Virus record (IMG/VR): IMGVR_UViG_3300034104_003795
Span: 62,001 to 126,000 of that record
Direction: 5' to 3' (one strand)
Length of the DNA: 64,000 nucleotides
How positions within the stretch are numbered: the first letter of the stretch is position 1; each line of letters starts with the position of its first letter. This document shows, in pieces, positions 1 to 64,000 of the stretch. The notes below the pieces were generated by a model, which ran no database searches, was not told the origin of the DNA, and saw only the letters and a program-made list of their open reading frames with translations. The position numbers were made by a program, and so were the translations under genes.

Positions 1-209
1 TATTCAATGCTAAATACAACATGCGGCGGAACAAGATAGTTTGTACCTTTGTTTTCAAATTTAGCTAATACAACTGCTCCCCAATTACCGTTTGATGAAC
101 CTACTTTATCCAAAGTATTTACACTCTCAACTTTATATACAGCTTCATTTGCATGGGCTATTGGAAAATTAAACTCACTTCCTTTTATTTTTTCTATACC
201 TACTATCAT
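1..209 (-). CDS. hypothetical protein, partial (runs off left edge)
   Basis: Open frame MIVGIEKIKGSEFNFPIAH... from ATG at 209 to the window edge, overlapping the stop of the next gene. Confidence 0.55.
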   Translation of the reverse strand, partial: MIVGIEKIKGSEFNFPIAHANEAVYKVESVNTLDKVGSSNGNWGAVVLAKFENKGTNYLVPPHVVFSIE

Positions 210-547
210 AATAATTTATTTATTAGGGTTACTACATAAGTTTTAAAGTAATCCTTTTTTCTAAAATGAACTTTACTAACATAATCTTCTATTAATGCCG
301 GCGTAGATTCACCTTTTTTATAAACACAAACCTTATTCATTTTGTTTATATTATCCGCGAATATACCTACTGAATATTTCACATTTGAAACAGGAGCAAC
401 TACTCTTTTTATATCAAAGTATTCAATCAGTTCCGGCTCACTACTTGTACGAATAATATTATTAGGGGCTATCACAAACACATCACCATTCTTAGCAAAG
501 AGTTCGGAACGATATAATTTTTCAAAATTTTCTATTTTCTTAACCAT
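206..547 (-). CDS. hypothetical protein
   Basis: 113 aa ORF tiling with neighbours. Confidence 0.7.
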   Translation of the reverse strand: MVKKIENFEKLYRSELFAKNGDVFVIAPNNIIRTSSEPELIEYFDIKRVVAPVSNVKYSVGIFADNINKMNKVCVYKKGESTPALIEDYVSKVHFRKKDYFKTYVVTLINKLL

Positions 548-548
548 G

Positions 549-812
549 CTAATTATGTTTCATACCTTTACAAACACCATATCCCTGCCTTTGTGATAAC
601 TTATACAATCTATTTGCATCTTCCATCGGCATTATCTGAATTTCATTACCAGTTTTGTGGTTAGCTATTGCTACCCCACCAACTCTTTGTGTTGTACTAC
701 AATTCACACAACTTCTATAACCATACTTTGTGAATCGTAAAAGTGGCATATCATTACCACATTTAACACAACTAGTCATTTCTAATTTGTTTACATTTAC
801 TTTCATATTCAT
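549..812 (-). CDS. small Zn-ribbon protein
   Basis: CVKC...CVNC motif pair. Confidence 0.65.
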   Translation of the reverse strand: MNMKVNVNKLEMTSCVKCGNDMPLLRFTKYGYRSCVNCSTTQRVGGVAIANHKTGNEIQIMPMEDANRLYKLSQRQGYGVCKGMKHN

Positions 813-824
813 ATCTTATAATTT

Positions 825-1295
825 TTATACCATTGGAAAACCAGCAGCTGAATTTGTTGTTGAGTTTTTCCAAGATGGATTAGCTGCAAGAGCATCAATT
901 GATGAACCCATAGGGGCTTTTATTGTTGGGGCCCAACCTTTTGAATGGGTACTAAAATGTTTACTGAATTGTGATGCTAAACCTCTACCTCTAATTTGTT
1001 GTGTAGGTTGTCCGATACTATCCCAAGCACTTTCCCACTTAACAGGTAAGATACCATCCCTAACAGTAATTTCACAAATCGCTGTAGGTTTGAAATTAAC
1101 AATATCTTTTCTATCTACTTTACGGAAAATGTTTTGGCGATTTTCTCTATCAACTTCTATAAAAGTAATTGAACGAGCTTTTACACTACATACTTTTAAT
1201 TCTTTTGTTCCGGTTTTACCATTAAGGGAAACGTGAACTTTACATACCAATCCCTTAATAAAGGAATCCGGCAACTGAATAGGTAATTGTTTCAT
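825..1295 (-). CDS. hypothetical protein
   Basis: 156 aa ORF directly downstream of promoter 1319-1350. Confidence 0.7.
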   Translation of the reverse strand: MKQLPIQLPDSFIKGLVCKVHVSLNGKTGTKELKVCSVKARSITFIEVDRENRQNIFRKVDRKDIVNFKPTAICEITVRDGILPVKWESAWDSIGQPTQQIRGRGLASQFSKHFSTHSKGWAPTIKAPMGSSIDALAANPSWKNSTTNSAAGFPMV

Positions 1296-1318
1296 ATCTT
1301 TAAATTTTTAATACAACG

Positions 1319-1350
1319 TAAAGATACGAAAAAAGCCTGAAACGGCCAAA
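1319..1350 (-). promoter_or_regulatory. Bacteroidota sigma-A type promoter
   Basis: TTTG-N20-TATCTTTA on minus strand. Confidence 0.75.
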
Positions 1351-1481
1351 TTTATTTTGAAGTTTTTTTGGGGAATTAGGGTAATTTAAGGTGATAAAAC
1401 GTACAGAAACACCCCAAATTTCCCCTAAAATACACAAGTAAGGTGAATATACCACCCACCATATTAGGCCAGTTTATATGT

Positions 1482-1533
1482 ATAACTCATTGAGAACCAA
1501 TAAGTTATAAGTCATTGATTATCAATCAGTTAT
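1482..1533. repeat. two copies of ~25 bp palindromic repeat (TAACTCATTGAWWATCAATGAGTTA family)
   Basis: ataactcattgagaaccaataagttat and aagtcattgattatcaatcagttat. Confidence 0.75.
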
Positions 1534-2481
1534 GATGGCATGTATTTTTTGATTCAGGTCTATAAATTTATTAGTTATATCCTGACAAATACCATTGTTA
1601 TAATTTTCGGAATTTTGAATAGGAATTATTTTTGATAAAAATCCAGAAGGTCTCAAATAATCAACTTTATCACGTATTCTAAAATTTTCCTGATACATAG
1701 TTTGTCCGTTTACTTCTTTATTATAATCGGAAACTCTACCTTGATTATGCGTTCTTACAAAACACAAAATCTTTTTTATTGAATTATGTCCCAATCCTAA
1801 ATAATCTAAACTTCCCAAAAATTCAAGATCATCAACAAAAAAAGATGTTAGATTTATTTTATCTTTAACTCTTTTTACCGAAGAAGTTCTCATTGAATAT
1901 GAATGATAAATTGATAATTGATTTGCTTTTGCCGCATGAATTATTGAAGTATAATGTTGCGGGGTTTCAAAGTAATTATCTATAAATTGCCACGGATTTG
2001 TCCACGGACTATTGTTTGGAATAGTATAACCTGCCCACATAGCTCTTGTTTTTTCGTGCTCAAATGGATTTTTGGTTTCAACTAATGATGTTAGTTTATT
2101 ATCATTAAAAAATATAGATGAACCATATGTAAAATCTAATTCACTATTAGTAGTATAAACATCTACTAAAAATTTCAAAGAATCATTTAATAGAATATCA
2201 TCATCATCTAATCTAATCATTATTTCTCCCAATGAAAGTTCTGGTGATAGAATCCAGCTATTTTGAAATAAATCATAACTAGATTTAGTACTCATATACA
2301 AAACTCTCTTATCAGAATTTCTTTGCTTAAACCATTTATAAATTGAAAAATTAATATCAGATGCAGAATCATCAAACATTAATACTTCCCAATCAGTATG
2401 TGATTGTAATTCAATTGACGCCAATGCCTCTTTTAAAAACTCTGGTCTATTGCATGTTCGTACTACTACGGTTACTTTCAT
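1522..2481 (-). CDS. glycosyltransferase family 2 protein
   Basis: VTVVVRTCNRPEFLKEALASI, FDDS and RLDDDD (DxD) motifs. Confidence 0.85.
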   Translation of the reverse strand: MKVTVVVRTCNRPEFLKEALASIELQSHTDWEVLMFDDSASDINFSIYKWFKQRNSDKRVLYMSTKSSYDLFQNSWILSPELSLGEIMIRLDDDDILLNDSLKFLVDVYTTNSELDFTYGSSIFFNDNKLTSLVETKNPFEHEKTRAMWAGYTIPNNSPWTNPWQFIDNYFETPQHYTSIIHAAKANQLSIYHSYSMRTSSVKRVKDKINLTSFFVDDLEFLGSLDYLGLGHNSIKKILCFVRTHNQGRVSDYNKEVNGQTMYQENFRIRDKVDYLRPSGFLSKIIPIQNSENYNNGICQDITNKFIDLNQKIHAIITD

Positions 2482-2482
2482 A

Positions 2483-2788
2483 TTAAATATTTACATTAGC
2501 TTTCCAAAACTGCCACCATTTTTTCTTTGGCGGTGGTACACATTGTGAGAACGGATTATCTCCAAATGAAACCGTATCCAAGTATTTAGCACTCATCATA
2601 TTCAAGAATACCTCTTGATATTTTTCAGGAATATTATCAAAGTCAGCTTCAATTTTTACATCTAAACTAATAGCACCATCACCAATTGTAGTTAATTTTA
2701 AGTTATTGTGAATAGTTACTACTTTGGCGGCTTTTACATTTATATTAGCACCACCACCTAAATATAATTCACGTTCTTTCTTTGTCAT
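2483..2788 (-). CDS. hypothetical protein
   Basis: 101 aa ORF, 1 nt gaps to neighbours. Confidence 0.7.
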   Translation of the reverse strand: MTKKERELYLGGGANINVKAAKVVTIHNNLKLTTIGDGAISLDVKIEADFDNIPEKYQEVFLNMMSAKYLDTVSFGDNPFSQCVPPPKKKWWQFWKANVNI

Positions 2789-2789
2789 A

Positions 2790-3194
2790 TTAATCTATTT
2801 TTATAACTCTAGTAACACGTCCGGTTACCATTTTCATTTTCTTTTGTGAAGCCGGTGGTTCACCTATGCCGTTAGCCATCCAGCTTTTTATTTCCATCTC
2901 ACCCAAATAATCGGATACGTTTGGAATATATTTTTTACCAAAATCTTCTAATATATGCCACTCACATATATCTTTTACCGAAACTAATTTACCATCTGAA
3001 TTATGGATATACTCGCCAAAAATTGGTATCATAACTTCGAAGATAAAAAACATATTATGTGTCAATGCACGATGTCTATTATCGGAAAAGTATTTTTTAC
3101 TACTATCCATTTTGTTATGAAGTGGTAAGTAATCTTCTACCTTGCCACCCCATAACTTAACGGATGATTGAGAATGTTTTAAGGGATTTGCCAC
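2790..3194 (-). CDS. conserved phage protein (DUF6915-like)
   Basis: MANPLKHSQSSVKLWGG..DYLPLHNKMD..HRALTH..HILEDFG pattern. Confidence 0.7.
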   Translation of the reverse strand: MANPLKHSQSSVKLWGGKVEDYLPLHNKMDSSKKYFSDNRHRALTHNMFFIFEVMIPIFGEYIHNSDGKLVSVKDICEWHILEDFGKKYIPNVSDYLGEMEIKSWMANGIGEPPASQKKMKMVTGRVTRVIKID

Positions 3195-3200
3195 TTTAAA

Positions 3201-3581
3201 TTAGTTTTGAGTTTCTACAATATCGTCATCTTCATCTTCTTCCAACTCACCATAGTAATCATCGGATACAGTTGTTTCACAAGTCAACTCACCATCTTCA
3301 TAACGAATACGGCCTGTTGTACCGGCATTATTGAAATTATACACCACACCGGTTGCATCAATAATTTCAAATAAGAAATCAATATCATCGCCTTCACTCA
3401 TATCCCAATCACCTTTTACCTCTGACCACTTTCCGTCTTTATAATCGGATACGTGAATTGAATGAAATGAATCAAAGTTATCACCACCACCACAAAACTC
3501 AATTTCAACTTCCGAAGTTTCTGAATTGAAATCAGGATAATACTCTTTAATTTTAGCTAAAAATTGTTTTTTAAGTCCCAT
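3201..3581 (-). CDS. acidic hypothetical protein (DUF6878-like)
   Basis: EIEFCGGGDNF and FNNAGTTGRI pattern; usual neighbour of DUF6915 genes. Confidence 0.55.
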   Translation of the reverse strand: MGLKKQFLAKIKEYYPDFNSETSEVEIEFCGGGDNFDSFHSIHVSDYKDGKWSEVKGDWDMSEGDDIDFLFEIIDATGVVYNFNNAGTTGRIRYEDGELTCETTVSDDYYGELEEDEDDDIVETQN

Positions 3582-3598
3582 AACATTTGTTTTTGTTT

Positions 3599-4036
3599 TT
3601 ATAAATTGTTTTCTTCTATTTTATTTTCTACTCTTATTCTTATACAGGTTTGAGGTAACTTACAACTCATTAAATAATTGTTTACATACCCCATTATATT
3701 AGCTGAACCAATTGGGTTAGCCGAATGTACATAGATTTGTGGTAAAGGTATATTTTTAGTCATACTTTCAGCCACCAACCATTTAGCACAATCATATCCA
3801 GTTTTTTCATTTACTATATTATCGTAATTCAATTTGTAATTTGGAAGTGCATTGTTATAAAATTCATCTGTAGCTTGTTCACCTAAATCGTGGTCTAATG
3901 AAATCACTTCATAATTTTCTAAACCATTCAATCTAATATGTGCTACAAAGTCATCATAACTTCTGACAATTGTCCAATCTTCTGCAATTGGAGTTCTAAT
4001 ATCATCCAAATACAATCTTATTTTTTGTTTTTTCAT
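3599..4036 (-). CDS. cyclic-phosphate-processing receiver domain protein
   Basis: LYLDDIR, SLDHDLG, KTGYDCAKWL, HSANPIG motifs. Confidence 0.8.
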   Translation of the reverse strand: MKKQKIRLYLDDIRTPIAEDWTIVRSYDDFVAHIRLNGLENYEVISLDHDLGEQATDEFYNNALPNYKLNYDNIVNEKTGYDCAKWLVAESMTKNIPLPQIYVHSANPIGSANIMGYVNNYLMSCKLPQTCIRIRVENKIEENNL

Positions 4037-4040
4037 AACT

Positions 4041-4802
4041 CTACATTAAAAATTCAATCTCACCAGTTTCAAAATTATAATTGAAGCTAATCGGATTATT
4101 TTCAGCCTCATATCTTAAATTGCAACTACATCCATTAAAAGTATGCAAATCATGCCACTTAGTCAATCCCATAGTTTTCCAACCATATGCCTCATGTATA
4201 TGTCCCGCAAAATGTAAGTGTGGTTGCACTTCTCTTAATCGGTGATATAAATCTGAACATCCTACATTTTGATTCGTATTAGATGCCCTATCATTGTATC
4301 CGTATATTGGAGTATGTGTAATAACAATATCGGTATCCATTGGTATTTCATTCCAACATTGTGTTATATCATGCCCCCTATCTTTATTAAATGCCCACCC
4401 ATATCCAAAAGACGGTGAATGTGGTGAACCCCAAATGTTAATACCTTCTAACTTAATAGAACTATTCTCTAAATAATAAACGTTATCGGGTAAATTATCT
4501 AATAACTCAATTAACCAATCGGGTTTACCTTCACTACCCGGCGTATCAAATACCCTTCTCTCAAAGTATGCAGATTTTTCTTCGTACATTCGTTCACTTT
4601 GAAATGTAAGGTCGTGGTTACCAGCTATAAACACTTTGTGTGTATAATCCTGCTTATCAAACCATTCAATAAACTTTTCCACTTCGTGCTTTCTACCAAT
4701 AGACGTGAAATCGCCTGAATGGATTAATAGTTGTCCACCAGGCAATTTACCATTAAGTTGATTATGCTTATTGTGTGTATCCGAAATGTGCGTAATTCTC
4801 AT
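4041..4802 (-). CDS. calcineurin-like metallophosphoesterase (MPPED/239FB-like)
   Basis: DTH, GD, GNHD, THTP and GHIH motifs. Confidence 0.9.
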   Translation of the reverse strand: MRITHISDTHNKHNQLNGKLPGGQLLIHSGDFTSIGRKHEVEKFIEWFDKQDYTHKVFIAGNHDLTFQSERMYEEKSAYFERRVFDTPGSEGKPDWLIELLDNLPDNVYYLENSSIKLEGINIWGSPHSPSFGYGWAFNKDRGHDITQCWNEIPMDTDIVITHTPIYGYNDRASNTNQNVGCSDLYHRLREVQPHLHFAGHIHEAYGWKTMGLTKWHDLHTFNGCSCNLRYEAENNPISFNYNFETGEIEFLM

Positions 4803-4818
4803 AACATATTAGTTGTAA

Positions 4819-4849
4819 CAAAGATACGAAATTAATTTTAATTTTCAAA
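4819..4849 (-). promoter_or_regulatory. Bacteroidota sigma-A type promoter
   Basis: TTTG-N19-TATCTTTG. Confidence 0.7.
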
Positions 4850-4969
4850 ATCTTTTATTTTATCGGGCCATTTATCCCTCATATATTGTACATATCGGTC
4901 TTGTTGCATTCCGTTATAGAACATCCAAGCAAAGTAGTAATCAAACCACCATTCTAATTTTCGTAACAT
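4838..4969 (-). CDS. small hypothetical protein (43 aa)
   Basis: MLRKLEWWFDYYFAW...; below ORF-track cut-off; fills the gap between genes. Confidence 0.5.
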   Translation of the reverse strand: MLRKLEWWFDYYFAWMFYNGMQQDRYVQYMRDKWPDKIKDFEN

Positions 4970-4978
4970 TTTTTCTAA

Positions 4979-5242
4979 TTAAAAGTAAATAGTTGCTTCA
5001 TTGTTTTCATTAATAGAAACTTCAACCGTATGCTTTAACACATTAAGTATGTACAAAATTTCAGGTTGGTCTAAAACTGCATCAACTAATGAAACTTGTC
5101 TTATATTAGCTCCTTCATTTTCGCTTACATACTTAATTTCAGAAAATTGAACACACTTTAAGTTTTCAGTAATTTGAAGAACTGCGTGTTCTGGTTGTCC
5201 TGCCAAGCCGATATTTACTATTCTTGCTGTTTGTTTTTCCAT
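4979..5242 (-). CDS. hypothetical protein
   Basis: 87 aa ORF. Confidence 0.7.
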   Translation of the reverse strand: MEKQTARIVNIGLAGQPEHAVLQITENLKCVQFSEIKYVSENEGANIRQVSLVDAVLDQPEILYILNVLKHTVEVSINENNEATIYF

Positions 5243-5264
5243 AGTTTTTATTTTTATATAAGTA

Positions 5265-5678
5265 TTAATTTAAACAAATATTTTTAAGGATATCTTCACC
5301 ATCCTTAATTCTTTTTACTTTCTCATTTAGTTTATCAACCAATACTCTAGCTTCTTTTACACTTTCCATTAATTGTGCACGATAGTTTTCAACACCCTTC
5401 TTTTCCTCAATTTCTAAACAAAATCTATCAATAGAATTGTTGATAAGATTTGCAAGTGGTTCATCATCACCATCTATAAAACTAACTTCCATCATATTGA
5501 GTAAAGATGCACACATAGCAGATTTGATACTTCCACTAACACCTTTTTCACTATCCAATACATTACATAATAGAATAATCAAAGCAAATCTTTGCTCGTT
5601 TATTCTCATATTTTTTTCACCTGCGGTTAATTTCTTTTTTCTCATTTTAAAAGTTTTGTGAGCTGAATTAAATACCAT
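5265..5678 (-). CDS. hypothetical protein
   Basis: ORF; true start probably MRKKKL. Confidence 0.65.
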   Translation of the reverse strand: MVFNSAHKTFKMRKKKLTAGEKNMRINEQRFALIILLCNVLDSEKGVSGSIKSAMCASLLNMMEVSFIDGDDEPLANLINNSIDRFCLEIEEKKGVENYRAQLMESVKEARVLVDKLNEKVKRIKDGEDILKNICLN

Positions 5679-5833
5679 TTTGGTACTTCAAATTGAGCTC
5701 TAATAAATAGTACTAATTGAAATGATGTCTTATATCTAAGCTCATCATCCGTTTCTTCCATTTTCCTATTAACATGTCTAACAATAGGAAAGCTTAGAAG
5801 AATCCATACTAATAAAATTGTTAATCCATCCAT
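5642..5833 (-). CDS. small membrane protein
   Basis: Hydrophobic N-terminal helix. Confidence 0.6.
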   Translation of the reverse strand: MDGLTILLVWILLSFPIVRHVNRKMEETDDELRYKTSFQLVLFIRAQFEVPKWYLIQLTKLLK

Positions 5834-5835
5834 AC

Positions 5836-6555
5836 CTATAAATATCTACTGAATACCTTTCGGTACTCTTTATTCAATTGTTTACAAAGTTTTTTACTCA
5901 CACCCTTACTAAATTTAGCGTAGTCCCATCCCCAACTTAAATATGCTTGAATCTCATCATCAATCACACTTTCAGTATATCCCATATCCAATAAATTTTG
6001 ACGGAATTTCGTATAATCTTTCAAAGGAATTGTTTGAGTAATTTCATTCATTAACTCCTTATACTCTTTGTTAGTGTAATACAAACCATGTGCAACTTCG
6101 TGCTGAAATGTATCACCTTCCATATCCTTAGCTCCGATAATATAAGCGTTCCAGTTACGAGTATTCTTTTTATTGAACATCTTTAATTCAATAGTACCTA
6201 CAATATCGCTCATCGTTTCATCCCATTTACTTTTCCAAGTATCAGGCATTGAACGAACACCATTGTAACTATTTTTTGGGTTTCGGTTTTCTTTACCTTC
6301 ATAACATTCCCATGCAGTTTTCAATGGAATATTAAACCCACCCCAATCAAACGCGTAAGTAAAAGCACCTTTCTTTGTACGGCTATACCATTCAATATAA
6401 TCCCAAATGTTAAAGTGCTTACCTCTAAAATCAGGGTTAGGTGATTCATAAAACTCTTGAACTCTACAAAAGGTCATAGCTCTATCATAGGCATCTTCAA
6501 TAGTTACAGCGAATACTCTATCTCTAACTTCGGTTATTTTATAATCTATTTTCAT
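5836..6555 (-). CDS. hypothetical protein with HExxH motif
   Basis: FQHEVAHGLYY zincin-like motif. Confidence 0.65.
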   Translation of the reverse strand: MKIDYKITEVRDRVFAVTIEDAYDRAMTFCRVQEFYESPNPDFRGKHFNIWDYIEWYSRTKKGAFTYAFDWGGFNIPLKTAWECYEGKENRNPKNSYNGVRSMPDTWKSKWDETMSDIVGTIELKMFNKKNTRNWNAYIIGAKDMEGDTFQHEVAHGLYYTNKEYKELMNEITQTIPLKDYTKFRQNLLDMGYTESVIDDEIQAYLSWGWDYAKFSKGVSKKLCKQLNKEYRKVFSRYL

Positions 6556-6556
6556 A

Positions 6557-6751
6557 CTATCTATTTTTTGTTGGTGTCCTAATACTCGTCACCTGAGCTT
6601 TACTTACCGTCAATAAATTATCACTATTAAGTACCTTTCCACATTCAATACATTTAAACTTCGCGGTAGGTAGTTCTTTATCCCAAACCAATTCTTTTGT
6701 TAGTGCTCCACATTTACATTGATAAGTGTGATTCTTTAATGTACTTTTCAT
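6557..6751 (-). CDS. small Zn-ribbon protein
   Basis: CKCG...CIEC. Confidence 0.6.
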   Translation of the reverse strand: MKSTLKNHTYQCKCGALTKELVWDKELPTAKFKCIECGKVLNSDNLLTVSKAQVTSIRTPTKNR

Positions 6752-6762
6752 TTTCTAAAAGT

Positions 6763-6927
6763 TTACAATTCTTCAATGATTCCTAATATCTCAGCCAATC
6801 CAAATGTGATTGCTGAATTACCAAATTGTTGATTGAATAGGAAATAACATGCTCCTAATCTTAATACACTTTTAAACAGTGAAATGTAAAAGTGACTTTT
6901 TGCATTACTTGCTTTTGGCTGTGCCAT
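6763..6927 (-). CDS. small membrane protein (54 aa)
   Basis: MAQPKASNAKSHFYISLFKSVLR...AEILGIIEEL; fills the gap between genes. Confidence 0.55.
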   Translation of the reverse strand: MAQPKASNAKSHFYISLFKSVLRLGACYFLFNQQFGNSAITFGLAEILGIIEEL

Positions 6928-6937
6928 AATTTTATTT

Positions 6938-7174
6938 TTAACTAATTACAAAATCGTATAAATCTCTTACTGAATAAATTCCATCTCTACTACTCATTGT
7001 ATCAATGTCCGAAAGTCTTTCAACATTACAACCTTCGTTAATCTCATCATAGGTACAATTGATATTACAACTACCTTCTACACAATACCAACGTTTGCCG
7101 CTGTTTGTTTCATATACAAAAATAGTACCTCTATTTCGGGTACCATAAAATCCATTTACTTCATATAAATTCAT
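6938..7174 (-). CDS. hypothetical protein
   Basis: 78 aa ORF. Confidence 0.7.
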   Translation of the reverse strand: MNLYEVNGFYGTRNRGTIFVYETNSGKRWYCVEGSCNINCTYDEINEGCNVERLSDIDTMSSRDGIYSVRDLYDFVIS

Positions 7175-7336
7175 AACTTTATTTTTTATTTTACAAATAT
7201 TTCACATTGACCGTTAAGAGCTAAATTCTTACGAACATACTCTAAATTAGCTTTGGTAGGTTTAAGGTCAGATTTAGTCCATTTACCTTCCCAATTTTTA
7301 TACCATATACTTTTCATATCTTATATTTTATTTTAA

Positions 7337-7696
7337 TTAAATTCCTTGCTCTCTACGAAGGTCATATTCTTCCTTCTCAATTTCGTTATACTCAACTACT
7401 TTTAAGTAAGGTTTGAAATCGGTCATATAGTAACCATTAAGGTTAGCCAAACTAATCATCGTATCAATAAATGATTTACGAACATAGGTCATATCAGATG
7501 AACCAAATCCCTGGTCACTCGGCCAATCTTGGTAATCTTCGGCTACATCATTAAGTGCTTCATACACCGCATCGGCGTAAGTTATAATTCTTTTAGAATA
7601 TCTTCCCTCAACCGGGAAAGTGTTTCTAACTACATCGAACCCTTCTACCAAAGAAGCGGTTGCTAATACTGAATTCAAATTGAAAGGTAAACTCAT
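7337..7696 (-). CDS. hypothetical protein
   Basis: 119 aa ORF with AAACCCCTT leader motif. Confidence 0.7.
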   Translation of the reverse strand: MSLPFNLNSVLATASLVEGFDVVRNTFPVEGRYSKRIITYADAVYEALNDVAEDYQDWPSDQGFGSSDMTYVRKSFIDTMISLANLNGYYMTDFKPYLKVVEYNEIEKEEYDLRREQGI

Positions 7697-7711
7697 AATA
7701 AGGGGTTTTAA

Positions 7712-7939
7712 TTATTTGTTATTGAATAAATTAGAAATTTGTGTTGGGGTATATCCACATTTGAACACATCATTCAAAGTACATACTGTATCGTACTTCA
7801 AATTTAACCAACTATCCGAATCACACAAATCATCAATACAATTTTGAATAGCGATTGGATACTTTTGAAGTTCGGCAAGAAGAACATTAATGTTATCAAC
7901 ATTCATTCGGTTGATAATTGGATTTTGAGAATTCATCAT
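7712..7939 (-). CDS. hypothetical protein
   Basis: First gene after promoter 7962-7993. Confidence 0.7.
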   Translation of the reverse strand: MMNSQNPIINRMNVDNINVLLAELQKYPIAIQNCIDDLCDSDSWLNLKYDTVCTLNDVFKCGYTPTQISNLFNNK

Positions 7940-7961
7940 AATTTTAAATTTTATTACATAG

Positions 7962-7993
7962 TAAAACTACAAAATTACATTGAGACCACCAAA
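7962..7993 (-). promoter_or_regulatory. Bacteroidota sigma-A type promoter
   Basis: TTTG-N20-TAGTTTTA. Confidence 0.7.
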
Positions 7994-8020
7994 TTTTTAG
8001 GGTAAAATCTTTAAAAAAAG

Positions 8021-8091
8021 TTCATTGAAAATCAATGACTTATGGGTAATAAAATCAAATATTCGTAACTCATTGATAATCAACGGATTAC
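8021..8091. repeat. two palindromic repeat copies
   Basis: ttcattgaaaatcaatgacttat and gtaactcattgataatcaacggattac. Confidence 0.75.
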
Positions 8092-8191
8092 ATATTAAAG
8101 GGTTTCTAGGTAATTTTAGGGGTTATTTTCCAATAAAGGATGTCTAACCCTACCAACACCAAGAAACCCTTCAGGATTCGTTAAAAATAGG

Positions 8192-8569
8192 TTATTCTAC
8201 ACCATTTTTGGTATTCCAAACATCGTTCAATTTACCCATTATCATACTGGTTAAAACAGGCCCTGCTAACCCATCCAACACATATAAAATATCGTTATCT
8301 GTGTACTTTAACTTTATACTATCGTTTATGTCATCAATTTCAGATTGAGCATAAAATTCGTTTTCCAATTCAGTTTGTTCCTGAATTAATTGTCCAACCA
8401 CCTCATCGGGTAATTGTTCACTTTGTTGTTTATAATTTTCCATATATTCTACATATTCAAATGCCGAAATTTCAAATCGTTCATCCATTTCTTCCGGCGT
8501 TAAGTTATTGAGTAACGTTTCTTTTAGTTTTCCCATATTAAATATTTTCTTCCCTATAAATTCTTTCAA
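8192..8569 (-). CDS. hypothetical protein
   Basis: Acidic ORF; start probably MGKLKE. Confidence 0.65.
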   Translation of the reverse strand: MKEFIGKKIFNMGKLKETLLNNLTPEEMDERFEISAFEYVEYMENYKQQSEQLPDEVVGQLIQEQTELENEFYAQSEIDDINDSIKLKYTDNDILYVLDGLAGPVLTSMIMGKLNDVWNTKNGVE

Positions 8570-9158
8570 ACTTTTTGGGTAACTTACTATAATCCATTTT
8601 AAAGTTAGCCGGCATTGCTGCCACTAAACGTTTGTTGTTATATGGCTGGTTACCTGGTTTACTCCATTTTCTAGATTGTTTTAACCAATTGTAGAACATC
8701 AAATATGCATTAGCTCTCTTAATGTACTTATCGGTATCAATACTCAATCCCCATTCGTTAATCATTCGTACACTTCTCATCTCATTATCCCTTTCCAAAC
8801 CAATAGCAATTTCAAATGCTTTGTTCAATGTTTGAGGTCTTTTGTACTTACCTTCCAACCACTCATCAATAACAGGTAATGCTCTACCTGCTTTTTTCCA
8901 CAAATGAAATCCATCTTGCCATTGTGTAAGGTGACAATATTCGTGAACCAATATTTCCAATCCATCCGGCTTACCCATTGAAGCTGCCAGTATAGCACCT
9001 TTTTCAGGATCCGCCTCATCAAAGTATCCACTACATCTAATTGTAGGTGATAACTTTACATAAGCCACATCTTTAATGTGGTTCTTTACACCCAAGCGTT
9101 TACACTCATCCTTTACGAACTGAATGAATGCTTTATCATTTTTTGTATAACGTTTCAT
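8538..9158 (-). CDS. putative zincin metallopeptidase
   Basis: LVHEYCHLTQW plus downstream LERDNE. Confidence 0.65.
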   Translation of the reverse strand: MKRYTKNDKAFIQFVKDECKRLGVKNHIKDVAYVKLSPTIRCSGYFDEADPEKGAILAASMGKPDGLEILVHEYCHLTQWQDGFHLWKKAGRALPVIDEWLEGKYKRPQTLNKAFEIAIGLERDNEMRSVRMINEWGLSIDTDKYIKRANAYLMFYNWLKQSRKWSKPGNQPYNNKRLVAAMPANFKMDYSKLPKKFERIYREENI

Positions 9159-9173
9159 ATTAAGGGGTTTTTA

Positions 9174-9205
9174 CAAATATACGAAATTATTTTGAATCTA
9201 CCAAA
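9174..9205 (-). promoter_or_regulatory. Bacteroidota sigma-A type promoter
   Basis: TTTG-N20-TATATTTG. Confidence 0.8.
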
Positions 9206-9206
9206 T

Positions 9207-9626
9207 CTATACTATTTGATTCACAAAAATCGTACTCAATACTTTTATTTTGTTTCTTTTGTTTTGAGCATGATTATATGAATAACCATGTCTTTTTCTG
9301 AATTCAATAATCAACTTATCAGCTTCTACCGAATATCCATACTTTCTTAAAGTTAGAATTGCCCAACTATCAGCTTCAGCTTCATCATTTGGACCTTTAA
9401 TACCCGTATGATTGAATACTATATGCCCAACTTCATGTGCCTCTACTATCTTTTGTGTTGAAGCAGATTGGTCACCATCAATGAATATCAACTTTTGGTC
9501 AGGTGCTACAAACCCATAACCATACTCATTGAATAGTGGTGCGAGTTGTTGATATTGATAATCACCCTTATCAACAACCGCTACAATCACTCCTTTATGA
9601 AATTCACTTTCAAATACTTTTCCCAT
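9207..9626 (-). CDS. putative metallopeptidase (ImmA/IrrE- or M48-like)
   Basis: AHEVGH and EAEADSWA motifs. Confidence 0.65.
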   Translation of the reverse strand: MGKVFESEFHKGVIVAVVDKGDYQYQQLAPLFNEYGYGFVAPDQKLIFIDGDQSASTQKIVEAHEVGHIVFNHTGIKGPNDEAEADSWAILTLRKYGYSVEADKLIIEFRKRHGYSYNHAQNKRNKIKVLSTIFVNQIV

Positions 9627-9629
9627 AAC

Positions 9630-10121
9630 TTACCAAATTTCAAATCCACCACATCCTCTCAAGAACGTAACGAACTCTTTTATTCTACCTAATGATGTAC
9701 TATGTGCCGATTCTACTACCATACCATCTTTAGTTACAACCGAACTAAAAAGGATACTACCATACTCATACTGCTGATTTAATTCGGTTTCCTTTTCAGA
9801 ACCAATAAATTTACCAGTACCGGCTTCGCACCAAGCACCCAATACTATTTGAATACGGTCATCATTATCAACCATATATTCATTGTAAGTGGCACTATTA
9901 GATATAAGTAGTTCAATAGCATCTGCCAACTTATCACATTGCTTTTGTGTTCTCAATCCTTTACCATCGTTTGAACCCCAATAAGAGAAATCAATCTTTA
10001 ACTTTGATTGTTCAGCTGCTAATTGGCAAATGTAATTGATAGGTCTCCAACCCCACCAATTAGCCCTAAAATAATCACCTTCGTTTGTTGTAGGCTTTCT
10101 GCCTGAAATATCAACTCCCAT
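9630..10121 (-). CDS. conserved phage hypothetical protein
   Basis: MGVDISG..YFRANWWGWRPI..FLRGCGGFEIW pattern. Confidence 0.7.
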   Translation of the reverse strand: MGVDISGRKPTTNEGDYFRANWWGWRPINYICQLAAEQSKLKIDFSYWGSNDGKGLRTQKQCDKLADAIELLISNSATYNEYMVDNDDRIQIVLGAWCEAGTGKFIGSEKETELNQQYEYGSILFSSVVTKDGMVVESAHSTSLGRIKEFVTFLRGCGGFEIW

Positions 10122-10140
10122 AACTTATAATTTAATTTGT

Positions 10141-10599
10141 TTACCAACTTGCCCTATATGCGAAATCGTCAGCCGATTCATCACTAAGCGCTTCTTCTAA
10201 AATTTCAATTGTGTTATCAATATCTTGGTAGTAATACTCATCGTATCCAGTACTACCAAAAAAGAAACCGCTTTGTGTAGGTAACAATTGTTCAGCTTTT
10301 CTTTTATCAATCTTTACAATCCTACATATCCCAAGCAATTCTTCTAACTTCTCTCTACTCACATAAGATTCTTGACACTCATCTTTACCATCCTGCACAT
10401 TGTCAACAAACCAATTGTGAATTTGATTAGCTTTTCTCCAATAACCAACTTCCTCAACTACATACTTAACCCTATTAGGTTTAATTGTGGTATCTACATC
10501 ACCACCTTTCTTTACAAGAACTTCTTGCTTAATTTCCGGCTTTACCCATTCACCTTGCCAAATGTAATTCTTTTTGTACAAATACATGTCTAATCCCAT
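10141..10599 (-). CDS. conserved phage protein (MGLDMY/YWRKANQIH family)
   Basis: MGLDMYL, YWRKANQIHNWF, GFFFGST, YRASW. Confidence 0.75.
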   Translation of the reverse strand: MGLDMYLYKKNYIWQGEWVKPEIKQEVLVKKGGDVDTTIKPNRVKYVVEEVGYWRKANQIHNWFVDNVQDGKDECQESYVSREKLEELLGICRIVKIDKRKAEQLLPTQSGFFFGSTGYDEYYYQDIDNTIEILEEALSDESADDFAYRASW

Positions 10600-10637
10600 A
10601 ACTTTAATTTTTATTTTTGTTTATTAATAATTTATTT

Positions 10638-11084
10638 TTATGATTCATAATCTTCTTCATCATCCCACATATCATTATTCTCATCTTCATCATCATCACC
10701 ATAAAAGAATCCCTGCTCATCACAACTATCAGGTCCACTCATTTGATAAACCCAACCATCAGCTTGCTCCACTAAATTAGGATAGTACACACCATCCGTT
10801 CCAACTCCACTGCCATTGTTTTTACCAAATGCTAAACTAATACCCTCTTGTCTCATATCAAAGGTATATTTTTCACCACCCTCATAAACCGATGTTACTC
10901 CATTCATTTCAGCAAGTAATTCATAATAATCCTTACCACCAAATACACCATAACCATCGTAATCATCTTCGGTCCATACATTACCTTTGTTATCCATCAT
11001 TTGTACTCTAAACGTTCTACGAATAGAATATTTGTTAGCGATACTCTTATCGGTATCTTGCGTTTTCCAACTAAAAAATCCCAT
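10638..11084 (-). CDS. conserved phage hypothetical protein
   Basis: MGFFSWKTQD..YDGYGVFGGKDYY pattern. Confidence 0.7.
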   Translation of the reverse strand: MGFFSWKTQDTDKSIANKYSIRRTFRVQMMDNKGNVWTEDDYDGYGVFGGKDYYELLAEMNGVTSVYEGGEKYTFDMRQEGISLAFGKNNGSGVGTDGVYYPNLVEQADGWVYQMSGPDSCDEQGFFYGDDDEDENNDMWDDEEDYES

Positions 11085-11087
11085 AAC

Positions 11088-11429
11088 TTACTTTTTATTT
11101 TTTATTAATATAATATGTTTACAATCTTTACCACGTCCGAAACTATGCGCAGGACAACTACAATTCCAAACACCTTCATCATTTATCACTTTGTAGGTAT
11201 TACCTTTACTACCTGCTACTTCGTATTCCTTACGTTCTTTCTTAACAGGTTTTACTTTATCTTTAACACCATACTCAATTTTATCCCAAAGTTTTTCCAA
11301 CTCATCCCATCTATAACTTCTATCTACTTTTACCCAACCATCACCAGCGGAACTACATATGATATACCATTGTTTACTGAATATACCTTGAAAGGATACC
11401 GGTGGAAAGTGTGAACGAAATCTTCTCAT
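11088..11429 (-). CDS. SWIM zinc-finger protein
   Basis: GSKGNTYKV..WNCSCPAH..CKH. Confidence 0.8.
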   Translation of the reverse strand: MRRFRSHFPPVSFQGIFSKQWYIICSSAGDGWVKVDRSYRWDELEKLWDKIEYGVKDKVKPVKKERKEYEVAGSKGNTYKVINDEGVWNCSCPAHSFGRGKDCKHIILIKNKK

Positions 11430-11433
11430 TGTA

Positions 11434-11649
11434 TTATCTATATAGGGTTACAAAATGTCCGAAGTGTTTATCAAAGGTTGCTACTAAATGTTCATAGTCA
11501 CCTTTCATCATTTCGGCTTGGATAGCTTTACTATCTAATCCCAATTGTTTAGCCAAATTACTAGCTCTACCAATTAACATAAACGCGTTACCATCAGGTC
11601 CCGTCAAATCAATTTCAATTCCTAAACTTTGTTTTTTACTTTTTATCAT
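11434..11649 (-). CDS. conserved phage hypothetical protein
   Basis: IDLTGPDGNAF..M.GDYEHL pattern. Confidence 0.7.
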   Translation of the reverse strand: MIKSKKQSLGIEIDLTGPDGNAFMLIGRASNLAKQLGLDSKAIQAEMMKGDYEHLVATFDKHFGHFVTLYR

Positions 11650-11666
11650 AACTTAATTTTTAACGA

Positions 11667-11879
11667 TTAATAAAAGAAACTATTCCAAGCAATCCAATTC
11701 GGTACTTTGTACTTAACACCAACAAACTCCGGTTTAGGAAACTTATTGTAAGGTGATGGAACTGATTCAAATGTTGAATTCACTTTGTTTACTTTAACCA
11801 ATCTTGCTCTACAAGTTGGTGATTGATTTTGAGAAGTATCTTTCCCAATAACCGATTTTAATTCTTCTATCTTATTCAT
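11667..11879 (-). CDS. hypothetical protein
   Basis: 70 aa ORF with AAGTTATG start context. Confidence 0.6.
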   Translation of the reverse strand: MNKIEELKSVIGKDTSQNQSPTCRARLVKVNKVNSTFESVPSPYNKFPKPEFVGVKYKVPNWIAWNSFFY

Positions 11880-11882
11880 AAC

Positions 11883-12083
11883 TTAATATTTACTAATTTT
11901 CTTTTCGTATTGTTTTGTAATTGTGATTGATTTTAATTCAGGATTACTATTTGCTATTATCATAATAGTCGAATAACTCAATCCTTTAATTATAATCTTA
12001 TCACCTGACTGTGATACTATTTCAATATCATGTGTTGTTTTGTAATTCATATTAGGCAACTTTATGATAAATTGTTTCACCAT
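11883..12083 (-). CDS. hypothetical protein
   Basis: ORF; start probably MNYKTT. Confidence 0.5.
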   Translation of the reverse strand: MVKQFIIKLPNMNYKTTHDIEIVSQSGDKIIIKGLSYSTIMIIANSNPELKSITITKQYEKKISKY

Positions 12084-12582
12084 TAGAGAATCTAGCGGTA
12101 ACTCCTAACTTCATAGAATAATCTTTGAATATATTTTCAGTTACTTCAACTAATTCATTCCTTAACTTCTCAGCTTTTTTCTCAGCCAATAAAGCGTAAG
12201 CTTTGATTTTAGAATTTGATAAAGCTGTATTGTATCCAATACCATTTTCTAATTCACCAATCTCATATTCATCACCATTGATAAAATAATGAGCGTTCCA
12301 ATCCAAATTCACACCTTCATAGTAACCACTACGAATAACAGGTGAAACCCAAACTTCTAAACTGAAATCGTTGTATGAAAACTCTTTTGTTAATGAACCC
12401 AAAACACGTGAAGGAAAACTTCTACATTCGTGCGGGTCACTTTTGTTACCATCGTACCAATCGGCGTGGTTTTTAAATTCATAAGTAAGATTATCTACTA
12501 AATCTTCATAATCCCATTCGTTCTCTAATGAACACGCGAAAATGTGGGTAGCGTTTACATTGTGGAAATTGCTTGTAGCCAT
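12052..12582 (-). CDS. hypothetical protein
   Basis: First gene after promoter 12606-12637. Confidence 0.7.
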   Translation of the reverse strand: MATSNFHNVNATHIFACSLENEWDYEDLVDNLTYEFKNHADWYDGNKSDPHECRSFPSRVLGSLTKEFSYNDFSLEVWVSPVIRSGYYEGVNLDWNAHYFINGDEYEIGELENGIGYNTALSNSKIKAYALLAEKKAEKLRNELVEVTENIFKDYSMKLGVTARFSNGETIYHKVA

Positions 12583-12605
12583 AATTTTTAAGTTTTATTA
12601 CATCG

Positions 12606-12637
12606 TAAAACTACAAAAAAGGCATGAAACTACCAAA
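12606..12637 (-). promoter_or_regulatory. Bacteroidota sigma-A type promoter
   Basis: TTTG-N20-TAGTTTTA. Confidence 0.7.
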
Positions 12638-12667
12638 TATTTTAGGGGTTATTTTTAGGGGTAAAGA

Positions 12668-12758
12668 CGTAACTAATTGATTCTCAATCAAGAATTTTTT
12701 AGGGGGCGTAACTGATTGATTTTCAATGATTTATAACTCATTGATTATCAACGAGTTA
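12668..12758. repeat. three palindromic repeat copies; first 32 bp identical to 16735-16766
   Basis: cgtaactaattgattctcaatcaagaattttt, gtaactgattgattttcaatgatttat, ataactcattgattatcaacgagtta. Confidence 0.8.
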
Positions 12759-12940
12759 GAATCTCTCCTTTTTAACGTCCTTTATTATCTGATGAACTGA
12801 TAATTCCGGGTGCTCCTTTGCATAAGCTATTACTCTTAAAATGAATATAGCAACTTCATCTTTTTTTTCTAATTTCTTAACCAAATTTATTAGGTCATCT
12901 AAATTCTCATAAAACTTACCCATAGGTTATAATTTATTAA

Positions 12941-13267
12941 TTAATCTATCCACTGTGAACGATGTGTTTTATGTCCCCTCACATTTAATTCAGGAACTTT
13001 TGCGGTAATATGTTTAGCCGCTTCTTTTAACTTATCATTACGAACCATCTCACCTTCTCTACCAATTTCTTTTGCTCTTTTTAATTGCTTTGTTGACAGA
13101 TTCCCACCCATAGTTACTGATGCGAACTTCTTAACGTGATACTGGTCCAAAGGTACTGATTGTTCTTTTAGGTATGCCGATTTACTATCCAAATATTCAA
13201 AGAAAGCATCTTCGGATAATTCCTTCATTTGCTCATCGGTTAATTCTTGTTCAGGATTATATTTCAT
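12941..13267 (-). CDS. hypothetical protein
   Basis: 108 aa ORF preceded by ATATTTATA motif. Confidence 0.7.
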   Translation of the reverse strand: MKYNPEQELTDEQMKELSEDAFFEYLDSKSAYLKEQSVPLDQYHVKKFASVTMGGNLSTKQLKRAKEIGREGEMVRNDKLKEAAKHITAKVPELNVRGHKTHRSQWID

Positions 13268-13285
13268 AAGTGTATAAATATTAAG

Positions 13286-13498
13286 TTAATCATTTACTAT
13301 TTCAGCTTCGGATACTTCGTTTACTAAATAGTGGGTATCATCCGGTCCTCTCAATAGTTTTTCTACACAATAGTATTCACATACTTCTTGTGCATTGAAT
13401 TTGTTTGAGAATAAACCTTGCACAAACCAACTATCTGCTTTGAACTTTCTTTTCACTATCCACAAAGAGTTGTTAGCGTTTAAAAATTCTATTTGCAT
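13286..13498 (-). CDS. hypothetical protein
   Basis: 70 aa ORF. Confidence 0.65.
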   Translation of the reverse strand: MQIEFLNANNSLWIVKRKFKADSWFVQGLFSNKFNAQEVCEYYCVEKLLRGPDDTHYLVNEVSEAEIVND

Positions 13499-13857
13499 AC
13501 TTTATACCAATTTAAATCTTCCATTATAAATGCCTGTTTTTCGTATGGGTGATTATTGTATTTGTATCCCATATTATAATAGCGTGTCATCCATCTAGGA
13601 TCCTGTAAATAATGTGTGTATTCGTGCACTATTGTTTTTGCCAAATCACTTTTTGATGTTATATTTTTTGAATAGATTATAATTTCGTTTTCTTCTGGGT
13701 CATACTCACCATGCCATTCGTTATCTATACCTTCCGATTCCGGAGTTTTTTCTATAACTAAATACGGCGTATGTGTATGGTATTTACTTTCACCCAAAAG
13801 TTCAACAGTCCTATCAAAATATAATTCAGCCAATCTCTCCACTTCTTTTTTATTCAT
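13489..13857 (-). CDS. putative zincin metallopeptidase
   Basis: GEYD..TIVHEYTHYLQ..HPYEKQA. Confidence 0.7.
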   Translation of the reverse strand: MNKKEVERLAELYFDRTVELLGESKYHTHTPYLVIEKTPESEGIDNEWHGEYDPEENEIIIYSKNITSKSDLAKTIVHEYTHYLQDPRWMTRYYNMGYKYNNHPYEKQAFIMEDLNWYKVCK

Positions 13858-14164
13858 AATTTTGTATTTTAGCTGATAACAGCTTTTTAAATGTATCCAT
13901 TCTTTTTAGGTCTAATTTAGACATATCAAATATCTCAATTGGATTCCATTGGTTATCTATATAGACACCGCATGCAATACGTTTATCCAACATCGTAATA
14001 ACAATAGTAAATGCTTTATTATCCTGATTACCACCACTAACAGGATTCAGTCTTAATGTATGTGATTGTGGTGCAACTGTCATAGTATCTTTACAAACTT
14101 CATACATTACATTGTTAGTATAAAGATGTTCACCATAAATTTTATTCCAATTTTCTATTAACAT
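13850..14164 (-). CDS. hypothetical protein
   Basis: 104 aa ORF. Confidence 0.65.
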   Translation of the reverse strand: MLIENWNKIYGEHLYTNNVMYEVCKDTMTVAPQSHTLRLNPVSGGNQDNKAFTIVITMLDKRIACGVYIDNQWNPIEIFDMSKLDLKRMDTFKKLLSAKIQNYE

Positions 14165-14330
14165 AATTTATTATTTAATCCATTCATAATATGCATGTTG
14201 GTATGCCTCTACGGGTGTAAAACCTTCACTAATATATCTTTGTGCGTATTCCTCAACTTCTACTCTCAATCCATATGCAGATGCTTCTTCTAATATCAAT
14301 TCAATATCCATTTGTTCATCTATTGTAATA

Positions 14331-14546
14331 CTATTTGTCATTGTTTTCTCTTTTAATAGTTACATTTGATTTGAAAAGAATATTTGCCAAAAAGTTTATA
14401 CCCATAGCTTGATATAATGTAATTTGCGTTACACCAAATATATTAGGCATCAACCAATTCCATAACCACATTGTTGGAAATGCCAAAATGATTGCTGATA
14501 ATAACAGCAATCCTACTACAATTAAAAATGCTTCTAATGCTTTCAT
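14331..14546 (-). CDS. small membrane protein
   Basis: Two hydrophobic segments, WLWNWLMP.IFG..IT..QA.G pattern. Confidence 0.7.
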   Translation of the reverse strand: MKALEAFLIVVGLLLLSAIILAFPTMWLWNWLMPNIFGVTQITLYQAMGINFLANILFKSNVTIKRENNDK

Positions 14547-14547
14547 T

Positions 14548-14817
14548 TTATGATATGTTTGTTGTTAATAATTCATCGGTATCACTATAAAATAATTCAG
14601 CAGTTGATTCGCCACCATTATCACCGGGTTCCATATCGGTTTCAGTACCATATAAACTTTCACTATCTTCATAGGTATTATCAAAATTATCATTTTTGAA
14701 ACACTCAATCATTTTAGTTTTAGCTTCATCCAATGTCTCACATTCAATTGTGTGATGTTCCCTTACCCACATTGTTATTTTCTTATCAATGTAGAAATTA
14801 AATTTTTCGTTACTCAT
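14548..14817 (-). CDS. hypothetical protein
   Basis: 89 aa acidic ORF. Confidence 0.7.
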   Translation of the reverse strand: MSNEKFNFYIDKKITMWVREHHTIECETLDEAKTKMIECFKNDNFDNTYEDSESLYGTETDMEPGDNGGESTAELFYSDTDELLTTNIS

Positions 14818-14835
14818 AATTTTTATTTTTAATTT

Positions 14836-15099
14836 TTAAAACCCACCAACAAAGCAATTAGCTTTACACATTGTTAATAAATAAATGTTGTTTCTACAAT
14901 CGACATCTGCTCTACTCATAGCAAGGTACAAGTTGTTATCAACTACGGCCTGTACAAACCCGCCACCGGCGTAGGAACTCTTATCACGTGTACACATAAT
15001 AGAAACCATAACATCCAAAATATGTTCACTTACATTTGTGAACCCATAATCAATAGCGAATTGAGTAGCTCGCTCTCTACATTGTTCTCTAATATCCAT
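14836..15099 (-). CDS. conserved phage hypothetical protein
   Basis: GGGFVQAVVDNNLYLAMSRAD pattern. Confidence 0.7.
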   Translation of the reverse strand: MDIREQCRERATQFAIDYGFTNVSEHILDVMVSIMCTRDKSSYAGGGFVQAVVDNNLYLAMSRADVDCRNNIYLLTMCKANCFVGGF

Positions 15100-15121
15100 A
15101 ACTTTATTTTTATTGTTTTAA

Positions 15122-15334
15122 TTAATCAATTTCTCCAAACATTCTAATCCATTCCTCGTGTGTAATTCCCGTCATAAGAAACTCTCTATCTTCCATAGAT
15201 AAGTTGGGAACAATATTCTGAATTAATTCAGAAGTATTCCGTCTACTTTCAATTCTAAGCAATTGCTCCGGCGTAACATCAATGTTTAATGTATTTTCTT
15301 TACCGGTCAAACTACTTATTTTTGTAACATTCAT
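15122..15334 (-). CDS. conserved phage hypothetical protein
   Basis: S.LTGKENT..IQNIVPNLS..DREFLMTGIT..EW pattern. Confidence 0.75.
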   Translation of the reverse strand: MNVTKISSLTGKENTLNIDVTPEQLLRIESRRNTSELIQNIVPNLSMEDREFLMTGITHEEWIRMFGEID

Positions 15335-15375
15335 ATCTTTATCGTTTTTATTTATTACTATTTTTATTGTTTTAA

Positions 15376-16107
15376 TTAATCAATTTCAACTACTACCCAA
15401 TTTGATGGATTCGCTACCTTAATGATATATTTAGCATCGGTATATCTTTTACCTTCTTTAGCTATATATCTTTGTGTTTTACGATTCTTATAAGGAGTTC
15501 TCAATGATTGTAAAATGTGTGAGAAACTATTAGAACCGGTAAGTTGTTTGTAGTATGTTTCCAATTCACCATGCGATACTGCACCTTTCCTATCCACATA
15601 ATCTAAAAGAGCTTGTGTAATATATCCACGTTCTCTTATATTTTTTAAGTGGTTATCGTAATCTTTACTAACCGATGATTCATATCTATCTGAATCTTGT
15701 TGCAACGTTGAACGATAATCTTCATCGGCTTCTTCGTTACTTACAAAATGTGAATTCGTATTATCAAACACATTCACATCTAAAAGGTCCTGATAGGTAT
15801 ATTTTTCAATACCACCATTACAGTTGTATATAGTTAAGGTCTTTCCATCCCAATCCCAATCTTCATAATCATCACCATTTTTAAGCCATCTTTGAATAGC
15901 ATCCAATTGTGATTGAGTTGGTTCATCAAACCAATCTGATTCACTAACTTCTTCATCAATAGCTTCTTCGGCTATTTTAGAATTCAATTCACCATATAAT
16001 TTTTCTAACAAAGATTCATTAACTTCTTTATTAACAAAGTTACCATTATGGTAGGTAATACCCAACGAATAAATGAGTTCGTTAATCTCTTTAATACTTA
16101 AATTCAT
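15376..16107 (-). CDS. hypothetical acidic protein
   Basis: Start trimmed to MNLSIKE to avoid overlap with the upstream gene. Confidence 0.65.
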   Translation of the reverse strand: MNLSIKEINELIYSLGITYHNGNFVNKEVNESLLEKLYGELNSKIAEEAIDEEVSESDWFDEPTQSQLDAIQRWLKNGDDYEDWDWDGKTLTIYNCNGGIEKYTYQDLLDVNVFDNTNSHFVSNEEADEDYRSTLQQDSDRYESSVSKDYDNHLKNIRERGYITQALLDYVDRKGAVSHGELETYYKQLTGSNSFSHILQSLRTPYKNRKTQRYIAKEGKRYTDAKYIIKVANPSNWVVVEID

Positions 16108-16111
16108 ATTC

Positions 16112-16390
16112 TTATTTTTTACTTTTATAATATTGAAATAATTCAGCCCAACCACTACAAGCATCCCAATCGTACTTATAGAATGTTTTTGTACCAAATG
16201 ATACTGAACCGATACATTCAGGTCTACCGCCTAACTTTGATTCGTTCATATCCTTTAACTTTAAGAACTTCTTATAACCGGACATCAAATCTTTACCATC
16301 CGAATTTTCCATAAGGTTACATACCAAAGGATACTTTTTAAGGAAAGCTACACAAGCCTTCTCATTAACTTTAAAAACTAGCTTATTCAT
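16112..16390 (-). CDS. hypothetical protein
   Basis: 92 aa ORF. Confidence 0.65.
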   Translation of the reverse strand: MNKLVFKVNEKACVAFLKKYPLVCNLMENSDGKDLMSGYKKFLKLKDMNESKLGGRPECIGSVSFGTKTFYKYDWDACSGWAELFQYYKSKK

Positions 16391-16396
16391 ATTTTA

Positions 16397-16651
16397 TTAT
16401 TTATTATCAATTAAGTAAATTGTACCTTTAACATAAGGACCACCCCATCTTTGATATTCAAATAATTCATTCCATAACCAATCACAATAGTCATCGGTTA
16501 CACCTTTAGTCAAATCTTCATTAAAGAATGTTATTGCTTTAACAAACTTCAATCTTCGTTTAGCTAATTGCGGGTTAATACTTACTTCAATCATAGCATC
16601 GTTCAAATGTGAACCCACTATAATACCTAAATTTGTTTCAAAACTACTCAT
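16397..16651 (-). CDS. hypothetical protein
   Basis: First gene after promoter 16673-16704. Confidence 0.7.
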   Translation of the reverse strand: MSSFETNLGIIVGSHLNDAMIEVSINPQLAKRRLKFVKAITFFNEDLTKGVTDDYCDWLWNELFEYQRWGGPYVKGTIYLIDNK

Positions 16652-16672
16652 ATTTTCAATCTTTATTATACC

Positions 16673-16704
16673 TAAAACTACAAAATAGTTACCAATCTAC
16701 CAAA
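16673..16704 (-). promoter_or_regulatory. Bacteroidota sigma-A type promoter
   Basis: TTTG-N20-TAGTTTTA. Confidence 0.7.
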
Positions 16705-16734
16705 TATTTAAGGGACTATTTTTACCCCTAAAAG

Positions 16735-16830
16735 CGTAACTAATTGATTCTCAATCAAGAATTTTTGGGCAAAAAATAACCCATTGAAAATCAATGAGTT
16801 ATGAATGTGTTGAAAATCAATGAGTTATGA
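16735..16830. repeat. three palindromic repeat copies
   Basis: cgtaactaattgattctcaatcaag, ataacccattgaaaatcaatgagttat, gttgaaaatcaatgagttat. Confidence 0.8.
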
Positions 16831-16831
16831 A

Positions 16832-17158
16832 TTATCCATAATTTTCCCAATAATATTGCCTTACAGCTCCACCCAATTCCATATCATTAGGATATTGTTC
16901 AACTAGGTATTTAGGTATTGAAATAAGTTCTCTACCCGCTGAACTTCCTTTGGTATAACAAATACCACAAAGTTGTCCAACTCCTTCTACATATCCAGTT
17001 CTTATATCAATATGTGTGCTTGTTTTATATTGTGTTTTCTTTCCACAAATTACACAATTATCATATTGAACGTCATCTTTAATTGTAGTAAATGCAGGAT
17101 TAATTCCTGTTACTAAATTATCTTCTCCAATTTGTAATGTTACGTGATGTTCTCCCAT
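16832..17158 (-). CDS. hypothetical Zn-binding protein
   Basis: CVIC..R.GYVEGVGQLC.IC and YPNDMELG..VR patterns. Confidence 0.7.
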   Translation of the reverse strand: MGEHHVTLQIGEDNLVTGINPAFTTIKDDVQYDNCVICGKKTQYKTSTHIDIRTGYVEGVGQLCGICYTKGSSAGRELISIPKYLVEQYPNDMELGGAVRQYYWENYG

Positions 17159-17194
17159 AGTATTAATATTTATTGTTTATATAAATATATAGTT

Positions 17195-17626
17195 CTATTT
17201 TGAATTTTCCAAATCTAAATTGGCAGTGTACCATTCTAATATTTCTTCACCTGCTATTATATCCCTAGTTGCAACTCCATCTGTTGTTATATTAATATTT
17301 TCTTCATTTGGATATGCCGAATTACAATACGATACCGAATGACAAATGAAATTTATCCCTTTAAACAATCTAAATAATTTATAACCACAATCTTCGTTTA
17401 TAAAATACATATCCAAAAGGTCTTGTACCCCTTCTGGTAAATTTTTTAATTTATCTTTGGGAAGCATATACACACCCGTTTCTCCATCCCATTGTGGAAA
17501 TACTTGCTCTCCTTTTTTTATATCTTTAATTGCAAATACACCTATCCCGTGAATTGGTGATGGTGCAATTTTGCTTTTCACATTCATTTCTAAATGGTCT
17601 ATAACCTTTTGTATATTTGTATTCAT
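17195..17626 (-). CDS. SET domain protein (putative lysine methyltransferase)
   Basis: PSPIHGIGVFAIKDIKKGE...ATRDIIAGEEILEWY. Confidence 0.8.
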   Translation of the reverse strand: MNTNIQKVIDHLEMNVKSKIAPSPIHGIGVFAIKDIKKGEQVFPQWDGETGVYMLPKDKLKNLPEGVQDLLDMYFINEDCGYKLFRLFKGINFICHSVSYCNSAYPNEENINITTDGVATRDIIAGEEILEWYTANLDLENSK

Positions 17627-19161
17627 TAACTATAAAATTTTCCTGACATTAAATTCTTTATAAATTGTTCCTGTGTTTGTAATAACTTAGCTCCTTCATC
17701 CGCACGTCTTATAATTTTAGTGTGTAGTTGTTTTGTATAATGTATAAGAGAATATTTTTTTAATGTATTAAATACTGCGGGTTTAGATAGAGTTTCCAAT
17801 CCGTACAATGTCCAACACCAAACACCCCAACCAGATGAACCATTGTAACTGGAAAAATCAAATGTAGAAGGACTTCTATATTTACAAATTTCTATGATAT
17901 TTTTTACAAAATCACTCATTGGTAATTCGTTATTACAAAACTTCCAAAATTCTGAATCATTTCGTTTATTATAGTAATGGATTCGTATTAGGTCTTTATA
18001 CTCATCTACCAGAGTTCCCATAACCTCATTGTATCGTTTTAAATTTTGTTCTAAAAAAAATTCTTTTTTATTTAAAGAAAAGAAATTACTGAATAACGTA
18101 TCAACTTGTAATAACGTTGTATGAATTGACGTAGCTTGAAGTGGTTCTAAAAATGAAGATGATAATCCTATCGCTACAACATTTTTAATCCAAAATTTAT
18201 CTAATCTACCTGGATCAAAACTTAATTTTCTTATCGGTTGTATTTTCCTACCAGTTGTTTTTTCCAATTCTTCAAGCGCCTTATCATCACTTACAAATTT
18301 ATCGCAATATACATAACCACATCCATATCTTTCTTGCGTTGGTATTTGCCACATCCAACCATTCGGCATTGACCAAGCCAAAGTTTCTAATTTAGCTTCT
18401 TCCGGTCCTTTTTCGTATTGATGTATATAAGGTAATGCGGAATTTACGGGAAGTTCATTTGAATAACTTATCCATTTTGCACCCATTTTATTAATTAACT
18501 TCTTATGAAATCCAGTACAATCTATCCAAAAGTCTGCCTCTAACGGAATTAAGTTACCTTCCAATTTTACGCTATCACATTCACCTGTTATTGGATTTAT
18601 ATTAACATCATCAACTTTAGCATCTATGTGTTTTACACCGTTTTCTATACAAACACTTTTAAAATATTCACCAACTTTATGGGCATCAAAGTGATAACCA
18701 TGTATACCCATATTTTCTTTACCGTTAATGTGATAATCCGATATTCCTCTGGACATAAAATGTCCCGCTATGGATGAATCATAAAAATTACCCTGCATAC
18801 AGGAAGCAAGAAATTCACTATCTACGTTATATCCCGCGGTTTCAGACGGTTGTATGGGACTTAAAAATTCAGTACCAACCCCATTCCAATCTTTAAAACG
18901 TATTCCGTATTTTGGCACTGCACGTGACCCTTTAAAAAAGTTAAATTCAGTTTTTTTCAAAGCAGAAAAACGAGTAGCTACCATTTGTTGCATTAACGCA
19001 GTAGTTCCTTCTCCGGCCCCGATAATTGGTATATCGGAACTTTCAATTACAGTAATATCTATTTGCTCTAATCTATCCTGTTTGTATAATTGGTTTTGAT
19101 TTGCAAAGAATGCCGCAGTCAACCAACCCGCTGTTCCCCCACCTACTATAACAATTTTCAT
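17626..19161 (-). CDS. flavin-dependent (tryptophan) halogenase family protein
   Basis: GGGTAG, IGAGEG, K-YGIRF (catalytic Lys position), GYHFDA, IDCTGF, WMWQIP (WxWxIP), EPLQATSI. Confidence 0.88.
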   Translation of the reverse strand: MKIVIVGGGTAGWLTAAFFANQNQLYKQDRLEQIDITVIESSDIPIIGAGEGTTALMQQMVATRFSALKKTEFNFFKGSRAVPKYGIRFKDWNGVGTEFLSPIQPSETAGYNVDSEFLASCMQGNFYDSSIAGHFMSRGISDYHINGKENMGIHGYHFDAHKVGEYFKSVCIENGVKHIDAKVDDVNINPITGECDSVKLEGNLIPLEADFWIDCTGFHKKLINKMGAKWISYSNELPVNSALPYIHQYEKGPEEAKLETLAWSMPNGWMWQIPTQERYGCGYVYCDKFVSDDKALEELEKTTGRKIQPIRKLSFDPGRLDKFWIKNVVAIGLSSSFLEPLQATSIHTTLLQVDTLFSNFFSLNKKEFFLEQNLKRYNEVMGTLVDEYKDLIRIHYYNKRNDSEFWKFCNNELPMSDFVKNIIEICKYRSPSTFDFSSYNGSSGWGVWCWTLYGLETLSKPAVFNTLKKYSLIHYTKQLHTKIIRRADEGAKLLQTQEQFIKNLMSGKFYS

Positions 19162-19166
19162 ATATT

Positions 19167-19376
19167 TTATTTTTTAGTTTCTTCCATATTACCAACATAT
19201 TGATATACATCCCATAATCTTCCTAATGCGTATTCCAATTGAAATTTAAGTTCACTATCAGTTTCCGTTAATGGATGTTCTACACAATGGTCATTTAGGG
19301 TACACATTATAACATGCAATCTGTCCATCAATTCTAAATAGTGTCCATCATTAATTTTTGTTTCATTTTCTGGCAT
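19167..19376 (-). CDS. hypothetical protein
   Basis: INDGHYLELMDR pattern. Confidence 0.65.
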   Translation of the reverse strand: MPENETKINDGHYLELMDRLHVIMCTLNDHCVEHPLTETDSELKFQLEYALGRLWDVYQYVGNMEETKK

Positions 19377-19387
19377 ATATCATTTGT

Positions 19388-20104
19388 TTAAAATTCAGTT
19401 ATACATCCTGTATTTTTGAAATTACTTCTATAATGAACCCGAATACCTCTGTCTTTTTGAGTTGCTATGTATGGTTTAAGTTCATTAATATCAAATATGT
19501 CAAACCATTTTTTCATATAACTATCCCAAGATATAGTGTTACATATATCAAACATTTTTTCAATTGAATAGTTTTCTTTTTGTTGAACATATGCCATACC
19601 AAGACTTGATTCAGGTGTATTATTATTCCTTAAATTGTTAATTAGATTGTCTTTTGTTTTATTAAACATGATTTTCATATTCTCAACAGTACCACATATT
19701 ATATGGTCTCCTATGTGAAATGGATATGGACAATTCAATGGTCTAAAAAACATAGAACTACATAATAGTTTTTCATCTGACTTTAATGAATGGAACATCT
19801 TATCAATATCGGTCCAGTATTCATCACCTCTAACTTTAATAGCATATTTTGTTTCAGTTAAATTCAATCCATTTAAAGTTGATACCAATTGATATTCTAA
19901 GTTTTGCATATGTCCCTGTCCGGCGAATTCAAAATCAACTCCATCTGCTTTTACCACTTTCCAATTTGATGGTATTTCAAATGGTATAGTATAATCATTC
20001 CAAGTTGATATGATAACTTTATGATTTGAATAATTTTCAATCCACATTTTCAATGGCTCATCTTCACATCTTCCTTGTATTATAATTGTTAAATCATTTA
20101 TCAT
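19388..20104 (-). CDS. WavE-like polysaccharide synthesis protein
   Basis: TIIIQG, IISTW, N...Q..STLNGL, YAIKVRGDE, FHIGDH. Confidence 0.7.
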   Translation of the reverse strand: MINDLTIIIQGRCEDEPLKMWIENYSNHKVIISTWNDYTIPFEIPSNWKVVKADGVDFEFAGQGHMQNLEYQLVSTLNGLNLTETKYAIKVRGDEYWTDIDKMFHSLKSDEKLLCSSMFFRPLNCPYPFHIGDHIICGTVENMKIMFNKTKDNLINNLRNNNTPESSLGMAYVQQKENYSIEKMFDICNTISWDSYMKKWFDIFDINELKPYIATQKDRGIRVHYRSNFKNTGCITEF

Positions 20105-20107
20105 ATT

Positions 20108-20833
20108 TTATTTTTTAACCTTTTCATATAAAATTTCCCAATCAATAAAAGATTGCACTTTGTCACCATACTCTTTCATATACCACTCATGCATTTGTTC
20201 TGCATGTGTAATATCTATATTATAATCAACATACATATTTTCTATTGAATCAAACATATGAAAATATTTGTACATCGCATCGGGTTCACCATACGCAAAA
20301 TAATCGCTCCAATGTGTTTCTATTTTATAGAATTCAATGTTACTTTTTGGAACTACGAATTTAGCTTTTTTGAGTTCAATCTGATGGAATAACATGTCAA
20401 ATCTTACTCTCATTATAACATCGTACTGATGTGGATTTTCTATTAAATCCCAAGCACGCTTAACCATCCACCATTGGTCTCTTATTCTTTCAACATAATA
20501 AGTTCCATGATATATTGCTCTTGGATTTACTTTAAACACATCATCATCTCTATCTAAAAATGAAATATTAGGGAATCTATTTTTTTCATAATTTTCCCAA
20601 GATTCAAAGTTATAATTTTTAAGATATGGTTTTAATTTTGATATTAAACTATCTTTATCAACTGGATGATATGCTAAATTAAACTTACCAACACTATTGA
20701 TAGAATGTTGATTGACATCCCAAGTATTAAAATAAACATCTGCATTATATTTTTTAAATAAATGTTCTTCTAAATTAGCAAATACTAATTCAAAATCTCT
20801 ACAATGTCCTGTTAATACAATTGCTACTTTCAT
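20108..20833 (-). CDS. putative glycosyltransferase-like protein
   Basis: KVAIVLTGHCR, DVYFNTW, YDVIMRVRFD, DYFAYG; paralogous to 51277-52092. Confidence 0.6.
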   Translation of the reverse strand: MKVAIVLTGHCRDFELVFANLEEHLFKKYNADVYFNTWDVNQHSINSVGKFNLAYHPVDKDSLISKLKPYLKNYNFESWENYEKNRFPNISFLDRDDDVFKVNPRAIYHGTYYVERIRDQWWMVKRAWDLIENPHQYDVIMRVRFDMLFHQIELKKAKFVVPKSNIEFYKIETHWSDYFAYGEPDAMYKYFHMFDSIENMYVDYNIDITHAEQMHEWYMKEYGDKVQSFIDWEILYEKVKK

Positions 20834-20834
20834 A

Positions 20835-21290
20835 TTATATTTTAACTAAATGGTCAGCCGCATAAGTTGCAATTGGACCTAATGTTTTATATCTAACTTC
20901 ATATCCCATACCTTCTACTAAACCAACCGCTTGTCTAAACACTTCATTTGATTTAAAGCGTGGGTCTGGATTTAAATCAATATCAATCCATTTTGGTTTT
21001 GGAATACCAGCTTCTTTTAAAAATTCCGCAGTTTCAATTGCATACCAAACTTCATTCAATAATCTAACTGAACGAGTAAACTCTCTATCTGCTTTCCATC
21101 TTCTATAAAGTACATGCGCACCTTTTCCGGTAGTGTACAAAGCCACAACAACCGCATATATTGTTTTATCTGCAAAGTTTTGGGAATCGCATCCAATAAG
21201 AATTTCAATTCCATCATTGTTTTCCAAATAATTTTTAACATAAGGGATAAGTTCAAATTCTTCTTTACCATACAATTTTTTGTACTTCAT
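20835..21290 (-). CDS. RNase H-like YkuK (DUF458) family protein
   Basis: IGCDSQ, GKGAHV, RL..EV..AIE, IDLNPD, KSN, ATYAADH. Confidence 0.85.
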   Translation of the reverse strand: MKYKKLYGKEEFELIPYVKNYLENNDGIEILIGCDSQNFADKTIYAVVVALYTTGKGAHVLYRRWKADREFTRSVRLLNEVWYAIETAEFLKEAGIPKPKWIDIDLNPDPRFKSNEVFRQAVGLVEGMGYEVRYKTLGPIATYAADHLVKI

Positions 21291-21295
21291 ATATT

Positions 21296-22108
21296 TTATT
21301 TTTTACCAAAGTGAGATACTATGTGTTTTACTATTAAACTCATTTTATCTGCACTTTCATTTGCTACTCTTTGCACTTCTTCGTGCGTTATTTCTACTAT
21401 CTTACCTGCAACTCCTAAATCAGTAATCAAAGACATTGAGAATACTTTAACCCCCATATGTCTAGCAACTAATACTTCAGGTATAGTTGACATCCCAACT
21501 GCATCTCCACCTATTATACTCATATATCTATACTCTGCTGGCGTTTCATAGTTTGGACCGGATACTGCTATCAATACTCCTTCATGCGTTCTAATATCAA
21601 CTTCACATTGTTTCGCTACTTCAATCATTTCCTTATCATATGCCGCACTAACATCTAAAAAACGAGGTCCCATTGAATCATCATTTGGACCTAACAATGG
21701 ATTATCACCCATTAGATTAATATGGTCATTTACAAACATCACATCACCAATTTCAAAGTTAGGATTCATACCACCCGTTGCGTTGGATGTTATCAATCTT
21801 TCGATACCTAACATTTTCAGTATTCGTATTGGGTATGTAATTTCTTGCATTGTATATCCTTCGTAATAATGATTTCTACCCTGAAGTGCTACTACCGGTA
21901 CTCCATCAAGTGTACCAAATATTAAATTACCACTATGCCCTTCAATCGTTGGTGTGATAAAACCCGGAATATCTTTATATGGTATTGTAGCTGTAATATC
22001 TATATCGTTAGCCACATCACCTAATCCTGAACCCAATACCAATCCTATCTTTGGTCTAGTATATGTAAACTTATTAATGTAATTTAATGTTTCGTTATAT
22101 TGTGCCAT
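21296..22108 (-). CDS. punA: purine nucleoside phosphorylase (trimeric type)
   Basis: LGSGLG, GHSG, QGRNHYYEG, TNATGG, GPNYETPAE, VGMSTIPE. Confidence 0.92.
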   Translation of the reverse strand: MAQYNETLNYINKFTYTRPKIGLVLGSGLGDVANDIDITATIPYKDIPGFITPTIEGHSGNLIFGTLDGVPVVALQGRNHYYEGYTMQEITYPIRILKMLGIERLITSNATGGMNPNFEIGDVMFVNDHINLMGDNPLLGPNDDSMGPRFLDVSAAYDKEMIEVAKQCEVDIRTHEGVLIAVSGPNYETPAEYRYMSIIGGDAVGMSTIPEVLVARHMGVKVFSMSLITDLGVAGKIVEITHEEVQRVANESADKMSLIVKHIVSHFGKK

Positions 22109-22526
22109 TTGTTATTCTTTTTTTAATTTCGGTTGTACTGATTCCTCTGGTGTATGATAGGTAAACTAATACAATATCATTTTCATCCAGCCAATCCTGT
22201 GTGAATTGCATTTGTGTATAATAATCTTTCTTTGCCCAATCATCACCAATTGCTATGATATCAGGTTTAACTTGTAATATTGATGGTTTACTATCTGCAC
22301 CCCCGATGTTAGGAATAACCTCATCAACAAACTTACAAAACTCCAAAGACTTCTTTCGTTCTTCGTAAGTCATAATTGGTGGTTTACCTTTATAGTATTC
22401 AATAAACTCATCTGTGTTTAGTGATACTATTACTTTATCAGCTATTTTAGAACATTGTTTAAGAAAGTTCATGTGGCCATAATGTAATATGTCAAATGTT
22501 CCACCGGTGTATAATATTTTACTCAT
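22095..22526 (-). CDS. cytidylyltransferase (TagD/RfaE-like)
   Basis: YTGGTFDILHYGH (HxGH), IGDDW, Y..GISTT. Confidence 0.88.
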   Translation of the reverse strand: MSKILYTGGTFDILHYGHMNFLKQCSKIADKVIVSLNTDEFIEYYKGKPPIMTYEERKKSLEFCKFVDEVIPNIGGADSKPSILQVKPDIIAIGDDWAKKDYYTQMQFTQDWLDENDIVLVYLSYTRGISTTEIKKRITNGTI

Positions 22527-23214
22527 ATATTCGTTTAAAAGGTATATTTACTCTGTTTAATTCTGCTTCAATTTCTATTACATTATTTGTATGTAATCCA
22601 TCCCCACAATAATCCGTATATTTTCTAGTAGGAAGTTCTAATATAATTGAATTTTCTATTTGTTTTGTTTTATCATATAATTCATGTCCTAATAATATTT
22701 CAATAGATTCATTTCTTTCGAGAATTGGAAATAGATGATTTAATTTTTTAGGATTTATTGCAAGTGTACAAGCATTAACTTCATACGATGGTCTAGTTGC
22801 ATATGCAATTGGAGGCCACGGTGGTGCGGGCCAATCTCCACATGCTAAATCAAATGTATTATCTAAAAGAAATCTAATTGTTTCACCGCTTGTAAAAAAT
22901 GAATCTTCATCTAATATTAGAACTTTATCATATTCTCTAGTTAGAGCCTGTATTTTATTTATACCTTCAGTAAAGTAAAATCCATTTAATGTAGAACCTG
23001 CTGCAGATGTATTTCCAAAATTCCATTTCTTCTTATCAAAATAAATTGATACTCCTAATTCTAAAAACTTTGGTATGTATTGAATGTATTCGCTTATATC
23101 ATTATCATATAAAAAAAGACATCTTATATCAATATTAGGAAAAAGATGTCTCACCGATTGAACCGATAAATAAGTTCTATCAGTTCGTTTATAATCTTTA
23201 AAAAATACTATCAT
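22519..23214 (-). CDS. putative glycosyltransferase-like protein
   Basis: LILDED (DxD) motif; start trimmed to MIVFFKDY so it clears tRNA-Leu. Confidence 0.55.
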   Translation of the reverse strand: MIVFFKDYKRTDRTYLSVQSVRHLFPNIDIRCLFLYDNDISEYIQYIPKFLELGVSIYFDKKKWNFGNTSAAGSTLNGFYFTEGINKIQALTREYDKVLILDEDSFFTSGETIRFLLDNTFDLACGDWPAPPWPPIAYATRPSYEVNACTLAINPKKLNHLFPILERNESIEILLGHELYDKTKQIENSIILELPTRKYTDYCGDGLHTNNVIEIEAELNRVNIPFKRIYE

Positions 23215-23230
23215 ATTATTAAGTTGTTTG

Positions 23231-23311
23231 TGCCCCAAGAGAGATTCGAACTCTCACACCTCTCGATATCAGTTCCTAAAACTGATGTGTCTACCGTTCC
23301 ACCATCAGGGC
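23231..23311 (-). tRNA. tRNA-Leu(TAG)
   Basis: Cloverleaf, anticodon arm tcagt-ttTAGga-actga, long variable arm. Confidence 0.93.
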
Positions 23312-23839
23312 ATATTTTTGTAATGATTTTAAAAATAATTCAATTCCTTTGTTGTGATTAGCTTCCCAATCATCCGGATTACCGCTATCACTTACATATT
23401 TGTATGCAGTAAAATCAAATCCATAAATCTTACATACCTTTGCAATTGAGTATGCTTCCATATCACATATTACAGATGGTGTGGTTTGAAAATGGTCTTG
23501 TGTATAACATATATTATATCCCAATCCATTGAAATCAATATTACCCATCAATATTTCATTATCAAATGGTGTTTTTGTTTTATCTGCAAATGGTCTAGCG
23601 TCCATATCGTTTTGGACAAATGTTTTACACTTAAATAAACTACCAACCATAACGGCATGCCCACCCGCACTTCCGTAGTTTATAACTACTACATCTTTGG
23701 GGTCTAAATCTTTAAGAGTTTCAGTTGCTTTTATAGCCGCATTTACTTTTCCAACACCAGTATAAACAACTTTAACACCTTCCGGTGCTTTTTCCTTTGG
23801 AAACTCATTTTCTAATGCAACAAATAATATAACGTTCAT
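23291..23839 (-). CDS. mtnN: MTA/SAH nucleosidase-like phosphorylase
   Basis: TGVGKVNAA, INYGSAGG, Q.DMD, CDMEAY, KYVSD; last 21 nt run into tRNA-Leu. Confidence 0.8.
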   Translation of the reverse strand: MNVILFVALENEFPKEKAPEGVKVVYTGVGKVNAAIKATETLKDLDPKDVVVINYGSAGGHAVMVGSLFKCKTFVQNDMDARPFADKTKTPFDNEILMGNIDFNGLGYNICYTQDHFQTTPSVICDMEAYSIAKVCKIYGFDFTAYKYVSDSGNPDDWEANHNKGIELFLKSLQKYALMVER

Positions 23840-23850
23840 AACAATAAGTA

Positions 23851-24023
23851 TGCTGTTAGAGTAGGATTCGAACCATACAGGAGGAGATTCAAAAAGTAAC
23901 ATTTAGTGCTTGCAAGCTGGTGGTCAACCCCATATTACTTTTCTATTTCTTTATCCTCGCCCACGAGACGAGTGGGTGTGTTTGCCAGGTTATAACATAG
24001 ATAACCAATTTCACCATCTAACA
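23851..24023 (-). ncRNA. giant tRNA-like RNA (GTC anticodon, D-loop hairpin insertion, ~80 nt branched variable arm)
   Basis: Acceptor TGTTAGA/TCTAACA-G, D arm GTGAAATT..GGCAAACAC, anticodon arm cccac-tcGTCtc-gtggg, T loop GGTTCGAATCC. Confidence 0.75.
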
Positions 24024-24028
24024 ATTTT

Positions 24029-24115
24029 TGCGGAGAAACAGGGATTCGAACCCCAGAACCTGTTACAGTTGCCGGTTTTCAAGACCGGTGCATTCAACCA
24101 CTCTGCCATTTCTCC
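24029..24115 (-). tRNA. tRNA-Ser(TGA)
   Basis: ccggt-ctTGAaa-accgg, long variable arm. Confidence 0.93.
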
Positions 24116-24132
24116 GTTAAGTACTCTAATAA

Positions 24133-24396
24133 TTAGAATACTTTTTCTTCGCTTTTACCGTCTAAACTATTTTCGGTATCGGCATGCTTTCTTCTAGCTT
24201 CTTCTGCTTCTTTATATATTCTAACCCAAGTTAAGAATATATCTACTGGCGCTAATATCCAACACATAATCAATAGAGCCATAGAATCTAATCCAGGTGA
24301 AATACCTAATCCACCAGCCATTACATCTCTATTCCATTTTCGTATTGACATTATAACACAATAGATGAAACACATTACATAATAAGTAATAAACAT
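24133..24396 (-). CDS. small membrane protein
   Basis: Two hydrophobic segments, located between tRNAs. Confidence 0.65.
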   Translation of the reverse strand: MFITYYVMCFIYCVIMSIRKWNRDVMAGGLGISPGLDSMALLIMCWILAPVDIFLTWVRIYKEAEEARRKHADTENSLDGKSEEKVF

Positions 24397-24415
24397 AACA
24401 TTTGTTTTTAATGAG

Positions 24416-24487
24416 TTACCCGAACTGGACTCGAACCAATACGAACAGAATCAAAATCTGTGATGCTAACCATTACATCATCGGGCA
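24416..24487 (-). tRNA. tRNA-Gln(TTG)
   Basis: acaga-ttTTGat-tctgt. Confidence 0.9.
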
Positions 24488-24492
24488 ATAAT

Positions 24493-24565
24493 CTCAAGCA
24501 TTCTACTTCCCGCAGTGCGAAATTGTATCTTACTTAGCCCATCGCTAGCGGTATGGGTACTTGAG
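24493..24565 (-). ncRNA. candidate structured small RNA between tRNA-Gly and tRNA-Gln
   Basis: Closing stem CTCAAGTA/TGCTTGAG with internal CCCAT/ATGGG hairpin. Confidence 0.4.
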
Positions 24566-24623
24566 TTTTAGTAATTGAAAAACATCTATTCTTCTTGCGG
24601 CCTAATACTAACAGGCCCACTTG

Positions 24624-24696
24624 AGCGAGAGACCAGGCTCGAACTGGCCACCTGAAGCTTGGAAGGCTACCGCTCTACCAAATGAGCTACTCTCGC
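24624..24696 (-). tRNA. tRNA-Gly(TCC)
   Basis: Loop ctTCCaa; near-duplicate body of the adjacent Gly(GCC). Confidence 0.9.
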
Positions 24697-24751
24697 TAAA
24701 GAGTGTAGTGGAAGATATCATTCCTGCAGTTACTACACGTTTTATCTGCTT

Positions 24752-24827
24752 TGGAGCGGAAGACCAGGCTCGAACTGGCCACCCTGACCTTGGCAAGGTC
24801 ATGCTCTACCAAATGAGCTACTTCCGC
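24752..24827 (-). tRNA. tRNA-Gly(GCC)
   Basis: tgacc-ttGCCaa-ggtca, encoded CCA. Confidence 0.93.
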
Positions 24828-24884
24828 AATTAATAGGTGAGGCTATTACCATCATTAAGTCTTTAATGCTTTAGACACCTATTG

Positions 24885-24958
24885 TGGACCCACTTGGAAT
24901 CGAACCAAGCACCTAATGATTATGAGTCATTTGCTCTAACCGAATGAGCTATAGGTCC
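24885..24958 (-). tRNA. tRNA-Ile2(CAT, lysidine type)
   Basis: aatga-ctCATaa-tcatt, G1-C72 acceptor resembling ileX; the Ile2 versus Met assignment is inferred. Confidence 0.8.
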
Positions 24959-24962
24959 GATG

Positions 24963-25036
24963 TGGAGAAGAAGGGATTCGAACCCATGACCCCCTGCGTG
25001 CAAGGCAGGTGCTCTAGCCAACTGAGCTACTTCCCC
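24963..25036 (-). tRNA. tRNA-Ala(TGC)
   Basis: cctgc-ctTGCac-gcagg, G3.U70. Confidence 0.93.
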
Positions 25037-25047
25037 ATAAGTGAACG

Positions 25048-25133
25048 TACCGGGGATGGGATTCGAACCCACACGAGCGATTTCTGCTCAAAAGATTTTA
25101 AGTCTTTCATGTCTACCATTCCATCACCCCGGC
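25048..25133 (-). tRNA. tRNA-Leu(TAA)
   Basis: aaaga-ctTAAaa-tcttt, long variable arm. Confidence 0.93.
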
Positions 25134-25158
25134 GGCGATACTATTTTTAATAACTATA

Positions 25159-25190
25159 CAAAGATACGAATAATAATTTAATTATCCAAA
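25159..25190 (-). promoter_or_regulatory. Bacteroidota sigma-A type promoter internal to the tRNA array
   Basis: TTTG-N20-TATCTTTG. Confidence 0.75.
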
Positions 25191-25627
25191 TCCTTTTTTA
25201 TATTATATATTTTAACCCTTCTGATTTTAGTTCCACTCTCATCAGGATTAATTAATATATCAATTTTTTTTCTCCACCTCTTTGCCATCAAATCTCTGAC
25301 AGTATAAACACCATCTAATTTTCCAGCACCCTTCACTCTTACTTTTTGTCCAAACTTATACTTTCGTTTCAGGTCTCTACTAATCGCTATTACCTTTTGT
25401 TTCTTTGGATTAAGACTATCCAACTTATAACCACTTGCGGTAATTAAGGGAGTTGAATCGGTTTGGCCGGCGGATACCGTATATGTTGTAACCGTAACTA
25501 CATCATAAGGTATGTGTTTCTTTTCTATCATTATATCCGCAACTTCTTCCTCACTCATTTCGGAGTCAATCATATTATGTGGAATAAACATAATAACAGT
25601 TAAGAATAAAAGAATAACTTTTCTCAT
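25178..25627 (-). CDS. 3D domain (MltA-B/RlpA-like) cell-wall protein
   Basis: Signal peptide; VTTY..QTDSTP.ITASG, IAISRDL, FGQKV, VRD.M, IDILI. Confidence 0.85.
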   Translation of the reverse strand: MRKVILLFLTVIMFIPHNMIDSEMSEEEVADIMIEKKHIPYDVVTVTTYTVSAGQTDSTPLITASGYKLDSLNPKKQKVIAISRDLKRKYKFGQKVRVKGAGKLDGVYTVRDLMAKRWRKKIDILINPDESGTKIRRVKIYNIKKDLDN

Positions 25628-25645
25628 AACTTATTTTTTATTTAG

Positions 25646-25719
25646 TGATTCGGAAAGGATTCGAACCTTTGACCCCAAACTTAGAAGGTTTGTGCTCTAT
25701 CCAGCTGAGCTACCGAACC
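25646..25719 (-). tRNA. tRNA-Arg(TCT)
   Basis: caaac-ctTCTaa-gtttg. Confidence 0.93.
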
Positions 25720-25722
25720 ATA

Positions 25723-25821
25723 TAGTAAGAGAGATACTACGTCTAATATCTCAATGTTTCTACCGGCCGTCTATGGAATATGCGCACTGACCATAAACTA
25801 AACTTTCGTCTGCTCTTACTA
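25723..25821 (-). ncRNA. candidate multibranch small RNA between tRNA-Asp and tRNA-Arg
   Basis: 9 bp closing stem TAGTAAGAG/CTCTTACTA plus three internal hairpins. Confidence 0.45.
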
Positions 25822-25825
25822 CTTG

Positions 25826-25896
25826 CGGAAAGTACGGGAATCGAACCCGTCACATTGCCGTGACAAGGCAACATTATACCGATTAACTAACTCTCC
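25826..25896 (-). tRNA. tRNA-Asp(GTC)
   Basis: ttgcc-ttGTCac-ggcaa, G73. Confidence 0.9.
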
Positions 25897-25925
25897 AAAT
25901 TACATTATCGTTCTTTAACTAATTT

Positions 25926-26183
25926 TTATTTTTTATTGTTAGTTAATTTTTGTTCTAATTTATCCAATCTCGAATCTAATTGAGAAAAGATGTGATTTTC
26001 TAATTCATCTGCTCTACGATTAAAGTCAGTTTGATTTCTATCAACTTGACGATACAAATCTTCGCCGATGCTTTCTAATTCTTTTTCTATTTTTCTTGCC
26101 TTAACAAGCCCAATAACAGCAACTATCGACACTGCGATAACCACCACTACAGACATTCCTAAAACGAATGATAATATTTCCAT
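25926..26183 (-). CDS. membrane-anchored coiled-coil protein
   Basis: N-terminal TM helix plus ...SQLDSRLDKLE; flanked by 15 bp inverted repeat. Confidence 0.7.
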   Translation of the reverse strand: MEILSFVLGMSVVVVIAVSIVAVIGLVKARKIEKELESIGEDLYRQVDRNQTDFNRRADELENHIFSQLDSRLDKLEQKLTNNKK

Positions 26184-26220
26184 AATTTATTTCTCCTATA
26201 TGTCAAAGAACGATAATGTG

Positions 26221-26293
26221 AGCCCAAGACAAGAATCGAACTTGCGACCTACTGATTACAAATCAGTTGCTCTACCTGCTGAGCTACTCGGGC
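26221..26293 (-). tRNA. tRNA-Thr(TGT)
   Basis: actga-ttTGTaa-tcagt. Confidence 0.93.
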
Positions 26294-26297
26294 GTTT

Positions 26298-26391
26298 AGG
26301 AAAGTAGAAGATGGGTGCGTGGACATCTACTTTTATGATTGGCATTTCTAACCGATTTATGCATACTAATATGCTTATCCCAATCAACCTT
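26298..26391 (-). ncRNA. candidate structured small RNA between tRNA-Glu and tRNA-Thr
   Basis: TGATTGG/CCAATCA, GCATA/TATGC and AAAGTAG/CTACTTT stems. Confidence 0.35.
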
Positions 26392-26393
26392 TG

Positions 26394-26465
26394 TACTCTG
26401 TACGGGATTCGAACCCGTATTACATCCGTGAAAGGGATGTGACCTAACCCTTAGTCGAACAGAGC
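26394..26465 (-). tRNA. tRNA-Glu(TTC)
   Basis: catcc-ctTTCac-ggatg. Confidence 0.93.
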
Positions 26466-26483
26466 GTTAATGTTAATGTTATA

Positions 26484-26515
26484 CAAATATACGAATAATA
26501 TCTGATATAACCAAA
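26484..26515 (-). promoter_or_regulatory. Bacteroidota sigma-A type promoter internal to the tRNA array
   Basis: TTTG-N20-TATATTTG. Confidence 0.75.
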
Positions 26516-26521
26516 TCTATT

Positions 26522-26665
26522 TTAACAATAGGTTTTATATTTTTTTATACCACCTTTCAAACGTCTTATACATATCATACAAGCTCCGTTTTCTCTTATT
26601 ATTTTTCTTATTCGGTATAACTTATTACTTCGTCTATTAATTTCAAACTTATCATTTTTCATAAT
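26522..26665 (-). CDS. small basic hypothetical protein
   Basis: Start trimmed to approximately MKNDKFE to clear tRNA-Ser. Confidence 0.35.
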   Translation of the reverse strand: MMKNDKFEINRRSNKLYRIRKIIRENGACMICIRRLKGGIKKYKTYC

Positions 26666-26678
26666 GTCCAATTTAATG

Positions 26679-26767
26679 CGGAGAATGTTGGATTCGAACC
26701 AACGGTACAACTTTCATCGTACAACGGTTTAGCAAACCGGCCCCATCGTCCACTCGGGCAATTCTCC
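26679..26767 (-). tRNA. tRNA-Ser(GCT)
   Basis: Loop ttGCTaa, long variable arm. Confidence 0.9.
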
Positions 26768-26771
26768 GTTG

Positions 26772-26844
26772 GGGTGTAAGGACGGTATCGAACCGTCTTA
26801 TCTAGCTCCACAAACTAGCGCATCACCTTAATGCTTCAAACACC
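26772..26844 (-). tRNA. tRNA-His(GTG)
   Basis: ctagt-ttGTGga-gctag, G-1/C73. Confidence 0.9.
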
Positions 26845-26847
26845 ATT

Positions 26848-26919
26848 TGGTTGCGGGGCCAGGAATCGAACCTGAATATCTGGCTTATGAGACCAAACGG
26901 ATTACCTAATCTCCCCACA
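26848..26919 (-). tRNA. tRNA-Met(CAT) with shortened D arm
   Basis: TGTGGGG/CCCCGCA-A-CCA, loop ctCATaa, D arm only GATT-AGGT-AATC. Confidence 0.75.
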
Positions 26920-26927
26920 ATATCAAG

Positions 26928-26998
26928 AGGCGAGTACAAGATTCGAACTTGTGTAAAAGCTTTTGCAGAGCTCCATATAACCACTCTAACAACTCGCC
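26928..26998 (-). tRNA. tRNA-Cys(GCA)
   Basis: gagct-ctGCAaa-agctt, U73. Confidence 0.92.
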
Positions 26999-27004
26999 AT
27001 TTTG

Positions 27005-27077
27005 TAGCCCCTAAAGGATTCGAACCCATACTCCGAAGTCCGTAGCTTCGTGTGCTAATCCATTACACCAAAGAGCC
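27005..27077 (-). tRNA. tRNA-Arg(ACG)
   Basis: cgaag-ctACGga-cttcg. Confidence 0.92.
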
Positions 27078-27081
27078 ATAG

Positions 27082-27152
27082 CACCGGTGGAAGGACTCGA
27101 ACCCTCACAAACAGTTTTGGAGACTGGTATGCTACCATTACACTACACCGAT
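27082..27152 (-). tRNA. tRNA-Trp(CCA)
   Basis: Loop ctCCAaa, G73. Confidence 0.9.
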
Positions 27153-27158
27153 ATATTG

Positions 27159-27232
27159 TTGGAATAAAAAGAATCGAACTTTTAACCTTCCGCGTATCAG
27201 ACGGATGCTCTAACCAATTGAGCTATATTCCA
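27159..27232 (-). tRNA. tRNA-Ile(GAT)
   Basis: tccgt-ctGATac-gcgga. Confidence 0.9.
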
Positions 27233-27280
27233 ATTTTGCACTTCCTATTTCCCAATGCTGTGTAGTGCGAACCATATCGG

Positions 27281-27354
27281 TTGGGAATGCAGGATTCGAA
27301 CCTACGGCCTCTAGCTCCCAAAGCTAGCGCGATACCTGACTACGCTAATTCCCA
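27281..27354 (-). tRNA. tRNA-Pro(TGG)
   Basis: ctagc-ttTGGga-gctag. Confidence 0.92.
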
Positions 27355-27429
27355 ATGTGATAAGTTTCCATCCTATCGTATAATGTGTACATCATTATTT
27401 TAACTCAATATTAAGTTCGGAACTTTTTG

Positions 27430-27503
27430 TGACCCCTAATGGATTCGAACCATTGACTCCTATATTAAAAGTATAGTGCTCTAACCAACTGAGCTAAGAG
27501 GTC
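27430..27503 (-). tRNA. tRNA-Lys(TTT)
   Basis: ctata-ctTTTaa-tatag. Confidence 0.93.
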
Positions 27504-27543
27504 TGACTTTTGTCATACTTGTCACTTTCCATAGTATTTGTTT

Positions 27544-27753
27544 TTAATTGTTATCTTCTAATTCTATTTTACAATATTCGTCCAATGATATTTTATCAAA
27601 TGTTATCCATTGTCCATTTCCAAAATCTACTGCGAACTTACCATCTTCTGGTAGATACGCAGTTACTATTCCTTTACTACCCATTTCAATTTTTCCTTTT
27701 GGTGTCACCAACTCTTTTATTAATGTACCAACTCCATGATTAAAATCTGCCAT
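27544..27753 (-). CDS. small SH3/beta-barrel-like hypothetical protein
   Basis: 69 aa ORF between tRNAs. Confidence 0.65.
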   Translation of the reverse strand: MADFNHGVGTLIKELVTPKGKIEMGSKGIVTAYLPEDGKFAVDFGNGQWITFDKISLDEYCKIELEDNN

Positions 27754-27775
27754 AATTGTTTTTTTAATTGTTAAG

Positions 27776-27848
27776 TGGTAATGAGTGGTATCGAACCACT
27801 TCCTAAAGATTTTCAGTCTTTCGCTTCTACCTAGTTAGCTTCATCACC
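27776..27848 (-). tRNA. tRNA-Phe(GAA)
   Basis: aaaga-ctGAAaa-tcttt. Confidence 0.92.
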
Positions 27849-27852
27849 GGTG

Positions 27853-27934
27853 TTGGGGTAGACGGACTCGAACCGCCGAACTCAAATGAGAGCTGATTTA
27901 CAGTCAGCCGCAATTGCCACTATGCGATACCCCA
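27853..27934 (-). tRNA. tRNA-Tyr(GTA)
   Basis: gctga-ctGTAaa-tcagc, long variable arm. Confidence 0.93.
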
Positions 27935-27939
27935 ATGGC

Positions 27940-28033
27940 GTTCCATATAACTCACATTTGATAGCCCTATCGTGCTACTCACTCAATCCTACAACAGCTT
28001 TCAACTGAGAGATTGTAGGAATGTGTATGGAAC
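27940..28033 (-). ncRNA. candidate three-way-junction small RNA between tRNA-Val and tRNA-Tyr
   Basis: GTTCCATA/TATGGAAC, CACATT/AATGTG, CCTACAA/TTGTAGG, CAGTT-GAAA-GCTG. Confidence 0.45.
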
Positions 28034-28039
28034 ATGTTG

Positions 28040-28114
28040 TGGAAGTTACAGGATTCGAACCTATGACCCTCACGGTGTAAACGTGATGCTCTAAACCAAC
28101 TGAGCTAAACTTCC
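28040..28114 (-). tRNA. tRNA-Val(TAC)
   Basis: tcacg-ttTACac-cgtga. Confidence 0.93.
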
Positions 28115-28122
28115 TACTTATC

Positions 28123-28140
28123 CAATATGTCAAAGAACTT
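28123..28140 (-). promoter_or_regulatory. rrn boxA-like antitermination element
   Basis: AAGTTCTTTGACATATTG just after the first tRNA of the array; related copies at 26197-26211, 29536-29547, 30018-30029. Confidence 0.55.
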
Positions 28141-28147
28141 AATCTTG

Positions 28148-28219
28148 CGCTCCCTCTTGGATTCGAACCAAGGACCAACAGATTAACAGTCTGCTGCGCT
28201 ACCGCTGCGCCAAAGGAGC
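28148..28219 (-). tRNA. tRNA-Asn(GTT)
   Basis: gcaga-ctGTTaa-tctgt. Confidence 0.93.
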
Positions 28220-28221
28220 TT

Positions 28222-28262
28222 AAAACGAAAAAACCTCTAACCGATTTTATTCAGTTAGAGGT
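28222..28262 (-). terminator. intrinsic terminator / attenuator directly upstream of tRNA-Asn
   Basis: ACCTCTAACTG-aataaaat-CGGTTAGAGGT followed by TTTTTCGTTTT. Confidence 0.8.
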
Positions 28263-28288
28263 CTTTCTATTTAAGTTAAGTTATGTAA

Positions 28289-28450
28289 TTACCCAACATC
28301 AGTGTCCTCTAACTGCTTCGTACTAATATAATCCACCTTGCCTAAATTTAAGTTTGCCGGATTACTTAACGTACTAAACATACGAATCCCAGCCCACTCA
28401 TTTCTCAATGTAGGTTGCGAACAATTTGTATGTAGTGTTAAAGTTTTCAT
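28289..28450 (-). CDS. putative attenuator leader peptide (53 aa, all 20 amino acids)
   Basis: MKTLTLHTNCSQPTLRNEWAGIRMFSTLSNPANLNLGKVDYISTKQLEDTDVG; codons 46-49 (CAGTTAGAGG) are the exact complement of the terminator 5' arm. Confidence 0.65.
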   Translation of the reverse strand: MKTLTLHTNCSQPTLRNEWAGIRMFSTLSNPANLNLGKVDYISTKQLEDTDVG

Positions 28451-28600
28451 CACTGTTTGTTTATATAAGTATATAATAATTTTATTTTCCGAATCTTTGT
28501 TAGTTTTATCAGGCTTAAATTGGGGAACATATTGATATGCCCCCCTTTTCAAGTTGTAATAAAAATTAAGATATGAAACGAACAACTTTTCAGTTGTTAG

Positions 28601-28646
28601 TAGCTCTCTCTATTGGAATCGAACCAATATGCAACCATTGAGAAAG
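28601..28646 (-). ncRNA. tRNA-like minihelix (acceptor stem plus T arm, no anticodon arm)
   Basis: CTTTCTC/GAGAGAG stem, ATTGG-TTCGATT-CCAAT T arm, 11-nt linker containing TGG. Confidence 0.5.
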
Positions 28647-28659
28647 TAAAAACGCTGAG

Positions 28660-29520
28660 AATATACGTTGGGATAACTAGCTTTAGAAAGATTATTTTGT
28701 TTCCTTTCGTTTCCACATCCTTTTGAGATGTACCAGTCAATGCAGGTTATTATAGATTAACCACTCTTAAAGTTGTAACTTACTCACCTATTACTCCCCT
28801 TATTCAATCCTGCCGAACTGATTAAACCTTGCGGGTCTATAAGCTTTTCGTAGATATCACATTCGCCTTGCGGGCGTTTGTGGCTGGGAACAACTCCCAA
28901 CTATGTATGCACCTTTCGGTCACAACTGATGAACACTTTTGCTTTTATTTATAATTGAATAATCAAATCCGCATTTGATAAAAGTTTTGGTTCGTAGATG
29001 GATTCAGGTAGCGGTTCACCACTAGCTCTGTCCCCTTTTGAAGAACAGAATACTATACTACCCGATGCGTTATCTCAACGCCATACTTCAAGTCATCTTC
29101 ATTAATAGGGATTGGTGTCCCATATTAAAGGATAGTAACGGCACCACCCGTACACAGTCTTATCTTACGTCCTTTCGGATAGCTTGATTGTCAAGACCAC
29201 TTTGGTATTGAATCACGCAATAATAAAAAGGGATTAGCTTTCTATTTCTTACAATAATCCTATGAGTTATTCTTATCGTTCTTCCGAACTCAACTGAACA
29301 ATCTACAATTGCTCAGTCACCCAAACTCTTCTGCTACAGTGTTACCCTCACATACAAAGCCCAAATGATATCTCACTTGCCTACTCAAGCTCATAACCTT
29401 ACAGGGATATGAACCGCAAAATGCTTAACCAAACATTTCACTTTATCCTACTTTCGTAGTTTATTTAATGACCATAGGCGGCCATTTTGTACACTATATA
29501 ACACGAAGTTATTATGTGTA
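28660..29520 (-). ncRNA. large structured ncRNA, GOLLD-like (~860 nt)
   Basis: No minus-strand ORF >=60 aa in the track, higher GC, many GNRA-capped hairpins (CTAC-GAAA-GTAG, TCC-GAAA-GGA, ACC-GAAA-GGT, two GCAA loops), own promoter, next to phage tRNA cluster; family name not confirmed by a covariance search. Confidence 0.7.
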
Positions 29521-29564
29521 AATTATTTCAATAATGTAAAGAACTTTGTTATTTGATAACTTTA

Positions 29565-29596
29565 TAAAGATACGAAATCTTTTTCAAACTACCAAA
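29565..29596 (-). promoter_or_regulatory. Bacteroidota-type promoter (array unit 1; drives the GOLLD-like RNA)
   Basis: TTTGGTAGTTTGAAAAAGATTTCG-TATCTTTA. Confidence 0.8.
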
Positions 29597-29606
29597 TTTA
29601 TTTTTA

Positions 29607-29663
29607 AAGATTCTCAATTTTGTTTTCTGGTCAAACCAATCAACTACTTTATTTTTGAATCTT
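29607..29663 (-). ncRNA. candidate small RNA 1 of the promoter array
   Basis: Starts just after its promoter; ends pair (AAGATTC/GAATCTT). Confidence 0.45.
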
Positions 29664-29665
29664 CA

Positions 29666-29697
29666 TAAAGATACGATAATTTTTTCAAACTACCAAA
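29666..29697 (-). promoter_or_regulatory. Bacteroidota-type promoter (array unit 2)
   Basis: TTTG-N20-TATCTTTA. Confidence 0.8.
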
Positions 29698-29708
29698 TCT
29701 TTTTTTAA

Positions 29709-29791
29709 AAGTTATTAAGGTATCCGGCTTTATTAGGAGCTTGCGCCCCTCACACAATCGGTTTTATTATTGTTGGCTTCAACCTTAACTT
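29709..29791 (-). ncRNA. candidate small RNA 2 of the promoter array
   Basis: Closing stem AAGTTAAGG/CCTTAATAACTT; internal GGGGC-GCAA-GCTCC GNRA hairpin. Confidence 0.55.
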
Positions 29792-29794
29792 TGT

Positions 29795-29826
29795 TAAAGA
29801 TACGAAAGTTTTTTCAAACTACCAAA
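29795..29826 (-). promoter_or_regulatory. Bacteroidota-type promoter (array unit 3)
   Basis: TTTG-N20-TATCTTTA. Confidence 0.8.
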
Positions 29827-29836
29827 TCTTTTTTTA

Positions 29837-29934
29837 AATCTATTATAATGGGGTTGGGTTGTACCCTTTTCAATCTGCTTTCACACCCATCACTCCCAAA
29901 GAGCTGTCAGTATCAGATACCACTATTATAGATT
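29837..29934 (-). ncRNA. candidate small RNA 3 (co-transcribed after tRNA-fMet)
   Basis: Long closing stem AATCTATAATAGTGG/CCATTATAATAGATT. Confidence 0.5.
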
Positions 29935-29937
29935 TTG

Positions 29938-30009
29938 TTGCGAGGGATGGATTCGAACCACCGGCCTCCAGGTTATGAGCCTGGCGAGCTACCACTGCTC
30001 TACCTCACG
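29938..30009 (-). tRNA. tRNA-fMet(CAT), initiator
   Basis: C1:A72 mismatch, ccagg-ctCATaa-cctgg. Confidence 0.9.
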
Positions 30010-30030
30010 ATATTATTTTAAAGAACTTTG

Positions 30031-30062
30031 TAAAGATAGTACATTTTTTTGAAACGGCCAAA
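30031..30062 (-). promoter_or_regulatory. Bacteroidota-type promoter for tRNA-fMet
   Basis: TTTG-N20-TATCTTTA followed by a boxA-like element. Confidence 0.75.
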
Positions 30063-30093
30063 TCTTTTTTTCAAAATGTGGATAACTTTTTTA

Positions 30094-30118
30094 ATTCATT
30101 GATTATCAATGAGTTACG
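30094..30118. repeat. palindromic repeat copy
   Basis: attcattgattatcaatgagttacg. Confidence 0.7.
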
Positions 30119-30142
30119 CACATAAGAATTTATAAGTATATG

Positions 30143-30174
30143 TAAATATACAAAAAATATACGAATCCGCCAAA
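30143..30174 (-). promoter_or_regulatory. Bacteroidota-type promoter
   Basis: TTTG-N20-TATATTTA. Confidence 0.65.
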
Positions 30175-30181
30175 TTTATTT

Positions 30182-30457
30182 TTAAACTAATGCGTTCAGC
30201 TTATTAAGTACCAATTCTCTTACTGAATTAAAAAGTTCTTCCGTATCAGTTTGGAATAATGGCGCCGAACCAACCGGTCTATCACTACCGGATATTTCAG
30301 ACATTGCGTGTTCATATACAGCTCTAAATGCCATTGGGTCTTTTGTATATGCAATAGCAGAGTTATCAACTCTGGATGAATTAGTAATTGAAATTATCGT
30401 TTTTTCTTCATCATCAAAGCAGATATGGCTTTCGCCGGTTACAACATAAGTTTTCAT
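30182..30457 (-). CDS. hypothetical protein
   Basis: 91 aa ORF. Confidence 0.7.
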   Translation of the reverse strand: MKTYVVTGESHICFDDEEKTIISITNSSRVDNSAIAYTKDPMAFRAVYEHAMSEISGSDRPVGSAPLFQTDTEELFNSVRELVLNKLNALV

Positions 30458-30475
30458 AATATATTAATTAATTTT

Positions 30476-31069
30476 TTAACAATAGTATTCTACTGCATAA
30501 GTATATAAAGGTTCACCACTCCATATTGGATTTACTTCTGCATATCTTTGGTATCCAGCTGGGTCACATCCCCAATAGATGATATTTCCGCGAATCGGAC
30601 TATATACTGCTTTATAAGTAGTTTTCCAATAATTACCCCATCCAAAATGATTCCATAAGAAAGTAATTCTATCATCCATTCTAGCAGGAGCCGCAGGACC
30701 ATTAGAACCATCGCCACCATTAGATGCGTCATGCCAAGGGCCTATATTATAAAAATACCATCTCTCACTCCACTCAGCTGCACCATACACATTATATTTG
30801 TAAAGTCTGATACTGCAACTCGCTTGGCTTTCATATTTGAATATGTAAACGTATGGTCTACTTGCACTATGCGTATATCCCCACCAATGAGAAAATGCAT
30901 ATCCACTCTGCCCATTGGCAGTTGGTCTATAACTACTTGCATCATTTATACCACCATAACTACCATTTCTAGCGTCCCATATGGTAAAGTATCCACCTCT
31001 ATTGAATTCGGTATTTATATCGGATGCTGCGATTGTACCGCCTACTATATATCGTAACCTATCTGGCAT
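30476..31069 (-). CDS. putative virion/tail-associated protein
   Basis: GTIAASDINTEFNR..YAFSHWWGYTHS N-terminal motif typical of tail-fibre-associated modules; rich in Gly and aromatic residues. Confidence 0.45.
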   Translation of the reverse strand: MPDRLRYIVGGTIAASDINTEFNRGGYFTIWDARNGSYGGINDASSYRPTANGQSGYAFSHWWGYTHSASRPYVYIFKYESQASCSIRLYKYNVYGAAEWSERWYFYNIGPWHDASNGGDGSNGPAAPARMDDRITFLWNHFGWGNYWKTTYKAVYSPIRGNIIYWGCDPAGYQRYAEVNPIWSGEPLYTYAVEYYC

Positions 31070-31072
31070 ATC

Positions 31073-31798
31073 TTATTTAGATTTTTGCATAATCTTTACC
31101 AATGACATTGCACTCTTTTTAACAGGAGCATCATCTTGATATCTAAGCGCAGATTGTACTTTTATATCTCTACCGGTTTCAGGATTTCTTACAGTTTTAT
31201 TAAGAATATCCTTTGGTAACATTTTGATTAATTTATCATCTCTTTCTGCAGATGATCCTGGTAAATTTTGTAAATTTCTTTGTGTACCTTTTTTTCTTTG
31301 AAATGCGAAAACTTGTTTGGTATTTCTCATTTTTGAATATGCTTGCTGCATTGTACCAGGATGCATATCCCCAACACTTTCTACTCTACCATTTTTATAA
31401 ACCAAAACACCTTTACCTTTGGTATCTTCGCCACCATACAAAACTGAATCCTGTGTGAATTCATTTCCTAATTGGTGAATATCTTTAATTGAAATGTTTG
31501 GAACGAATAAGGAAATTTCGGTTGAATCAACTAATTTATCTTTTGGACAATCAAAATAGTTTACTCTATTATCTTGACACTCTTGCCAATGACCTTCCAT
31601 CTCAAAAAATCCTAATCCTTTAGCTCTTATTTTATCCGCTAATATTTTGTTAGCCGCTTTATTTTCAGCAGGAGTATTTGCATATCTATAAGCAGTTATA
31701 ACTCCCCAACTTTTTACCTTCTTTTTACCTTGAACGTGTTGGAGAACCCTACCCAGTGAGGCTTCAGTTAGTTGTGCTATTTTACATCCTTTTTCCAT
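31073..31798 (-). CDS. conserved phage protein (DUF3293-like) with C-terminal NPETGRDIKVQSAL module
   Basis: E.SLGRV.QH, ITAYR, N...N..L, GHWQE, QDSVL. Confidence 0.6.
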   Translation of the reverse strand: MEKGCKIAQLTEASLGRVLQHVQGKKKVKSWGVITAYRYANTPAENKAANKILADKIRAKGLGFFEMEGHWQECQDNRVNYFDCPKDKLVDSTEISLFVPNISIKDIHQLGNEFTQDSVLYGGEDTKGKGVLVYKNGRVESVGDMHPGTMQQAYSKMRNTKQVFAFQRKKGTQRNLQNLPGSSAERDDKLIKMLPKDILNKTVRNPETGRDIKVQSALRYQDDAPVKKSAMSLVKIMQKSK

Positions 31799-32010
31799 TC
31801 CTTATATATTTCATTAGATAAATATATAGAATCGTGGAAATGAATCTTTTCCTGAACCTTTGCTAGCTTTTCTTTTAAAGAATCAAGTTTGGTTTGTCTA
31901 GCCCATTTTCCCATATTATTTACAGGTGGATAGGCTTCCCAATATGCAAGTTGTTCTTGCAATTCTTTTTCCCTAATCTTTAGCTTTACTATTTTCTCAT
32001 TTATTTCCAT
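31777..32010 (-). CDS. coiled-coil hypothetical protein
   Basis: First gene after promoter 32018-32049. Confidence 0.65.
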   Translation of the reverse strand: MEINEKIVKLKIREKELQEQLAYWEAYPPVNNMGKWARQTKLDSLKEKLAKVQEKIHFHDSIYLSNEIYKEWKKDVK

Positions 32011-32017
32011 ATCTATA

Positions 32018-32049
32018 CAAATATACGAATTTTATTTGATATTACCAAA
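32018..32049 (-). promoter_or_regulatory. Bacteroidota-type promoter
   Basis: TTTG-N20-TATATTTG. Confidence 0.75.
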
Positions 32050-32277
32050 TTTATTTAAACACTTCGTAAACCAGATATAAAGTCCAAAAAATAACCCCGC
32101 AATACAATACAAAACGAAGTTCGCTTTCCATAAACTTCCCGTCAGTAGTATTAGGGAATACTGAACGGCATCGAATCCAAACGGATTGAAGAATAGAGCC
32201 AACATCAATGCCATGTCTTTGTAAAGCATTAAGCGATTGCTTTTGTCCTTTAATTTGTTTATTGTTTTTACTATCAC
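32032..32277 (-). CDS. small membrane protein
   Basis: LALFFNPFGFDA..Y..AGLFFGLY pattern. Confidence 0.6.
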   Translation of the reverse strand: MIVKTINKLKDKSNRLMLYKDMALMLALFFNPFGFDAVQYSLILLTGSLWKANFVLYCIAGLFFGLYIWFTKCLNKFGNIK

Positions 32278-32316
32278 CTTCGTCCATGTGTGGTTTATTT
32301 CGTTTAGGTGTGTAAC

Positions 32317-32961
32317 TTATTTTATTAGGTTGTGTTTAACCAATTGTTTAAATATATATTCCGATACTTTTCTATCAGATGGATAGTGTAATCCACTTAA
32401 TTCTCTTGCTCTCTTTATCTCGTGATAAAAATCATCAAGCTCTTCCGCTAATGCTGGATTCATCTTTCCAAAGTGATAAAGTATAACTAAAAAATCCATT
32501 GTGTGTCCAGATGGATATGCTGCCGAATTTGCATCAGTAGCGGTAATCGGATGTAAATCCAATCTTAACTCTTTAGCTAATTGATAAGGTCTTGGACGAT
32601 TGAATTTATCCTTTAAGTAAAACGTTATAGGGTCTATATCACCAACCCATTTTAGAATTTCTTCTTTACTCACATCTAATCCCAATTTCTTTGCTACAAT
32701 AACAAAAAAATCATAGTGATTTGTTTCTATCAACTTACAAAAACGGATATCATCTTCATCTGCGTTATTAGTTATCTTTGTAAGATATTCTAATTCGTTT
32801 TTTGTTTCATCAGATGAGTTAGCTGGAAATGGATGATTTTCTAATACATCTTTGATAATACCAGTTTCAATAGCAGCCTTTAATATACCGGCTCTATCCT
32901 CTTTAACTTTAGCTTCTTGCTCTCTAGTTGTATTACCATATTTAATATCATCCAAATTCAT
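32317..32961 (-). CDS. PAP2 superfamily phosphatase
   Basis: K..FNRPRP, YPSGH, RELSGLHYPSD. Confidence 0.88.
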   Translation of the reverse strand: MNLDDIKYGNTTREQEAKVKEDRAGILKAAIETGIIKDVLENHPFPANSSDETKNELEYLTKITNNADEDDIRFCKLIETNHYDFFVIVAKKLGLDVSKEEILKWVGDIDPITFYLKDKFNRPRPYQLAKELRLDLHPITATDANSAAYPSGHTMDFLVILYHFGKMNPALAEELDDFYHEIKRARELSGLHYPSDRKVSEYIFKQLVKHNLIK

Positions 32962-33401
32962 TAAACCTGCTTTCTTTTAAATATATCTATTATTTGTTTT
33001 ATCTTACTTTTCTTAAAGTGTCCAGAATCAATCACTTTAAAATTATTCCCGTTTCTGTCAATAAATTGCCAATGAGCTTCGGTTAATCCAAACCAATCGT
33101 CTAAATGATTTAAAACATCTTTTGGTTTAAAATTTGAACAACTATATAAATCAAACTGAAACATCGCTGGGTTTTCATTATCCCAAACGTGAATTGATGC
33201 GTGTGATGTAGCTAATGTAACAGTTCCGGTTATCCCTTCGTTACCCGGTTCATTAACATAAACCGAAGTGGGGCCGGCTACTACTTTCATTCCCACATTT
33301 TGTACTAATTGTGTAAACCAGATGTTTAACACTTTGTCTGTTTTTGGTGGAGTCTTTACATAACCCTTTACCAAAAGATGAAGATGGTTTGGTACGAACA
33401 T
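32961..33401 (-). CDS. speD: S-adenosylmethionine decarboxylase proenzyme
   Basis: G.TG...LATSHASIHVW (self-cleavage at TS/SH), DLYSC. Confidence 0.85.
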   Translation of the reverse strand: MFVPNHLHLLVKGYVKTPPKTDKVLNIWFTQLVQNVGMKVVAGPTSVYVNEPGNEGITGTVTLATSHASIHVWDNENPAMFQFDLYSCSNFKPKDVLNHLDDWFGLTEAHWQFIDRNGNNFKVIDSGHFKKSKIKQIIDIFKRKQV

Positions 33402-33438
33402 TATTTAAACTTTATTTATTTGTGTATATAAATATAAT

Positions 33439-33813
33439 TTAAATATTTTTAGGTTTTCTTCCTCTTTTTTTCTTTGGTTTTGGATTATCTTTCTCATTTT
33501 GCAGTTTAAGTATTTCTGCACATTTTTCATATTCCTCAACTTCAATATAATAATCCATCATTTTCTTTAATGTTAAATCTATATCATCTTTTGATATTAT
33601 AAAATCAACATTAATAGGTGGTTCAAATGTTCGTGGTGTTTTTGGTTTTTGTGCCAATTTAGGAGTAACTTGTAATATAACTCTATCATCTTCATCTGAT
33701 TGAAGAAAATCAAATACGTTAGAGTATATCGAATCCATTATCACTCCCTTATTCGCATCTGCCCATTGTTCTATGGGAGTGCCAAAATCTATGTATATTC
33801 TTTTTGGTGTCAT
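33439..33813 (-). CDS. hypothetical protein with UVR-like helix pair
   Basis: YIEVEEYEKCAEI motif, basic tail. Confidence 0.65.
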   Translation of the reverse strand: MTPKRIYIDFGTPIEQWADANKGVIMDSIYSNVFDFLQSDEDDRVILQVTPKLAQKPKTPRTFEPPINVDFIISKDDIDLTLKKMMDYYIEVEEYEKCAEILKLQNEKDNPKPKKKRGRKPKNI

Positions 33814-34439
33814 ATCTTTGGGAATAATATGTTTTCCATAAAATACTTTGCTTTTTCCTCACCAATTAGTGCTTTCAATGCTGAAAACGTTCTTGGGTTA
33901 GTAGCCTGTATTTGACAATAAATATTTTGTTTCTCTATTACACCTTCAATATTATCGGTTTTCTTTTCCAACCAAAGAAGTGAATTAAGATACCAATCGT
34001 ATTTTTCCACTACCCAATTACAAAAACGAACCAATTCCTCATCGGATTCCGGTTTTAACATAATAAATCTATCGGAAAAAACAGTAGCCCATTCAGGTAT
34101 CTTTTTTCTTTGTTTAAAATCCATACCATCATCAAAAGGATATGTTTTAAGACCAGGACTCAAATCCATATATGCACCCGTTACCATTTTTTCAGTTGAT
34201 ATAACATCAAATCCAAAAATAGGCTCTGGTGAATCTTTATGTGGGAATGTTGTAAAGTGTAGTACTTCTATTTTACCATCACCATATCTTTCCACGTGAG
34301 CCATACGAAATAACTTTGATTCATATCTAAAATTATCCCATCCATAATCTTCGGTTTCTAATGGTTGGCAATTAGGCGCCTTCTCCACCATCTCCTTCAA
34401 CGTCCACGCTAGCTGATTCAGATACTCTTTGTAATTCAT
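33810..34439 (-). CDS. ferredoxin-dependent bilin reductase (PcyA/PcyX/PebS family)
   Basis: RMAHVE, VLHF..FP....PIFGFD, DLSP, R..PEWA.VFS, Q..YC..Q..NPRT. Confidence 0.85.
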   Translation of the reverse strand: MNYKEYLNQLAWTLKEMVEKAPNCQPLETEDYGWDNFRYESKLFRMAHVERYGDGKIEVLHFTTFPHKDSPEPIFGFDVISTEKMVTGAYMDLSPGLKTYPFDDGMDFKQRKKIPEWATVFSDRFIMLKPESDEELVRFCNWVVEKYDWYLNSLLWLEKKTDNIEGVIEKQNIYCQIQATNPRTFSALKALIGEEKAKYFMENILFPKI

Positions 34440-34935
34440 CTAATATAGTTATGTTGTAATCCAATGCTTTGTTTGCTTCATCTGCCCATTCATCTTTTTG
34501 AATTGCTCTAATCGTTCCGGCAATTTCTCTAACATCACCCTCAAACTCATACATCTTACCACTTCCAGGTACATTCTTTTTCATCATCTGCCCACCAAAC
34601 ATAATTGCTAAGTAGTTTAGGTAAACGTGTGGAAGTATTTCTTCTTTACTCAATGTACGAAGGTATTTACGATATTCATTCGTTGCTACCAATGGTGTAA
34701 TTTGAATTTGAGTTTCTCCCATCAATTCTTTAATGTCCTCAAATACCTTACCAGCTCTATCTAAAGCTGGGTGTGGTAATTCATGTACTTCAATTGCATC
34801 AAATATTGCCAATTGCTGACACAAATACAAAATGTATTCTTCGTTTGATAATTCTCCTTTAAACATTCTTTGATTAAATGTCATCTTTTCTGCCAAAGAG
34901 TGCTTTTCAGCTATGGCTTCTTTTAATGGTAACAT
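34372..34935 (-). CDS. heme oxygenase
   Basis: LKE....H..AE (proximal His), Y...L.Q, HVYLNY...FGGQMM distal helix; overlaps the reductase start. Confidence 0.88.
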   Translation of the reverse strand: MLPLKEAIAEKHSLAEKMTFNQRMFKGELSNEEYILYLCQQLAIFDAIEVHELPHPALDRAGKVFEDIKELMGETQIQITPLVATNEYRKYLRTLSKEEILPHVYLNYLAIMFGGQMMKKNVPGSGKMYEFEGDVREIAGTIRAIQKDEWADEANKALDYNITILDELQRVSESASVDVEGDGGEGA

Positions 34936-35014
34936 ATTTTTATAATTTAATTTTTAGATAATACTCTGCCTTGTCATGTCTAAACATAACCTAAATGAAT
35001 TGATTTAGTTGATA

Positions 35015-35215
35015 CTAAAAATCCCCTTCTGTGTGTACAATGTTGTCATCCCAACCATCTCTACCTGCGGTTTTAGTCACATCATCATCTCCCCAGTCCA
35101 AAAAATCTTCTCCTTTGTAATCAGGATGATTCTTTTTCATGTGGTCAATTCCTCTTACCCATGACCAGCTTAGTAACGCTGTTGCGGCAACAACAAAAAT
35201 AATAATTCCCACCAT
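35015..35215 (-). CDS. small membrane-anchored protein
   Basis: TM helix then GID.M...HPDYKGED. Confidence 0.65.
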   Translation of the reverse strand: MVGIIIFVVAATALLSWSWVRGIDHMKKNHPDYKGEDFLDWGDDDVTKTAGRDGWDDNIVHTEGDF

Positions 35216-35251
35216 ATATTGTTTTTGTTTGTTTACCTCTCTATTGGACTT

Positions 35252-35824
35252 CTAGTCCCACCATCCTCTCAAATCACTACCATCGTATTTCTCCCAAGTA
35301 GTAAATTTTTTCCCTTTGAAGATGTCCCATAATTCCTTCCACTCCTTTTCTTCTATAACTCTTGCTCTCTTATATACTTTCCTAGCATGCTTCTTCTCAG
35401 CTGGCGTATCGTTATCTATCAATCTATAATTTCCATCTTCCGTTTTCTCAAACTCAAATTCACTACGATTTATCTTACCCAACTCATCCTCTGCTCTTTG
35501 GATATAATCATCATCCAACTTATGCTTCAATAACTCCAATGCTCTACGCATCTTTATTAACTTTATATTTCGGGTTTCAGCAACTTCTATTCCTTTTTCA
35601 CTCATTCCCTTCTCCATAATACTCAAAGAGCGATACATCATTTCTAAATGGAAACGATAATCCCACCACTGGTGATTGTATAACTCCTTTCTGAATCTCC
35701 ATACATTCTTAAAGAACAATGGAATATCATATCTTATAGCAGACCAAACTTTCCATAGGTTGCTATCATACCATACCAATTTCTCTAAGCTCTCAAAGAA
35801 TGAGTCTTTAAATTCTACTTTCAT
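35252..35824 (-). CDS. conserved phage hypothetical protein
   Basis: WDYRF.LE...GWWD pattern. Confidence 0.7.
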   Translation of the reverse strand: MKVEFKDSFFESLEKLVWYDSNLWKVWSAIRYDIPLFFKNVWRFRKELYNHQWWDYRFHLEMMYRSLSIMEKGMSEKGIEVAETRNIKLIKMRRALELLKHKLDDDYIQRAEDELGKINRSEFEFEKTEDGNYRLIDNDTPAEKKHARKVYKRARVIEEKEWKELWDIFKGKKFTTWEKYDGSDLRGWWD

Positions 35825-35990
35825 AACTTATTTTTTTTCTTAAAGAGGTCTGATAATTTGTTGCCTTCCTTTATAATCTTTCCAGTTTTCTCATCCATCA
35901 TTGGTGCTTTCCACATATGGTAAGCGATGAACAACCCACTAGCTATCATAGAAAGTCCGATAATTTCGATTGCACTCATAATTATTGTTT

Positions 35991-36839
35991 TTATAAATTT
36001 TCAATATACTCTCTTAATACATCCTTTGGTCTCCAATCAAGCCTATTTAATGCATCATCATTCTCTCTACGTGTTTCTTTGTAATTTCCTTTTTGATTAT
36101 CTATATAAAGTTTCTCACATCCAAATTTTTCAATAAAGATATCAGCCACTTCATTAATTGAATAATTAAATCCAGTACCCAATTCCCAAGCATCTTCGTG
36201 TTTTTCATCACTAAATGCAATCTTAATTAAACCATCAACAATATCATCAACATGCGTAAAATCTCTCCTTTGCTCACCATCACCAACTATTGTAATCTGT
36301 TTCCCTTCCGTAATCTGCCCTCTCCATAATCCAATTACAGCAGCCCACTCACCTTCGGTTATTTCCGTTGGGCCATACACATTATAGAAACGAGCTATCT
36401 CAATATTAGTACCAAATACTTTACGATACATTTTACAAATATCTTCACCTAACTTCTTATACATGGCATAAGGTGATTGATATGGGTCATGCCATTGTGA
36501 AGATGAACCCGAATATACTACCTTTACATTCCAGTTTCTAGCCCACTCACAAACCGCTTCCGTTCCAGATGTATTAACTCTGAAAAACTCCGATGGGGTT
36601 TCGAATGATGGTTGAATTCTACTCAATCCCGCTAAATGAAAACATATATCAACTTCTTCTCCGCTGATGTAATCTATTTGTTCAACATTCATTGGTAAGT
36701 ACCGTACTCCTTCTATTTGATTTTCTACTTTACCAGTAGAATAATCATCAATTACAATTACTTTATGTCCTTCGTTGTGAAGTCTTTTTACTAAATTAGT
36801 TCCTACGAAACCAACTCCGCCTGTTACTACTATATTCAT
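35991..36839 (-). CDS. NAD-dependent epimerase/dehydratase
   Basis: TGGVGFVG, HLAG, SSS, YAMYK (YxxxK), RFYNVYGP, RRDFTHV.D. Confidence 0.92.
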   Translation of the reverse strand: MNIVVTGGVGFVGTNLVKRLHNEGHKVIVIDDYSTGKVENQIEGVRYLPMNVEQIDYISGEEVDICFHLAGLSRIQPSFETPSEFFRVNTSGTEAVCEWARNWNVKVVYSGSSSQWHDPYQSPYAMYKKLGEDICKMYRKVFGTNIEIARFYNVYGPTEITEGEWAAVIGLWRGQITEGKQITIVGDGEQRRDFTHVDDIVDGLIKIAFSDEKHEDAWELGTGFNYSINEVADIFIEKFGCEKLYIDNQKGNYKETRRENDDALNRLDWRPKDVLREYIENL

Positions 36840-36840
36840 A

Positions 36841-37131
36841 CTATGCCGTTTTTTCTATTCTTATTGTTATACCCGCTGGCCCAGCGTTTACAAAATATTT
36901 ATTGTACTTATTATCGTTTATCCACCCGTATTTATGAAATCTGAAAATAATTACATCATTACCTTCAAACCAACAATGTATGGCGTTTGTAGCGTAATCA
37001 ATGGATGGTTCTTTTAAAACTCCCATCTTCCAACTATTTACAAATTCCGGTTCCAATTCATCCGGTAGAATGTTTATTATCATTTCCAAAGTATTTGAAT
37101 CAATATTATCGCCACACTCAATCCCAAACAA
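36841..37131 (-). CDS. hypothetical protein
   Basis: 96 aa ORF. Confidence 0.6.
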   Translation of the reverse strand: MFGIECGDNIDSNTLEMIINILPDELEPEFVNSWKMGVLKEPSIDYATNAIHCWFEGNDVIIFRFHKYGWINDNKYNKYFVNAGPAGITIRIEKTA

Positions 37132-37418
37132 ACCAATGTTTTAGTATTTAAATGCTCACCAAACAATTGCCAACTCATTAGGGTAAATATAATAACCCCA
37201 ATACCGTATCCCAAAAGACGAGATGGCCAAATCTCACCATCAAATGCCAATACAAAATGTTGTACCGATTTTAGAAACAACCATCCCGAAGGTATTGATG
37301 CTAAAATAATTATGATTGGATATTTTTCATACCAACCATATTTGATACTACCCTGTAATTGTAAAAAGGTTAATACCTGTGCCACTAATCCATAAAGAAA
37401 CCCTATTAATAAATTCAT
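37080..37418 (-). CDS. small multi-pass membrane protein (DMT/SMR-like)
   Basis: Four hydrophobic helices; start trimmed to MNLLIG after the promoter. Confidence 0.65.
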   Translation of the reverse strand: MNLLIGFLYGLVAQVLTFLQLQGSIKYGWYEKYPIIIILASIPSGWLFLKSVQHFVLAFDGEIWPSRLLGYGIGVIIFTLMSWQLFGEHLNTKTLVCLGLSVAIILIQILWK

Positions 37419-37422
37419 AATG

Positions 37423-37454
37423 TAAAGATACGAAAAATTATTGATATTACCAAA
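37423..37454 (-). promoter_or_regulatory. Bacteroidota-type promoter
   Basis: TTTG-N20-TATCTTTA. Confidence 0.75.
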
Positions 37455-38004
37455 GACTTGCTGAACCAAATGTTATAGTAATACCACTATTTAGTACGTG
37501 ATTCACAATTCCACCTCTCATTCCACTTCTTGCACCAATATTACCATTCATTTCCGATAGGTAGTCCAAAACCTTTCTTATTTCAGGGTCACCCATCATC
37601 ATCATTCCAATTGTTTGTATAAAGATAGATGGGTCTTTAATATGGTCTTTGGTTATTTGCTTACGAGTATGAAATGGTGGTGAAATTGTATCTGGTCTGA
37701 ATGTTTTAATATCAATTTCTTTATCAGCCAAATACATATCAACTCTCATTAGTGGTTCGGTTGTTACTTCCTTATCAATTAACCAAACTGTGTATCTATC
37801 AATCTCAATATCAACTTCGGCATTTTGCATTCTCATAGAGACTCCCATTACATCAAATTCTTGCCCTTCTAACTTATTCCAATTTTGTAATTTAGGTAAC
37901 CCCGTTTTTAATAGACATGAAATATGGTCATATCCTATAAGATAATCTATATCAACATCCAAAGTTGATTGGCCACATTTACTACATACCCATTCTTTTT
38001 TCAT
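37447..38004 (-). CDS. hypothetical protein with N-terminal Zn ribbon
   Basis: CSKC..H.SC. Confidence 0.65.
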   Translation of the reverse strand: MKKEWVCSKCGQSTLDVDIDYLIGYDHISCLLKTGLPKLQNWNKLEGQEFDVMGVSMRMQNAEVDIEIDRYTVWLIDKEVTTEPLMRVDMYLADKEIDIKTFRPDTISPPFHTRKQITKDHIKDPSIFIQTIGMMMMGDPEIRKVLDYLSEMNGNIGARSGMRGGIVNHVLNSGITITFGSASLW

Positions 38005-38006
38005 TA

Positions 38007-38399
38007 TTAATTATATGTTTCAAATCTTAAATCATCTTCATCGGATGGTTTGTTGTGTGGCTTTGGTCTTCCGTTTTCATCTACTGCAACAAATACAATT
38101 TTATCTATTCGGATAATTGTTTGTTTTGTATCTTTGTTTCGTACTTCACAACTTATTGTTACCGATGTTGTACCAAATTGTACTAACTGACAACCTATCT
38201 CAATGATATCACCTGTTTTTGCAGATGCTACAAAGTTGATTTCACTCATTGCCTTTGTAACAATACTACGTTCACCTAATTGACAAATTGTAAATATGGA
38301 TGCTTCTTCATCAATCCACTTCAATACCTGTCCACCAAATAGTGTACCTCTGGCATTTAAATCTTCCGGCTTAATTAATTTTCTCGTTCTGAATATCAT
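38007..38399 (-). CDS. acyl-CoA thioesterase (hotdog fold, YciA-like)
   Basis: DLNARGTLFGG..LKWIDE, F.ASA..GD, V.VD..GRP. Confidence 0.88.
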   Translation of the reverse strand: MIFRTRKLIKPEDLNARGTLFGGQVLKWIDEEASIFTICQLGERSIVTKAMSEINFVASAKTGDIIEIGCQLVQFGTTSVTISCEVRNKDTKQTIIRIDKIVFVAVDENGRPKPHNKPSDEDDLRFETYN

Positions 38400-38635
38400 T
38401 CGTAAATTCTTTTAATATCTATACAATCTTCTTTACCAATATCATCAAATGATTTCCAATTTCCAAACTTCCTATTTGTTCTTGGAAGGGTATGATGTTC
38501 CCTATGTCCACACCATTTACATTCTCTAACAACAACTCGAATAACATCTCTACCATGTGGATGTCCTTTACATTCGTGTTTTTCTTTTCGGTACTCCCAG
38601 TTATGGGCCCCGATGTAGCAAAAAGGGGTAATCAT
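38396..38635 (-). CDS. hypothetical Cys/His-rich protein
   Basis: C..G.H.W and CKWC motifs. Confidence 0.6.
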   Translation of the reverse strand: MITPFCYIGAHNWEYRKEKHECKGHPHGRDVIRVVVRECKWCGHREHHTLPRTNRKFGNWKSFDDIGKEDCIDIKRIYE

Positions 38636-38638
38636 AAT

Positions 38639-39289
38639 TTATTTCTTTTTTATTATTAAAGGAATTATAAATGCTAATAAGGTTAAGATTGAAAATACGG
38701 CATCAATCGCTTCCGTATTCAAATCATGCAACCAATACGATGATACTAACTTCAATCCCAATGCTCCAATTACCCAATATGCTACTCTCTCCAATATTGG
38801 ATTCTTCTCTAATACTTTCACAAACTTTGTTGTTGCAAATCTCATAGCAAGGATACCAATAAACACACCACCACATATCAACCATAAGTTAGGGGTGAAT
38901 GCAACAGCGGCAAATACATTATCAATACTGAATACCAAATCCATCATCTCAATTGCTACGATTGTAGACCATAATGCTGATAAGAATGGTATCTTAATTG
39001 TCATCTTACTACCACCATCCGTTTCAACTTTTGATGATAGGGCGTTATATGCTAAATACATAAGATATAAGCCACCTGCTACTTTTAACCATACCAATTT
39101 GATAAGAACCGATGCAAATAGTAAGGCCAATCCTCTAAAAAGGTAAGCTCCTGCTATACCGTATGTTAGTGCTTTCTTTTGTTGGTCTTTTGGCAGTTCC
39201 TTTACCATCGCAGCCAGTACAGCAGCATTGTCTATGCTGAGTACAATTTCCAAAATCATTATGTTTAGGAAAATCAGTAACTCTGTCAT
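38639..39289 (-). CDS. terC: TerC family membrane protein
   Basis: LEIVLSIDNA, G..GAY.FR, E.MDLVFSIDNVFAA. Confidence 0.9.
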   Translation of the reverse strand: MTELLIFLNIMILEIVLSIDNAAVLAAMVKELPKDQQKKALTYGIAGAYLFRGLALLFASVLIKLVWLKVAGGLYLMYLAYNALSSKVETDGGSKMTIKIPFLSALWSTIVAIEMMDLVFSIDNVFAAVAFTPNLWLICGGVFIGILAMRFATTKFVKVLEKNPILERVAYWVIGALGLKLVSSYWLHDLNTEAIDAVFSILTLLAFIIPLIIKKK

Positions 39290-39479
39290 TGTTTTCTATT
39301 TTTGAATGTTCGTATGGATAACTATCTAATAAATTAACTTTTTCTTCCAACGTAATTATTCGTTCTTTTAACTCGTAGTTTTCATCTACTAAATTAAAAT
39401 AATAAACCATTGTTGAAAAGAAAGCCAATGTAGCTATCACAAGTAGTAAATGTATTTTATATGTCTTAATCCAATTCAT
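39135..39479 (-). CDS. membrane-anchored hypothetical protein
   Basis: N-terminal TM helix; long 3' overlap with terC makes the extent uncertain. Confidence 0.5.
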   Translation of the reverse strand: MNWIKTYKIHLLLVIATLAFFSTMVYYFNLVDENYELKERIITLEEKVNLLDSYPYEHSKIENNDRVTDFPKHNDFGNCTQHRQCCCTGCDGKGTAKRPTKESTNIRYSRSLPF

Positions 39480-39480
39480 A

Positions 39481-40761
39481 TTAATATCTATTAAATCCTA
39501 TTGGTGAATACTTGTCTTCCGATTTGTATTCTGCCTCATCTAAATTATATATTTCAGTTAATGTCATTGGTTTGGTTGCAACATGCTCTTTACCTAAATG
39601 TTTAATTAGATTATTAGCATCATCAATTGGTAAGGCATCGAATTTATGTTCTGCAATCAATCTTCCCTTTCTTAATAGTGCCGAATCAATCTTAGCTTTA
39701 TCCATATTGAATGTTGCCACAATTTGAATTTTTAGAATATCACTTAATATACCATCGGTAATGTTAAGGATGTTTGATACCCCATTAGCTCCACCATTGT
39801 TTCTATCCGTAATTACTCTTTCCGCATCTTCAATGAATAGAATTGAATTACTATTTTGAATTAGGAAAGGTGTCATCTCCGGTGATGTGATGAAATCTGC
39901 CAAGTATGGTGGGATGAATAGAACTCTCTTATCCTTAATCTTACTTGCGATATACTTTAAGTAGTGAGTCTTACCAGTACCCGGTGTTCCATGCAATAGA
40001 ACTAATCCTTTACCATTCTTTTTATTAAGTGTATTGATAATCTTTTCGTGGATTGGTTTAAATGCCTTACCATATCCCAACTCAATATCTAACTTCTGGT
40101 CAGGTAATTCAAACGATGTTGTATCATATCCTCTTGGAGTTTGGATAACCAATGCGATATTATTACTTTCGTGCTTTCGTTTCTTACCTAAACCGATAAT
40201 CTTCTCAACCAATTCGGTATATAATTGAGATTCATCATTTGAAAACACTTGTACATCTACACCAATACTATCTTTGAATGATTTCTTAACTTTGGCCGTC
40301 CACTTACGAATTACATTGGATATATTAATCAATGTAACTGAACCACCTGTTCTTTTTTCCCACACTTCTGTTGCTCCATAATTATTGTGCCCATAGTACT
40401 CTCTGACATAAATTTTATTAAAACCCATATCCTTAACCATAGCAAGAAACGGAGCCTGTTTGATTTGGTATTCATCACTAATTCGGAAATGTTTTGTTAC
40501 AATTCTACCTGTTTGATTTTGAACATAAGTACCGAATGGAAAATCATCCGAATCACTCAAACGATATGGTTGACCGGTTGTTACTTCATTAGTAGCACTA
40601 CCGCCACTACCAACCGCTTCATCGTGAGCATTTCTAATTGCATCAAGAAGTTCTTCTGGAACATCTCCATCTAATTCAAGATTCAATTCATCCAACATAT
40701 CACTCTGCAATTTCTCAATAAGTTTTCTTTCGTTTTCTAAAACTTGCTGTCTTTTACTCAT
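39481..40761 (-). CDS. AAA+ ATPase
   Basis: Walker A GTPGTGKT, Walker B LFIEDAE, LN..DG, D.ALLRKGR. Confidence 0.9.
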   Translation of the reverse strand: MSKRQQVLENERKLIEKLQSDMLDELNLELDGDVPEELLDAIRNAHDEAVGSGGSATNEVTTGQPYRLSDSDDFPFGTYVQNQTGRIVTKHFRISDEYQIKQAPFLAMVKDMGFNKIYVREYYGHNNYGATEVWEKRTGGSVTLINISNVIRKWTAKVKKSFKDSIGVDVQVFSNDESQLYTELVEKIIGLGKKRKHESNNIALVIQTPRGYDTTSFELPDQKLDIELGYGKAFKPIHEKIINTLNKKNGKGLVLLHGTPGTGKTHYLKYIASKIKDKRVLFIPPYLADFITSPEMTPFLIQNSNSILFIEDAERVITDRNNGGANGVSNILNITDGILSDILKIQIVATFNMDKAKIDSALLRKGRLIAEHKFDALPIDDANNLIKHLGKEHVATKPMTLTEIYNLDEAEYKSEDKYSPIGFNRY

Positions 40762-40763
40762 TT

Positions 40764-41303
40764 TTATCGGTTTAATTTATTAATACATTCATCAATTTTA
40801 TCTCTTAATCGTCCACCAATCCCAAAATCACCATCAACCTGCACATGCCTCCACATTGGAATACGAGGTTTCATCCATTTGAACTCTGCACTTAATTTCA
40901 TATCATCAATTGCAATCCAATTACTAATCTTATTATCCTTTGCCCATTTTACAATTTGATGTGCTCTATCAAATTCCAAAGTTGAATTACTCATCTTATT
41001 CCAAATTCCCATTTGTCTGGTACTCATATGGGTTGTGATATCTACAATTGGTGCCGTAATTCCATAGTATTGAAATATACGCTTTAACTGAATAAAACTA
41101 AAATGTTTTTTCCAATCTGAACTCACTACCAAACTTGCATTGGTTTCATTACAAATTTTTTCAAGTGCTTGACAATCTTCTTCAACCCAAGGGTATGGTA
41201 TCGTAAAAGTTTTAGTTGCTTCATTTAGGGTAACTCTGCCATCACCCCACGTTCCCCACGCCAACGGTCCATCTACATCAATGAAAATAATCTTACGTCT
41301 CAT
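40764..41303 (-). CDS. HAD domain protein (Swiss-Army-knife RNA-repair-like)
   Basis: IFIDVDGPL, VVSSDW, WIAIDD, G.G. Confidence 0.8.
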   Translation of the reverse strand: MRRKIIFIDVDGPLAWGTWGDGRVTLNEATKTFTIPYPWVEEDCQALEKICNETNASLVVSSDWKKHFSFIQLKRIFQYYGITAPIVDITTHMSTRQMGIWNKMSNSTLEFDRAHQIVKWAKDNKISNWIAIDDMKLSAEFKWMKPRIPMWRHVQVDGDFGIGGRLRDKIDECINKLNR

Positions 41304-41320
41304 AACTTTTTATTTATATA

Positions 41321-41352
41321 CAAATATACGAAATTTTACCGATTCTACCAAA
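41321..41352 (-). promoter_or_regulatory. Bacteroidota-type promoter
   Basis: TTTG-N20-TATATTTG. Confidence 0.8.
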
Positions 41353-41356
41353 TAAA

Positions 41357-41407
41357 TAACCCATTGATTTTCAATGACTTATAATCAGTTGATTTTCAAT
41401 GGGTTAT
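41357..41407. repeat. two palindromic repeat copies
   Basis: taacccattgattttcaatgacttat and aatcagttgattttcaatgggttat. Confidence 0.8.
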
Positions 41408-41623
41408 GGGTGTTTTTTAATCCCACCAGAACGATTTCGTGGTGGTTTCTTGGATGGCATGCAAGTAGTTAAATATCTTATAGGTTTTTAGGTTTTTCTC
41501 CCAAATAACCCCTTCTTGTAAAGGACTGCCCTACTCTTTTTAGCTATCTTATTATGGATACGTGCCTTCTTTTGTTTTTTAGTTAATCTCATCTTATTAG
41601 GTTTTTTACCCATATAAGTATGA

Positions 41624-41806
41624 TTATTGTTTAGGACTCGTTTTTTTGACCTCTTTTATACCCGCTGCCCATTTTCTTTTTAATCTAAAAAATATGTAAT
41701 TAAAAATTAAGTATGTATTCCAAACAATAGCTACAATTATACCAATAGCAATTATCGGTAACATAATTAGATAGGTCAATAATTTAATCAGTATATTTTT
41801 TATCAT
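41624..41806 (-). CDS. small membrane protein
   Basis: Hydrophobic 60 aa ORF. Confidence 0.45.
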
Positions 41807-42135
41807 AGGGAGAATGATTCACCACATCCACAGGTTCTACTAGCGTTTGGATTTTCCCATTGGAATCCTTTACCATTTAATCCATCTGAATATGTTAATT
41901 GAGTACCATAAAGATATAGTAAACTCTTTCTATCAATTACTACTTTCAATCCACCATCCACCTGAACTACTTCATCGGTTGGTTCTATCTTATCATCAAA
42001 ATCCATTGTGTAAGATAATCCACTACACCCACCACCCTTCACACCAACTCGTAAGTTATGCGTATCAGGTGTTAAACCACCTTCCACCATTAATTCAATT
42101 ACATGCTCTAATGCTTTAGGTTGTAGTGTTACCAT
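41803..42135 (-). CDS. iscA: Fe-S cluster assembly A-type carrier
   Basis: [15 protein letters not shown] and [12 protein letters not shown]. Confidence 0.95.
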
Positions 42136-42137
42136 AA

Positions 42138-42437
42138 TTATTCAGTATTGTGAGACATCCAATCTTCCATCTCTTGACCCAATTTCGGATTCACTTCTTT
42201 TAGGTGCTCAAATGTTAGTTCGTATCTTCCGTTTGTAATGTGTTTAATAAATAATTCATCTTCCAAACTATCTACTACGTGTTGTATAGAATCAATCACA
42301 TATGGTACGGTTGATACCTCTACATGCTCACTTCTTAATTTAGCCAGTTCTTTTTGTTGGAAGTAACATAGTACTAACACAGCTACGGCGCCAGTTCCTA
42401 CAATTGCTTTTTGGTATTTTTGAATAAACTCTTTCAT
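42138..42437 (-). CDS. membrane-anchored hypothetical protein
   Basis: N-terminal TM, DSL.DELF..GRYE. Confidence 0.65.
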
Positions 42438-42447
42438 ATCTCTTATT

Positions 42448-42636
42448 TTATAATGCGTGATGTTTAGGTATTATCGCCCAAGCTATAAAGTAAAACATAA
42501 TAACGGGTACGGGTGCAAATATTAGGGTTAGAAAAACGATTCTCCAAACCGATGGGTCACTATTTGTATAAAGTGCTAACCCACCACATATACCTGCTAT
42601 TTTCTTCTCATAACGGCTTCTAAACAATCTTCTCAT
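42448..42636 (-). CDS. PspC domain protein
   Basis: LFRSR..KKIAGICGGLA.Y...D...R...Y..AW.IIP. Confidence 0.88.
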   Translation of the reverse strand: MRRLFRSRYEKKIAGICGGLALYTNSDPSVWRIVFLTLIFAPVPVIMFYFIAWAIIPKHHAL

Positions 42637-43046
42637 TAGTGTAGTTTTTCTTCAAATTGTAATGGCTCTAAACCATTCTTTGTTCTATAATCGTTAATAG
42701 CAGCTTGAACCGCATCTTGAGCAAGAACCGAACAATGTATCTTAACAGGTGGTAGAGATAATTCCTCAACCAAATCCATATTATCTAACTTTGCCGCCTC
42801 ATCCACACTCTTACCCTTTAACCATTCAGTTGCTAGGGAAGATGCAGCAATTGCCGAACCACATCCAAACGTTTTAAATTTCGCATCGGTTATGATTCCA
42901 TCTTCAATCTCTATTTGGAGTCTCATTACATCACCACATTCAGGTGCTCCAACTAACCCAGTCCCCACTGTTGATTTACTTTTATCCAACGTACCAACAT
43001 TGCGCGGGTTTTGGTAATGGTCTATTACCTTTTCTCCGTATGCCAT
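42636..43046 (-). CDS. iscU: Fe-S cluster scaffold
   Basis: DHY.NPRN.G, GAPECGD, FGCGSA, LPPVKIHC. Confidence 0.95.
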   Translation of the reverse strand: MAYGEKVIDHYQNPRNVGTLDKSKSTVGTGLVGAPECGDVMRLQIEIEDGIITDAKFKTFGCGSAIAASSLATEWLKGKSVDEAAKLDNMDLVEELSLPPVKIHCSVLAQDAVQAAINDYRTKNGLEPLQFEEKLH

Positions 43047-43220
43047 ATTATTGTATTTTTAGTTTCTTAATACCAAGGCCTGTTACCACCTTTGAAATAC
43101 TCATACATCGCTATTCCAAACGTAATTAAGGCTGCTTCAATCTTTAGTAATAATAGTTTCATACCAATAAGTATGAACTATCAAAAATTTTTCCCCTTAC
43201 GACTCATCCTTCGGATTTCG

Positions 43221-43412
43221 TTATTCGAAGATATTCACCGATGCCATCTTTACACCACCCTTACCATTATCAACAAATAGTTGCAATTCACCCGTTTTAG
43301 GATTGAATTTCTTTTGGGTAAGTTTCTTCTTATCTTCGGGCTGAATGGATTGATTAGCCAATGCTTTGTTTAATCTGTCCAACTCCGCTTGTTGTATCGG
43401 GTCTAATTCCAT
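43221..43412 (-). CDS. hypothetical protein
   Basis: 63 aa ORF. Confidence 0.6.
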   Translation of the reverse strand: MELDPIQQAELDRLNKALANQSIQPEDKKKLTQKKFNPKTGELQLFVDNGKGGVKMASVNIFE

Positions 43413-43413
43413 A

Positions 43414-43692
43414 TTATCTCCAAATTGGTTCTATATGAAGGTTCACTTCATACAAGTCTTTATAACCACTTTCCATTGGTTCAATTCCATTGATTTTCCA
43501 TAACATTTTTTCAAATGATAACTTACCGCCTAACGTGTAAGCAGGTCCACCTTCAAAATCAAATAGGGTTACATCACCATTCTTATTTGTTGATTTACGA
43601 ACAAATTGTGATTCACCTAAAACTCTCACTTTGTTTAGATTAATTCTTTCAATACTTCTTTCTTGTCCGAATCTGCTCTTTGTGATTTCCAT
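43414..43692 (-). CDS. hypothetical protein
   Basis: SRFG.ER..DFEGGP pattern. Confidence 0.65.
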   Translation of the reverse strand: MEITKSRFGQERSIERINLNKVRVLGESQFVRKSTNKNGDVTLFDFEGGPAYTLGGKLSFEKMLWKINGIEPMESGYKDLYEVNLHIEPIWR

Positions 43693-43694
43693 AA

Positions 43695-43895
43695 CTAATC
43701 TTTGTTGTTTTTGTTATTAATAATTGTGTTTATTTTTTCTTTATCTTCGTTAGATAATTGTTGAAACCATTCCGGCTCTATATTATCCCAACTTTTTGAT
43801 TCTTCTAATATTGGTAAGCCGTTATCATCACAATTCATAATACCCAACGGTCCAACCCATACATTAATTGAATCTAGTTTTATCAAATTTTTCAT
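43695..43895 (-). CDS. hypothetical protein
   Basis: 66 aa ORF. Confidence 0.6.
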   Translation of the reverse strand: MKNLIKLDSINVWVGPLGIMNCDDNGLPILEESKSWDNIEPEWFQQLSNEDKEKINTIINNKNNKD

Positions 43896-43908
43896 ATTAA
43901 CGTTTCAT

Positions 43909-44400
43909 TTAGAATAAATATTCCAATCCTTTGGTATTCGGTTTTCTCAACTGAATATCCTGTATTGATTGTGGGTTCTTTACTCTGCTATTCTTACGAT
44001 ACCATTCATATAAATCTTCCAACGTTCCCTTCCCCCTACTTCTCTCCATTGCCTTATCCCATAAATCCTTTCCGAATTCCTTTTTTAATTCCATTCTCAA
44101 TTTCCACAATATCATTTCCTCATCTCTGGCAGCTTCCAACTCTAACTTAATAGATTTGATACGTTTCATTCTACTTGCTTCTAATGCAGCCTGTTCTCTA
44201 TTCTTCTCGTCAGTACCACCATAATTTTTATAAGCCTGTTCGTATGCTTTTTGAGAAGTATCTCTCATCTCTTTAGCTTCACCGAACATATACGAATAAT
44301 CAAAATCACCATTTCGTATTTTTAATAACAATGGTGCTTCTGCTTTTAGTGGTTTGTTAGGTCTACCCTTAGTCCACCATCTATAAGGATTATATCCCAT
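43909..44400 (-). CDS. hypothetical protein
   Basis: 163 aa ORF. Confidence 0.7.
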   Translation of the reverse strand: MGYNPYRWWTKGRPNKPLKAEAPLLLKIRNGDFDYSYMFGEAKEMRDTSQKAYEQAYKNYGGTDEKNREQAALEASRMKRIKSIKLELEAARDEEMILWKLRMELKKEFGKDLWDKAMERSRGKGTLEDLYEWYRKNSRVKNPQSIQDIQLRKPNTKGLEYLF

Positions 44401-44403
44401 AAT

Positions 44404-44598
44404 TTATTTATTAATAATAATATAATTTTTAAGAATATGTTGTAACTTACTCATTCCGTTTGTAAGTCCATCCACCTTTTCAATTTCGGAATCATACATA
44501 TCCAATCCTGTTTCAATAATAGATTCGGCTTCAACACAATCAAAGCAATAACCCATTCTTAAATCTTTTTCTCTTTTGCAACATTTACATTGTGCCAT
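44404..44598 (-). CDS. small Zn-binding protein
   Basis: CKCC..LRMGYCFDC. Confidence 0.6.
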   Translation of the reverse strand: MAQCKCCKREKDLRMGYCFDCVEAESIIETGLDMYDSEIEKVDGLTNGMSKLQHILKNYIIINK

Positions 44599-44602
44599 AA
44601 TA

Positions 44603-45019
44603 TTAGTTTACAAGTTCAATTCTGATTGTACCATCTTCATTGAACCATCCTTTTAATTGATATTGTTTATCTGATTCCGATGCTGAACGAAGATACCCTG
44701 CAAAATGTGGTCTATCGTTCATACCCTGCTGATTATACATCTCAAATTCTACATTCATAGTTTTAAGATATGCCGTATCAGGTTGAACACCTATACCCAT
44801 CGGTTTACTATCAATACTCATTTTCTTAAAACCACTCACTTTCATATGTCCGGCAGCTTGTAACTTACCCAAATAGGTTTGTACTTGTGAATCACTCACA
44901 CCATCTTTTTTAGCCTTAACAAGTGCTCGTTCCATTCTCATTTTACGAACTCTCTCCGATGTATATTGTTGTCTTTTAGTTCCTGCAAATCTCATATCAC
45001 TATTGTTGTATAACTTCAT
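44603..45019 (-). CDS. hypothetical protein
   Basis: 138 aa basic ORF. Confidence 0.65.
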   Translation of the reverse strand: MKLYNNSDMRFAGTKRQQYTSERVRKMRMERALVKAKKDGVSDSQVQTYLGKLQAAGHMKVSGFKKMSIDSKPMGIGVQPDTAYLKTMNVEFEMYNQQGMNDRPHFAGYLRSASESDKQYQLKGWFNEDGTIRIELVN

Positions 45020-45020
45020 T

Positions 45021-45302
45021 TTATAGTTCTTGAATTTGTTCCAATATTTTTGTTACATCATCTTCACTCAAATAACCTTCCACATCATTAGTAACTGGTG
45101 TATCATATGCTATGTGCCCATCCTTACCAAACACCGCTAATTCATACAATCCCATATCACCACCGTAGGTATGTGGAGTTTTAACTACACTAGCACCATA
45201 CCCATTATCAAAATAGATACGAGCTTGAACACCACCCAAGTGATTAGGGTGCGGGTTGAATTCCAAATCTTTAAATGTTTTCATCTTAATTAATTTATAC
45301 AA
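45021..45302 (-). CDS. conserved phage protein
   Basis: F.NGYGASVV..YGG..GLYELAV..TP...DV.G.L pattern. Confidence 0.75.
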   Translation of the reverse strand: MYKLIKMKTFKDLEFNPHPNHLGGVQARIYFDNGYGASVVKTPHTYGGDMGLYELAVFGKDGHIAYDTPVTNDVEGYLSEDDVTKILEQIQEL

Positions 45303-45331
45303 ATATACGAAATTATTTCTTATTAACCAAA
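45300..45331 (-). promoter_or_regulatory. Bacteroidota-type promoter
   Basis: TTTG-N20-TATATTTG. Confidence 0.75.
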
Positions 45332-45478
45332 TCTTTTTTATCCCTCTCCATAATGATACGAAGTTGGGACTCTTTGAGTAACTTTACAGGTTCTTTCTTT
45401 TCTTTGGGTTGTTCTTCTGGTATGCGATAATTTTTCACTAACTTATCCATCCAATCTTTTGTTGTATCCTTATTCATA

Positions 45479-45721
45479 TTATCCGATTTTTTTACCTTTT
45501 AATACTTCTTCTCTTAATTGTTGATTTATTTCATCTAAATTAATTTGTCTTCCACTATTAAATTCAAATGATACCCATCCGAATAGAAATCCCAAACTGA
45601 ATTCAATGGTTCTTACTAATACAGGATATCCCTCATCGTTTTTCTTTAAATAACCACTATGTCCAATTTCAAATCCGATGAATGACCTCATCTTGCTAAG
45701 TAAGCTTAAATTTACTTTCAT
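45479..45721 (-). CDS. hypothetical protein
   Basis: 80 aa ORF. Confidence 0.6.
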   Translation of the reverse strand: MKVNLSLLSKMRSFIGFEIGHSGYLKKNDEGYPVLVRTIEFSLGFLFGWVSFEFNSGRQINLDEINQQLREEVLKGKKIG

Positions 45722-45725
45722 ATTA

Positions 45726-46391
45726 TTACTTTAAATTATTCATTTTAATTGCGTTCATAAATTCTTCTCTAATCAAGTTATCACTATCCAAAAATCTTCC
45801 ACTAAATTTGTTTGTAGTCATTAAAGAATCAGGATGTTGAATACCTCTCATACCACAACAAAGGTGATGTCCACTAATTGATACAGCTACACTTTCACAC
45901 TCTAACTTATCAGTTAAGAACTTATGTATTTGTGCAGTTAGTGATTCTTGCATTTGTGGCCTTCTACTAAACCAATCAACAACCCTATTCAACTTACTCA
46001 ATCCAATCACATTCTTTTCAGGAAGATAAGCCACAGCTGCATAACCATAGAACGGTAAGTTGTGGTGTGCGCACATTGAGTTCACTTTGATACCCGTCTG
46101 AATAACAATACCATCATACCCTTCTTCATTTGGGAATGTAGTTATATTCGGTGCTTCAGTCATACTACCTTTTACTAAATCATCTACCCAAGCTTTAGCT
46201 ACCCTCAAAGGAGTTTCTATTGTTTGTGGGTCAGCCTCATAATCAAATCCCAATGATTCTAAAAATAAGCCATAGTATTTAGCGGCATCTCTAATCCTTT
46301 TCTTTTTCTCAAAGGAATCAACTACCTCATTTTCATTTGCCTTCTTTAACATATTCGTATGCTTTAACCGAAAGTAATCCACTGTATTCAC
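45726..46391 (-). CDS. folE: GTP cyclohydrolase I
   Basis: ETP.RVAK, S.CAHH.LPF.G, GLSKL.R, RRPQ.QE, H.CC.MRG. Confidence 0.93.
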   Translation of the reverse strand: MNTVDYFRLKHTNMLKKANENEVVDSFEKKKRIRDAAKYYGLFLESLGFDYEADPQTIETPLRVAKAWVDDLVKGSMTEAPNITTFPNEEGYDGIVIQTGIKVNSMCAHHNLPFYGYAAVAYLPEKNVIGLSKLNRVVDWFSRRPQMQESLTAQIHKFLTDKLECESVAVSISGHHLCCGMRGIQHPDSLMTTNKFSGRFLDSDNLIREEFMNAIKMNNLK

Positions 46392-46488
46392 AATACATTT
46401 CCTCTCTTTCTTTTTCTAATTCTTTTTTAATTTCATCTGAAAAATAAATTCCATTACTTTCCATATCTGCTAATATAATCTTTTCCAT
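46333..46488 (-). CDS. small hypothetical protein
   Basis: MEKIILAD...YCEYSGL.S. Confidence 0.5.
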   Translation of the reverse strand: MEKIILADMESNGIYFSDEIKKELEKEREEMYCEYSGLLSVKAYEYVKEGK

Positions 46489-46509
46489 TTTTTTGGGTTT
46501 GGGATTTAC

Positions 46510-46540
46510 AAAAAATGGTGGATGGCCGAAGCCACCCACC
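46510..46540 (-). terminator. intrinsic terminator
   Basis: GGTGGGTGGC-TTCG-GCCATCCACC followed by ATTTTTT. Confidence 0.85.
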
Positions 46541-46565
46541 TTATGTCTGGATTTAACCCCTTAAA

Positions 46566-47771
46566 TTACCAAACAATCTTCTCACTATCATCTTCGGTTG
46601 GTTCGGTGAATAATGCCTCATCAGCTTTATCATCCTTAATATACTTTTGAACCAACTGCTTCACATACGTTCTTTCACTATCTACACCACCATCGTTAGA
46701 GAAGAATGGGAACATACTAATTTCAGCTGCTTCAAACAAACTGAAACCATCGTATAACAACCCAGCAGTTTCTACACTAGCACGAGTTGAAACACCGGTT
46801 GAAAGTTTACCATCACCTGTCTTTGCAATATCACGAGTGTGAGTAGCAATTTCAGCAACTGCTTTCAAATCTTCTTCATTAACTTGCGGATACATATACT
46901 TTAAGAGATTCAACTCTTGCTCATCATTCAACACATCCATTTCAATTGTAGTGAAACGGTCTAATATCGCTCTATCCAATACTCTAGTTGAAGTATATTC
47001 ACCACCAATGTTAGCGGTAGCGATAAAAGTAACACCATCAGCTACTTTAACAATTGGAGAATCAACAGCCTCATCTAAACGAAGGTAACGTTGTCCCAAA
47101 TCCAATACAGTCATTAGAATATTCCAAGCGTCAGGATGTGCTCTACTCAACTCATCCAATAGGATAACAGCGTTTGGAGTACTAATTGCTTTTACGAAAG
47201 CAGATTCAGCGAAGAATGTACCTTTCTTACTATCAAAGTGTGTGTTACCAATTAGGGTTGCTCTCGCATCTTGCGTTGCACCAAGGTTGAAATAGAAATC
47301 AGGTCTCTTTAAGCCTTTGGTAAGTGCTTTAGCCGCTAATGTCTTACCACAACCAGCCGGTCCTGTCATCATAATATTCTTAGCTCTAACAGCTGAACGA
47401 ATAAGGTATTTCCACTTTAAGTCAGAAATAACCAATCCTTCAGGTTTAAGTTTAACCGATTCGTTATGGATAAAATCGGTAATCTCTTTATGATTATCCA
47501 ACTTCTCTACATTAACTTCGGCGTTACTTTTCAATGGAGCAACCAAGTTATCAAATTCAGTCATATCGGTTAAGCGGTATTGAATCTTACCACCACTACC
47601 AACTACCTTACGAAGTGCTTTACCTGCTTCATAAGCTTTTTTACGAGTAGGAGTACCAATTCCTTGTGTACCTACTATTTTACCAGCAGTATTTGCTAGT
47701 TTGAAATGTGAGCCAATCTTTACAACTTTAAAGATTTGTTTACTCATTTTGTCTACATTAGGCTTTGCCAT
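46566..47771 (-). CDS. MoxR-family AAA+ ATPase (CbbQ/NirQ/CobS-like)
   Basis: GPAGCGKT, ILLDELSR, ATAN.G.EY, LDRA..DRF, STR. Confidence 0.9.
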   Translation of the reverse strand: MAKPNVDKMSKQIFKVVKIGSHFKLANTAGKIVGTQGIGTPTRKKAYEAGKALRKVVGSGGKIQYRLTDMTEFDNLVAPLKSNAEVNVEKLDNHKEITDFIHNESVKLKPEGLVISDLKWKYLIRSAVRAKNIMMTGPAGCGKTLAAKALTKGLKRPDFYFNLGATQDARATLIGNTHFDSKKGTFFAESAFVKAISTPNAVILLDELSRAHPDAWNILMTVLDLGQRYLRLDEAVDSPIVKVADGVTFIATANIGGEYTSTRVLDRAILDRFTTIEMDVLNDEQELNLLKYMYPQVNEEDLKAVAEIATHTRDIAKTGDGKLSTGVSTRASVETAGLLYDGFSLFEAAEISMFPFFSNDGGVDSERTYVKQLVQKYIKDDKADEALFTEPTEDDSEKIVW

Positions 47772-47828
47772 AATTAAGGGGTTTTAATATATAATAATAA
47801 ATGTTTCTTTCTTATCAATCTTACTATG

Positions 47829-47860
47829 TAAAGATACGAAATCTTTTTGAATCTACCAAA
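47829..47860 (-). promoter_or_regulatory. Bacteroidota-type promoter
   Basis: TTTG-N20-TATCTTTA. Confidence 0.8.
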
Positions 47861-47876
47861 TTTATTTTTTGGGGTT

Positions 47877-47942
47877 ATAAGTGGTTGAAAATCAACGAGT
47901 TAGGAGTGATTTTCGTAACTCGTTGATAATCAATCAGTTATG
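47877..47942. repeat. two palindromic repeat copies
   Basis: aagtggttgaaaatcaacgagtta and gtaactcgttgataatcaatcagttat. Confidence 0.75.
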
Positions 47943-50163
47943 AATTTTGTGGTTTGCTCATAAATAATCGGTTCATTGTACGTGCTACCTCATTAACATT
48001 TGTTACGTTAATATAACTAGCAGCAGGTCCATAACACTCTTTGAATGTTCTAGCTGAACCACTACTATTTTCATCCATTTCGTAACTACTATCACTAACG
48101 AAATAACTCAATACTTTGATACCCATACCTTCAATTGATTTCATCATCTTACGAGTATGTTTAGCCGCATTACTACCACTATAACTCATACCCTTTCCAT
48201 GAAAGTAAGGTTCACCATCCGATATGTTTAGGAAGTATGAATCAACTTCACCATTACTACCTACCATTTGTTTCATCACTGCCTCAAAACACAATCCTTC
48301 AGGTGTAGTTCCGTTTGGATGTAAGTAACCAAACAATTGTTTAACCTTCATAAACTTATCAACTCTACTATCGTAAGCCAATACAATGTAAGGTAACTCA
48401 CCGGTTGTTGTACGGAAACTAATCTGAATATTAAGGTTAGGAATCATATCCACTGCCTTAGCCAATGCTACGATGTTAGTCATAGTTTTTCTCCACTTCT
48501 CACCACCCATTGAACCACTAGCATCTACCGAAATATGTAGGTTAGCTTTCTTAAACATATCAATCTCTCTAGTATAGAATACGTGCTCATTACCATAACC
48601 CAACGATGATACCATTCTCTTATCCATCTTACCTACAAGCTGACGGTTAAAGATAGTTTCTCTACTCTCACCTCTAACTTGCATTTTCTTACCCAACAAT
48701 GTGCCGATACGAATACCTTCGGCAACTTCTTTAGAATATTGGTCATACATCGTATCTTCAGTCTTATTATAACGTTTAGATGTAAGTGGGAAGTTTTCTT
48801 GCTCCATTAAGTTACGAGTCATCTTCTTAACCACAACACACTCAATACCTTTGAATGAATTACCATTACCATAATAGTCTTGTGCTACAACTTTCATCTC
48901 TGCACCAGCTTCTTCAATTGATTCCAATTGTTTTGCTTCGGTTGATGATACTTTGGCTTTCTTAATCTTACCACGTAAGAACTCTTTTTGTTTTTCTATC
49001 TTCTTACGAATAATATCAATCTGTCTTTGAGATAAACGTCCTTCCGCCGGCTTACCATTACCTTTACCTTTACCAGGTTTAATAACAATCTTACCCTTCA
49101 CACCTTTACCATCTTCGGCAGGTTCGTTACCATCACCACTCACATCACTATCACCATCATCACCACTACCATTCTCATTATCACCATTCTCACTATCACC
49201 ATCATCGCCACTCATATCAACTTCAATATCATCTTCACCAGCCTCTTGCTCACCTTCACCGGCTTGCCCATTACCGCTACCCTGTCCTTGTCCTTTTTGT
49301 TGTTGTTGTGGAGTAAGTGGTTCGATTGCGTCAATAAGAATAGCGTAAACTTCTAATGCTATTTTAAGTGCATCTTCGGTTGTTTTCAATCTACTAATCT
49401 CATTAAGTTTAATAATCCTAGCAATTTCTGGCATACGTTTCAACGCGTTTGGTTTACTGAACTTTGAATGTAAGTTAATCAAACGGAACATATATGATTC
49501 AAAGTTTTCTTCGGTGAATTCATCCGATTTCATACCCCTATCAATAGCAGGGTCATTGAAGTACTTGTCATACATTGAACGATAGTAATCTCTATAACCG
49601 GGTGCTGATTTGTAGATGAAGTTATCAATCCTTCTATCTTCTACATAGTTCAATATGTCTTTCACAACACCTGCGAAATATGTAACACCCTTTTGATTTG
49701 AAATTTCATCTAAACGTTTGGATTCTTCAATACCAATAATTCTAATGATTACCATTTCCAAATCTCTCAATATGTCAAAGTTGGAAAGTTTAATGTGTGA
49801 ACCTTCGTGAAGTGCCAAACCCACCGCCGGGTCAAACTCCTTTGGTTCAGCGATGTTAGCGGAAATAGTTACTACCTTACCATCGGTATAAGAATCACCT
49901 TTGGTAGAAAACTTAACAGGTATAGATTGACCTGTTACAATAGATACGAAGTTAGCAATCGCTCTACGATGTGCTGCTAACTTATACAAGTTCTTTGTAG
50001 CCAATTCCTTCGTGGAATAAGATGAATATACGGGAGCAGAATAATCCCAATCATCCATCCACCAAGAAGATTTACCATAAGAACTATATGATTTACTTTT
50101 TTTAGATTTGCCACTAACTAGGTGGTCTTTTGTACCTGTCTTAAAATCTGTGTACCAACTCAT
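47938..50163 (-). CDS. VWA domain protein (CobT-like) with N-terminal HExxH domain and acidic Gly/Asp linker
   Basis: ALHEGSH, N..ED.RI, low-complexity D/G/E tract, MIDAS DASGSM, GTTPEG, ISDGEP; start trimmed to MSWYTD. Confidence 0.85.
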   Translation of the reverse strand: MSWYTDFKTGTKDHLVSGKSKKSKSYSSYGKSSWWMDDWDYSAPVYSSYSTKELATKNLYKLAAHRRAIANFVSIVTGQSIPVKFSTKGDSYTDGKVVTISANIAEPKEFDPAVGLALHEGSHIKLSNFDILRDLEMVIIRIIGIEESKRLDEISNQKGVTYFAGVVKDILNYVEDRRIDNFIYKSAPGYRDYYRSMYDKYFNDPAIDRGMKSDEFTEENFESYMFRLINLHSKFSKPNALKRMPEIARIIKLNEISRLKTTEDALKIALEVYAILIDAIEPLTPQQQQKGQGQGSGNGQAGEGEQEAGEDDIEVDMSGDDGDSENGDNENGSGDDGDSDVSGDGNEPAEDGKGVKGKIVIKPGKGKGNGKPAEGRLSQRQIDIIRKKIEKQKEFLRGKIKKAKVSSTEAKQLESIEEAGAEMKVVAQDYYGNGNSFKGIECVVVKKMTRNLMEQENFPLTSKRYNKTEDTMYDQYSKEVAEGIRIGTLLGKKMQVRGESRETIFNRQLVGKMDKRMVSSLGYGNEHVFYTREIDMFKKANLHISVDASGSMGGEKWRKTMTNIVALAKAVDMIPNLNIQISFRTTTGELPYIVLAYDSRVDKFMKVKQLFGYLHPNGTTPEGLCFEAVMKQMVGSNGEVDSYFLNISDGEPYFHGKGMSYSGSNAAKHTRKMMKSIEGMGIKVLSYFVSDSSYEMDENSSGSARTFKECYGPAASYINVTNVNEVARTMNRLFMSKPQNS

Positions 50164-50194
50164 ATAAAGGGGTTTAATTTTGAATGAATATACC

Positions 50195-50226
50195 CAAATA
50201 TACAAAGAAGTTTTCAGACCACCAAA
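50195..50226 (-). promoter_or_regulatory. Bacteroidota-type promoter
   Basis: TTTG-N20-TATATTTG. Confidence 0.75.
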
Positions 50227-50245
50227 TATTTTTTGAAATATTTTT

Positions 50246-50324
50246 TAAGTCATTGGAAATCAATAAGTTATAATACGTTGGAAATCAATGAGTTACATAA
50301 GTCATTGAAAATCAATTAATTACG
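50246..50324. repeat. three palindromic repeat copies
   Basis: aagtcattggaaatcaataagtta, gttggaaatcaatgagttac, aagtcattgaaaatcaattaatta. Confidence 0.8.
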
Positions 50325-51062
50325 CGGGTCCGAATATCCCAGCTCCTTTATTATATCGGATTCCGTTAGAATTTTATTAAGTTCTTCTGGAATATCAACT
50401 TCACCATTCATATTTTGAAACGATTGGTTTATCTGCCAAGTTCTATATGCGTACCTATCGGATTTATAGGTTTCATCGTCTTTTATATTAGCATAATGCT
50501 TGTTAGGCCAATGGATATAATCTTTTGTACGATTTGTAAAAATTTCTTCCGTATAATCCAACTCTAACGTATCCATAAGTTCACGTAACTTTTCAAAATT
50601 ATTTGGAAAGAAATCTTCATATCTAATTGTGTATATATTTGGATAGTTATTATCTCTAGCTTGTCTAAATAATTCAGCAGCAACTTCATATTCCTCCACT
50701 TTAGAATGATATTCGGAATTACCACCATCCACTGTTAAATTATTCATAGGAGTACTCCCTGCCTTAATCATACCCGTATATACATTCCAAGGATTTCTAA
50801 TTACCATAATGATTGTATATTCATAGTACCGAGAATCAGGATGTCTTGTATATGCAATACCACCAGCTCTTATATCAACTGGTAGCATTGGGTATTTTAT
50901 TAAAATGTTTTCTCTATCACCAGAATAATGTATATCTTCTGGTCTTACAAATGGGGTTTCAAAAGGCACTTCGTATAAATTGGAACATTCTCCCAATTTA
51001 GATTTAAGAATAGATGTGCCAGTATGTGGAAAGCCTGTAACTAATATTTTTGTTTTTTTCAA
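50316..51062 (-). CDS. sulfotransferase-like protein
   Basis: VTGFPHTGTS (5'-PSB loop-like), IRNPW.VY.G (3'-PB-like), IRYED. Confidence 0.75.
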   Translation of the reverse strand: MKKTKILVTGFPHTGTSILKSKLGECSNLYEVPFETPFVRPEDIHYSGDRENILIKYPMLPVDIRAGGIAYTRHPDSRYYEYTIIMVIRNPWNVYTGMIKAGSTPMNNLTVDGGNSEYHSKVEEYEVAAELFRQARDNNYPNIYTIRYEDFFPNNFEKLRELMDTLELDYTEEIFTNRTKDYIHWPNKHYANIKDDETYKSDRYAYRTWQINQSFQNMNGEVDIPEELNKILTESDIIKELGYSDPRN

Positions 51063-51073
51063 AATTTTATGTA

Positions 51074-51235
51074 TTAATCAAGTTCTTCATTATCCCATTC
51101 ATCCATTGGAAATGATGACTCAATTTCTTCAAACAAAAATGTTAATTCTTTTCTAGCATCTTCCACTCTACGCCAATCTTCAAATGAAATAGCATCTTCT
51201 AGCATTTCTATTATGTCTTTAATTTTATTTTCCAT
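51074..51235 (-). CDS. small acidic protein (53 aa)
   Basis: MENKIKDIIEMLEDAISFEDW...; below ORF-track cut-off. Confidence 0.5.
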   Translation of the reverse strand: MENKIKDIIEMLEDAISFEDWRRVEDARKELTFLFEEIESSFPMDEWDNEELD

Positions 51236-51276
51236 ATTCATAATACTATATTTTGATTAAATATATCATTGTTGAA

Positions 51277-52092
51277 TTAAACGTTAAAATCATCTTTTAT
51301 AGAACTCTTTTTAAAACTACCATTTGGGTCCGGTAAAAATTCAGTCCTATCACTCCATAGAATTTCTTCTCTAGGTGGTGATATAAATTTGTTATACACT
51401 TCATGTTGAGTTCCTTTGGATATCCTAGTTATAATCATATAATTTGGAAATTCTCTTATTTCCATTTTTATCTTACTAAAATGTACCGATAAAAAATGTT
51501 CGGGTGGAAATGCATAGTGTCCTTGTTTTAAGTATTCCATCATTTGTAAAAATATAAAAGAATAATAATCCATTATTTTTGGCCTACCATACGCAAAACA
51601 ATCATTGATTCCAAAATTATTTGACCAAGTATAAGATTGTACTCTGCCCATTGGTACATTTAAATAATTGTTTAATTGAAGCTCAAAATTTTCATCTAAT
51701 ACAATATCAATACGAGTTCGTATAACAATATCATATTCAATTCCTAATTGTTTTGATAACATATTTGCTCTCCATACTTTATAGTACATAGATAGTTGCC
51801 CAAACGCTTTAGTTGTATTCTGAAAAAGTAAATCTATATTTGTTGGCGATTGTATGTGCATGGATGCGAAATCCTGTGTGGTTTGTTTGAAGATATCATA
51901 ACTTTCTACTTCCAAACGTTTAGGAGTATATACTTTTTCAAATTCTTTTATAGTATCGCCTAATTCAGGATTTTCAATATCCCAAAAAGAAGCATATACA
52001 TCTATATCATACTTCTTAATAAGCTCTGTCCAAAAATTTTTAGTTTCATTTAGGTCTCTCATATGACCTGAAAAACATAACGCTACTCTCAT
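51277..52092 (-). CDS. putative glycosyltransferase-like protein
   Basis: RVALCFSGHMR, YDIVIRTR.D, NDCFAYG, PE..L; paralog of 20108-20833. Confidence 0.6.
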   Translation of the reverse strand: MRVALCFSGHMRDLNETKNFWTELIKKYDIDVYASFWDIENPELGDTIKEFEKVYTPKRLEVESYDIFKQTTQDFASMHIQSPTNIDLLFQNTTKAFGQLSMYYKVWRANMLSKQLGIEYDIVIRTRIDIVLDENFELQLNNYLNVPMGRVQSYTWSNNFGINDCFAYGRPKIMDYYSFIFLQMMEYLKQGHYAFPPEHFLSVHFSKIKMEIREFPNYMIITRISKGTQHEVYNKFISPPREEILWSDRTEFLPDPNGSFKKSSIKDDFNV

Positions 52093-52490
52093 ATTACATT
52101 CGTATTAGTTCTACCATCTTGCCAATAATTCACACCACCATACCAAACAAATATTTCTTCATCCTTTTCAATTCGCCTATTGGAAACAAACTCAAATGTT
52201 TCTTTTTCTAAATTAGAACGCCAATATGCATTTGCACTTTCAGAATGATTATATAAACACCCATATCCCCATGCCAAAACCTGCTTTTGCCATTCCGAAC
52301 CAGCACCTTGTGGCCAGTTAAAACGATAATCATTCATTAAGGGACTCATTTCTCCTTTTTGAATTTTTAAATCATATATAGGGCATTCTTCTATAATTTC
52401 ATTCGCATCTATTATTTCATTTGCGAATATACCATATCCATGTACAGGACTTTTTGAAATATAAATTTTATTTGGTGGATAAATTCTCAT
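52089..52490 (-). CDS. SET domain protein
   Basis: KSPVHGYGIFA, YNHSESANA, R.IEKDEEIFVWYG. Confidence 0.88.
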   Translation of the reverse strand: MRIYPPNKIYISKSPVHGYGIFANEIIDANEIIEECPIYDLKIQKGEMSPLMNDYRFNWPQGAGSEWQKQVLAWGYGCLYNHSESANAYWRSNLEKETFEFVSNRRIEKDEEIFVWYGGVNYWQDGRTNTNVI

Positions 52491-52935
52491 CTTTGTATTT
52501 TTGAATATAATCTGAACATATTCCGCTGCATTTGGAAACGTCATCGTTGTATATTTCAGGCATTACGGCTATACTTTTCTTAATCGGTTGTTTACCAGGA
52601 TAAACCCAAACATAATTAAACGATGTCAAAGTCATTGTATCTTCCTCATGCCAAAACCAATTAATATTGGCCGCCTCATAATCGTTTTCAGTAAGGTATT
52701 CAACAGCCTGCTTATTCTTACAATGTACCCATACTCTAGCACTTCTATCGTCTATCCAATTAAAATCTATTTCGTATTGCGGACCATCATGCCCCAGCCA
52801 CCATTTACCATCTATGTACCAAACATCAACCTCAACATCAAATCCCATTTGAAGTGCATCATCAATATATTCTGGCTTATTTTCAGCTTCTTCTATTTTT
52901 CCGTTTACGTTTCCTCTATGTGATATATAAATCAT
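52468..52935 (-). CDS. PLC-like/glycerophosphodiester phosphodiesterase-like protein
   Basis: ISHRGN, EN.P, GFDVEVDVW, LGHD, HCKN. Confidence 0.75.
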   Translation of the reverse strand: MIYISHRGNVNGKIEEAENKPEYIDDALQMGFDVEVDVWYIDGKWWLGHDGPQYEIDFNWIDDRSARVWVHCKNKQAVEYLTENDYEAANINWFWHEEDTMTLTSFNYVWVYPGKQPIKKSIAVMPEIYNDDVSKCSGICSDYIQKYKDENLSTK

Positions 52936-53705
52936 TTCTCGTCATTTCGTTTATAAGGGTCATCTGCAAATAGTTGTTCTATTCTAGATATACTAAAATT
53001 TCTTTCAGGTATAAATCCACTCGTCCATTCTTTTCTAAATAGATTTGCTTTAATTTTATAAGGATGAAGTAATTCAATATCTAAAATATTAAAATGCTCC
53101 ATCATTATAATTCTACCATCAACTTTCTCAAATCTAAATGGTTCTTTTGCATTTAAATATGATTTAGTAATTCTTTCTTCCGGCGCATGTGTGGTAACCC
53201 ATTTATGAAATTTACCATCCACTTTCCATTTAGAAATATTTACTTTACCAGTATCAAAATTATATTTAGTTTCACCAAACATAACTAACATATTTTCCAA
53301 AGTTCCCGCAACAATATGGTCTGATATGTGGTATTCCGCATATTCCCATGCTCTAAAAAATATAGGTGATGTGTGTATTTTGTGCGGTTCAACTAATATA
53401 GAATTTCTAATATATTGTAAATTGGAGTAATATTCATCTCCTCTTAATTTTATAACATATTTTGTTTCAACCCGTTTTAATGCAGTTAAAGTTGATATTA
53501 GTTGAAGGTTGAGATTTTGTGCACCAAAATCAAAAGGATATGGACTGAGTAATACGGTAAAGTTTTCAGGTAAATTTTTAAAATCTATTTCAGTATCTAC
53601 CCAAGTTGAAAGTATGACAGGACAATCTTTATAATTCTTTATCCAAAATTCATAACATTCAGGTAGTAATCTTCCTTGAATAATAACCGTAACATCTTCC
53701 ATCAC
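52932..53705 (-). CDS. WavE-like polysaccharide synthesis protein
   Basis: TVIIQG, LSTW, N...Q..ST, IKLRGDE, YHISDH; paralog of 19388-20104. Confidence 0.7.
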   Translation of the reverse strand: MMEDVTVIIQGRLLPECYEFWIKNYKDCPVILSTWVDTEIDFKNLPENFTVLLSPYPFDFGAQNLNLQLISTLTALKRVETKYVIKLRGDEYYSNLQYIRNSILVEPHKIHTSPIFFRAWEYAEYHISDHIVAGTLENMLVMFGETKYNFDTGKVNISKWKVDGKFHKWVTTHAPEERITKSYLNAKEPFRFEKVDGRIIMMEHFNILDIELLHPYKIKANLFRKEWTSGFIPERNFSISRIEQLFADDPYKRNDEK

Positions 53706-53722
53706 TATAACTATACATTATA

Positions 53723-54136
53723 TTATTTTCTCCATCCAATTTTTTCTCCAGCTTTTACTCTACGTTCATATTCTTCTTCCGAACCTGGATATCTCCACGC
53801 CCATACTAACCAAAATAACATAAACAATGCTATTCCAATAAGTGCAAATGGTTTGTGTGAAAGTGTGAATAATAGAATAGTGTAACTAACTATCATAGTG
53901 ATAGCCATTATCCATTTTACTTTTGTTGGATAAATACTTTTAGTTTCCCATCTTATTAAGTGTGGTGAAAATGTTGGATGTGTGTGTAGCCAATGATTTA
54001 ATGCCGGTGAGCTTTTAGCAAATGCCCACGCTGCTAGTACCACAAAGGTTGTCATAGGTATACCTGGTACAATAGCTCCTATGTACGCACAACCTACAAA
54101 AAGTAAGCCGAGCGCTCTCCATAACCATTTATTCAT
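53723..54136 (-). CDS. YbaN (DUF454) family membrane protein
   Basis: G...G.IGA.VPG.P.T.F..LA...FAKSSP....WL..HP.F. Confidence 0.85.
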   Translation of the reverse strand: MNKWLWRALGLLFVGCAYIGAIVPGIPMTTFVVLAAWAFAKSSPALNHWLHTHPTFSPHLIRWETKSIYPTKVKWIMAITMIVSYTILLFTLSHKPFALIGIALFMLFWLVWAWRYPGSEEEYERRVKAGEKIGWRK

Positions 54137-54318
54137 AACTCTATATTTTAATCCCAATCTTCCGAAAAACTCTTTTTACCTTTTACCGGTTTAGAATCTT
54201 TCTTCTTTGGTTTTAGTTTCTTAATCTTGCCTTTCTCTTTTATGTATAATTCTTCTTCATCGATTTCATTATACACAAACTTTTTCAGATAAGCCTTTTC
54301 GTTTTTCATAAACCCATT

Positions 54319-54444
54319 TTATCTACCCTGTCCTCTATATTTTTTAGGTGCTTGCGCTTTAGGACCATACGATTTCTTACCATTAGGATTGCTCTTTCTT
54401 TTACCAAAAGATACTTTGTTTGCCGAACCTACTGACTTTGCCAT
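54319..54444 (-). CDS. small basic peptide ending YRGQGR (41 aa)
   Basis: MAKSVGSANKVSFGKRKSNPNGKKSYGPKAQAPKKYRGQGR. Confidence 0.55.
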   Translation of the reverse strand: MAKSVGSANKVSFGKRKSNPNGKKSYGPKAQAPKKYRGQGR

Positions 54445-54480
54445 TTGTTGTTACATTTTTGTTGTAAATTGTAACGTAAC

Positions 54481-55272
54481 CTATTTAAAATGCTTCTTAA
54501 TTAATCTAGCTCCCAATATCCATTTTTTTCCTATTGGGTTTTCAATTGGTTTTCTTAAAAATGCATCCACTTGTTTTTGTACTGATTTAGAAACTGGTTG
54601 ATATTCCGTATTATCTACTATGATAAAATTGTTGTGGAATATTCCCTGAAACTTACCCATATTCTCTTGGCATTTAGACCATACTTCTCTTACCAATGAT
54701 TCAGGTAAACTTCTACTTCTTTCAGCATTTCTTTTAATCGCAACTTCCAACGAAGTGTTTACGAATACCATATAACAATCATATCCAAGCTTTTCAGCTC
54801 TGTCTTTTTTGTTACGGATTTTAAGAATTTCATCTCCTGTTCCGTCGATTATCATTCCCAATCTCCCTGCCTCGTAAAATGCTTGTTGTTTTTGTGTAAC
54901 GGCTTTAGCTTTGTTACGAATTGAATCACCTTCTTCTCCAGCTATATAAGCCCAGAAGTTAGGGTCATTCTTTTCTATATCCGCTAAATCTTTTGGATTA
55001 ATACCATTCTTTTTAAGAGCTTGTTCAAATGCAGTATCCGAACTGATGAGTTTTAACCCACCCGCCGATACGGTTTCAATATCACCCTTACCTACACCAA
55101 AGATTTCCTTTGCAGTATAGGATTTACCACTACCCGGTCCACCAGCCAAAAAGATGCATTTAAGAATACCAGGATCATCAACTCCTTCGGTGATTATTTC
55201 AGCGAATAGTTTGTTTCTGATTTCCTTAATCTCTTTTTGGATAGTAGATAGTTCGGATATAAGGTTCTTCAT
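54481..55272 (-). CDS. zeta-toxin-like P-loop kinase
   Basis: FLAGGPGSGKS, IIDGTG, GY...MVFV.T....A..RN..R.R. Confidence 0.8.
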   Translation of the reverse strand: MKNLISELSTIQKEIKEIRNKLFAEIITEGVDDPGILKCIFLAGGPGSGKSYTAKEIFGVGKGDIETVSAGGLKLISSDTAFEQALKKNGINPKDLADIEKNDPNFWAYIAGEEGDSIRNKAKAVTQKQQAFYEAGRLGMIIDGTGDEILKIRNKKDRAEKLGYDCYMVFVNTSLEVAIKRNAERSRSLPESLVREVWSKCQENMGKFQGIFHNNFIIVDNTEYQPVSKSVQKQVDAFLRKPIENPIGKKWILGARLIKKHFK

Positions 55273-55275
55273 TGA

Positions 55276-55533
55276 TTACTTAATCTTCTTAGCTGCTGGT
55301 TTCTTAGCTGCTGGCTTTTTCTTTTCAACAACAACAGTTTTAGCAACTTTTTTAGCTTTATCAGCTACTTTCTTTACTTTAACTGCAACTTCCTTTACTT
55401 CTTCGATTTTTTCTTCGATAACGTCAGGAATGTTATTGTTGTTCTTATCTTCAATCTTACCAGATTTCATACCAAAGTATGCAAATGTTCCACCGATTGC
55501 TAGAACTGCCACAATAATTAAAAATGTAGTCAT
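55276..55533 (-). CDS. membrane-anchored protein with Lys/Ala-rich tail
   Basis: TM helix, DKNNNNIPD, KKPAAKKPAAKK. Confidence 0.7.
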   Translation of the reverse strand: MTTFLIIVAVLAIGGTFAYFGMKSGKIEDKNNNNIPDVIEEKIEEVKEVAVKVKKVADKAKKVAKTVVVEKKKPAAKKPAAKKIK

Positions 55534-55586
55534 AATTTTTGTTTTAAGGTTTATGTATAAATATATAGTTTTTTTGTAAACAAACG

Positions 55587-55844
55587 TTAATCTTCACCAT
55601 ATAAAGAGTATTTTGTAATAGGTTTTTCTACCTTTACTTCCTCTTTATAGATTACTTCTACCGTCCCTTTACGAGCTGATAGGAAGAATTCGGTTTGTCC
55701 AGTTTGTTGGAAATGATACTCCAACCCATCGGTTAGAGATTCCAAAATTGTAGAAGGAGAATCCACTGGTTGCCATCTGTCACCCGGTGGAACTCTCTTT
55801 AATACAACTTCTTTAATTTCTTCTATTTTAGTTTCAAATGCCAT
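55587..55844 (-). CDS. conserved phage hypothetical protein
   Basis: KRVPPGDRW..LTD.LE pattern. Confidence 0.7.
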   Translation of the reverse strand: MAFETKIEEIKEVVLKRVPPGDRWQPVDSPSTILESLTDGLEYHFQQTGQTEFFLSARKGTVEVIYKEEVKVEKPITKYSLYGED

Positions 55845-56065
55845 TACTTGATAACTTGTAAAATTTTAGATTCTTTTGCAGATGTTACTTCGTAATCCAA
55901 TTGGATACCAGCATCTTCAAATTCTTTAACCACTCTAGCTTCTGCTTCAGTAACTGTCATAGCATCTACTAAATAGTTTTCCTTTACTTTCTTAATTTTT
56001 GTACCACCTTTGCCACCGTCTACTTCGTGTTGTACGGTCACTGTAACTTCAAAATACTTTGCCAT
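55844..56065 (-). CDS. DUF4494-like protein
   Basis: KKVKENYLVDAMTVTEAEARV..ESKI. Confidence 0.75.
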   Translation of the reverse strand: MAKYFEVTVTVQHEVDGGKGGTKIKKVKENYLVDAMTVTEAEARVVKEFEDAGIQLDYEVTSAKESKILQVIK

Positions 56066-56090
56066 AATTTATGTTTTTAATGTTTAATTA

Positions 56091-56122
56091 CAAATATACG
56101 ATATTTTATTGAATCTACCAAA
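56091..56122 (-). promoter_or_regulatory. Bacteroidota-type promoter
   Basis: TTTG-N20-TATATTTG. Confidence 0.8.
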
Positions 56123-56686
56123 TTAATATTCATATTCTTTTTTAGGACCTGATAGGTTTCCGTTAATTAGGAACGAACAATTGAAGCATAACATCCTTAA
56201 ATTATCGTATTTATGGTTCTTTTTATCACCATCTATAAAATCAAGTACCAATGGAACTCTATGGTCAGTAATCCGTCTTTCTTCAAACCCACAATTACAG
56301 CATTTTTCTTCCATATACCCACTAAGCAATAATCTTCTTTTTAATTTCCATACTGGGTATTTTGGGTATTTTCCAGCAATAATATCATCCAACGAATGAT
56401 ACCCATGCACACTTTGAGAACCCTTACGAATTCCTATGCCATGTGGATTTTTCAAATCCTCAAATACTTTATATTCTTTTGCGTATTTTTTATAGGTATT
56501 GTAAGATACCCCTAATAATTTTGCAGCTTCGGCTGCTGAACGTGCTTTCTTTTGTATATCCCTAATTTCAGACTCTAACAATGGTCTTGCACCTAATCCT
56601 CTCTTTGTTCTTCTTTGGGGAGCTAATGATAAATCCTTTGTAGGGTCAAAGTTTGTAAACTCCTTAAATTCTTTTTGTTCTTCCAT
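56123..56686 (-). CDS. HTH plus degenerate HNH/Zn-finger protein
   Basis: AAKLLGVSYNTY HTH; CCNC..LDFIDGD..N....NLRMLCFNC. Confidence 0.7.
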   Translation of the reverse strand: MEEQKEFKEFTNFDPTKDLSLAPQRRTKRGLGARPLLESEIRDIQKKARSAAEAAKLLGVSYNTYKKYAKEYKVFEDLKNPHGIGIRKGSQSVHGYHSLDDIIAGKYPKYPVWKLKRRLLLSGYMEEKCCNCGFEERRITDHRVPLVLDFIDGDKKNHKYDNLRMLCFNCSFLINGNLSGPKKEYEY

Positions 56687-56734
56687 AACAATTTTGATAT
56701 ACTAATTTAATTTCTTTATATAAGTATATCAATT

Positions 56735-56944
56735 TTATTTTTTCAGACCGTATTTTATCCATTTATACCAAATTCTTTCATGGATGTAATACTGAATAGG
56801 TTTGTAAATCAATTCTGCTACCCCAAATGCGGCGCCAATTTTAATTGAACCACTTACCCACCACATTATAATAAACCCAATTAAAGTACTTAAAATACGA
56901 TATGAGATGGTTTTAGCTATGTGTCTCTTTCGCTGTACTATCAT
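56735..56944 (-). CDS. DUF2061 membrane protein
   Basis: RHIAKTISYR..Y..HERIW. Confidence 0.85.
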   Translation of the reverse strand: MIVQRKRHIAKTISYRILSTLIGFIIMWWVSGSIKIGAAFGVAELIYKPIQYYIHERIWYKWIKYGLKK

Positions 56945-57320
56945 TTTTATCTACGTTGTAAACAATTATATCGCCATTTGTATCTATATAGCCTTGTCTA
57001 ATACCTGTACCACTTATAGCTTCAATATCAGTTGGTGGTTGGTGATATATAACTTCATACCCTACACCTCTACCATAGTTTACACTTTCAATATCAGGAA
57101 TAATACTGATTAGGATTCTATCTATGTTTTCTTGAAAGAATGGTTCTTCCATTAAATCCATCATAACTCTATGGGCTGATTTTGGATTTTTCTCATCGGT
57201 TTCAACATCTCTAATTGCTACCCAAACATTTTTACCCTTTGTTAATTGTTGATTAATTAACCACTCATGTCCTTTATGCCATGTCTGCCATCTTCCGATG
57301 AATAATGCATATTTTTTCAT
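56913..57320 (-). CDS. cytidyl/adenylyltransferase-like protein
   Basis: FIGRWQTWHKGH (HxGH), PDIESVNYGR.VGY, ISGT.IR. Confidence 0.8.
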   Translation of the reverse strand: MKKYALFIGRWQTWHKGHEWLINQQLTKGKNVWVAIRDVETDEKNPKSAHRVMMDLMEEPFFQENIDRILISIIPDIESVNYGRGVGYEVIYHQPPTDIEAISGTGIRQGYIDTNGDIIVYNVDKNDSTAKETHS

Positions 57321-57322
57321 AA

Positions 57323-57622
57323 CTACTTATTTGAATTATTTTGTTCTTGTTCTAATTTTTTCGCTCTTTCGTATTGGTATCTAGCTTGAAAATACTCATT
57401 ATCTATACGATTCCATTTTCCAGCTGGACATGCACCATTTACGGGTGAATATATTTTTCCTTTTAAAGCACATCCACATAATCCACAGTGAATTACAGGT
57501 GAAGTTTTTTTATTCTCACACCCATCACATACTTCCATTCTTTTAGCAGCTAAATCAACTTGTTTATCATCTGGGTTAAAAGCAATACCCCACGCTTTAA
57601 ATATTTCAACTATTTTATTCAT
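57323..57622 (-). CDS. Cys-rich hypothetical protein (DUF6171-like)
   Basis: R...CDGC..C..CGC.L..K..CP..KW. Confidence 0.7.
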   Translation of the reverse strand: MNKIVEIFKAWGIAFNPDDKQVDLAAKRMEVCDGCENKKTSPVIHCGLCGCALKGKIYSPVNGACPAGKWNRIDNEYFQARYQYERAKKLEQEQNNSNK

Positions 57623-57623
57623 A

Positions 57624-58094
57624 TTATAACTTATTTGTATCTTTCAAAAAATGTATTAATTTGGTGAAAGATTGTATTGGAGTTTCCGATGTAGTATTCA
57701 TATCAAAAAAATTCACTTCAGGTGCTTCATACTCCTGTACTTTGAATTCTTCTCTACCTCTTTTACGAGTTGTGTGTACATATATTTCAACAATATTCTC
57801 TCCACATTCAGTTTTAAATTCTTCTCTTAATTCCTTGTACGGCGATACCAATGATACAACAACATCACATCCTTTTGCATTTAAGAAAAAAGCAATTAAT
57901 TGTGCGTTCTTTATATTTTGCACTCTACCTGTTTCTGAATAATCTTTGTTAAGTGTCAATTCTCTCAAATCATCACCGTCAATGTGAAATACGTCTTTTC
58001 TCCAATTACGTTTTTCAGTTTGAAGAAATTCTCTAAGTTTTGTAGCCTGAATAGTTTTTCCGGCACCCGGTTGTCCTGTAAACCAATATATCAT
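57624..58094 (-). CDS. cysC: adenylyl-sulfate (APS) kinase-like protein
   Basis: WFTGQPGAGKT, DGD.LR, R..N, SLVSPY, YEAP. Confidence 0.82.
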   Translation of the reverse strand: MIYWFTGQPGAGKTIQATKLREFLQTEKRNWRKDVFHIDGDDLRELTLNKDYSETGRVQNIKNAQLIAFFLNAKGCDVVVSLVSPYKELREEFKTECGENIVEIYVHTTRKRGREEFKVQEYEAPEVNFFDMNTTSETPIQSFTKLIHFLKDTNKL

Positions 58095-58122
58095 AACTTC
58101 CTTTTAGAAATAAGTATATTGA

Positions 58123-58389
58123 TTAAAAATTATTTGATTTTTTTGTCTTTCCGCTTAATGCAGATGATGGCAAAATTCCAGCAGCTATTTTATCCAATAT
58201 AACATCTCTCTGGCTCCTTCTAATAGCTTTTTGCTTTTGTTCCCTTTTTTCAGTTGTAGGTTTTGTGTATTCTTTTCGGTCTCTCAATTCCATAATGTGA
58301 CCGGATTTGATTACCTTTCTTTTGAATTCCTTTAGAGCCTTATTGATATCCTGTTTTGTACAGTCTACTATAACGATTGATACACCCAT
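58123..58389 (-). CDS. rpsU: ribosomal protein bS21
   Basis: INKALKEFKRKVIKSGHIMELRDRKEYTKPTTEKR. Confidence 0.88.
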   Translation of the reverse strand: MGVSIVIVDCTKQDINKALKEFKRKVIKSGHIMELRDRKEYTKPTTEKREQKQKAIRRSQRDVILDKIAAGILPSSALSGKTKKSNNF

Positions 58390-58390
58390 A

Positions 58391-59131
58391 TTATGAATTT
58401 TTTAGTTGTTGTAATGCGTCTTTATACAATAAACTATCTTTACTATGTGAAAGTGCAGAAGCTAATTTTATTTTTTTGTTTGTTGAGGGATTAAGTATAG
58501 TTTTATTTAAGATATTTTTTTTTTCTTCAGGTGATTTTTTAAAAAAATCATGCCAAATTTTAGATGAATATCCGTATTCTTTAATTGGATTTATAGACTC
58601 GTTTGTTTTAATATGTTGTATTTTTTGTTTTACATTTGGATATGCTTTAAGTCTTTTTCTAACCGCTTCTACATTTTTAAGAGAATCATCTACAAAGAAT
58701 ACATCATCGTATCCTTCATCTTTTACTTTTGCTTCTATCCAATCTGCTTTCTTTTCTGGGTTAGCATCACCCAATGCAACTACATACAAATTACGAATTC
58801 CCAAATCTTTGATAAATTTATGAATTGGTTTATATGCAGAACGTGCAGTTAAAATATAAATTGTTCTACCACTATTAGATGCTGACATTCTTTTCAGTAA
58901 TTCAACATATCCTTTGATTAATTTAGGTTGATTTATTTTTTGAAAATCAGAATAATCAAAAACATCACCAGGTTTTTCAGTATAAACCGCATATTCACCG
59001 GGAGTTAGTGTTGATTTTTTTCCGTCTTTATGAGTTACATATATAAAAGAAGTTGTTTTGACAAGTGTATCGTCAAAATCAAATACTCTTAATTTTTTAT
59101 TTTCCATAAATAATGTTCTTGATATTGGCAT
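58391..59131 (-). CDS. HAD-superfamily phosphatase (RNA-repair/PNKP-like)
   Basis: FDFDDTL, ILTARS, K, FVDDS.KN; C-terminal LNPSTNKKIKLASAL module. Confidence 0.75.
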   Translation of the reverse strand: MPISRTLFMENKKLRVFDFDDTLVKTTSFIYVTHKDGKKSTLTPGEYAVYTEKPGDVFDYSDFQKINQPKLIKGYVELLKRMSASNSGRTIYILTARSAYKPIHKFIKDLGIRNLYVVALGDANPEKKADWIEAKVKDEGYDDVFFVDDSLKNVEAVRKRLKAYPNVKQKIQHIKTNESINPIKEYGYSSKIWHDFFKKSPEEKKNILNKTILNPSTNKKIKLASALSHSKDSLLYKDALQQLKNS

Positions 59132-59445
59132 TATCCGTTAAGTTGTCTTTTAGCCTTTGGAAGTGCTTTTTCCAATTTATCGTTTTCTCTAGTTAGATAC
59201 TCAACTTTTACAGTCAATTCTGCAACTTTTGCTGTCATATCTATAATCATCTTACGCATTTCATCTTTCTCCTTTGATGATGCTACTAAAAGGGCTTCTA
59301 ATTTAGAAATTCTATCTCTACAATCGTGTCTGATAAATTCCTCATCTCTTTCTTTTCTGATTGATTTCTTCTCATAGAAACGAAATGCTGCTGCACTACC
59401 CAATACCGTAATGGCCGTAATAAGTACTGAATATATATTTTCCAT
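59131..59445 (-). CDS. membrane-anchored coiled-coil protein
   Basis: TM helix then leucine-heptad coiled coil. Confidence 0.65.
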   Translation of the reverse strand: MENIYSVLITAITVLGSAAAFRFYEKKSIRKERDEEFIRHDCRDRISKLEALLVASSKEKDEMRKMIIDMTAKVAELTVKVEYLTRENDKLEKALPKAKRQLNG

Positions 59446-59446
59446 A

Positions 59447-59776
59447 TTAGATTTCTTTTTGTGGTTCTTCTTCGGTTTGAGGTAACGCTGCTGCAACTCT
59501 TTCATTTCCCTTCTTATCAAAGTATTCTTTTACATACTTCAATTTCTTTTCCACATCAAGTATTTCATGATAGTCCATATCCATAAGGTCATTTAGAATC
59601 ATACCTCTATTTGCATTTTTATTAGCGGATACTACAATTGCCACTTGCTTTTTTGTTGAAGGAGTACCTTTATCATAATATTTCATAATAGCTTTAAGAT
59701 GCATATCATTCTTACCCATCTCCTTTATGAAATTTTCTCTTACGATTTTTCTAATTGTATCTTTAATGTTTGCCAT
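59447..59776 (-). CDS. hypothetical protein (possible internal head protein)
   Basis: N-terminal IRKIVRE..KE leader. Confidence 0.6.
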   Translation of the reverse strand: MANIKDTIRKIVRENFIKEMGKNDMHLKAIMKYYDKGTPSTKKQVAIVVSANKNANRGMILNDLMDMDYHEILDVEKKLKYVKEYFDKKGNERVAAALPQTEEEPQKEI

Positions 59777-59817
59777 TTTTACCTAAAATTATAGATATAA
59801 ATATACTTTTTAAAGAA

Positions 59818-60696
59818 TTACCCTAAATTCAATATCCTTTTTGCAAATACTAACAACTCGTCTCTACCTAGAGCAAACGCCTTATCATAAAACTCTTTCT
59901 TCTTATCAATTCTTACAATCTTGTCTATAAAAGAAGGTTTATTATTAATATAGTCTTCGGTTATGTATATACCATCAAGAAGAACCTGAACTATCTCATG
60001 CCCATATTTACGTGCAACATCAGTACAATTCATAGCGTATGTATCTTCTGGACCATAACCACCAAATGAATCAGGAATTCCTGTGAAATTCCAAAAACTT
60101 CTTGAATATAAAGTATGCATACCACATCCAAATTTTGCAGATGGAACAATTCTAACCGATATATCACTTACATCCTGTGTATATGCATTTTTTACAGCAT
60201 CTTCACTATGTGCATATCCTAATCCTGTATTTAATAAATTTTTATGCACAATTACATCCCAACTATCATCCCACCAACGAGGAATGGATGGTGATACTAT
60301 ATACATATTATTTAACTGATATGATAAATTTAATTGGTGTTTCAATAAATGTTCATGTAAAAGTATATCCGCATCGCAGAATATAAATTGGTCATAATAT
60401 AATTTGATACTTTCTCTTTTTTGTTGAGTAGTTCCCCACAATGAATTATCGGTGATTATTTCATTTATATTTTTTATACCATCAAATAGTGTATTAAATT
60501 TTTCAATAAAATAATCTTGTTTTAATTCACTAGCTTCCCAATCAGTTAATTCTGGATTTAAATTAAGACTAACTTTCATTGTAAAGTTGTCATTTGCATC
60601 TAAATAAGAAAGAGCCTTACGATATTGTACCATAAACCTTTCAAGCATTTCAATTTCATGTGGCATCACATGCATACAAAATAAAGTAGTCTTCAT
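59818..60696 (-). CDS. putative glycosyltransferase
   Basis: FCDAD (DxD), FGGYGPED. Confidence 0.65.
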   Translation of the reverse strand: MKTTLFCMHVMPHEIEMLERFMVQYRKALSYLDANDNFTMKVSLNLNPELTDWEASELKQDYFIEKFNTLFDGIKNINEIITDNSLWGTTQQKRESIKLYYDQFIFCDADILLHEHLLKHQLNLSYQLNNMYIVSPSIPRWWDDSWDVIVHKNLLNTGLGYAHSEDAVKNAYTQDVSDISVRIVPSAKFGCGMHTLYSRSFWNFTGIPDSFGGYGPEDTYAMNCTDVARKYGHEIVQVLLDGIYITEDYINNKPSFIDKIVRIDKKKEFYDKAFALGRDELLVFAKRILNLG

Positions 60697-61856
60697 TAGA
60701 TATTATATTTTATTAGTTCGGTTTCCATATGATAAATTCTATTTACTTTAAATTTGAAAATACCAAACTGATATTCTCCTTTTTCTAATTGATTATCATC
60801 TAAAATTAAACTCAAATCAACTATAAAATTTATTGCTTCTTGTGTAATTTGATTTATATCAAATTCAATTTCAATATCACTTTCAGTTGCGTTATTTATT
60901 TTATCAATCAATGGTACAATACATCCATCTTGTTGTTTTGAGATGAACTCATTTATTTTTTCTTGCGATAAATCTGTTTTGATATTTGAACACCAAGGTT
61001 CTAAAAAATCCAATGCTTCTATTTTTGTGTTTTTTATGTTAAAACATATATCGTATTTATGTGGTATAATCGGATGTTGGTATTCATCGTTTTTAACAAA
61101 ATGTCCCCATTTTCTAATATAGTTTTTAAATGCACTATTTTTCATTTTATGAAATGCTTCATCTTTGGTTACCTGTTCAATTCCATCTTGAAATTGTCCA
61201 CCTCTACATGTCAAATGATATACCAATGCTTCCCACGTTTGAATTATCTCATAACCATTTAAAATAAAACGATTAAATATATCAGAATCTTCGTGATAAG
61301 AATGAAATCTCTCATCATGCATACCAATTGAGGTAATATCTTCTTTATATATTGCCCAAGGTGCAAATATTCCTTTAGTTGTTTTTCCTTCATACACATA
61401 TCTCATCTCATAAACAAACTTATCAAATTCTGCTTTTTTGAAATCTTCTGGATACATACCAAAATCTTCTACAATCTTTTCTAATCCCTTTGGATGTAGT
61501 GGTGGTTCTATACGAGTACCACTAACTACCGAAAGTGGTTTTAGATGTTTTAATATAGCATCATCAAACCACTGCCCCATGTACATATCGGCATGAAACA
61601 TACATACTATTGGTGTAGTTGCTGCTTCAATACATCTATTGTATCCATACGCAATTCCCTTCGGTGTATCGGTATCATTAACCAAATACTTTATACGATT
61701 TTCATCTAACCATTCTTTTGTACCATCGTTATCCGCATCCACATATACTATAATTTCGTTTTGATGTAAACTATTTGCTTTAATAGATTGAATACTATTT
61801 TTAAGATAACGAAGATTGTTTTTAGATGGTATGCAAAATGTAATTTTTCTATTCAT
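60696..61856 (-). CDS. glycosyltransferase family 2 protein
   Basis: ITFCIP, DADNDGT, G....YN, HADM, DERF..EDSD, YH...RG. Confidence 0.85.
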   Translation of the reverse strand: MNRKITFCIPSKNNLRYLKNSIQSIKANSLHQNEIIVYVDADNDGTKEWLDENRIKYLVNDTDTPKGIAYGYNRCIEAATTPIVCMFHADMYMGQWFDDAILKHLKPLSVVSGTRIEPPLHPKGLEKIVEDFGMYPEDFKKAEFDKFVYEMRYVYEGKTTKGIFAPWAIYKEDITSIGMHDERFHSYHEDSDIFNRFILNGYEIIQTWEALVYHLTCRGGQFQDGIEQVTKDEAFHKMKNSAFKNYIRKWGHFVKNDEYQHPIIPHKYDICFNIKNTKIEALDFLEPWCSNIKTDLSQEKINEFISKQQDGCIVPLIDKINNATESDIEIEFDINQITQEAINFIVDLSLILDDNQLEKGEYQFGIFKFKVNRIYHMETELIKYNI

Positions 61857-62548
61857 TATTTATTTTTTAAAAAAAGACAATCACCCCACTCTTTACCAGT
61901 ATCATGATACTCTTTAAGTTCAAATCCATGTGGTTTTAAAAATTCAATCAATTGTTCTCTAGTACAAGAACCTTCAAATCTTATTTTATCCTGTGTTTCT
62001 AACATAATACAATCTAAATGCTTTAATACTTCGGTAGCTCCACTTAAAACAATCAACTCAGCACCTTCAACATCCATATTTAAGAAATTGTAAGTATTTT
62101 TATTTTCAACCAATTTATCTAATGTAATGGTTGGTACTTCAATTTCAGCAATATGTTCATACGGTACCCAAGATGAATCTCTACCCCACTCATTGATTTT
62201 AAAAATAGAATCAGTACCACCATCGTAGTTACTCAAATTAAAAGTAATAACACCATCTTCTTTATCGCTAACTGCGTAGTTATATGCTTTGTATCCTTTT
62301 AGAATTTGGGCTTCACTATCGTTAAAATAAGAATATGTAAGTGGTGAACACCAAGTAACATATCTACCGGTATTTAATGATTCGCTTAAATTGCTGAATC
62401 TAAATGGATTTGCTTCAACGAGTATCACATCTTTTATACCAGCTTTTACATAAGCTAACGTTTCACCGCCTTCATGTGCCCCAACGTGTAGAACACCATT
62501 TATTTTAATATTGTATTTTTCTAACAATTGGTTAAAATCTAACATCAT
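61856..62548 (-). CDS. FkbM family methyltransferase
   Basis: LHVGAHEG, VEANP, ITLD, MDVEGAEL.VL.GA, WGD.LF. Confidence 0.9.
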   Translation of the reverse strand: MMLDFNQLLEKYNIKINGVLHVGAHEGGETLAYVKAGIKDVILVEANPFRFSNLSESLNTGRYVTWCSPLTYSYFNDSEAQILKGYKAYNYAVSDKEDGVITFNLSNYDGGTDSIFKINEWGRDSSWVPYEHIAEIEVPTITLDKLVENKNTYNFLNMDVEGAELIVLSGATEVLKHLDCIMLETQDKIRFEGSCTREQLIEFLKPHGFELKEYHDTGKEWGDCLFLKNK

Positions 62549-62559
62549 AGTTTATAAGT

Positions 62560-63936
62560 TTATTTATTGTAATTTTCTAGGTAATATTTTAAATCTTCAG
62601 GTGTACCTAATCCCCACATTTTTTCAATATTGAATGTTTTTATTTTTTTACCATCACCAATTGCTTCATTGAAAACAGGACAAACATAGAATTCATTATT
62701 TACTCTTATATTTTTATTAATCATTTGTTCTGCATACTTTACATAATCAGAACCTTTAGCCCAATAGTAAACACCAACAGTTGCTATATCTGAAATTGGA
62801 TTCTTCTCTTGTACTTCGGTTACATAACCATACTCATCCACTTTAGCAAATGACCATTTAGGATGAGTTGAATGAAATGAAAGGATACCACCATCAACTT
62901 TTTGTTCAATCATCTTATACATAAACTCATTTGAATCCCACTCTATAAATTGGTCAGAGTTTGCCATCAATAAAGGTGCATCGGAATCAATCAATTCTTT
63001 TGCCAATAGAGTAGTACATGCTGCACCTTCTGTCAATCCATCAACTTCCACAATCTTACAATTAGGCGTAATTAAGTTTAAAAGGGTATCCAAGTTATAC
63101 TTCTCTCTATGTGATTTCTGAACTACATAGATAAATGTAGCATCTATGTTTAGGTTATCAACTACAACCTGAATCATTGGTTTACCTTCCACATCAATTA
63201 GTGGTTTAGGGAACGTATATCCGGCTTGTTGAAATCTAGTTCCTGCACCTGCCATTGGGATAAGTACGTTCATCTTACCACCTTGCCATTTTGGTTTACT
63301 CATAACTTTCTTTTCGTTTAATTTGTTTACTATTTTTTCTAATGTCAAATCATGTGGATTATCTACTCTCAAAACATTTGCTCTACTTCTACTCGCAGCT
63401 AACAAACCGGGTGGTGAATCTTCTACAATTAACGTTTCTTCTGGTAATACACCCATCATACTCATAGCCTTCCAATACATTTCAGGATGTGGTTTAGAGT
63501 TCTTTACATCCTCATTAGAAAGGATTAAATCCATATACTCAATAAGTCCTATCTTTGATAACATAACCAATACAGACCTTCTAATTGAATTTGAAGCACA
63601 TGCTAATTGATAACCTCTATCTCTCAACTCTTTGAATACCGAAACCAATACATGATTAGTTTGTAATTGGGATATTGCCTCAATAGTTAAGTGTTGTTTT
63701 CTATACCAAATTTCATCATAGAAATCGGTATGTAACCCTTTATTTTTAGTAAGCATTTCAAGCTTTTGAGTTGTCTTTAATCCATCGTATATTGATAGAT
63801 GTTCAGCTTCGGTAATTACATAAGAATTACCAGTTAGAATTTCGATTTCTCTCAATGCCTGGTTTAATGTATTGTAGTGTATTTCTTTTGCTTCAACTAG
63901 TACACCATCTAAGTCAAAGATAATTAATTTTGTCAT
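62560..63936 (-). CDS. HAD phosphatase / sugar-phosphate nucleotidyltransferase fusion
   Basis: N-terminal DLDGVL..SNS..KPHP..EDS; C-terminal IPMAGAG.RF..PKPLI, TEGAA.T, NSDQ, LGTPEDL. Confidence 0.88.
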   Translation of the reverse strand: MTKLIIFDLDGVLVEAKEIHYNTLNQALREIEILTGNSYVITEAEHLSIYDGLKTTQKLEMLTKNKGLHTDFYDEIWYRKQHLTIEAISQLQTNHVLVSVFKELRDRGYQLACASNSIRRSVLVMLSKIGLIEYMDLILSNEDVKNSKPHPEMYWKAMSMMGVLPEETLIVEDSPPGLLAASRSRANVLRVDNPHDLTLEKIVNKLNEKKVMSKPKWQGGKMNVLIPMAGAGTRFQQAGYTFPKPLIDVEGKPMIQVVVDNLNIDATFIYVVQKSHREKYNLDTLLNLITPNCKIVEVDGLTEGAACTTLLAKELIDSDAPLLMANSDQFIEWDSNEFMYKMIEQKVDGGILSFHSTHPKWSFAKVDEYGYVTEVQEKNPISDIATVGVYYWAKGSDYVKYAEQMINKNIRVNNEFYVCPVFNEAIGDGKKIKTFNIEKMWGLGTPEDLKYYLENYNK

Positions 63937-64000
63937 ATTACCAAATTCCTCTATCAAACGGGTTTATATTATATTCTTCAAAAATAGGATTTAATTCGGT

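What the first reader, a model, noticed from the sequence alone, without database searches (positions are those of the whole stretch)
33810..34935. Heme oxygenase plus bilin reductase operon in a phage of non-photosynthetic Bacteroidota
Seen: overlapping HO and FDBR genes. Established: the pair converts heme to biliverdin and then to a phycobilin. It is known from cyanophages (ho1 with pebS or pcyA) and from the HemO/PcyX pair attributed to alphaproteobacterial phages. Inference: with no phycobiliprotein host, the bilin must do something else, such as iron release for the IscA/IscU pathway also encoded here, antioxidant or photoprotection, phytochrome signalling, or removal of heme or regulatory ligands.
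Basis: partly seen in the sequence, partly recalled or inferred. Interest (0 to 1): 0.65.

Follow-up and report, generated by a model that had tools for sequence, protein, structure and literature searches.

The report
Phage heme-to-bilin gene pair
A 274-kb lake phage that most likely infects non-photosynthetic Bacteroidota carries an overlapping heme oxygenase and bilin reductase gene pair, a known kind of phage metabolic cassette, here with a new reductase lineage and in a new host group, and its purpose is still unproven.

Summary
Two minus-strand ORFs at 34372-34935 (heme oxygenase, HO) and 33810-34439 (ferredoxin-dependent bilin reductase, FDBR) overlap by 68 nt. Both pass Pfam cut-offs, fold confidently onto solved HO and PcyA structures, keep the catalytic residues and are under purifying selection.

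The window lies in a 273,997-bp freshwater jumbo myophage. A Bacteroidota host is supported. Its genes lack Shine-Dalgarno sites and have an A-rich -12..-10, as in a Flavobacterium phage and unlike the Microcystis, Synechococcus and Pelagibacter phage controls. Its IscU is up to 84% identical to Bacteroidota IscU. It has no psbA, CpeT or ferredoxin.

The FDBR belongs to a large, uncharacterised viral clade next to PcyX and apart from cyanobacterial PcyA. All members keep the PcyA triad Glu/His/Asp, so phycocyanobilin is the predicted product, not phycoerythrobilin. HO sits directly upstream in 45 of 47 related viral contigs, and no third gene is conserved. FDBR was absent from 400 sampled Bacteroidota genomes.

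HO-FDBR cassettes in phages of heterotrophs are already published, so this is a new member of a known kind. Iron release for the phage's IscU/IscA is my favoured purpose, but it is only inferred.

The parts
34372..34935 (-). Heme oxygenase gene (187 aa), first gene of the cassette
   Evidence: PF01126 4.3e-15. The AF2 model has pLDDT 91.8 and matches Synechocystis HO-1, HmuO and human HO-1/2 at TMq 0.74-0.82. His12 (proximal ligand), Glu16, Tyr105 and Gly114-Gly115 are invariant and Gln116 nearly invariant in 22 homologues. dN/dS is 0.13-0.21.
33810..34439 (-). Ferredoxin-dependent bilin reductase gene (209 aa), second gene of the cassette
   Evidence: PF05996 1.6e-22. The best PDB sequence hits are PcyX 5owg at 1.8e-19, then PcyA. 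The AF2 model has pLDDT 86.2 and TMq 0.82-0.85 to PcyA structures. Glu50/His61/Asp78 correspond to PcyA Glu76/His88/Asp105 and are present in every clade member examined. dN/dS is 0.04-0.23.
34372..34439 (-). 68-nt out-of-frame overlap between the HO 3' end and the FDBR 5' end, which suggests translational coupling
   Evidence: Read directly from the sequence. The two ORFs overlap in almost every related locus, by up to 68 nt. The HO C-terminal tail varies between relatives, whereas the FDBR N-terminus is conserved.
33439..33813 (-). ORF of 124 aa whose start overlaps the FDBR stop (ATGA). Function unknown. Not part of the conserved cassette.
   Evidence: No Pfam or PHROG match. Found downstream of the FDBR in only 10 of 48 non-redundant loci, all close relatives.
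42636..43046 (-). IscU Fe-S scaffold gene. Context for the iron hypothesis and a marker of host origin.
   Evidence: PF01592 1.5e-50. Up to 84% identical to IscU in sampled Bacteroidota genomes, against a maximum of 74% in 300 Pseudomonadota. The nearest Atlas clusters are mostly Bacteroidota.
41803..42135 (-). IscA-type Fe-S carrier gene (context)
   Evidence: PF01521 3.4e-16. Found together with IscU and the cassette in several relatives.

Best explanation
This is a real, functional two-gene heme-breakdown cassette carried as an auxiliary metabolic module by a freshwater jumbo myophage that most likely infects Bacteroidota.

Shown or strongly supported by sequence and structure:
- Gene 1 is a canonical-fold heme oxygenase, which would open host heme to biliverdin, Fe2+ and CO.
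- Gene 2 is a PcyA/PcyX-lineage bilin reductase.
- The two genes overlap and always travel together.
- The phage brings an activity that sampled Bacteroidota genomes lack.

Inferred:
- Because the reductase keeps the full PcyA triad (Glu50/His61/Asp78) rather than the Asp of PcyX, it probably reduces biliverdin by four electrons to phycocyanobilin.
- It would have to use host ferredoxin or another host donor, since the phage encodes none.

More speculative:
- The pair serves to strip iron from host heme during infection. The reductase would pull the reaction by clearing biliverdin.
- The iron would feed the phage's own IscU/IscA Fe-S assembly and other iron enzymes.
- On this view the bilin is a by-product, not a pigment.
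For: Identity and function of the two genes:
- Pfam matches, PDB sequence matches with aligned catalytic residues, and confident models matching PcyA and HO structures.
- Catalytic residues are conserved in every homologue examined.
- dN/dS is 0.04-0.23.

Cassette:
- HO lies directly upstream of the FDBR in 45 of 47 IMG/VR loci and in all metagenome contigs read.
- No third gene is conserved.

Host:
- SD-like sites occur upstream of 4% of 296 genes, the same as the in-gene control, and positions -12..-10 are 66% A.
- This matches Flavobacterium phage immuto (0%, 64%). It differs from Microcystis phage Mel-JY01 (44%, 33%), Pelagibacter phage Mosig (54%, 37%) and Synechococcus phage S-CRM01 (14%, 36%).
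- TAnnTTTG occurs 52 times in intergenic DNA, against 16.3 +/- 3.8 in shuffles.
- IscU is 84% identical to Bacteroidota IscU, against at most 74% in Pseudomonadota.
- The major capsid protein is 51.6% identical to that of the Flavobacterium phage.
- The phage encodes bS21, as do lake phages predicted to infect Bacteroidetes (PMC9723584).

Product:
- Glu76 is essential for D-ring vinyl reduction in PcyA and is Asp in PcyX (PMC13446030).
- The freshwater phage CB_2 enzyme, which lacks that Asp, makes PCB (PMC11480375).

Purpose:
- IscU and IscA lie 7-9 kb upstream on the same strand.
- The phage has no CpeT, GAF, Fer2, Fer4, flavodoxin, psbA or ferrochelatase.
- FDBR was found in 0 of 400 other Bacteroidota genomes, and PHY domains in only 22 of 401.
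- Iron supply has been proposed for such cassettes in the literature (PMC11480375).
Against: - No enzyme assay exists for this clade.
- The HO has Ala110-Ile111 where HO-1 has Gly139-Asp140. That Asp matters for oxygen activation in HO-1 and HmuO (from my own knowledge), so the chemistry could be altered.
- At the position of PcyA Asp220 the reductase has Pro, as PcyX does. Product prediction in FDBRs is notoriously unreliable (PMC13446030).
- The host assignment rests on indirect signals. The capsid and polymerase are equally or more similar to a Microcystis phage, and there is no CRISPR spacer or culture evidence.
- The iron idea rests only on co-location and on the absence of bilin-binding genes. 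IscU/IscA accompany the cassette only in the closer relatives.
- A related phage has a CpeT-family gene directly upstream of HO, which hints at a use for the bilin itself.
Confidence: 0.6

Rival explanations
1. The bilin itself is the point. The phage makes PCB (or PEB) as a ligand or chromophore for a phage or host protein such as a lyase-like carrier, a photoreceptor or a regulator, so that infection responds to light or redox state.
For: A related SD-type phage has a CpeT-family (T-type bilin lyase/binder) gene immediately upstream of HO-FDBR on 217-kb and 115-kb contigs. Phage CB_2 HemO/PcyA can load a phytochrome in E. coli (PMC11480375). A four-electron reductase seems more elaborate than iron release alone would need.
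Against: This genome has no CpeT, GAF or phycobilisome-type gene. No third gene is conserved next to the cassette across 48 loci. Only 22 of 401 sampled Bacteroidota have a PHY domain, usually beside their own HO. Such bacteriophytochromes use biliverdin (from my own knowledge), so the reductase would remove their chromophore rather than supply it.
Confidence: 0.2
2. The host is a cyanobacterium after all, and the cassette tops up phycobilisome pigment as in cyanophages.
For: The closest cultured match for the DNA polymerase (47.7%), and a joint closest match for the capsid (51.7%), is Microcystis phage Mel-JY01. The phage comes from lakes, where cyanobacteria are common. It carries a cobS-like gene, as cyanophages do.
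Against: The Microcystis phage uses SD sites in 44% of genes and this phage in 4%. The A-rich -12..-10 signal is absent from the Microcystis and Synechococcus phage controls. Mel-JY01 has no FDBR. There is no psbA, CpeT or ferredoxin. The FDBR lies outside the cyanobacterial and cyanophage PcyA clades. IscU is closest to Bacteroidota.
Confidence: 0.06
3. The purpose is to remove heme or to produce CO or an antioxidant. This would lower host heme to cripple respiration, catalase or heme-sensing defences, or use the bilin as a radical scavenger, rather than to harvest iron.
For: The chemistry is the same as in the best explanation. No iron-storage or iron-transport gene was seen beside the cassette. 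The cassette occurs in phages with both types of translation-start signal and without IscU in many loci.
Against: No positive evidence was found here. Heme removal or CO production alone would not obviously need a conserved reductase partner, yet the reductase is conserved.
Confidence: 0.14

Closest known systems
HemO-PcyX cassette of marine pelagimyophages (PcyX_EBK42635, PDB 5OWG; Pelagibacter phage Mosig)
   Same: The order is HO then FDBR, with overlapping genes, in a T4-like phage of a non-photosynthetic host. The FDBR is in the same broad non-cyanobacterial (AX-like) lineage. It shares His and Asp at the PcyA His88 and Asp105 positions, and Pro at the Asp220 position.
   Different: Identity is only 34% (FDBR) and 29% (HO). 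The window's FDBR is in a separate, strongly supported clade. It has Glu where PcyX has the product-determining Asp. The HO distal helix reads Ala-Ile instead of Gly-Asp. The setting is freshwater with a Bacteroidota-type host, not marine SAR11.
vHemO/vPcyA of freshwater jumbo phage CB_2 (PMC11480375; bioRxiv 10.1101/2020.02.13.942896)
   Same: It is a freshwater large phage of a heterotroph. Its FDBR lacks the PcyX Asp and was shown to make PCB. The purpose of that cassette is also called enigmatic, with iron supply discussed.
   Different: CB_2 is predicted to infect an alphaproteobacterial methanotroph. It also carries alaS, and its cassette is interrupted by one gene. I could not place its sequence in my tree because no reference copy was available in the tools, so whether it belongs to the same FDBR clade is unknown.
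Cyanobacterial and cyanophage PcyA (e.g. PDB 2D1E; P-SSM4 pcyA)
   Same: It has the same fold (TMq 0.82-0.85) and the same Glu/His/Asp catalytic triad.
   Different: Identity is 25-29%. The window's protein is about 40 residues shorter and has Pro instead of Asp220. It falls outside the cyanobacterial/cyanophage clade. In the cyanophage loci read, pcyA is not paired with an HO.
Cyanophage ho1 with pebS (P-SSM2)
   Same: It is a phage-borne route from heme to a four-electron-reduced bilin.
   Different: PebS is 18% identical and has Asn at the His88 position and no Glu76 equivalent. It serves as the distant outgroup in both trees.

Membership tests
Canonical heme oxygenase (PF01126; HO-1/HmuO type) | Profile match above the curated threshold | tested here: met
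   56.5 bits against a cut-off of 23, E 4.3e-15
Canonical heme oxygenase (PF01126; HO-1/HmuO type) | All-helical HO fold | tested here: met
   AF2 pLDDT 91.8. TMq 0.74-0.82 to 1we1, 1iw1, 1n3u and 2q32.
Canonical heme oxygenase (PF01126; HO-1/HmuO type) | Proximal His ligand and distal-helix Gly-Gly | tested here: met
   His12, Gly114 and Gly115 align to HO-1 His25, Gly143 and Gly144, and are invariant in 22 homologues.
Canonical heme oxygenase (PF01126; HO-1/HmuO type) | Distal Gly139-Asp140 of HO-1 (water network for O2 activation) | tested here: not met
   The residues are Ala110-Ile111 here and Ala-Ile/Leu in close relatives. Phage Mosig HemO keeps Gly-Asp. From memory, this Asp is not universal in bacterial HOs, so this is a caution rather than an exclusion.
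Canonical heme oxygenase (PF01126; HO-1/HmuO type) | Converts heme to biliverdin IX-alpha | not testable with these tools
   Needs an enzyme assay.
FDBR, PcyA/PcyX lineage (PF05996) | Profile match and alpha/beta/alpha sandwich fold | tested here: met
   80.7 bits against a cut-off of 31. AF2 pLDDT 86.2 and TMq 0.82-0.85 to PcyA.
FDBR, PcyA/PcyX lineage (PF05996) | His88 and Asp105 equivalents | tested here: met
   His61 and Asp78 are invariant.
PcyA (phycocyanobilin-forming) | Glu76 equivalent, needed for D-ring vinyl reduction | tested here: met
   Glu50 is present in all 36 viral FDBR rows outside the PcyX clade in the 51-row set, including the window's. The role of Glu76 is taken from PMC13446030.
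PcyA (phycocyanobilin-forming) | Placement within the cyanobacterial or alphaproteobacterial PcyA clades | tested here: not met
   It falls in a separate viral clade (98-100% support) beside PcyX, away from cyanobacterial and cyanophage PcyA. Its relation to alphaproteobacterial PcyA is unresolved; Roseomonas sits on a long branch.
PcyA (phycocyanobilin-forming) | Product is PCB | not testable with these tools
   Needs HPLC or phytochrome loading after co-expression.
PcyX (phycoerythrobilin-forming phage FDBR) | Asp in place of PcyA Glu76 | tested here: not met
   Glu here. Asp in phage Mosig PcyX and its three relatives.
PcyX (phycoerythrobilin-forming phage FDBR) | Membership of the PcyX clade | tested here: not met
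   The PcyX clade is separately supported at 100%. Identity is 34%.
Phage hemO-FDBR auxiliary cassette of heterotroph phages | HO immediately upstream of a four-electron-type FDBR in a phage genome that lacks photosynthesis genes | tested here: met
Phage of Bacteroidota | Bacteroidota-type gene expression signals (no SD, A-rich spacer, TAnnTTTG) | tested here: met
   with four control phages.
Phage of Bacteroidota | Host-derived gene closest to Bacteroidota | tested here: met
   IscU reaches 84% identity in Bacteroidota and at most 74% in Pseudomonadota. Only these two phyla were compared.
Phage of Bacteroidota | Direct link to a host (CRISPR spacer, prophage, culture) | not tested

The most novel reading that the evidence does not exclude
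Phages of lake Bacteroidota make phycocyanobilin inside cells that have no phycobiliproteins, no FDBR and mostly no phytochrome. The bilin, not the iron, would then be the functional product. It could, for example, be bound by an unrecognised phage or host protein to sense light or redox state, or to regulate tetrapyrrole metabolism during infection. That would be a new biological role for a 'photosynthetic' pigment in heterotrophs.
Probability: 0.15. Interest if true: 0.8.

Novelty: new member of a known kind. Interest (0 to 1): 0.45.

Why it matters
Phage HO-FDBR cassettes outside cyanophages are a recognised puzzle, and the papers that assayed them call their purpose enigmatic. This locus adds three things:

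- It adds a third host group (Bacteroidota, major degraders of organic matter in lakes) where the host itself lacks the reductase.
- It reveals a large viral FDBR clade, unassayed in the papers found here and seen in 47 IMG/VR contigs and over 200 metagenome proteins. The clade keeps the PcyA triad although it sits beside PcyX, which makes it a natural test case for what decides PCB versus PEB formation.
- The module is strictly two genes and has moved between phages with different translation-start signals, so any explanation must work without a dedicated bilin-binding partner.

If the iron idea is right, heme mining would be a general phage strategy in iron-poor waters.

Tried and rejected
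- A megablast of 20 kb of the window against cultured phages found nothing.
- The sigma-70 promoter and terminator scans around the cassette were no better than shuffles. No clean TAnnTTTG sits in the 79-nt gap before HO, so the cassette is probably co-transcribed with upstream genes.
- These Pfam families gave no match in the whole 274-kb genome: CpeT, Fer2, GAF, Photo_RC, T9SS tail, Fer4, flavodoxin, ferrochelatase.
- The 190-aa, 66-aa and 124-aa ORFs flanking the cassette have no Pfam or PHROG match. They are conserved only in close relatives, so I rejected them as general cassette partners.
- The Atlas look-up of the phage bS21 returned only viral clusters and said nothing about the host.
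- The phage tmRNA is the one-piece type. I considered it as a host clue but judged it too weak.
- Metatranscriptome contigs lie on the FDBR (252 nt, no mismatch). DNA carry-over cannot be excluded, so expression is not shown.
- MAG labels on HO-FDBR contigs (Crocinitomicaceae, Verrucomicrobiales, Anaerolineales, Proteobacteria) were rejected as host evidence. The contigs are short or carry phage genes, and their start signals do not fit the labels.
- Literature searches combining bilin reductase or heme oxygenase with Bacteroidetes or jumbo phage gave no paper.
- One call failed on a handle format and was corrected.
- I did not run complex prediction either, because I make no binding claim.
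- The search for homologous proteins sees only proteins of 0.55-1.75 times the query length, so fusions or fragments of the FDBR would have been missed.
Full report
**What is there.** On the minus strand, an ORF at 34372-34935 (187 aa) is followed by an ORF at 33810-34439 (209 aa). The two overlap by 68 nt.
- The first ORF matches Pfam Heme_oxygenase at 4.3e-15, and the second matches Fe_bilin_red at 1.6e-22. Both are well above the curated cut-offs.
- The stop of the second gene overlaps the ATG of a 124-aa ORF of unknown function (ATGA at 33810-33813).
- Some database homologues of the reductase were called from Met17. However, residues 1-16 are conserved in the longer homologues and form a confident helix in the model, whereas the overlapping C-terminal tail of the HO varies between relatives. 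I therefore take the long form and the 68-nt overlap as real.

**Are the two proteins likely active?**
- *Heme oxygenase.* The HO aligns to solved heme oxygenases with His12 on the proximal histidine and Gly114-Gly115-Gln116 on the distal-helix motif. His12, Glu16, Tyr105, Gly114 and Gly115 are invariant in 22 homologues. An AlphaFold model (pLDDT 91.8) matches Synechocystis HO-1, HmuO and human HO-1/2 at TM 0.74-0.82. One departure is that the Gly139-Asp140 of HO-1 is Ala110-Ile111 here and in close relatives, while the Pelagibacter phage enzyme keeps Gly-Asp.
- *Reductase.* The best sequence hits among solved structures are PcyX (1.8e-19), then PcyA. The model (pLDDT 86.2) matches PcyA structures at TM 0.82-0.85. 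Glu50, His61 and Asp78 align with the PcyA catalytic triad Glu76/His88/Asp105 and are conserved in every clade member examined.
- *Selection.* Pairwise dN/dS against eight relatives is 0.04-0.23 for the reductase and 0.13-0.21 for the HO.

**What carries it.** The window is bases 62001-126000 of a 273,997-bp IMG/VR viral record, rated complete by CheckV.
- The genome has 33% G+C, and nearly all genes are on one strand.
- It encodes a T4-type major capsid protein, tail sheath, family-B DNA polymerase, UvsX, helicases, ribonucleotide reductase and several giant ORFs.
- It also carries 26 tRNAs, a tmRNA and a GOLLD RNA.
- Near-identical DNA occurs in lake-water metagenomes from 17 studies.

**Which host?** The nearest cultured phages by capsid are Flavobacterium phage immuto (51.6%), Microcystis phage Mel-JY01 (51.7%) and Rhodothermus phage RM378 (39.6%). 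By polymerase, Mel-JY01 is closest at 47.7%. Kinship alone therefore does not decide between Bacteroidota and cyanobacteria. Several other lines point to Bacteroidota.
- *Translation-start signals.* I compared start regions using one ORF caller for all genomes. This is the signature of Bacteroidota translation initiation (PMC7797042).

| Phage | Genes | SD-like site at -17..-4 | A at -12..-10 |
|---|---|---|---|
| This phage (in-gene control 4%) | 296 | 4% | 66% |
| Flavobacterium phage immuto | 41 | 0% | 64% |
| Microcystis phage Mel-JY01 | 39 | 44% | 33% |
| Pelagibacter phage Mosig | 50 | 54% | 37% |
| Synechococcus phage S-CRM01 | 69 | 14% | 36% |

- *Promoter motif.* The Bacteroidota -7 motif TAnnTTTG occurs 52 times in 24 kb of intergenic DNA on the coding strand, against 16.3 +/- 3.8 in shuffles, mostly 14-50 nt before starts. 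The related TAnnTTTA is also frequent, so this is weaker evidence.
- *IscU.* The phage IscU is 78-84% identical to the IscU of 16 of 301 sampled Bacteroidota genomes. The best of 300 sampled Pseudomonadota reaches 74%. Its nearest Atlas clusters are mostly Bacteroidota.
- *bS21.* The genome encodes ribosomal protein bS21. Lake jumbo myophages with bS21 were predicted, partly through a Flavobacterium CRISPR spacer, to infect Bacteroidetes (PMC9723584). In that study the gene sits in the structural module, which is not the case here.
- *Absent cyanophage genes.* There is no psbA, CpeT, plant-type ferredoxin or GAF gene.

I put the Bacteroidota host at about 0.75 and a cyanobacterial host at about 0.06.

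**Where the reductase sits among known enzymes.**
- The reductase of the cultured Pelagibacter phage Mosig is nearly identical to PcyX_EBK42635 (E 1.8e-138), so I used it as the PcyX reference.
- In a careful tree of 36 sequences and a quick tree of 51, the window's protein falls in a strongly supported viral clade (100/99 and 98). That clade lies beside the PcyX clade (100) and a Roseomonas sequence. Together they are separated from cyanobacterial and cyanophage PcyA, with PebS as a distant outgroup. This matches the published non-cyanobacterial 'AX' lineage of alphaproteobacterial PcyA plus phage PcyX (PMC10151467).
- All 36 viral FDBR rows outside the PcyX clade (the window's clade plus a small neighbouring one) have Glu-His-Asp. 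The four PcyX-clade sequences have Asp-His-Asp.
- Glu76 is required for the D-ring vinyl reduction that leads to phycocyanobilin, and its replacement by Asp marks PcyX, which makes phycoerythrobilin (PMC13446030). The freshwater phage CB_2 enzyme, which lacks that Asp, was shown to make phycocyanobilin (PMC11480375).
- I therefore predict phycocyanobilin, at roughly 0.55-0.6. At the PcyA Asp220 position the protein has Pro, as in PcyX, and FDBR products are hard to predict.

**How general is the cassette?**
- The word search found 223 related proteins, all unnamed, down to about 60% identity among those listed.
- A scan of IMG/VR found 47 loci at 36-100% identity, many on contigs of 100-310 kb.
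- An HO ORF lies directly upstream in 45 of the 47 loci and nearly always overlaps the FDBR. The other two loci begin at the reductase.
- Among 48 non-redundant loci, no third gene family is shared by more than 14, and those 14 are the close relatives of this phage. The unit is therefore two genes.
- By my thresholds, 31 of the 47 loci are low-GC and SD-free like this phage, and 16 are higher-GC and SD-using. This label changes at least three times on the tree, so the cassette has moved between phages of different host types.
- One SD-type relative has a CpeT-family gene immediately before HO. This genome has none.

**What the host would contribute.** I sampled about 400 genomes evenly from the phylum of a Crocinitomicaceae MAG.
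- FDBR was found only in that MAG itself, on a contig that looks phage-derived. The other 400 had none.
- PHY domains occur in 22 of 401 genomes and HO in 26 of 401, mostly side by side as bphO-bphP pairs.
- The phage encodes no ferredoxin of either common type, no flavodoxin and no ferrochelatase.

So the phage adds a pathway that the host lacks, must borrow host reductant, and for most hosts there is no known bilin receptor.

**Most likely working, and what is shown versus inferred.**
- *Shown by sequence and structure.* This is an HO and a PcyA/PcyX-type reductase, intact, conserved and tightly coupled.
- *Inferred from family knowledge.* Heme is converted to biliverdin plus Fe2+ plus CO, and biliverdin to phycocyanobilin.
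- *Speculative.* The benefit is iron release from host heme, with the reductase clearing biliverdin. This would feed the phage's IscU and IscA at 42636-43046 and 41803-42135 on the same strand. The supports are the co-location, the lack of any conserved bilin-binding partner, and the published suggestion of iron supply for such cassettes (PMC11480375).
- *Against the iron idea.* IscU/IscA accompany the cassette only in closer relatives, and a CpeT neighbour in one relative suggests the bilin can matter.

**Expression.** A freshwater metatranscriptome library holds a 252-nt contig identical to the reductase at 33923-34174, and another spanning the reductase 3' end and the next ORF. DNA carry-over cannot be excluded, so this is only a hint. 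The DNA runs show many co-existing variants of this region.

**Novelty.** HO-FDBR cassettes in phages of non-photosynthetic hosts are published for marine pelagiphages and for freshwater phages of methanotrophs. The function of these cassettes is openly unresolved (PMC11480375; bioRxiv 10.1101/2020.02.13.942896). I found no paper linking such a cassette to Bacteroidota phages. The library does not hold many subscription papers, so this absence is weak. I rate the finding a new member of a known kind, with moderate interest.

Noticed in passing
window 28652-29065 (-): A full-length GOLLD RNA (Rfam RF02032, 306.8 bits, model positions 1-416) sits inside the tRNA cluster of the phage.
   Followed up: no
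window 23230-30009 (-): An array of 26 tRNA genes covers all 20 amino acids, including three tRNA-Met(CAT) genes.
   Followed up: no
L008:7074-7460 (-) = genome 171074-171460: The phage encodes a one-piece tmRNA (RF00023, 83 bits, E 8e-31). ARAGORN reads an unusually long tag ending in LAVAA.
   Followed up: partly
window 58123-58389 (-): A ribosomal protein bS21 homologue (88 aa, PF01165 1.5e-12) lies away from the structural module. This differs from the published lake bS21 phages, where it lies among the capsid genes (PMC9723584).
   Followed up: partly
window 32961-33401 (-) and 31073-31798 (-): A SAM decarboxylase (PF02675) and a SAM lyase-family protein (PF23780) lie just downstream of the cassette. 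They are syntenic with it in close relatives.
   Followed up: no
window 46566-47771 (-) and 47938-50205 (-): A CobS-like AAA ATPase (phrog_249, 'porphyrin biosynthesis') lies next to a 755-aa protein with a weak CobT VWA match. This is the pair common in cyanophages, here in a non-cyanophage.
   Followed up: no
window 17626-19161 (-): A 511-aa protein matches the PHROG family for tryptophan halogenase at 3e-98.
   Followed up: no
L015:4936-6642 (JGI 3300043325, 217-kb contig); also L016, L017: A related phage with higher GC and SD-type starts has a CpeT-family (bilin lyase/binder) gene directly upstream of HO-FDBR, forming a three-gene row.
   Followed up: partly
L028, L029, L030, L041 (genome contigs MAGs): HO-FDBR cassettes on MAG contigs labelled Proteobacteria, Anaerolineales, Verrucomicrobiales and Crocinitomicaceae. 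Three of them (not L028) fall in the PcyX clade. L030 and L041 also carry genes shared with this phage, and the contigs' start signals do not fit the labels. They are probably mis-binned phage contigs.
   Followed up: partly
genome 185836-195045, 197089-208278, 209289-221843, 255527-262966 (L009-L011, L014): Four giant ORFs of 3069, 3729, 4184 and 2479 aa lie in the structural half of the genome. They were not annotated here.
   Followed up: no
window 32300-36900: Lake metagenome contigs covering this region break into many short pieces with numerous variant positions. This indicates several co-existing strains of the phage at high depth.
   Followed up: no
window 45726-46391, 38639-39289, 38007-38399 (-): GTP cyclohydrolase I, a TerC-family membrane protein and a 4HBT thioesterase lie in the same gene-dense auxiliary region.
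   Followed up: no
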